From positions 1-20,072 of the forward strand of contig JAVYWK010000030.1 of assembly GCA_038727095.1 (NCBI GenBank): a DNA stretch of 20,072 bases, given 5' to 3'. Source of the stretch: Thermofilaceae archaeon (GTDB lineage: Archaea > Thermoproteota > Thermoprotei > Thermofilales > Thermofilaceae). Under the pieces are notes generated by a model. It did not search any database. It worked only from the letters and a program-made list of their open reading frames with translations, and was not told where the DNA came from. The position numbers and the translations under genes are program-made. Position 1 is the stretch's first letter, and each line of letters starts with the position of its first letter. Below, one piece after another: positions 1-20,072 of the stretch.

Positions 1-312
1 GTACTCACCAGCTACGTCATTTTTTCAAGGGGCGACGACCCCGTGAGGGTCGATATCGCCGTAGGCCGCGAGGATCTTGCAGCTGGCTCTTCTCGATTCG
101 TCCGCAGCCCACCGGATTCCTTCATCAGAGTTCTGCGGCAGCTGGCTTTCCTCTACGCTGGGAGGATGAGCTACAACGTGCTCCTCCTTGAGGCGGACAA
201 GAGGGTTAGGACGACCGCGGAAACGCTCGACCTGTACCACAAGCTCGCTATGAAGGAGCTCGGAGAGCTGATCGTGCACTCGCGCGGCGAGAGGCGGTAC
301 TTCATACCCTAG
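1..312 (+). CDS. nurA: 3' end of a probable NurA-family 5'-3' nuclease (runs off the window's left edge)
   Basis: Frame +1 is open from base 1: VLTSYVIFSRGDDPVRVDIA...RMSYNVLLLEADKRVRTTAETLDLY...*. 'Y..F....P.RVD' and 'SYNVLLLEADKRVR' resemble the NurA C-terminal GY(P/N)xxLxxA(H/D)xxV motif. Co-oriented with herA-mre11-rad50. Confidence 0.68.
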   Translation, partial: VLTSYVIFSRGDDPVRVDIAVGREDLAAGSSRFVRSPPDSFIRVLRQLAFLYAGRMSYNVLLLEADKRVRTTAETLDLYHKLAMKELGELIVHSRGERRYFIP

Positions 313-331
313 CAGCTGGCCGCGGCTTTGA

Positions 332-703
332 CTACTGCTTTGGCGGCCCCCGAGCTTCTCGCTCTAGCGCTTCGATTACGCTTTCCACCTTCCCGATGGC
401 GTACCTGACCTCATCAGGCTGGTAAACCCCCTCGTAGAAGGCCTCCTCGTGGAGCGTTTTCATTAGGTCGCTGTAGAGCGCGCGAAGATCCTCACGCCCT
501 ATCTCCCTCAGCACGCGCCTCCTCTCTGAGTGGCTTCTCGGCACAAACCCCTTTACAGAGCGTATGTACTCGTTCACAGCGACCAGGAGGGCGAGGAAGG
601 CCTTGTCAGCCGCATTGCGGTAGAGCAGGTGGTCTCTCAGCTTCTCAGCGCGCTCCAGCTCCTCACGCGCGTACCCTAAGATCTCCCTAGCCGTCTCGAA
701 CAC
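332..703 (-). CDS. PaREP1-family (HEPN-like) small helical protein
   Basis: 123 aa. RNAADKAFLA matches the PaREP1 QAxEKA(W/Y)xA-type motif; also RSHSERR and LHEEAFYEG (LHxxxFYE motif). GTG start preceded by GGTG. Confidence 0.8.
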   Translation of the reverse strand: MFETAREILGYAREELERAEKLRDHLLYRNAADKAFLALLVAVNEYIRSVKGFVPRSHSERRRVLREIGREDLRALYSDLMKTLHEEAFYEGVYQPDEVRYAIGKVESVIEALEREARGPPKQ

Positions 704-734
704 AGCACCATCCCCCAGTCAATAGGATTGGCGC

Positions 735-740
735 TTATAA
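735..740 (-). promoter_or_regulatory. Probable TATA box (TTATAA) for the PaREP1 gene
   Basis: TTATAA lies about 32 nt upstream of the minus-strand GTG at 703. It also argues against 728 being the real herA start. Confidence 0.4.
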
Positions 741-805
741 CGTTAGCTCGTCCCCGCCGCCGGCCTGCTCAAGTACTTACGGTATACTCAAAGCGATGCC
801 TACAT

Positions 806-2479
806 ATGCCTCGTTCTAGGCGTAACGTGGGGTTCGGCTTGCCGGCAGTCAGTGAGGCGCTTCTCCAACCTTCGGGCGAAAGGCTGCTCCACTTGAGGCA
901 GGTCGGCAGGATTGTGGAGGAAGCGACGCCGGACAGCTTCATCTTCGTTACCTCCAGGCGCGAGCACCCTCCGAAGTACGAGTACGTCGTAGTTCGATCC
1001 GTCGAGCCCGTGGGCGGGGAGGAGAGGGAGGTGCTGGTGCTGTGCCAGGTGAGGGGCGTCGTATCCCGGAGCGCAGCGTACAGCTCGAGGCTCGACTTGG
1101 AGACTCTGGAGCGCATCTACCAGGCCGGGATTGACGACGCGAACCTGCTCTGCCTGGCGAGGTCTCTCGGCTTCCTGGCGGAGGAGGATGGGCGCAAGGT
1201 CGTGCTCGCTCCGCGCCGCGCCTTCTACCCGGGAAACCCGGTCTACTTGGCCCCCGACGAGCTCGTGCGCGAGTTCTTCAGCTACCAGCCCGACGAGGGC
1301 ATCCACATAGGGAGGCTCGTCTCGCGCAGGACGGTGGACGTTTATCTCTCCGTCAACGGTTTCAGGAGGCATGTTGCGGTTATCGCGCAGACCGGGGCTG
1401 GCAAGTCCTACACGGTGGGCGTCATCCTGGAGGAGCTGATGAGGCTCGGCGCTACGGCCGTCGTGATCGACCCGCACGCAGACTACGTTTTCCTCAGCAG
1501 GGATAGAGACATGCGGCGGCACGAGTACTCCGACAGGGTCGTGATCTTCAGGAACCCGAACAGCACGGGCCGCTACGACCCCAGCCAGCTGGACAACGTT
1601 AGGGAGCTGACGGTCAAGTTCAGCGAGCTCTCCCCGGAGGCTGTGGCCAGGATAGCCGATATCCCCGAGAAGTGGACGAACGTGAGGAAGGCGATCAGGA
1701 AGGCGATCGAAGAGCTGCGGAGGCAGGGAGACTACGAGCTCGAAGGCCTTCTTGGAGCGCTGAAGAGGATGTCGAACGGTAGGGGCGAAGAGGCCCGAAG
1801 CGCCGAGAGGGCCTACCAGAACCTCCTGAGGCTTAGGAAGGTCAGGGTGTTTGGAGCCTACACGACCTCGGTGAAGGATGAGGTCCTCAAGCCGGGCCAG
1901 ATCAGCGTGCTCGACCTCTCCGGCCTGAACGACTCGAGCCAGGACTACATCGTGAGCTGGGTGCTTGAGGAAGTCTTCCGGTTGAGGCAGACGGGCGAGT
2001 TCCCGTGGCCGGTCTTCGTCGTCATCGAGGAGGCCCACCGCTTCGTGCCCGCGAAGAGCCTGGAGAGGCGCACGATGTCCTCCTCGATCATCAAGACGAT
2101 AGCGTCGGAGGGGAGGAAGTTCGGCGTCTTCCTGATCCTGGTGACGCAGAGGCCGAGCAGAATTGACGCGGACGCGCTCAGCCAGTGCAACAGCCAGATC
2201 ATCCTGAGGATCACGAACCCATACGACCAGCGGGCCGTGGCGGAGGCGAGCGAGAGGCTCGGGGAGGAGATAATGCGGGATCTGCCGGGCTTGAACGTTG
2301 GCGAAGCGATAATCGTCGGGGAGCTGACGAGGGTTCCCGTGATCGTGAAGGTGAGGAGGAGAGAGACGAGGGAGGGGGGCGCCGACATCGACCTGGTTGA
2401 GGAGCTCAGAAGGGCTAGACAGGTGCTGAACCTCACCCCGAGCCGCTACAGCACCAGCGGCCTATTGTCTGAGGTGTAG
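806..2479 (+). CDS. herA: HerA bipolar DNA translocase/helicase (FtsK-HerA ATPase with N-terminal HAS barrel)
   Basis: HAS-barrel-like N-terminus (VGRIVEEATPDSFIF), Walker A AQTGAGKS, IDPHADY, Walker B VVIEEAH, arginine finger EGRKFG, VTQRPS, SQCNSQI. The ORF is open from 728; in-frame starts at 806 (ATG), 827 (GTG) and 893 (TTG). The true start is uncertain. Confidence 0.93.
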   Translation: MPRSRRNVGFGLPAVSEALLQPSGERLLHLRQVGRIVEEATPDSFIFVTSRREHPPKYEYVVVRSVEPVGGEEREVLVLCQVRGVVSRSAAYSSRLDLETLERIYQAGIDDANLLCLARSLGFLAEEDGRKVVLAPRRAFYPGNPVYLAPDELVREFFSYQPDEGIHIGRLVSRRTVDVYLSVNGFRRHVAVIAQTGAGKSYTVGVILEELMRLGATAVVIDPHADYVFLSRDRDMRRHEYSDRVVIFRNPNSTGRYDPSQLDNVRELTVKFSELSPEAVARIADIPEKWTNVRKAIRKAIEELRRQGDYELEGLLGALKRMSNGRGEEARSAERAYQNLLRLRKVRVFGAYTTSVKDEVLKPGQISVLDLSGLNDSSQDYIVSWVLEEVFRLRQTGEFPWPVFVVIEEAHRFVPAKSLERRTMSSSIIKTIASEGRKFGVFLILVTQRPSRIDADALSQCNSQIILRITNPYDQRAVAEASERLGEEIMRDLPGLNVGEAIIVGELTRVPVIVKVRRRETREGGADIDLVEELRRARQVLNLTPSRYSTSGLLSEV

Positions 2480-2482
2480 CGC

Positions 2483-3658
2483 ATGGCGGTGGTCAAGGTT
2501 CTGCACACGGCCGACAACCACCTCGACCCGAAGCTGACCGAGCTGGGGGCGAAGTCTATGGAGCGTAGGAGGGACTTCCTCAGCGCATTCCAGCACGCAG
2601 TCAACTTCGCCCTCGAGCGGAGGCCGCACCTCTTTCTCGTCTCGGGCGACCTCTTCGACTCGGTGAACCCGAGGAACCCCGCGAGAACGCAGGTGATCAG
2701 GGCGTTCAGGAGGCTCCACTCGGAGGGTGTTAGGGTCTTCCTGATCGGCGGGAACCACGACATGCCGCGGAGCGTTGAGGAGGGGATGTCACCGCTCCAC
2801 GAGATTGAAGCTTCGGGGTACGCCAGGTTCTTCTCCTCCCCTGAGGCACCCGAAGTTGAGCACGTCAACGTGGACGGGCTGGACGTCGCTGTGGTGGGGC
2901 TTTCCTACAACCCGGCGGTGCCGCCCGACGCAAACCCCCTCAAGCACCTGAGCGTCAAGTTGCCGCGGGAGGGCGACTTGGCCATCGCAGTGCTCCACTA
3001 CAACTTCGCCGGCCTCCGAGTGCCCCCGTTCTGGAGGGCCCCGACCTTCTCGCGCGAAGACGTGCCGGGCGAGTACCGGTACTTAGCGCTGGGCCACATC
3101 CACTCCCGCGCGGTTGTAGACCTGGGTAGTACGGTCGTGGCGTACCCGGGGAGCACTGAGCGGAGGAGCTTCGGGGAAGAGGGAGACGAGGCGAAGGGCT
3201 TCCTCTGGGTCGAGCTGCAGGCCGAGGGCAAGCCGCGCCTGGAGTTCGTCGAGACGCCGGCCCGCCCGATGAGAACGGTGAGGGTGGAGGTCCCCCCGCG
3301 GGTTGAGGACCCGATCAGCCACATCCTCCAGAACCTGCCCCCCTCAGACCCGAAGCTACTGCTCAGGTTGATCGTGAGCGGGCTGCTCCCGCTCAGCGGA
3401 ATAGTGCGCTACAGCAAGGCAGCGCTGCTACGCCGCCTCGAGGGACGCTACTTCCACACCGTAATCGAGGATGGAGACCTGAGGTTCGAGGTTAGGACCT
3501 CAAGCGTTCCAGCAGCTGCGGCGAAGAGCCCCATCGAAGCTTTCCGAGTGGAGATGGAGGAGAGGATGAGGAGGGCTCAAACAGAGGAGGAGAGGGCGGT
3601 TCTAGAGCTCGCGTTTAAGCTCGGACTCCAGAAGCTCGAGGAGGCTGGCGCCTGGTGA
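2483..3658 (+). CDS. mre11: Mre11/SbcD metallophosphoesterase nuclease
   Basis: All five phosphoesterase motifs are present: HTADNHL, SGDLFD, GGNHD, VLHY, ALGHIH. Also YPGSTER and a C-terminal helical Rad50-binding-like region. GAGGTG RBS; 3 nt after herA. Confidence 0.93.
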   Translation: MAVVKVLHTADNHLDPKLTELGAKSMERRRDFLSAFQHAVNFALERRPHLFLVSGDLFDSVNPRNPARTQVIRAFRRLHSEGVRVFLIGGNHDMPRSVEEGMSPLHEIEASGYARFFSSPEAPEVEHVNVDGLDVAVVGLSYNPAVPPDANPLKHLSVKLPREGDLAIAVLHYNFAGLRVPPFWRAPTFSREDVPGEYRYLALGHIHSRAVVDLGSTVVAYPGSTERRSFGEEGDEAKGFLWVELQAEGKPRLEFVETPARPMRTVRVEVPPRVEDPISHILQNLPPSDPKLLLRLIVSGLLPLSGIVRYSKAALLRRLEGRYFHTVIEDGDLRFEVRTSSVPAAAAKSPIEAFRVEMEERMRRAQTEEERAVLELAFKLGLQKLEEAGAW

Positions 3659-3664
3659 CGCGGA

Positions 3665-6184
3665 GTGGTGAGGATCGTCAGCCTTAAGGCTGAAAACTTC
3701 CGACGCTTAAGCTTCGATAAGCCCCTCACCTTCCCCTCCGGTTTCATAATCATCCGCGGCAGGAACGAGGCGGGGAAATCCACGATCCTCGAGGCGATCC
3801 TGTACGGCATATACGGCGACCACAACGTAATCGGGGCCCTCAGAGGCGGGGAGAGGCTCGGTTTGGAGGGCATTGTCAACCACCGCGCCAAGAGGGCTAG
3901 AGTTGAGGTGGTCTTCGAGGTGGAGGGGAAGCGGTACAAGGTTGAGAGGATCCTGGAGAGGGAGGGGGAGAGCGCCCGGCAGGTTGACGCGAGCCTCGTC
4001 GAACTGTCTGAGGGGGAGGCGAAGCTGCTGGCCAAGGGCGTGACTAAGGTGAACGAGGTGGTTCAGAGGCTCATTCGGGTATCGTGGAAGGAGATGCTGG
4101 CGACGAACGTGATCGCCCAGAAGGATCTGGAGCGCATCATCGAGATGGGTAAGAGCGAGAGGGAGAAGATCATCAACATGATGATGGGCTTCGAAAGCTA
4201 CAACAAGGCGATCGAAAGGCTCGGAAAGGAGAGGAGGGAGCTCGAGAACAGCCTTCGAGAGGCTCGAGCTGAGGCTGAACAGCTGGCGAATAGGATCGCC
4301 GAGCTGGAGGAGAAGAGCGGGGAGCTCGATAGAAAGAGGGCTGAGCTGAGGCAGCTCGAAGAGAGGATCCCTCAGCTCGAGGCGGAGGAGAAGCGGGAGG
4401 AGGAAGCCTGCAATTACCTCAGCGAGGTCGAGGGTGTTTTGGTGCGGAAGCGCGATCTGAAGCGGCAGCTGGAAGCGGAGGGGAAGAGGGGGGAGGACAT
4501 TAAGAGTAGGCTAGAGGAACGCAGGGTGCGCATCGAGCGGCTCTCAGCGGAGCTTGAAGAGCTGAGAGCCCGGAGAGGCAGCCTAGACTCCGAGCTGAGC
4601 AAGGTGGAGAGCGAGCTGGAAAGAATCAAGCGAGAGCTCGAGCGGTTGAGCGAGCTGCATAGAAGGGCCGCCAACCTCTCAGAACGACAGAAACAGCTTG
4701 AAGCTGAGCTGGAGAAGGTTAGAAGAAGAATCGAGAGCTTGAGCCAGAGCGTCGGAGAGCAGAAAAGGGCAGCCCTCGAGAGGGAGAGGGCGGAAGCCGA
4801 GGAGGCCCTCAGAAGGGTGCGGGAAAGGGAAGCTGCGATCCGCGTACCCGCCTGGAGCGTCGCGGGCGCGATAACTGTCGCGGCTTTCTCACTCCTGGCT
4901 GCACTACTCCAGCCTGCCGCGCTGGCCGGCCTGGCTGTCGCCGGCTTACTGGTGCTGCTGGGAGTGCAGTCAAAGCACCGGCACCTACTGGAGCTAGCGA
5001 GGGAGGCGGACAAGCTCCGGGATAGGATCTCGAGCATCGACGCTGAGCTCAAGGAGTTTGAGAGGGGCGCGGGAGAGCTCAGGGAGCTGAGGAAGAGGGA
5101 GGCTGAACTGGAGGATCGGCTTAAAGAGCTGAGTTGGCAGTCAAGCGAGCTAGCGACGGAGCTGGGAATCCATGGTGGGCTCGATTCGCTTGTGGAAGAG
5201 TTGGGAAAGCTGGTGAAGAACGCTGAAGATCGGGCGAGGGCAGCTTCATCGACTCGCGAATCGATAATCCGTCAAATCCACGGAATTGACGCGACCATTA
5301 AAGCTCGTGAGGAGGAGCGGGAACGCCTCCTGAAGGAGGTGGAGGAGCTTGAAGAAGAGTTGAACCGTACAACTCAATACCTGCTGAGCTTGGAGGAGGA
5401 GTACTTGAAGCTGACCATTCCGGAGCCACCCTTTGAGATTGAAGGGCTCCTCCCGCGGCCATCCGAGGGCGACTACGAGCATATCAGGGAGTTGAGGCAG
5501 GAGAAGGAGAGGCGCCTAAGGGAGGTGCAGAAAGAGCTCGCAGAAGCGAGGGAGGGGGCGAAGAGGCTTAGGGAGTGGATCGAGGCGACCGAGAGGGAGC
5601 TGGAGCAGCTGCCTAAGCTCAAGGCTAGGTTAGAGGAGCTTAGGCGCTCGCTCGGGGAACTCGAACTGAAGGTCAAGGCAATGAGCAGCGCGATCGCGGT
5701 CCTCGAGGAGGTGGCGAGGAAGAGGAGGGAGGCCTTCGCCCCCAGCGTGGGGGAGAACATGAGTTGGATCGTCTCCTACATCACCGACGGCAGGTACAAA
5801 GCGGTGGATGTCAAGCCTGACACCTACGACGTCCAGGTCTACGATTCGGAGGCGGGCAGGTGGGTGCGCCGCGACATCTACAGCGGCGGAACGAACGACC
5901 AGTTCCTCCTAGCGATGCGCATCGCCTTCACCCTCTCCCTCCTACCTGCCGCGAAGGGCATCTACCCGAGGTTCCTCTTCCTAGACGAGCCGCTCGGCTC
6001 CTCCGACGAGGAAAGGCGAAACAGGATCATCGATTTGCTCAGCAAGGAGCTAACCCGCGTTTTCGACCAAGTCTTCCTCATCACGCACGTCGACATCGAT
6101 GAGCCGCCGGGCTCCACCGTTATCGTGATGAATGAGGGCAGGCCGGAGGAAATCCGCAAGGCTCCTCTCCAGGAATCAGTTTAG
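3665..6184 (+). CDS. rad50: Rad50/SbcC-like SMC ATPase lacking a zinc hook, with a central hydrophobic hairpin
   Basis: Walker A GRNEAGKST, Q-loop VIAQKD, a long E/R/L/K coiled coil, signature YSGG, Walker B/D-loop FLFLDEPLGSSD, H-loop LITH. No CxxC; uncharged 38-mer at nt 4853-4966. Confidence 0.9.
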   Translation: MVRIVSLKAENFRRLSFDKPLTFPSGFIIIRGRNEAGKSTILEAILYGIYGDHNVIGALRGGERLGLEGIVNHRAKRARVEVVFEVEGKRYKVERILEREGESARQVDASLVELSEGEAKLLAKGVTKVNEVVQRLIRVSWKEMLATNVIAQKDLERIIEMGKSEREKIINMMMGFESYNKAIERLGKERRELENSLREARAEAEQLANRIAELEEKSGELDRKRAELRQLEERIPQLEAEEKREEEACNYLSEVEGVLVRKRDLKRQLEAEGKRGEDIKSRLEERRVRIERLSAELEELRARRGSLDSELSKVESELERIKRELERLSELHRRAANLSERQKQLEAELEKVRRRIESLSQSVGEQKRAALERERAEAEEALRRVREREAAIRVPAWSVAGAITVAAFSLLAALLQPAALAGLAVAGLLVLLGVQSKHRHLLELAREADKLRDRISSIDAELKEFERGAGELRELRKREAELEDRLKELSWQSSELATELGIHGGLDSLVEELGKLVKNAEDRARAASSTRESIIRQIHGIDATIKAREEERERLLKEVEELEEELNRTTQYLLSLEEEYLKLTIPEPPFEIEGLLPRPSEGDYEHIRELRQEKERRLREVQKELAEAREGAKRLREWIEATERELEQLPKLKARLEELRRSLGELELKVKAMSSAIAVLEEVARKRREAFAPSVGENMSWIVSYITDGRYKAVDVKPDTYDVQVYDSEAGRWVRRDIYSGGTNDQFLLAMRIAFTLSLLPAAKGIYPRFLFLDEPLGSSDEERRNRIIDLLSKELTRVFDQVFLITHVDIDEPPGSTVIVMNEGRPEEIRKAPLQESV

Positions 6185-6407
6185 CCCACGAGTGCGTCTC
6201 TAACACGTGAAATGCCATCGTGACGACCTCCACACTCTTCCCCGCTTCCAACTACGGCAACCACCCGCCTTTCAGCATCTCCCAAAGCTTCGTAAGACTC
6301 CATTTCGTCTCAGTTAAATCGAGTAAAACTTAGGGGTCGAGGCGCATCTGGCAGGAACGACCTCGGTTTCGGCCATCGCAAACCCTTAGCTGCATGGACC
6401 GTGGTTT

Positions 6408-6618
6408 TCATGCGATTATCCGCGCGCTAGTTAACGCTTTGACGTGTTTTCCGCAGCGCTCCTCAGCCTAGAATCGCCGGTCACTAGCACCAGCCTATTG
6501 CAGCGTAGATTTAGGGCGCGTCGTAGACCGCCAGGTTAATCGTAGCGTCGGCGGCGAGCGGTTTAAGCGCCCCCTTCTTAACTAAGTTGACGATCGAGGT
6601 TGCATCGAAGAAGTACAT
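6408..6618 (-). pseudogene. vapC: Degraded VapC/PIN toxin gene
   Basis: The ATG overlaps the antitoxin stop (TAATG). It reads MYFFDATSIVNLVKKGALKPLAADATINLAVYDAP* then, across frameshifts, IYAA/LVLVTGDSRLRSAAE/HVKALTSARIIA*. These are PIN N- and C-terminal motifs with the middle missing. Confidence 0.78.
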
Positions 6619-6848
6619 TACCTCCCATCCCTGTCTGCACGTATCAGGCTGACCACCTCCTCGTCGCTGATGACCGCTAGCTCTTCGGCCAACCTCATGG
6701 CTCTAGCCTCGAGCTCTTCAAGCCTCCTACGCCGAACCCTCCCCTCTAGCGCCTTCCTGATAAGGGGACCCGGCTTCACACTGTACTTGTCAAGCAGCAT
6801 CTTTAACTTCTTAGGGATCTTCACAAACATGGTCACGTACCCGGACAC
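6618..6848 (-). CDS. VapB-like RHH/CopG-type antitoxin
   Basis: SGYVTMFVKIPKKLK..LDKY....LIRKALE...SDEEVVSLIRADRDGR is typical of archaeal VapB, and it is coupled to the PIN remnant. ORF open from 6863; GTG at 6848 fits the TATA spacing better. Confidence 0.75.
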   Translation of the reverse strand: MSGYVTMFVKIPKKLKMLLDKYSVKPGPLIRKALEGRVRRRRLEELEARAMRLAEELAVISDEEVVSLIRADRDGR

Positions 6849-6852
6849 TGTA

Positions 6853-6894
6853 AGGTAACCCACGAACCATTATATGGTTTATATAGAGGTAACC
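6853..6894 (-). promoter_or_regulatory. vapBC promoter with candidate autoregulatory operator
   Basis: Minus-strand TATATAAA at 6885-6878; inverted repeat AACCAT-tat-ATGGTT at 6865-6879; direct repeat AGGTAACC at 6853-6860 and 6887-6894. Confidence 0.45.
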
Positions 6895-6969
6895 ACCAAA
6901 CGGCTGCTGAGATAGGTTGAACGACGAAGCCGAGGGATTTTGAGAATCGAAACGCCTTCGAAACCCCTC

Positions 6970-7003
6970 TTTCTCTCAACTTAAGAGAAACTCCAGGTTA
7001 TAA
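6970..7003 (+). promoter_or_regulatory. ABC operon promoter: inverted repeat upstream of a TATA box
   Basis: TTTCTCT-N7-AGAGAAA at 6970-6990, TTATAA at 6998-7003, ATG at 7031. Confidence 0.5.
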
Positions 7004-7030
7004 GTATCCCAGTGCCGGAAGGCTTGGTGT

Positions 7031-7822
7031 ATGATTGAGCTGAAAAATCTCCGGGTATCTTACGACCGAAGAGAAGTCGTAAAGGGCGTGTCCACAGTCT
7101 TCAACAACAAGCACGTTGTGCTGGGCCCGAACGGGCATGGGAAAACCACTCTGTTTAAAGCAATAGCAGGGTTGGCGCCCTACAAGGGTGAAGTCATCAT
7201 TGAGGGAACCTCCCTCGCTAAGTTGAAAGAGGGTCTAGGGTTGCTGGCCATCAACCTACCTGAGGTGTACAGGCTGGTCCCCCTTTCTGCTTGGGAGACA
7301 GCTAAACTGTACTCCGACATTATGGATGTGGATCTCGCGCTGGTTGAGCAGATGCTATCAGAGCTCGGCATATCTCGCAAAGATCTCGAGAAAAAGAAGC
7401 TGTGGGAGCTCTCAGCCGGGACGCTGAAGGCCTACTGCACGGCGCTTTCGGTGGCGAGCGGCGCCAAGAACGTCTTACTCGACGAGCCCTTCGAGCAACT
7501 GGACCCCGCTAGGAAGGGGCGCCTCGCTCAGATGCTGGAGCGCTACAGCGGAACGCTGGTGCTGAACACCCATGAGACGTGGATCCTTAACCGGCTCCCC
7601 GACTGGTACGTCCACGTTATGGTGGACGGCCGCCTCTACGGCCCCGCTCCCGCGGGGAGGCTGGCTTCCGCCAAGATAACAACCAGCTCTGTGGAGCATG
7701 CGTTCCTCAGAGTGCCGATCGGGGATGCAACCGTAAGCTTCGTTGAGACAGGGGCTGGCGAGCCCGTTTCAAGCCTTTTAACTTTAGATAGGCTTTACGA
7801 CATCGTTCTGAAGGGTGGTTGA
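7031..7822 (+). CDS. ABC transporter ATP-binding protein
   Basis: Walker A GPNGHGKTT, signature variant LSAG, Walker B VLLDEPF, LDP, H-loop NTHE. Confidence 0.92.
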   Translation: MIELKNLRVSYDRREVVKGVSTVFNNKHVVLGPNGHGKTTLFKAIAGLAPYKGEVIIEGTSLAKLKEGLGLLAINLPEVYRLVPLSAWETAKLYSDIMDVDLALVEQMLSELGISRKDLEKKKLWELSAGTLKAYCTALSVASGAKNVLLDEPFEQLDPARKGRLAQMLERYSGTLVLNTHETWILNRLPDWYVHVMVDGRLYGPAPAGRLASAKITTSSVEHAFLRVPIGDATVSFVETGAGEPVSSLLTLDRLYDIVLKGG

Positions 7823-8660
7823 GGTGACGAGCTACCTGATCTACAAGTTTAAGAGTCTCATGACGAACAGAAGCGGGCTCTTCTGGGGTATCGGCTTCAT
7901 GCTGTTCTGGGCCGTCATGTGGGTTTACGTATTCCTCCGCGTGGAAGAACCCCTACCACCCCGCGAAGTGCTCGAGCAGGTTCTCAAAGTAGTATCAGCG
8001 CTCGGCTACTCGTACCTCGGCGTGCTCTCAATGTCCTCAGTCGCAATCGGGTTAACCTCCTACAAGCTTTACTCCTCCAGCGCTTCGGCCTTCGTCGTGC
8101 GCTTCTCGCGGCTTACGCCTTTTAGGCTCTTACTCGAAGATTTCGTCTCCGGGGTCGCGGCGATAATCTCGTACACTTTAGCCGTCGTAGCGGCTGTAGC
8201 AGGGCTCATGTACCTGAGATTCAGCATCCTCTTGTTCCCCGAGAAGCCGGTGGAACTTCTCGCCTACATAGTGTTGGCCGGTGTTGAGTGGTACTGGCTT
8301 AGCTACCTACTTTGCACGGTTATGCTCGCGTTAAGAAAGCCTAGATCGCAGCTTTTGAACATGCTACCCTTGATGATCGGCTTCGGCATCTACTCGACGC
8401 TCTGGCTAGATCCCGGGAAACTGGTTTACGCGCTACCCATAGCCCCATTGGCCCCTCTAGTTGTCAGCTCTGCATCAAGCATCGATCCCGTAGCGGGAGG
8501 ATGGATCCCCTATCAACCCTGGCGGAATCCTGGCGCTGCCACGGTCGTCGAGCCGCTCCCAGCTCTGATCTCAACTTTTGCCTGGATACTCTCGCTCGCC
8601 CTGGCATCCCTCCTCCTGGCGAAGAGGGTTACCGGAATCCCGATGGAGGAGGTTGGTTAG
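7815..8660 (+). CDS. ABC-2-type exporter permease (about 6 TM)
   Basis: Multiple long hydrophobic segments; N-terminal 'NRSGLFWGIGF' is typical of ABC-2 permeases; overlaps the ATPase by 8 nt. Confidence 0.8.
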   Translation: MVEVTSYLIYKFKSLMTNRSGLFWGIGFMLFWAVMWVYVFLRVEEPLPPREVLEQVLKVVSALGYSYLGVLSMSSVAIGLTSYKLYSSSASAFVVRFSRLTPFRLLLEDFVSGVAAIISYTLAVVAAVAGLMYLRFSILLFPEKPVELLAYIVLAGVEWYWLSYLLCTVMLALRKPRSQLLNMLPLMIGFGIYSTLWLDPGKLVYALPIAPLAPLVVSSASSIDPVAGGWIPYQPWRNPGAATVVEPLPALISTFAWILSLALASLLLAKRVTGIPMEEVG

Positions 8661-8672
8661 CTGGTAGGGAGC

Positions 8673-9305
8673 ATGAAGACGGAGGGCTTCGAGCTGGGTA
8701 ACGCGGTCGCGCTAGCCGATCTAGCTCGGAAGATGAGAAGGTACTTCCTAACGGTCCAGATGGCTTACGCGTTCCTCTTCAACGCCACGATAATTTGCGC
8801 CTACTGGCTGGCGGTGATATCCTTGGCTTTCCTGTTCGACCTTGATGAGCTACTTCTGTTCTGGGTGGCCGCTCTCCTCATCCTTATACCAGTCGTGCTC
8901 CTAGCTGCCTACGTGAGTGGGGTTGCCTCCCCGAGTGCCACTTCCCAGGTCTGGAGGACTCGAGGCAAGTACTTCGGGCTGTTATTCGCCGTGCCTTTCG
9001 TTATCACGTATTCCATGCGCCTGCCACCGTACATGTACTCCGTAGCTTGGTACCCCGCGCTCGCGGTCTCACTGCTCCTCGTTCACGTCTTCATCGAGAG
9101 AGAATCCTACCGGCGTGGCGAAGTCCTGGCTATGCCCTTCCTCGCCTCATCGGTACTTACGCTGTTGACCTCCCCTCTCATCTTCATCATAGTTGGTAAA
9201 TCGCCACTCGCTGCTTGGACGCTAGCTCTATCCTTCATGCTCACCAGCTACACTTTTGCCGCCTTCATAGCACTATACAAGGCTAGGAGGGCTCTCGTGG
9301 GTTAG
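8673..9305 (+). CDS. Polytopic membrane protein of unknown function
   Basis: 210 aa with about 6-7 hydrophobic helices; in an operon with the ABC genes and the regulator. Confidence 0.8.
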   Translation: MKTEGFELGNAVALADLARKMRRYFLTVQMAYAFLFNATIICAYWLAVISLAFLFDLDELLLFWVAALLILIPVVLLAAYVSGVASPSATSQVWRTRGKYFGLLFAVPFVITYSMRLPPYMYSVAWYPALAVSLLLVHVFIERESYRRGEVLAMPFLASSVLTLLTSPLIFIIVGKSPLAAWTLALSFMLTSYTFAAFIALYKARRALVG

Positions 9306-9306
9306 G

Positions 9307-9678
9307 ATGGAGGAGCTCTCCGGGCTCCTGCACGAGGTTGACTCGGATCTGCTCAACCCCAAAAGGTTTGCGATCGTCAGTCTCCTCTACGCGATCGGGC
9401 CGATGAGCCTCAGGGAGCTAAGGCGAACTCTTAACCTCACGTGGGGGGATCTGGACAGCAACATACGCAGGCTCCACGAGAAGGGTTACGTACGCCTCTG
9501 GAGGGGGCTCGGCAGCGGCCCCCGAATCCTAGAAGTGAAAGCGGAGCTCACCGAAGCTGGAATCCGAGAGTACGAGAAGCTAGCTCAACAGCTAAGCGCA
9601 GTCCTGCGGAAGGTGGAAGAAGCCAGGAAGCTTCCCGCCAACTGCGATCAGAGCAGCCTAGCTCAAGCGTCACGCTGA
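9307..9678 (+). CDS. Winged-HTH transcriptional regulator (ArsR/MarR-like)
   Basis: LLNPKRFAIVSLL...MSLRELRRTLNLTWGDLDSNIRRLHEKGYV...LTEAG; 1 nt after the upstream stop. Confidence 0.88.
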   Translation: MEELSGLLHEVDSDLLNPKRFAIVSLLYAIGPMSLRELRRTLNLTWGDLDSNIRRLHEKGYVRLWRGLGSGPRILEVKAELTEAGIREYEKLAQQLSAVLRKVEEARKLPANCDQSSLAQASR

Positions 9679-9881
9679 TGCTGCGGCAACACATGAAAGC
9701 CGCGAGGCGTATCACAAAAGCGGAGTCATTCTATTCACTTTCTGACAGTGCCTCCTGTGAAGCTTTTGAAACATCCAGCGTCAGCTTCGCTTGCTTTCTT
9801 CGCTGCCCCAATGGGTACGCGACCTTCGGCGTGTGCGACGTGAAGCTTAATATGTGAAGGATCGAAACCTTTCCCGTCTTT

Positions 9882-10268
9882 ATGGTGCTACCCGGCGAGT
9901 GGGTTGAGAAGGCTGACGTCTTCTTGCGTGAAGCTAAGAGGCACATTGAGGAGGGGATTTACTGGCTGTCGTGCTTCGAGGCCCAGCAGGCTGCTGAACT
10001 ATACCTAAAGGCGCTTCACGTAGCGGCTGCAGGCCTCTACCCCTTCACTCACGACCTCTCCGAGCTACTTGAGTCACTGAAAGCTCTCAACTTCAACCCC
10101 CCAGACGATCTTTTCGTGATTGCCGACGCCCTCACAGCCCACTACACTCTCTCGAGGTACCCGGGGAGGAAACCCGTTTCTTACACGAAAAGCCTCGCTG
10201 AGAGGTGCGTTTCATATGCGGAAAAAATCATTGAGTGGGTTAAGCGAGTATCTGAGATGGAGGGCTGA
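9882..10268 (+). CDS. HEPN domain protein (HEPN-MNT pair)
   Basis: W..KA..FL.EA, CFEAQQAAELYLKA, THDLSELL, HYTLSRYP. Confidence 0.9.
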   Translation: MVLPGEWVEKADVFLREAKRHIEEGIYWLSCFEAQQAAELYLKALHVAAAGLYPFTHDLSELLESLKALNFNPPDDLFVIADALTAHYTLSRYPGRKPVSYTKSLAERCVSYAEKIIEWVKRVSEMEG

Positions 10269-10608
10269 ACTCCTGAAGCGGCAAAACGAGCTCCTAGACG
10301 AATTCGTGAAGAATGTCGCGGAAAGGCTCGGTAGGTGCGCAGTGCTACTCTTCGGTTCTAGAGCCCGCGGCAACCACATACCCTACAGCGACTTCGACAT
10401 CGCTATCGTTGTGGAGGAAGCCGTAGACAAGCTCTCCTTAATTGAGGAGCTGCGAGCCTTGAAGCCGAGAGGGCTACCTCTCGACCTGATAATCTTCGAG
10501 AGAGAGGATCTGAAGAGCCCAGTCGTAAAGAAGATGCTTGAAGGCGCCATTATTGTTTACGATAGCTTACAGCTCCATTTCCCGGACAACGGAGATCATG
10601 AAGCATAG
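10231..10608 (+). CDS. Minimal nucleotidyltransferase (MNT) antitoxin
   Basis: LLFGSRARG....SDFDIAIV and LDLIIF. ORF open from 10120; TTG at 10231, overlapping the HEPN 3' end, is the more plausible start. Confidence 0.88.
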   Translation: MSGLSEYLRWRAELLKRQNELLDEFVKNVAERLGRCAVLLFGSRARGNHIPYSDFDIAIVVEEAVDKLSLIEELRALKPRGLPLDLIIFEREDLKSPVVKKMLEGAIIVYDSLQLHFPDNGDHEA

Positions 10609-11038
10609 TACACATTTTAAGATCCACACTATGATCCACATCAAGTCTCTCGCTAACACAACACAAGCTGCTAGGACCCTTTCGGGCTCCCATGATTTAA
10701 AACTTCAACAGCTCTAGGAGGATTCAACGAGCCCAATGCCGAGACTCATCGGAAGCTGGTTTAGCTTGTTGACGTCCCTACTAGTGTTTCCCCGATAGGG
10801 TAGCGGCAGTCTTCAACGTGGGGAAAGGTTTCACGAGCTCGGGTGAAGTGAACACCGAAACTGGTTCCATTGTCAAATGGGTGCAACACGACTCGATCGG
10901 CGGCTTAGGACTGCAAGCCGTGATGTCAGAGCTCCGCGATACGCTTTCATTGACATGCGTTTTAAGCGGTTGCGCTCACTGTAGAAGTCGGTTGTCCTCA
11001 ACCGGCCTCCAAAGCCCTAGCCAGAGCAGAGCGTCAAA

Positions 11039-11629
11039 CTAAGCGTGCAGGTTGCATAGGAGCCCACGTAGTTCATGCAGTATTCTGGATAGCTCCTTTA
11101 CGTAAAAATCGTAGTACTTCCTGGTCGGGAAGGGAAGAGAAAAGAAACTGCCCACAACCCCCCTTTCTCTTCCCCATCTCAAGTCCTTTTCAACAACCCT
11201 GTAAACCCTTTTGACAACTACGATTACCGTGTAGGGTTTTACATCCTCCAGAAGCTCCCTCAACCTCCTTCTCGCATCTTCAACTTGACGGTTATATCCA
11301 ACCTGCTTAGATCCCTTACTCAGTTTTAAACCGGGTATGTCGCCTAGAAAGTCGTACAAGAAGCAGCCGCATCTAGCGAAAAACACCAGGAACTCATCAT
11401 CGTCAAAGCTGAACACGCTCTTGAAAGCGCGTAGAGTTGCTCTGTAGAGAAGCCCCTTACGACTGTAGAAAAACACTCTAGGAGCCCTGAGGGGTGGCGA
11501 TTCGCCGAGGAATATAACCCGTATACTCGAACCCCACAGCCTGGGGTCGTAGGTTCTCCTTAACCGCTTAATCTCATGAACAACGGGGTAGCCCCAACCC
11601 CCATGAGAGGAATTTTCCATCATGTTCAA
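11039..11629 (-). CDS. Uracil-DNA-glycosylase-fold-like hypothetical protein
   Basis: RVIFLGESPP followed by FFY (UDG motif-1-like), LLEDVKPYTVIVV strand, C-terminal LPFP where UDGs have HPS. Lower GC than the flanks. Start uncertain. Confidence 0.6.
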   Translation of the reverse strand: MNMMENSSHGGWGYPVVHEIKRLRRTYDPRLWGSSIRVIFLGESPPLRAPRVFFYSRKGLLYRATLRAFKSVFSFDDDEFLVFFARCGCFLYDFLGDIPGLKLSKGSKQVGYNRQVEDARRRLRELLEDVKPYTVIVVVKRVYRVVEKDLRWGRERGVVGSFFSLPFPTRKYYDFYVKELSRILHELRGLLCNLHA

Positions 11630-11811
11630 AGGATTAAAAACTTTTAGAAACTAATTACGCTTATGCTCCTGCAGAACACTGCCACTGCATAGCCCCAGCT
11701 ACGCTGGTATAGTAGGTGCCCCCTGGATGCTGTAAAGGCGTTTGTCTCATAACTCCATGAGCGTTTAACGCTATGTTTTTGGGCACCTATGAAAGGTGAA
11801 GTAGAAGTTCG

Positions 11812-14367
11812 ATGAGTGATGAGGCTGCACCTTCAGCTGTTAAGCTCGTAGCTCCAGCTTTGTTACTCGCATTCATTGCTGCAGTTGCGCTCGCCCAGCC
11901 TTCGTACGTCAGTCAGTACTTCGAGGTTTACGACTACGCTAACGCTGGAGAGAGCTACCTGAAGGCTGTGGCCACTGCGATGGAGAGCGCGTTGGAAGCT
12001 GTGGTCGGCCGTGGAGGCTCCTTAGCACGGCCGTGCTCGGGGGAGCGGTACACAGTCAATGTTGTCCGCATCTCGGGTGGCGAGATGGGCTTCACAAAGT
12101 ACCAGCTAGCGGCCGATGCCGCCGGGCGAGTGAAGGACGCGTGCATCGTCTGGGTGAACATCTCTACTGGCCTCTCGGAGACCATGCTGAGGGCTACCGC
12201 CTACCACGAGATCGTCCACGTGGCTCAAGCGAGCTACTTCAGGTACGCGAGCGTGCCGCAGGCGCGACCGTGGTACATCGAGGCTTCGGCAGAGGGGTTC
12301 GGGAGCGCTCTCTCAGGCGTGTGCGTCTGGACGCCCTACTACTTCAACTACGGCCTCTACAGGTACAACCCCTACAGGTTCGCGGGAACCGACTCGCGCT
12401 GCTACGCCTTAGGGGCGTTCTACTACTGGATTCTAGCATCGGGCTACTCCGGCTTGGATCAGGCCCTCAGGGGCTCCCTCTCCGGGGAAAGCGTGGTATC
12501 CAGCTGGGTGAACAACGCCTACCTCGACTTCCTCCTCGCCCTAACCAAGGGTGTAACGCTCTGCGGGACGCGCTACGAGCCCGATTTCACCCGCGTGTAC
12601 TTGCCCGGTGGAACGTGGAGCACGACGGTGACCATCGACGGCTTGAGCGCAGCCTACTACAGGATCGAGCTCCCCGCGCCGGGCCCCATCCTGGTGACAG
12701 TCACAGGCAACGTGAGGAGCAACATCGCTCTGGGGCAGCCATTCACTGTGCAGAACACGAGCCTATCGATGGTGCTCGCAAACCCGGGGTTAGAGTCGAC
12801 CACGGTCAGCGTGACAGTCCACTACCGCCCACCAATGGAGGCTAAGCTCGTGCAGGGCTCCTACGACGGCTGGAGGAGGGTCCTTCAACTGACGATCCAC
12901 GTGCTTTACGCCGGCCGACCCGTCACTGGGCTGATAGAAGTGGACGGGATCCCCGTCGAAGCCTCAAACGGTTACGCGACCTTCTCGCTGACGGGCGTTT
13001 CGTGGGGCGATCACACTCTAAGGATCTCGTACGCCGGAGCCGAAGCCGGTTTGAGAGTCAGGGTTGCGAGACCCGCAGCTTCGCTTGCCACCCACCCGGT
13101 GCTATACCTAACCCCCACGGGTCGTGGCGAGATCAGACTGCTGCTGAGGAATCCGGGCGATGTCAGCGTGAAGGCGCAGGTGATGCTCGAGGCACCCCCG
13201 TTCATCCGGTCCGAACCCCTCTGGGTGGATGTGCCTCAGAAGGACTCGAGCACCGGCCTACCGTTCACCGTTGTGTCATCGCCCGATCCAGCAACCCTGA
13301 CCGCGAGCGTGTGCTACGCGCCGGGCGATTGCTCGCGGCTCCAGCTCAACGTAACCCCAGTGGAGCTGAAGGTGCTGCGAGCACACTACGACTCCGCCGC
13401 GAACAGAACGCTCGTTGAAGCCCTGGCCGAACCCGTTCAGCTCCGCTTGTTAGCCGCTATCGAGGGTCTGTGGGGGGTCGCGTGGTTCAAGCACTCCACC
13501 TACTACACCGGCGGGCTTAACGTATCCATACCACAGCCCATAATCGAGCTCCACGCCCGACCCGAGCTCGTCGCACCCTCCTGGCTTACCCTCCACGTGA
13601 ACGCGACCGTCGGAGTCAGCGATCATTGCCCCATCTTCAACGTGAGCTACCTGCTGCAAGCCGTCGTAAACGGGGTTCCGCTCGGGGTTGTCACCCTCTC
13701 CTGCGGAGACGCGCGAGCCTTGTCGACCATCATCAACGTCACGTACAGCGGTGCAAGCCTGCCGCTAACCGGCCCCTTCGTCAACCCCGTTCTAGTGAGC
13801 GTGCCTAGGCCTGCGCTCGAGGTGTTATCAGCCGACTGGTTCCTCGACGACTTCGGTAGCACGGTGAGAACCGAAGTCGCGGTGAAAGGGCCCTGTAAGT
13901 TCCTGATCATGGGGCGCGAGGTTGTAAATGATACCTTGACTATCGAGAAGAGGCTAGAGAAGGGTGTTAGAGCGCTCGAAATCGATCTGGAGTTCGAGGA
14001 GCTGCGCATCGAAATGCCGAGAGTGGTGTTGGAGCTGTCGATCCCGCCAATCGCTCTGGCTGGGCTGCCGATTCAGGCAACAGTGGCCCTGCGCACGATT
14101 GCGCGCGTGAACGCTACGGTATCCATCCTCGTATCCGGCGGAGAGGTTGAGCGCATCCACCTCGTGAAGCTGGACGGGGAAGCGATCGAGAGGGTATTCA
14201 GCTTGCAGCTACCCCATCCGGGAGTCTACAGTGTAGTCGCGCAGGCGTGGTTCGCCAACGCGTCGGCAAGCCTCATCTACGTCAAAGTGCGGGGGATTAG
14301 GGTGGAAACCCCCATCTTCGCCCTCGTCGGGAGCCGAGCCCCCCGTAAGGGTGCTGCTCTACGCTGA
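11812..14367 (+). CDS. Large secreted/surface protein, N-terminal part: signal peptide, gluzincin-like HExxH domain, beta-rich (Ig-like) domains; frameshifted
   Basis: Signal peptide KLVAPALLLAFIAAVALA/Q; YHEIVH (nt 12205-12219) plus WYIEASAE; many N-x-S/T sequons; reading frame lost at the C6 tract 14339-14344. Confidence 0.8.
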   Translation: MSDEAAPSAVKLVAPALLLAFIAAVALAQPSYVSQYFEVYDYANAGESYLKAVATAMESALEAVVGRGGSLARPCSGERYTVNVVRISGGEMGFTKYQLAADAAGRVKDACIVWVNISTGLSETMLRATAYHEIVHVAQASYFRYASVPQARPWYIEASAEGFGSALSGVCVWTPYYFNYGLYRYNPYRFAGTDSRCYALGAFYYWILASGYSGLDQALRGSLSGESVVSSWVNNAYLDFLLALTKGVTLCGTRYEPDFTRVYLPGGTWSTTVTIDGLSAAYYRIELPAPGPILVTVTGNVRSNIALGQPFTVQNTSLSMVLANPGLESTTVSVTVHYRPPMEAKLVQGSYDGWRRVLQLTIHVLYAGRPVTGLIEVDGIPVEASNGYATFSLTGVSWGDHTLRISYAGAEAGLRVRVARPAASLATHPVLYLTPTGRGEIRLLLRNPGDVSVKAQVMLEAPPFIRSEPLWVDVPQKDSSTGLPFTVVSSPDPATLTASVCYAPGDCSRLQLNVTPVELKVLRAHYDSAANRTLVEALAEPVQLRLLAAIEGLWGVAWFKHSTYYTGGLNVSIPQPIIELHARPELVAPSWLTLHVNATVGVSDHCPIFNVSYLLQAVVNGVPLGVVTLSCGDARALSTIINVTYSGASLPLTGPFVNPVLVSVPRPALEVLSADWFLDDFGSTVRTEVAVKGPCKFLIMGREVVNDTLTIEKRLEKGVRALEIDLEFEELRIEMPRVVLELSIPPIALAGLPIQATVALRTIARVNATVSILVSGGEVERIHLVKLDGEAIERVFSLQLPHPGVYSVVAQAWFANASASLIYVKVRGIRVETPIFALVGSRAPRKGAALR

Positions 14368-15175
14368 ACCCTCCGTACCCCTCACGGTGAACGTGACTGT
14401 AACGGGCTGCGGCTACCCATTGGAGCTCGCGGTAGATGTAAACTCGACCATGCAGCTGGAGTTCAACCAGGTCTGCACAGCTGTGGTGGAGGCGAGGTTC
14501 CTGAACTATACCTCCACAGCTGCCACCCACTGGGACGTACTCACCCTCACTTTCGAGAGGGTGCTAGGTTATCACGAAGGAGGCTTGATCGTCCCCAACG
14601 GGACGCTGAAACCGGTGGCTCTATTTGCCAACGCCACACCTGCACCCGCCAAAGCCACCGTGAACGGCCAGCCGGTGTACACGGTTTCAAAGCCGGGAGG
14701 CTACCTACTGAAGCTGGAGGCCGAGCTCTGGGGGGTCCGCAACGAGACGACGCTGACCGTCTACGCGGTGCCCGAGCAGCTGTACCTTAGCGCGCTTGGG
14801 CTGCTCGAAAAGCTTGGCAAACCACCGTATTTCGCCAGTAGCTTAAAGCTCGCCGTGGTATCTGGCAGGTGGGAGACAGTGAAGCTCTTCGTAGACACCT
14901 ACATCTCAGCTAGACAGGCAAGCCCCGAGCCGGTTGCCCTACTCGCCTCTATGCTGGCTGAGAAGTGGGCTCGAGAGGGCGTAGAAACGTACCTGAGCTC
15001 TGCGCAGACGCTACTAGCCTTAAGACCCGTTATATACGCCGTAATCATCGTCACAGCAGCCCTACTCATCAGGAAAAGAGCTATCCGAGTAAAAGCGCGG
15101 AAGGGAAGCATCACGGGTGATCAGCCTCAACCCGGAAACCCGGAAGCGCCTGCCAGTGCGGGCTCCACCGCTTAG
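14351..15175 (+). CDS. C-terminal continuation of the surface protein, with membrane anchor
   Basis: Deleting one C at 14339-14344 fuses ...GSRAP-VRVLLYAEP... Same beta-rich, sequon-rich composition; C-terminal TM PVIYAVIIVTAALLI followed by the basic tail RKRAIRVKARK. Confidence 0.75.
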   Translation: MLLYAEPSVPLTVNVTVTGCGYPLELAVDVNSTMQLEFNQVCTAVVEARFLNYTSTAATHWDVLTLTFERVLGYHEGGLIVPNGTLKPVALFANATPAPAKATVNGQPVYTVSKPGGYLLKLEAELWGVRNETTLTVYAVPEQLYLSALGLLEKLGKPPYFASSLKLAVVSGRWETVKLFVDTYISARQASPEPVALLASMLAEKWAREGVETYLSSAQTLLALRPVIYAVIIVTAALLIRKRAIRVKARKGSITGDQPQPGNPEAPASAGSTA

Positions 15176-15268
15176 AGTCTAGGGAGCTCTATAGGCGTAG
15201 CCTCTCGAACCCTGGTAGGATTCTCCACCCGGGCTCACCTTAGCGCTCTCTCCGGGAAACACTGAGGT

Positions 15269-15706
15269 TTACCGGTCGAGGATCTGCGGCAGTACTCTGA
15301 CACCAGGAATTTTGTAGAAGTGCCTGTCGAATGTGTACGCCTCCTCGACTCCCGCCTCCTTCATCTTCACGTACGCGAGAGCATCATTTACGCTCACAGC
15401 ATAACGCTCAGCTAAGTCCACTGCGGTACCGAAATCTGAAGGCTCCACGGGTAGGATCTCTATGTTCTCCTTCGAGAGGATGCCGGCCACCAGCTTGATA
15501 CTGTAGGATAACCCCAGCCTCGCTTCAACTATGTTCGCCACCTCGCTTACGTGGACAACGGTTGTGACCACAGGCTCCCCTTCCTCAACTCTCACCAAAA
15601 CCTCCTGCGCAGCCCTCTTAACCGCAGCCTCCCTCGGGGTCAAGCTGCGCTTCGGCTTCAAGTAGGCGTGCAGAAACACGCTGGAGTCCAGGAACCTAGC
15701 CCTCAC
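15269..15706 (-). CDS. vapC: VapC PIN-domain toxin
   Basis: FLDSSVF, HVSEV, SVNDAL, YTFDRHF: the conserved acidic PIN residues are present. Confidence 0.92.
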   Translation of the reverse strand: MRARFLDSSVFLHAYLKPKRSLTPREAAVKRAAQEVLVRVEEGEPVVTTVVHVSEVANIVEARLGLSYSIKLVAGILSKENIEILPVEPSDFGTAVDLAERYAVSVNDALAYVKMKEAGVEEAYTFDRHFYKIPGVRVLPQILDR

Positions 15707-15932
15707 GGTAGAGCGCCCCCTTCAACGCGTGAGTATCCGCGAAATCCTCAACGTCAACCTCAATCGCGTCGAAGAGGTCCGTCAGCTTCAGCGCGCTTAA
15801 AGGCTTTAACCTCAACTCACCACCATCCAGCACCTCGAGAATGAACACTCGCGCACCCACCCTCCTACGCACACTGGAGGGAATCAAGATCCTGCCAAAT
15901 CTATCCATCTTCACCAGATAGCTCTCAATCAC
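15696..15932 (-). CDS. AbrB/MazE/SpoVT-type antitoxin
   Basis: VKMDRFGRILIPSSVRR...ELRLKP; overlaps vapC by 11 nt. Confidence 0.9.
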   Translation of the reverse strand: MIESYLVKMDRFGRILIPSSVRRRVGARVFILEVLDGGELRLKPLSALKLTDLFDAIEVDVEDFADTHALKGALYREG

Positions 15933-16359
15933 AGCTTACACCAGAATCTCTAAATCATCCGGAAATATAATTCTTACCATCAATGCCGGGTTAGCCGTCA
16001 ACCAGCGACCACTGTAGAGACCATTCAGCCCCGATGATTTTAACCTTTAAGCCGGCCACGATGATCGGCAATGCCATTTTCTAACTACCCCCCTAAGCGT
16101 AAAACAAGACTTGAAGCTCCTCCGCATCAACCCCCCGAGACCTTACGAAGTAAGCCTCGCTACAAGCTCACACCTACGCTTCCTCCTACCCGTTCCAACA
16201 GCTACGGCAACCCAACGTGCCTAGCGTCGCCTTGCAGGCTATGCTTGAAAGGTGAAACCTGGCTACGTACCGATGGTTGGAGCACGGCATCGGGGACGAG
16301 TTGAGCGGGAGGATCGAGGGAAGCCTTGAAAAAGTGAACGGATTGAGTTTCGAGTGGAG

Positions 16360-16700
16360 CTACTTTCTCCTTCTAGCCCGGATGACTAAGAGCACAGCCA
16401 CCGCTAGGACTGCAAGCGCAGCAGCGATCAGCAGTAGGTTGTTTAAGCCCAGAAATCGATGGTTTCCGGCTTAGGCTTCCAGTGTGCAACGAGGTTGACA
16501 GGCTAGTTCACGGTGAAACTATAGGTTGGTGACGTGGGGACTGCTTCTCCGTAGGAAGTACTTAAAGGTGTAGTTGCGTTCAAGCCCTTCGCGTAGACGC
16601 CGGGGCCCTGCACAGTCCCGTAAGCCGAGTACGCGGTTACCGCGTACTCGGCCTTGTGTATTGGCTTCATCAAGAGGTATCGATAGTAATCATTGTTCAT
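16360..16700 (-). pseudogene. Remnant of a membrane-anchored surface protein (InlB B-repeat/Flg_new-like domain plus TM anchor)
   Basis: YAVTAYSAYGTVQGPGVYAKG...(shifted YTFKYF)...SPTYSFTVN*PVNLVAHWKP, then frameshifted LNNLLLIAAALAVLAVAVLLVIRARRRK*. Internal stop at 16503-16505; no signal peptide or N-terminal part. Confidence 0.65.
16624..16652. repeat. 29-bp palindrome (14-bp perfect arms, 1-nt centre)
   Basis: GCCGAGTACGCGGT-T-ACCGCGTACTCGGC, checked base by base. Confidence 0.95.
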
Positions 16701-17452
16701 GTTTCACCAGATATTTTACAGAAAAGTTTTTCAATGTCGAGGATGATCCCTGGATCGCGACTTTGAAGCCATTTTACCATTTTCTCGCCGCCTACGTAGA
16801 AGGTTATACGGGTGAAAGGTTTTTCACGGCCGGAGTTGTTCTCTTTCAGCTGCAGTACTTTTCGGATCACATTTTCGATGTACCTGGCAAATCCCTCCTT
16901 CCACTCCTGCCAAACCATGTACTCGTAATCCTTATGACTTAAATACTCCTTTAATTCTTTCCTTATAGTTAGGATTTCCTCAGCGTTAGTATCTAAAAAC
17001 CTAGAGTAAAGTTCCACAAAGTGATCATCAGTGTAGGGGAAGGGGTAATTGAGCTCCCATGAGTAGTTGCCGGCTTCTACCTCCTCTCTTGCTACTGTAA
17101 GGTTGCTTTTGAGCTTCTCCTCGCAGCACTCCCACTGATAGCAGTGGACAAACTCGTGTAAAACGGAAACTATACTTTCTAAAATAGCTTCACCAGATAG
17201 AGAGACTACAGCTGTCATTCTCCAATCGTTCACGTCTAGGGGGAGGGCGGCGGAAACAGTATCCGGCATCCAGCTGGGTGCTGTTACGATTCTTGCAAGC
17301 CTATATTCGTTATTAGAAGGCTCGAAAAGGTAGAGTTCTCTCCCCCTAAGTACAGCTAGTGGATATAGGTTCGTGAACAAGGGATGAATCTGCCGAACTT
17401 TTCTCAAGCTAGATAAAAGCATAGCCACAACATCGGAAACATCCATGCTCAC
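16697..17452 (-). CDS. Hypothetical zinc-metallopeptidase-like protein (gluzincin motif), low GC
   Basis: VLHEFVHCYQ and downstream WKEGFARYIE; no signal peptide; hand-counted 60-nt lines at 16921 and 16981 are 30% and 40% GC, versus 68% for a herA line. Confidence 0.78.
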   Translation of the reverse strand: MSMDVSDVVAMLLSSLRKVRQIHPLFTNLYPLAVLRGRELYLFEPSNNEYRLARIVTAPSWMPDTVSAALPLDVNDWRMTAVVSLSGEAILESIVSVLHEFVHCYQWECCEEKLKSNLTVAREEVEAGNYSWELNYPFPYTDDHFVELYSRFLDTNAEEILTIRKELKEYLSHKDYEYMVWQEWKEGFARYIENVIRKVLQLKENNSGREKPFTRITFYVGGEKMVKWLQSRDPGIILDIEKLFCKISGET

Positions 17453-17551
17453 TAGACGCTTGGTTAATACTTATGTTTTACTTACATTAAAAATGGCTTT
17501 AGCCGCTGCGCTAACGGGTAAGTGAAATAAGCTCTACGTCATGCTGGCTGT

Positions 17552-17764
17552 GTGGTACGCTTGTGTGATGAGCTGCTGGGTAAGCGAGACCCTGAAGGGT
17601 ACTACGTCATCCTCGCGAAGCTCGAGGCACTGCCTCTGCTTGAGGGCTTCGACGTGCGGGTGGAGCAGAACCCCTCCCTGCTGGTGGTGAGGGTGAAATC
17701 CCGCAGCGTGGCGCGCAAGATCTGCCGAATCCTCCAAGCGCGAAACCTCCTCGTACACCCTTAG
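17552..17764 (+). CDS. Small hypothetical protein
   Basis: 70-aa ORF with host-like codon usage filling the gap between two genes; no family recognised. Confidence 0.55.
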   Translation: MVRLCDELLGKRDPEGYYVILAKLEALPLLEGFDVRVEQNPSLLVVRVKSRSVARKICRILQARNLLVHP

Positions 17765-17777
17765 AGCATGGCAGTGC

Positions 17778-18248
17778 TCAACCAATCGAGTGCTCTCGCG
17801 GATTCTGCTCAAGGCTTCCCGGCTTCAGCTTCTCCTTCAGCTTTCTCCCCCTCTCAATCGCTTCGAGCTTCTCCTCGAGGCTCCTGTGGTACTCGATTCT
17901 GTGCTTTACATCCTCCCAGACTTTTCTCCAGTAGTAGAAGTACTCCGAGATTTCAAGCTCGTCCCCGAAGAGGACGATGTAGTTATCGATGATCGAGGCT
18001 TTCACCTTCAATGGTAGCAACTCGAAAACCCTCACATCGTAGATCGGCTTAAACCTGCCGATGAGACTGCGCTGAATCTCCAGGTTCTTACCCTGATCCT
18101 TCAGCCTCGTAATCACAGCTACGTCAATGTCCGACCCCTCTCTAAACTCCCCCGTCACGTAGGAGCCGAAGACAACCGCTTCGAAGCTCGAGAGAGCTTG
18201 GAGATCCCTCTTAATCTCCTCGAGACTGGGCTTCGAGCGCATTCTCAA
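17778..18248 (-). CDS. MNT (MntA-like) nucleotidyltransferase antitoxin
   Basis: VVFGSYVTGEFREGSDIDVAV and YDVRVFELLPLKVK; GGAGGG RBS; overlaps the 3' end of hepT. Confidence 0.9.
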   Translation of the reverse strand: MRMRSKPSLEEIKRDLQALSSFEAVVFGSYVTGEFREGSDIDVAVITRLKDQGKNLEIQRSLIGRFKPIYDVRVFELLPLKVKASIIDNYIVLFGDELEISEYFYYWRKVWEDVKHRIEYHRSLEEKLEAIERGRKLKEKLKPGSLEQNPREHSIG

Positions 18249-18614
18249 CCCTCCTTATGAACTCGAAAAGCGTCTCCTTAACCCTATCGACGGACTCGAG
18301 AACCAGCTTCTTATCCAACCTGTTGTACCTGTGAACCAGCCAGTTCCTCAACCCATTGCACATCTTCAGCTTTGTAGCTAGCTCCTCATCGATCACTCCG
18401 ATTTCTCGGAGGTACTCGATATTCGTGTAATCGTCTTCAACGCGCCTGCCGAGATCCTTGACAAGCATCGCACAGGTATCCATGGCAGCTTCGATCGAAG
18501 TAAGAGATTGTAAAACGTCCCGCTAACCTCAATCGGCCTTTCAGGCCGTTCAGGGATCTCGCTCAAAGCCTCAATGATATACTCGATCTTCTCCTTGTAC
18601 CGCTGAAACCTCAT
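18211..18614 (-). pseudogene. HepT/DUF86 HEPN RNase, frameshifted
   Basis: Two ORFs (18393-18614 and 18211-18483). Adding one base near 18500 restores MRFQRYKEKIEY...FYNLLTSIEAAMD...GLRNWLVHRY (Rx4HxY), 134 aa. Confidence 0.85.
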
Positions 18615-18720
18615 CGGGATTCGATATCGAGAGAGCCGTTTTAGTCTTTCCGGTGACAGACCGGCACGCCACGAGCCTCCGCCCGGAAACTCGAAGCGAT
18701 TATGCTGCCGGGTACGCTTT

Positions 18721-19062
18721 CTACGGGGTTAGCTGAGTCACTTTCACTCCGACTAGCTTTTCGATTATCTCCGCCACCCTTGAAAAATCCTCGTCGGCTG
18801 TGAGCAGCTCCTCCAAATCCCCCCGATCCCTCAAGGCATCGATGTAGGCGAGGTGCATCAGATCTAACGCCCCTAGGCTGATGGTGCTCGACAGCTTGAG
18901 AGCCCTGGAAACCGGTTTGCTGACCGCCAGGAAATAGTAGCTTTCAGAACCCTCGACTTTCACGTACCTCAACTTGAACCTTCTCACGATGTATAGGATC
19001 GCTGCGGGTAGAAGCAGGTCACGCGCCTCAATTCCCAAGCCCCGAGCTAGATCCCGGCGCAA
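18721..19062 (-). pseudogene. 5'-truncated PIN-domain gene fragment
   Basis: The C-terminal PIN motifs LGALDLMHLAY and LLTADEDF are present. The N-terminal DTS motif and any antitoxin are absent; the upstream part of the ORF (to 19125) looks non-coding. Confidence 0.7.
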
Positions 19063-19275
19063 CCTTCCTCTACGTTTGGGGGATCGTCTAGGTTGTTTAG
19101 TCGCGGCTAAACTGCTTTCTTCCAACGGTTACGCCTGGGGGAAGGCGATCCTTAATGACGGCAGAAAATGCAGGAGTATGGTTCCGCAGGGTGAGATACG
19201 GTGAGATAAAGGAACCTCCTTTAGCTGTAGGCCAGTGGTAACGCTTAAAGCACTAGCTGGCCTTTCGATGCTGGG

Positions 19276-19638
19276 ATGGGCCACATAGTGGCAGAGGTTA
19301 GGCTCTACAACCCTTATGACACTTCCAGGTCTTTGGCGCTGAGGCTGCTAGTTGATACGGGTAGTGCTTACAGCTGGGTTAGGCGGGAGAGACTCGAGAG
19401 CCTAGGCATAAAGCCAATGGCGAAGTGGAAGTTGAGAACGATCGAGGGGAGGGTTGTTGAGCGTGAGATCGGTGAGGCCGTGTTTGAGTGCTTGGGTGAG
19501 AGGGCTACTAGGATTGTCGTATTCGCGGAGGGGGATGATGCTGAGGTCCTGGGGGTTGACGCCCTAGAGGGCTTGAGGCTCGAAGTCGATCCCGTGACGA
19601 GGCAGCTCAGGAAGGTTGAAGCTCTACTTGCACTGTAG
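19276..19638 (+). CDS. Retropepsin-like (clan AA) aspartyl protease, single domain
   Basis: LLVDTGSAY catalytic motif and VLGVDALEGL; TTAAAG about 25-30 nt upstream. Confidence 0.9.
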   Translation: MGHIVAEVRLYNPYDTSRSLALRLLVDTGSAYSWVRRERLESLGIKPMAKWKLRTIEGRVVEREIGEAVFECLGERATRIVVFAEGDDAEVLGVDALEGLRLEVDPVTRQLRKVEALLAL

Positions 19639-19731
19639 ATCGATTCTCCCGCGCTAACCTCCTGGTGGTTAGAGGGTTCACAAGGAGCGGCGCGCGAATG
19701 CTTAAATCACGTTTGTACAGCTTAGTCCGCA

Positions 19732-20072
19732 ATGGAGAGATATCAGCCGGGCTACTCTTCACTTAACTCTCTCATCGAGGCTAGGATTAGGGAGGTGAAC
19801 GACGCTCTGCAGCTCCTCAGGAGTCTCGTGGCTAGGCGGTTTGAGGAGTTGACGGTTTACGAGAGGCTTGCTATCAGGTACCTCGTCATACAGCCTGTTG
19901 AAGCCGCGGCTGGCATATGCGTACGCCTGCTCTTGAGGGTTTACGGCGAGACGGCTGAAGGCTACCCGGAGTGCTTTACGAGACTCGCGTCGAAGGGGGT
20001 TCTACCCGAGAGCTTAGCCCTCAGGCTGGCTTCGGCGGCGAGGCTTAGAAACCTCCTCGTCCACAGGTACTG
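19732..20072 (+). CDS. HepT/DUF86 HEPN RNase (runs off the window's right edge; absent from the ORF track)
   Basis: MERYQPGY...RLAIRYLVIQPVEAAAGIC...GYPECFTRLASKGVL...RLRNLLVHRY (Rx4HxY); CTTAAAT TATA-like box at 19701-19707. Confidence 0.88.
   Translation, partial: MERYQPGYSSLNSLIEARIREVNDALQLLRSLVARRFEELTVYERLAIRYLVIQPVEAAAGICVRLLLRVYGETAEGYPECFTRLASKGVLPESLALRLASAARLRNLLVHRY

Follow-up and report, generated by a model that had tools for sequence, protein, structure and literature searches.

A hookless Rad50 family with a hydrophobic apex hairpin in archaeal nurA-herA-mre11-rad50 operons: a candidate membrane tether

Canonical Rad50 and SbcC proteins dimerise through a CxxC zinc hook at the apex of their coiled coils; this hook is regarded as common to all Rad50 proteins and critical to their function. 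A bacterial protein of related design has been described from Bacillus subtilis: SbcE (YhaN), an ATPase of the Rad50/SbcC kind, has long coiled coils and no CxxC, and its central domain is hydrophobic in its first half, contains a conserved proline and was insoluble when produced in E. coli (PMC2811018). In the part of that paper that we draw on here (Krishnamurthy et al., Nucleic Acids Res 2009/2010; PMC2811018), the domain is not termed transmembrane. The partner of SbcE is the adjacently encoded Mre11-like nuclease SbcF (YhaO). SbcE has a role in double-strand-break repair; it also acts in transformation and is located at the competence pole (PMC2811018).

We analysed a 20,072-nucleotide stretch of the genome of a Thermofilaceae archaeon (the window). 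On its plus strand, at 3665..6184, lies a gene for a rad50-type ABC ATPase of 839 aa; the protein has two arms of coiled coil, lacks a zinc hook and is hydrophobic at its apex. The Rad50-type head is complete. Walker A (the P-loop GRNEAGKST, G32-T40; 3758..3784, plus strand) and the Q-loop are present, and so are the C-terminal head motifs (5882..6088, plus strand): the signature S740-G741-G742, Walker B D774-E775, the D-loop S779-D781 and the H-loop H808. Across 63 homologs, P-loop residues G32, N34, E35, G37, K38 and S39 are invariant, as are Q152, S740, G741, D774, E775, D781 and H808; furthermore, G742, S779 and S780 are conserved in at least 90% of these proteins. The ATPase exceeds the Pfam cut-offs for AAA_23 (65.7 bits) and SMC_N (41.9 bits), and its top PDB matches are Rad50 heads: the closest solved structure by sequence is the P. 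furiosus Rad50 head (1e-18), and the closest fold, by Foldseek, is full-length Chaetomium Rad50 (7zr1, 9e-24). Its best NCBIfam match is PRK03918 at 148.9 bits, below the cut-off of 700, and it scores 93.6 bits against Rad50_Sulf, below the cut-off of 1000.

An AlphaFold2 (AF2) model of the protein (mean pLDDT 86.4; 72-87 across residues 391-440) places the N-terminal head at residues 1-175, followed by helices 177-362 and 365-391, a break at 392-395, a helix at 396-412, a loop at 413-417 and a helix that runs from 418 to 500 and onward; the strands of the C-terminal head begin at 711. This agrees with the first-pass annotation of this DNA, in which the heads were judged to end at about residue 175 and to resume at about 690. 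Helices 177-391 and 418-706 of the model make up the long antiparallel coiled coil that is typical of Rad50/SbcC, with arms of roughly 215 and 270 residues.

That annotation had also counted a single Cys and no CxxC in the ATPase, and the translation of 3665-6184 confirms both: the Cys is C249. The zinc hook family PF04423 has no match in this Rad50, and no match above cut-off anywhere in the genome. Near the centre of the protein, the same annotation had singled out W397-V434 (W397 starts at nucleotide 4853, V434 ends at 4966) as an uncharged segment split by a QP turn and flanked by basic residues, and we find it to be exactly so. The longest run free of D/E/K/R/H spans residues 394-436 (43 aa; the next longest is 11 aa), in a protein in which D, E, K and R together make up 38% of the residues; for such a composition, the expected number of uncharged runs of at least 38 residues is about 1e-5 per protein. 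The 19-residue Kyte-Doolittle (KD) hydrophobicity peaks at 2.2, at residue 414. This exceeds the classical threshold of 1.6; the segment is hydrophobic, as had been supposed, and it is not amphipathic, with helical moments of 0.58 and 0.15 in its two halves, compared to 1.13 for the coiled-coil arms.

The KD mean is about 2.0 in each half (397-415 and 418-436). The first hydrophobic helix, W397-L415 (4853..4909, plus strand; AF2 helix 396-412), has a KD mean of 2.0 and the larger moment, 0.58; it is Ala-rich and falls below the family median KD of 2.5. A tight turn, Q416-P417 (4910..4915, plus strand; AF2 loop 413-417), leads to the second hydrophobic helix, A418-S436 (4916..4972, plus strand; KD 2.05, moment 0.15), which is part of the unbroken AF2 helix 418-500 and continues into the descending arm of the coiled coil. 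R393 flanks the hairpin on its N-terminal side, and K437-H438-R439-H440 on its C-terminal side. Judging by the order of the AF2 helices, which puts this helix-loop-helix between the two arms, and by the position of the block centre at 0.45-0.51 of protein length in homologs, the hairpin appears to lie at the apex of the arms; the first-pass placement near the coiled-coil midpoint is consistent with both. A two-copy fold of residues 345-485 from a 63-row alignment scored 0.01 against a mark of 0.42, a result that counts neither way on pairing. Based on the hydrophobicity of the hairpin, its basic flanks and its lack of amphipathicity, all of them sequence properties, we infer that it probably inserts in the cytoplasmic membrane.

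The interval 4853-4966 is spanned, with no indels, by contigs of three independent DNA studies; three synonymous changes and V430L are the differences listed there across independent assemblies. One run from a metatranscriptome library yielded contigs 90-99% similar to this region, which cover 26 of 30 bins, including 4892-5226, and leave 4505-4840 (four bins) uncovered; these contigs may derive from DNA carry-over, and we do not read them as evidence that the gene is expressed.

This hookless hairpin design is common to a large and barely described family; in the searchable literature, we found no paper that describes a hookless hairpin Rad50 for archaea. Homologs keep the hydrophobic block, as they should if the first-pass reading was right; each sequence-level prediction of that reading that we put to the test was borne out. 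Among database proteins of at least 700 aa, all 116 (our own Rad50 and 115 homologs) have the block, called as a KD19 of at least 1.6 at a relative position of 0.45-0.51, and none has a CxxC. The block is likewise present in 44 of 45 full-length genes of named genomes (CxxC, 0/45); the named genomes with the hairpin type are those of Thermofilaceae, Bathyarchaeia, Nitrososphaerota, Asgard lineages and some bacteria. At the level of 50% clusters, we counted the 142 representatives of at least 640 aa among the best 150: a hydrophobic segment occurs in 137, a CxxC in none. Hook-type controls present the opposite picture, with a CxxC in 10/10 and an uncharged block of at least 30 aa in 0/10. Neither hook nor hydrophobic block is present in five of the 142 close representatives and at one bacterial locus (L110), so the apex element is not strictly indispensable in the wider clade.

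Another key observation to emerge from these alignments is that hydrophobicity, rather than sequence, is what is conserved in the hairpin. In 63 aligned homologs, the block is on average 82% hydrophobic and 1.7% charged, and the frequency of the top residue is only 0.31; column by column, charged residues account for 0-5% at 400-415 and for 0% at 418-431. The basic flanks of the first-pass description recur in the same alignment, with K/R at position 393 in 63%, at 437 in 75% and at 439 in 66%. Pro is the commonest residue in column 417 (30/63 homologs), and a Pro is found within the middle 40% of the hydrophobic block in 90 of 116 proteins; in 11 of the 116, a charged residue at the turn splits the uncharged block.

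These patterns bear on an alternative that we consider unlikely, namely that the hairpins of two or more protomers bury one another in a soluble, protein-only bundle, which would replace the hook as a dimerisation or oligomerisation core. Apex dimerisation is the hook's known job, so a replacement might be expected to dimerise as well; small residues are kept at positions 409 (86% of homologs) and 426 (92%), a sign of tight helix packing, and helix 1 of the protein described here is rich in Ala. Moreover, the reported insolubility of the SbcE central domain (PMC2811018) is as compatible with an exposed greasy interface as with a membrane segment. On the other hand, a four-helix bundle buries about half of each helix, whereas columns 400-434 of the 63 homologs are essentially uncharged on every face, and the helical moments of both hairpin halves are well under that of the soluble coiled-coil arms. 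Poor conservation of sequence (0.31) combined with conserved hydrophobicity is the pattern of a lipid-facing surface, not of a specific protein interface, and basic residues frame both ends of the hairpin; these features argue against the soluble bundle.

The rad50 gene stands in the order nurA-herA-mre11-rad50, with all four genes on the plus strand. The 3' end of nurA (its last 103 codons, 1..312) opens the window, and the gene runs off the window start. It is followed by a gene for a herA-type hexameric helicase/translocase (728..2479; the start is uncertain, being either TTG at 728 or ATG at 806) and by an mre11-type nuclease gene (2483..3658; 391 aa) that ends 6 nt upstream of rad50. A PaREP1 gene lies on the opposite strand between nurA and herA, and the window as a whole is rich in toxin-antitoxin-type genes. 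A Pfam search with the 103-aa NurA fragment alone gave no match; the fragment clusters with the 437-453-aa gene found immediately 5' of herA in 6/6 other hairpin-type loci examined, and two of these upstream genes score 47 and 57 bits against Pfam NurA (cut-off 21). HerA, whose homologs are 533-558 aa long, matches the Pfam DUF87/HerA central domain at 135 bits, and the NCBIfam model helicase_HerA at 211 bits, below its cut-off of 970. Mre11 matches Pfam Metallophos (41.6 bits) and displays the phosphoesterase motifs DNH, GDLFD, GGNHD and GHIH; its best NCBIfam match is Mre11_Sulfo at 90 bits, below the cut-off of 500. Because Rad50, Mre11 and HerA all fall far under the NCBI curated cut-offs, we only infer their functional equivalence to the classical machine. 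The pairing of mre11 with rad50 recurs in 16/16 context loci of genomes of the class and in 46/58 loci of the named genomes; the full four-gene order recurs in 6/6 other hairpin-type loci of the class and in 27/58 loci of the named genomes.

The four genes of this operon form a lineage of their own and exclude the hook-type operon, a point that the first-pass annotation had not raised. The HerA of the window is 52-94% identical to HerA from hairpin-type operons, as against about 33% to HerA from hook-type operons, and in a HerA tree it sits inside a 34-row hairpin-operon group. HerA thus co-diverges with Rad50, which makes the whole operon a separate lineage rather than the outcome of a local loss of the hook. 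An AU test also rejected a local exchange of hook for hairpin within the window's order (p 7e-5; the group was named after the tree had been seen). The 41 genomes of the order divide into 21 with the hairpin type, 14 with the hook type (central CPLC or CPVC), none with both and six with neither. The hairpin-type operon is present in 8/8 genomes of one genus (g9) and in 5/5 of another (g1; the genome of the window and the four others that were tallied). In the cultured Thermofilum pendens, T. adornatum and Infirmifilum lucidum and in several Asgard lineages, the hairpin type is the sole Rad50 and the classical operon is absent.

The same is seen in the genome to which the window belongs (92% complete): the window's Mre11 is the only Mre11 match, and its Rad50 is the only Mre11-linked Rad50. 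There is just one other match to Rad50 in this genome, an arcadin-4-like, SMC-related protein of 802 aa. It resembles the hairpin Rad50 in being a Rad50/SMC-like ATPase with coiled coils, and differs from it in that a CPVC is present centrally, at residue 436, and the hydrophobic block is absent. We considered whether it could be a hidden hook-type Rad50, and rejected this: its best family, matched end to end at 265 bits (cut-off 860), is arcadin-4, and there is no adjoining Mre11.

The distribution of the operon is also pertinent to a second alternative, to which we give still less credence: that the module is not a housekeeping resection machine but encounters incoming DNA, foreign or imported, at the membrane, as a mobile, defence-like or DNA-uptake-linked system. 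The best PADLOC match of Rad50 is Lamassu LmuB at 141 bits, which is similar to the best NCBIfam Rad50 score (149 bits), and 'anti-phage-associated HerA' models give 104-129 bits with HerA; a PADLOC search with Mre11 gave no match. The operon type is patchily spread over Thermoproteota, Asgard lineages and bacteria, descent from the order's own hook type is rejected by the AU test described above, and toxin-antitoxin-type genes are abundant in the window. In addition, SbcE is reported to work in transformation, at the competence pole (PMC2811018), and Rad50 and HerA genes are reported to adjoin Ted DNA-import genes in some Thermoproteales (PMC9905601). However, the neighbours of this Rad50 are NurA, HerA and Mre11, not the effectors of a Lamassu system (LmuA and the like), and the four genes keep the order of the hook-type operon. 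The hairpin pair is the only Mre11/Rad50 of its genome, none of the 35 genomes of the order with one of the two types combines it with the hook-type operon, and its presence in every genome of two genera (all eight of g9 and all five of g1) looks like the behaviour of a core gene, not of an accessory island. A link to a Ced-type DNA importer was tried and rejected; CedB matches in the genome reach only 25-33 bits (cut-off 700).

We therefore favour, as the probable explanation, that the hairpin Rad50 is the membrane-tethered subunit of the sole NurA-HerA-Mre11-Rad50 end-resection module in this organism. At the apex, two apolar helices, each about 19 residues long and connected by a turn of 2-5 residues, take the place of the CxxC hook. 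According to this model, the hairpin would reside in the cytoplasmic membrane with both of its ends on the cytoplasmic side, so that both arms and the head would be cytoplasmic too; this would place the Mre11-Rad50 head within about 30 nm of the membrane. The module would presumably still perform housekeeping break resection. More tentatively, the hairpins of two Rad50 protomers may lie side by side in the lipid and hold the arm tips together much as the hook does. Least probable of the readings that we have weighed, a hairpin that associates with the membrane without spanning it (a monotopic or re-entrant wedge in the cytoplasmic leaflet, or one seated on another hydrophobic surface) would suit a 2-5-residue turn with no extracellular loop and helices of only about 17-19 residues. 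A thick tetraether monolayer, should the host have one, would make such helices short (Thermofilaceae are hyperthermophiles, whose membranes are probably tetraether monolayers). Two 19-residue helices are nevertheless within the usual spanning range, and a charge at the turn, as tolerated in 11/116 proteins, fits more readily at an aqueous outer face than in lipid.

The membrane-tether model may be extended to the family, and here we are more hesitant, regarding the following as possible rather than probable: that the whole NurA-HerA-Mre11-Rad50 machine is membrane-tethered in Thermofilum and its kin, many Bathyarchaeia, Nitrososphaerota and Asgard archaea; that paired hairpins form a lipid-embedded four-helix bundle in place of the hook; and that end processing is confined to a shell about 30 nm deep beneath the membrane, where a link to incoming or anchored DNA might exist as well. 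A large clade replaces the zinc hook with a membrane-type hairpin. If that hairpin does reside in the membrane, an end-resection machine that is thought to roam the nucleoid would be fixed to the cell envelope in such organisms, and this would change the view of break recognition, of end tethering and of the role of the coiled-coil apex. The hairpin clade is a natural experiment on the purpose of the hook, and cultured hosts exist.

Compared with canonical archaeal Rad50 (P. furiosus, M. jannaschii, Sulfolobus and the hook-type Rad50 of sister genera), the hairpin type shares the full set of ABC-ATPase head motifs, two long antiparallel coiled-coil arms and a gene directly 3' of mre11 in a nurA-herA-mre11-rad50 operon; its closest solved relatives, in both sequence and fold, are Rad50. 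The differences begin at the apex, which in the hairpin type is a 38-aa apolar hairpin: 6/6 hook-type relatives match PF04423 at E values of 1e-3 or below, whereas the hairpin Rad50 has neither a CxxC nor a PF04423 match. The arms are shorter, with total lengths in the window's order of 786-842 aa for the hairpin type versus about 900-920 aa for the hook type. Head identity between the two types is only about 25-32%, and HerA and Mre11 have diverged along with the hairpin Rad50.

The bacterial hairpin-type ATPases (Dictyoglomus P0122 and Chloroflexota loci L109 and L111) likewise combine a central hydrophobic block with the absence of a CxxC and an adjacent mre11. They fall on the archaeal hairpin side of a head-domain tree (SH-aLRT 96), with long branches that leave this placement unsure. 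They are also longer, at about 900-1000 aa or more, and no nurA or herA was seen upstream of the hairpin-type gene in the bacterial loci examined. The Rad50 of the window matches Pfam PF13514 (AAA_27), which we take to be the YhaN-type AAA domain, at 25.2 bits (cut-off 22), over residues 7-51 only, and 46 of 50 hairpin-family members match it as well. As a marker of kinship with YhaN we rejected it, given that three of six hook-type Rad50s match too (21-27 bits). A search from the Dictyoglomus hairpin-type protein returned no protein named YhaN; neighbours in the ESM Atlas include Bacillota clusters with PF13514 in 80% and 76% of their members, which we note as a lead only.

The first-pass annotation had named YhaN/SbcE-type proteins as a possible precedent for the central hydrophobic segment and, kinship aside, the description of SbcE bears this out: SbcE is hookless and has a hydrophobic central domain with a proline, just as the present protein has its block at 397-434 with P417 (PMC2811018). 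The Bacillus operon is yhaO-yhaN-yhaM, without NurA or HerA, as opposed to nurA-herA-mre11-rad50 here; B. subtilis also possesses a hook-bearing SbcC, whereas the hairpin type is here the sole type. When compared by description, B. subtilis SbcE/YhaN is the closest described precedent for the hairpin Rad50.

The rad50-type gene of the window (3665–6184, + strand) encodes an 839-aa protein, P0001, whose translated sequence contains a single cysteine, C249, and no CxxC motif. The first-pass annotation had claimed as much, and had also described an uncharged segment, W397–V434, with a central QP turn and basic flanks; both descriptions hold. Nucleotides 4853–4966 span W397–V434 exactly, within the longest run of P0001 that is free of D, E, K, R and H (residues 394–436, 43 aa; the runner-up is 11 aa), in a protein of which 38% is D, E, K or R; only about 1e-5 uncharged runs of 38 or more residues are expected per protein of this composition. 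The 19-residue Kyte-Doolittle hydrophobicity of P0001 peaks at 2.2. The two halves of the hairpin (397–415 and 418–436) average 2.0 each and are joined at Q416-P417, with R393 before them and K437-H438-R439-H440 after. Neither half is amphipathic, since their helical hydrophobic moments (0.58 and 0.15) fall far below the 1.13 obtained for windows in the coiled-coil arms.

The remainder of P0001 is that of a Rad50-type ATPase: it matches Pfam AAA_23 and SMC_N, its top NCBIfam hit, at 149 bits where the cut-off is 700, is to the Rad50 model PRK03918, its nearest solved structures by sequence are the Rad50 heads of P. furiosus, M. jannaschii and T. maritima, and by fold it comes closest to full-length Chaetomium Rad50 (7zr1, 9e-24). 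The head motifs had been called intact, and the core ATPase residues bear this out: in 63 homologs no substitution occurs at G32, K38, S39, Q152, S740, G741, D774, E775, D781 or H808, and at least 90% keep G742, S779 and S780. An AlphaFold2 run with a 63-row alignment (mean pLDDT 86.4; 72–87 across residues 391–440) predicts a head at 1–175, helices at 177–362 and 365–391, a break at 392–395, a helix at 396–412, a loop at 413–417, and a helix at 418–500 that runs on into the descending arm; the C-terminal head strands begin at 711. The order of these predicted secondary-structure elements, and that order alone, places the hairpin at the apex, as a helix-loop-helix between the two arms; together with the central position of the block in homologs, this upholds the earlier placement near the midpoint of the coiled coil.

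A central hydrophobic block is present in all 120 database homologs listed, and CxxC in none; their sources include Thermofilum pendens, T. adornatum, Infirmifilum lucidum and Dictyoglomus, along with metagenome-assembled genomes labelled Thermoproteota, Njordarchaeia, Bathyarchaeia and Nitrososphaeria. After removal of five fragments shorter than 700 aa and addition of P0001, each of the 116 proteins reaches a 19-residue hydrophobicity of at least 1.6, centred at 0.45–0.51 of its length, and so the conservation that the first-pass annotation proposed to check is borne out. An uncharged block of at least 30 aa occurs in 105 of the 116, with K or R no more than six residues away on both sides in 113. 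A scan of species-representative genomes gave 58 loci, 45 with a full-length gene (at least 700 aa), of which 44 have the block and all 45 lack CxxC; the lone exception, an Acidobacteriota gene (L110:6001–9120), has neither. Ten hook-type Rad50s from the same class served as controls: each carries CPLC or CPVC at its centre, and their uncharged blocks never exceed 12 aa. When 1.84 billion cluster representatives were searched with a profile, 5,625 proteins came back at E ≤1e-30; 142 of the best 150 are at least 640 aa long, and among these a hydrophobic segment was found in 137, CxxC in 0 and neither in five. The close relatives of the hairpin family with neither feature are thus the Acidobacteriota gene and representatives P0339, P0343, P0348, P0355 and P0366. 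What is conserved is character rather than sequence: across 63 rows, hydrophobic residues make up 82% of the block on average while the top-residue frequency is 0.31, and columns 400–434 are practically free of charged residues. Proline is the commonest turn residue (30 of 63 rows), and small residues predominate at positions 409 (86% of rows) and 426 (92%), eight and nine residues from the turn, where the two hairpin helices would cross. The hairpin of P0001 is a real, non-random and conserved feature.

Independent DNA agrees with this. Eight studies, with 18 hot-spring metagenome runs between them, contain the rad50 gene at 43–79% of sampled words, and in three DNA studies contigs run across the hairpin region with no indels; the best-supported differences there are three synonymous ones (4927, 4933 and 4942) and V430L at 4952. 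One RNA-library run yielded contigs 90–99% similar across most of the gene, a weak hint of expression.

Upstream of rad50 lie genes for a 391-aa Mre11-type phosphoesterase (2483–3658, +; family matches, with metal-binding motifs present) and a 583-aa HerA-type ATPase (728–2479, +; Pfam and NCBIfam family matches). The window opens with the 3′ end of nurA (1–312, +): the fragment groups with the 437–453-aa gene found ahead of herA in all six other hairpin-type loci, and two of those genes score over the Pfam NurA cut-off. The unit is therefore nurA-herA-mre11-rad50. In four of those six loci nurA and herA overlap, whereas in the window they are split by an opposite-strand PaREP1/HEPN-like gene (332–703, −; Pfam PaREP1, 33.6 bits), an insertion shared with the closest relative (L048:5194–5565, −) at 91% identity. 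Downstream, an ABC-transporter-type ATPase (7031–7822, +) has counterparts close to rad50 in two Thermofilaceae relatives, L047 and L048, directly downstream on the same strand in L048 only; because it is missing from the remaining hairpin-type loci, it probably lies outside the module. It is followed by two ORFs without a match (7815–8660 and 8673–9305, +). A GC-rich stretch further on carries an 851-aa ORF (11812–14367, +) with no Pfam or NCBIfam match at E ≤0.01, overlapped downstream by a 274-aa ORF (14351–15175) that is also without one. The window also holds a cluster of genes of toxin-antitoxin type: a winged-helix regulator, then HEPN and nucleotidyltransferase genes (9307–10608, the latter two at 9882–10608), a PIN gene (15269–15706, −), a nucleotidyltransferase with HepT (17778–18483, −) and a further HepT-like gene at the window end (19732–20070).

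Operons of this gene order occur in two types, in which Rad50 carries either the hydrophobic block (hairpin type) or a central CxxC (hook type). P0001 and the hook-type Rad50 of a sister genus (L044) served as queries against the 120 genomes of the class. Match scores from both queries were bimodal, and at E ≤1e-40, a threshold chosen after the gap was seen, the 41 genomes of the window's order comprise 21 with the hairpin type, 14 with the hook type, none with both and six with neither. Within the single family f1, the hairpin type occurs in genera g1, g3, g5 and g9 and the hook type in g2, g4, g6, g7 and g8. Layouts compared in 16 fetched loci are nurA (437–453 aa), herA (533–583), mre11 (about 390) and rad50 (786–839) for the hairpin type, versus nurA (348–405 aa), herA (about 500–530), mre11 (about 380) and rad50 (900–920, with CxxC near residue 455) for the hook type. 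HerA identity is 52–94% inside the hairpin type and about 33% across types. In a quick maximum-likelihood tree of 46 HerAs, a branch with SH-aLRT 98 sets the 34 from hairpin operons (Thermofilaceae, Nitrososphaerota, Brockarchaeota, Bathyarchaeota and Asgard lineages) apart from the hook-operon HerAs of sister genera. A Rad50 tree built from head columns alone, with apex and arms removed (56 rows, 310 columns), has a branch (SH-aLRT 96) with nine archaeal hook-type rows and the arcadin-4-like outgroup on one side, and all hairpin-type rows (archaeal and bacterial), one bacterial hook-type row and the Acidobacteriota exception on the other. Constraining the Thermofilaceae hairpin type and the order's hook type to a single clade lowers the log-likelihood by 104 units (p-AU 7e-5; the group was chosen post hoc). 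Within the limits of quick searches, long bacterial branches and trait-defined groups, the trees indicate that the hairpin-type module, with all four of its genes, forms an old lineage of its own and did not arise by recent hook loss. Of the 58 loci from named genomes, 27 keep the nurA-herA-mre11-rad50 order, and at least 13 have mre11 and rad50 paired on their own, mainly in soil Bathyarchaeota and Nitrososphaeria with at least 3.5 kb of upstream sequence (L064, L071, L073, L076, L078, L081, L084, L085 and others); there, in contrast to Thermofilaceae and Asgard loci, neither nurA nor herA was found within about 5 kb upstream.

The window's genome (52 contigs, 92% complete) has no Mre11 match other than the window's own, and no match over cut-off to the Rad50 zinc-hook Pfam model on any contig. 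The sole other P0001 match is an 802-aa SMC-related ATPase on contig 1 (G000:C1:113102–115510, equivalent to L113:3103–5511, −), which aligns end to end with the arcadin-4 (Rkd4) model (265 bits, under the 860 cut-off), has a hook-like CPVC at residue 436 and is adjoined by no nuclease gene; similar ORFs of 802 and 804 aa were matched in genomes G051 and G057. Three more NurA-HerA pairs lie elsewhere in the genome, on contigs C14, C9 and C40 (L114, L115 and L116): a purpose-built profile found the NurA-like gene beside HerA at C14 and C40, a Pfam NurA match lies upstream of HerA at C9, and all three HerA paralogs are under NCBI HerA cut-offs. Since P0001 and its partner are the sole Mre11-Rad50 of the genome, exclude the classical operon and keep its gene order, the module would still perform housekeeping end resection. 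A role in defence or DNA uptake is also suggested by the similar scores of LmuB and anti-phage HerA models, the patchy distribution of the operon type, the competence role reported for SbcE (PMC2811018), and Rad50 and HerA genes that adjoin Ted DNA-import genes in other Thermoproteales (PMC9905601). Such a role is hard to square with the mutual exclusion of operon types, and near-universal presence inside genera also speaks against it. What we describe is a hook-less, hairpin-apex variant of Rad50, in a co-diverged NurA-HerA-Mre11-Rad50 module that replaces the classical one.

As for the hairpin itself, membrane anchoring is the best-supported reading, and one that we consider moderately probable from the sequence: two apolar helices, each of about 19 residues and neither amphipathic, are joined by a minimal turn, basic residues stand at both cytoplasmic ends, and hydrophobicity is kept while sequence is not. 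The hairpin would be embedded in the cytoplasmic membrane, its two ends facing the cell interior; the head is necessarily cytoplasmic, and in-out-in is therefore the sole topology compatible with function. With about 215 residues in the N-terminal arm and a coiled-coil rise of 0.15 nm per residue, an arm of about 30 nm would set the greatest distance of Mre11-Rad50 heads from the membrane. The two hairpins of a Rad50 dimer might further pair within the lipid, taking over the dimerisation role of the hook. Such tethering and the handling of imported DNA are not mutually exclusive. The helices are short, and monotopic insertion of the hairpin is a possible variant. A soluble, protein-only bundle of hairpins is disfavoured, as neither helix has a polar face.

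In open PubMed Central and bioRxiv we found no report of a Rad50 with a transmembrane hairpin; searches pairing transmembrane with the archaeal Rad50 zinc hook or with Rad50-Mre11-HerA-NurA returned nothing on topic by title or abstract, and for SbcE-SbcF of Bacillus nothing beyond the 2009 paper (PMC2811018). Pfam AAA_27, considered as a marker of YhaN kinship, does not discriminate. The closest described protein is B. subtilis SbcE/YhaN, which we liken to P0001 by its published description. In the 2009 paper, SbcE's central domain is given no transmembrane reading; the paper reports that SbcE lacks CxxC, that it has a ‘unique central domain’, hydrophobic in its first half and bearing a conserved proline, that this domain is insoluble in E. 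coli, and that SbcE interacts with the Mre11-like SbcF (PMC2811018).
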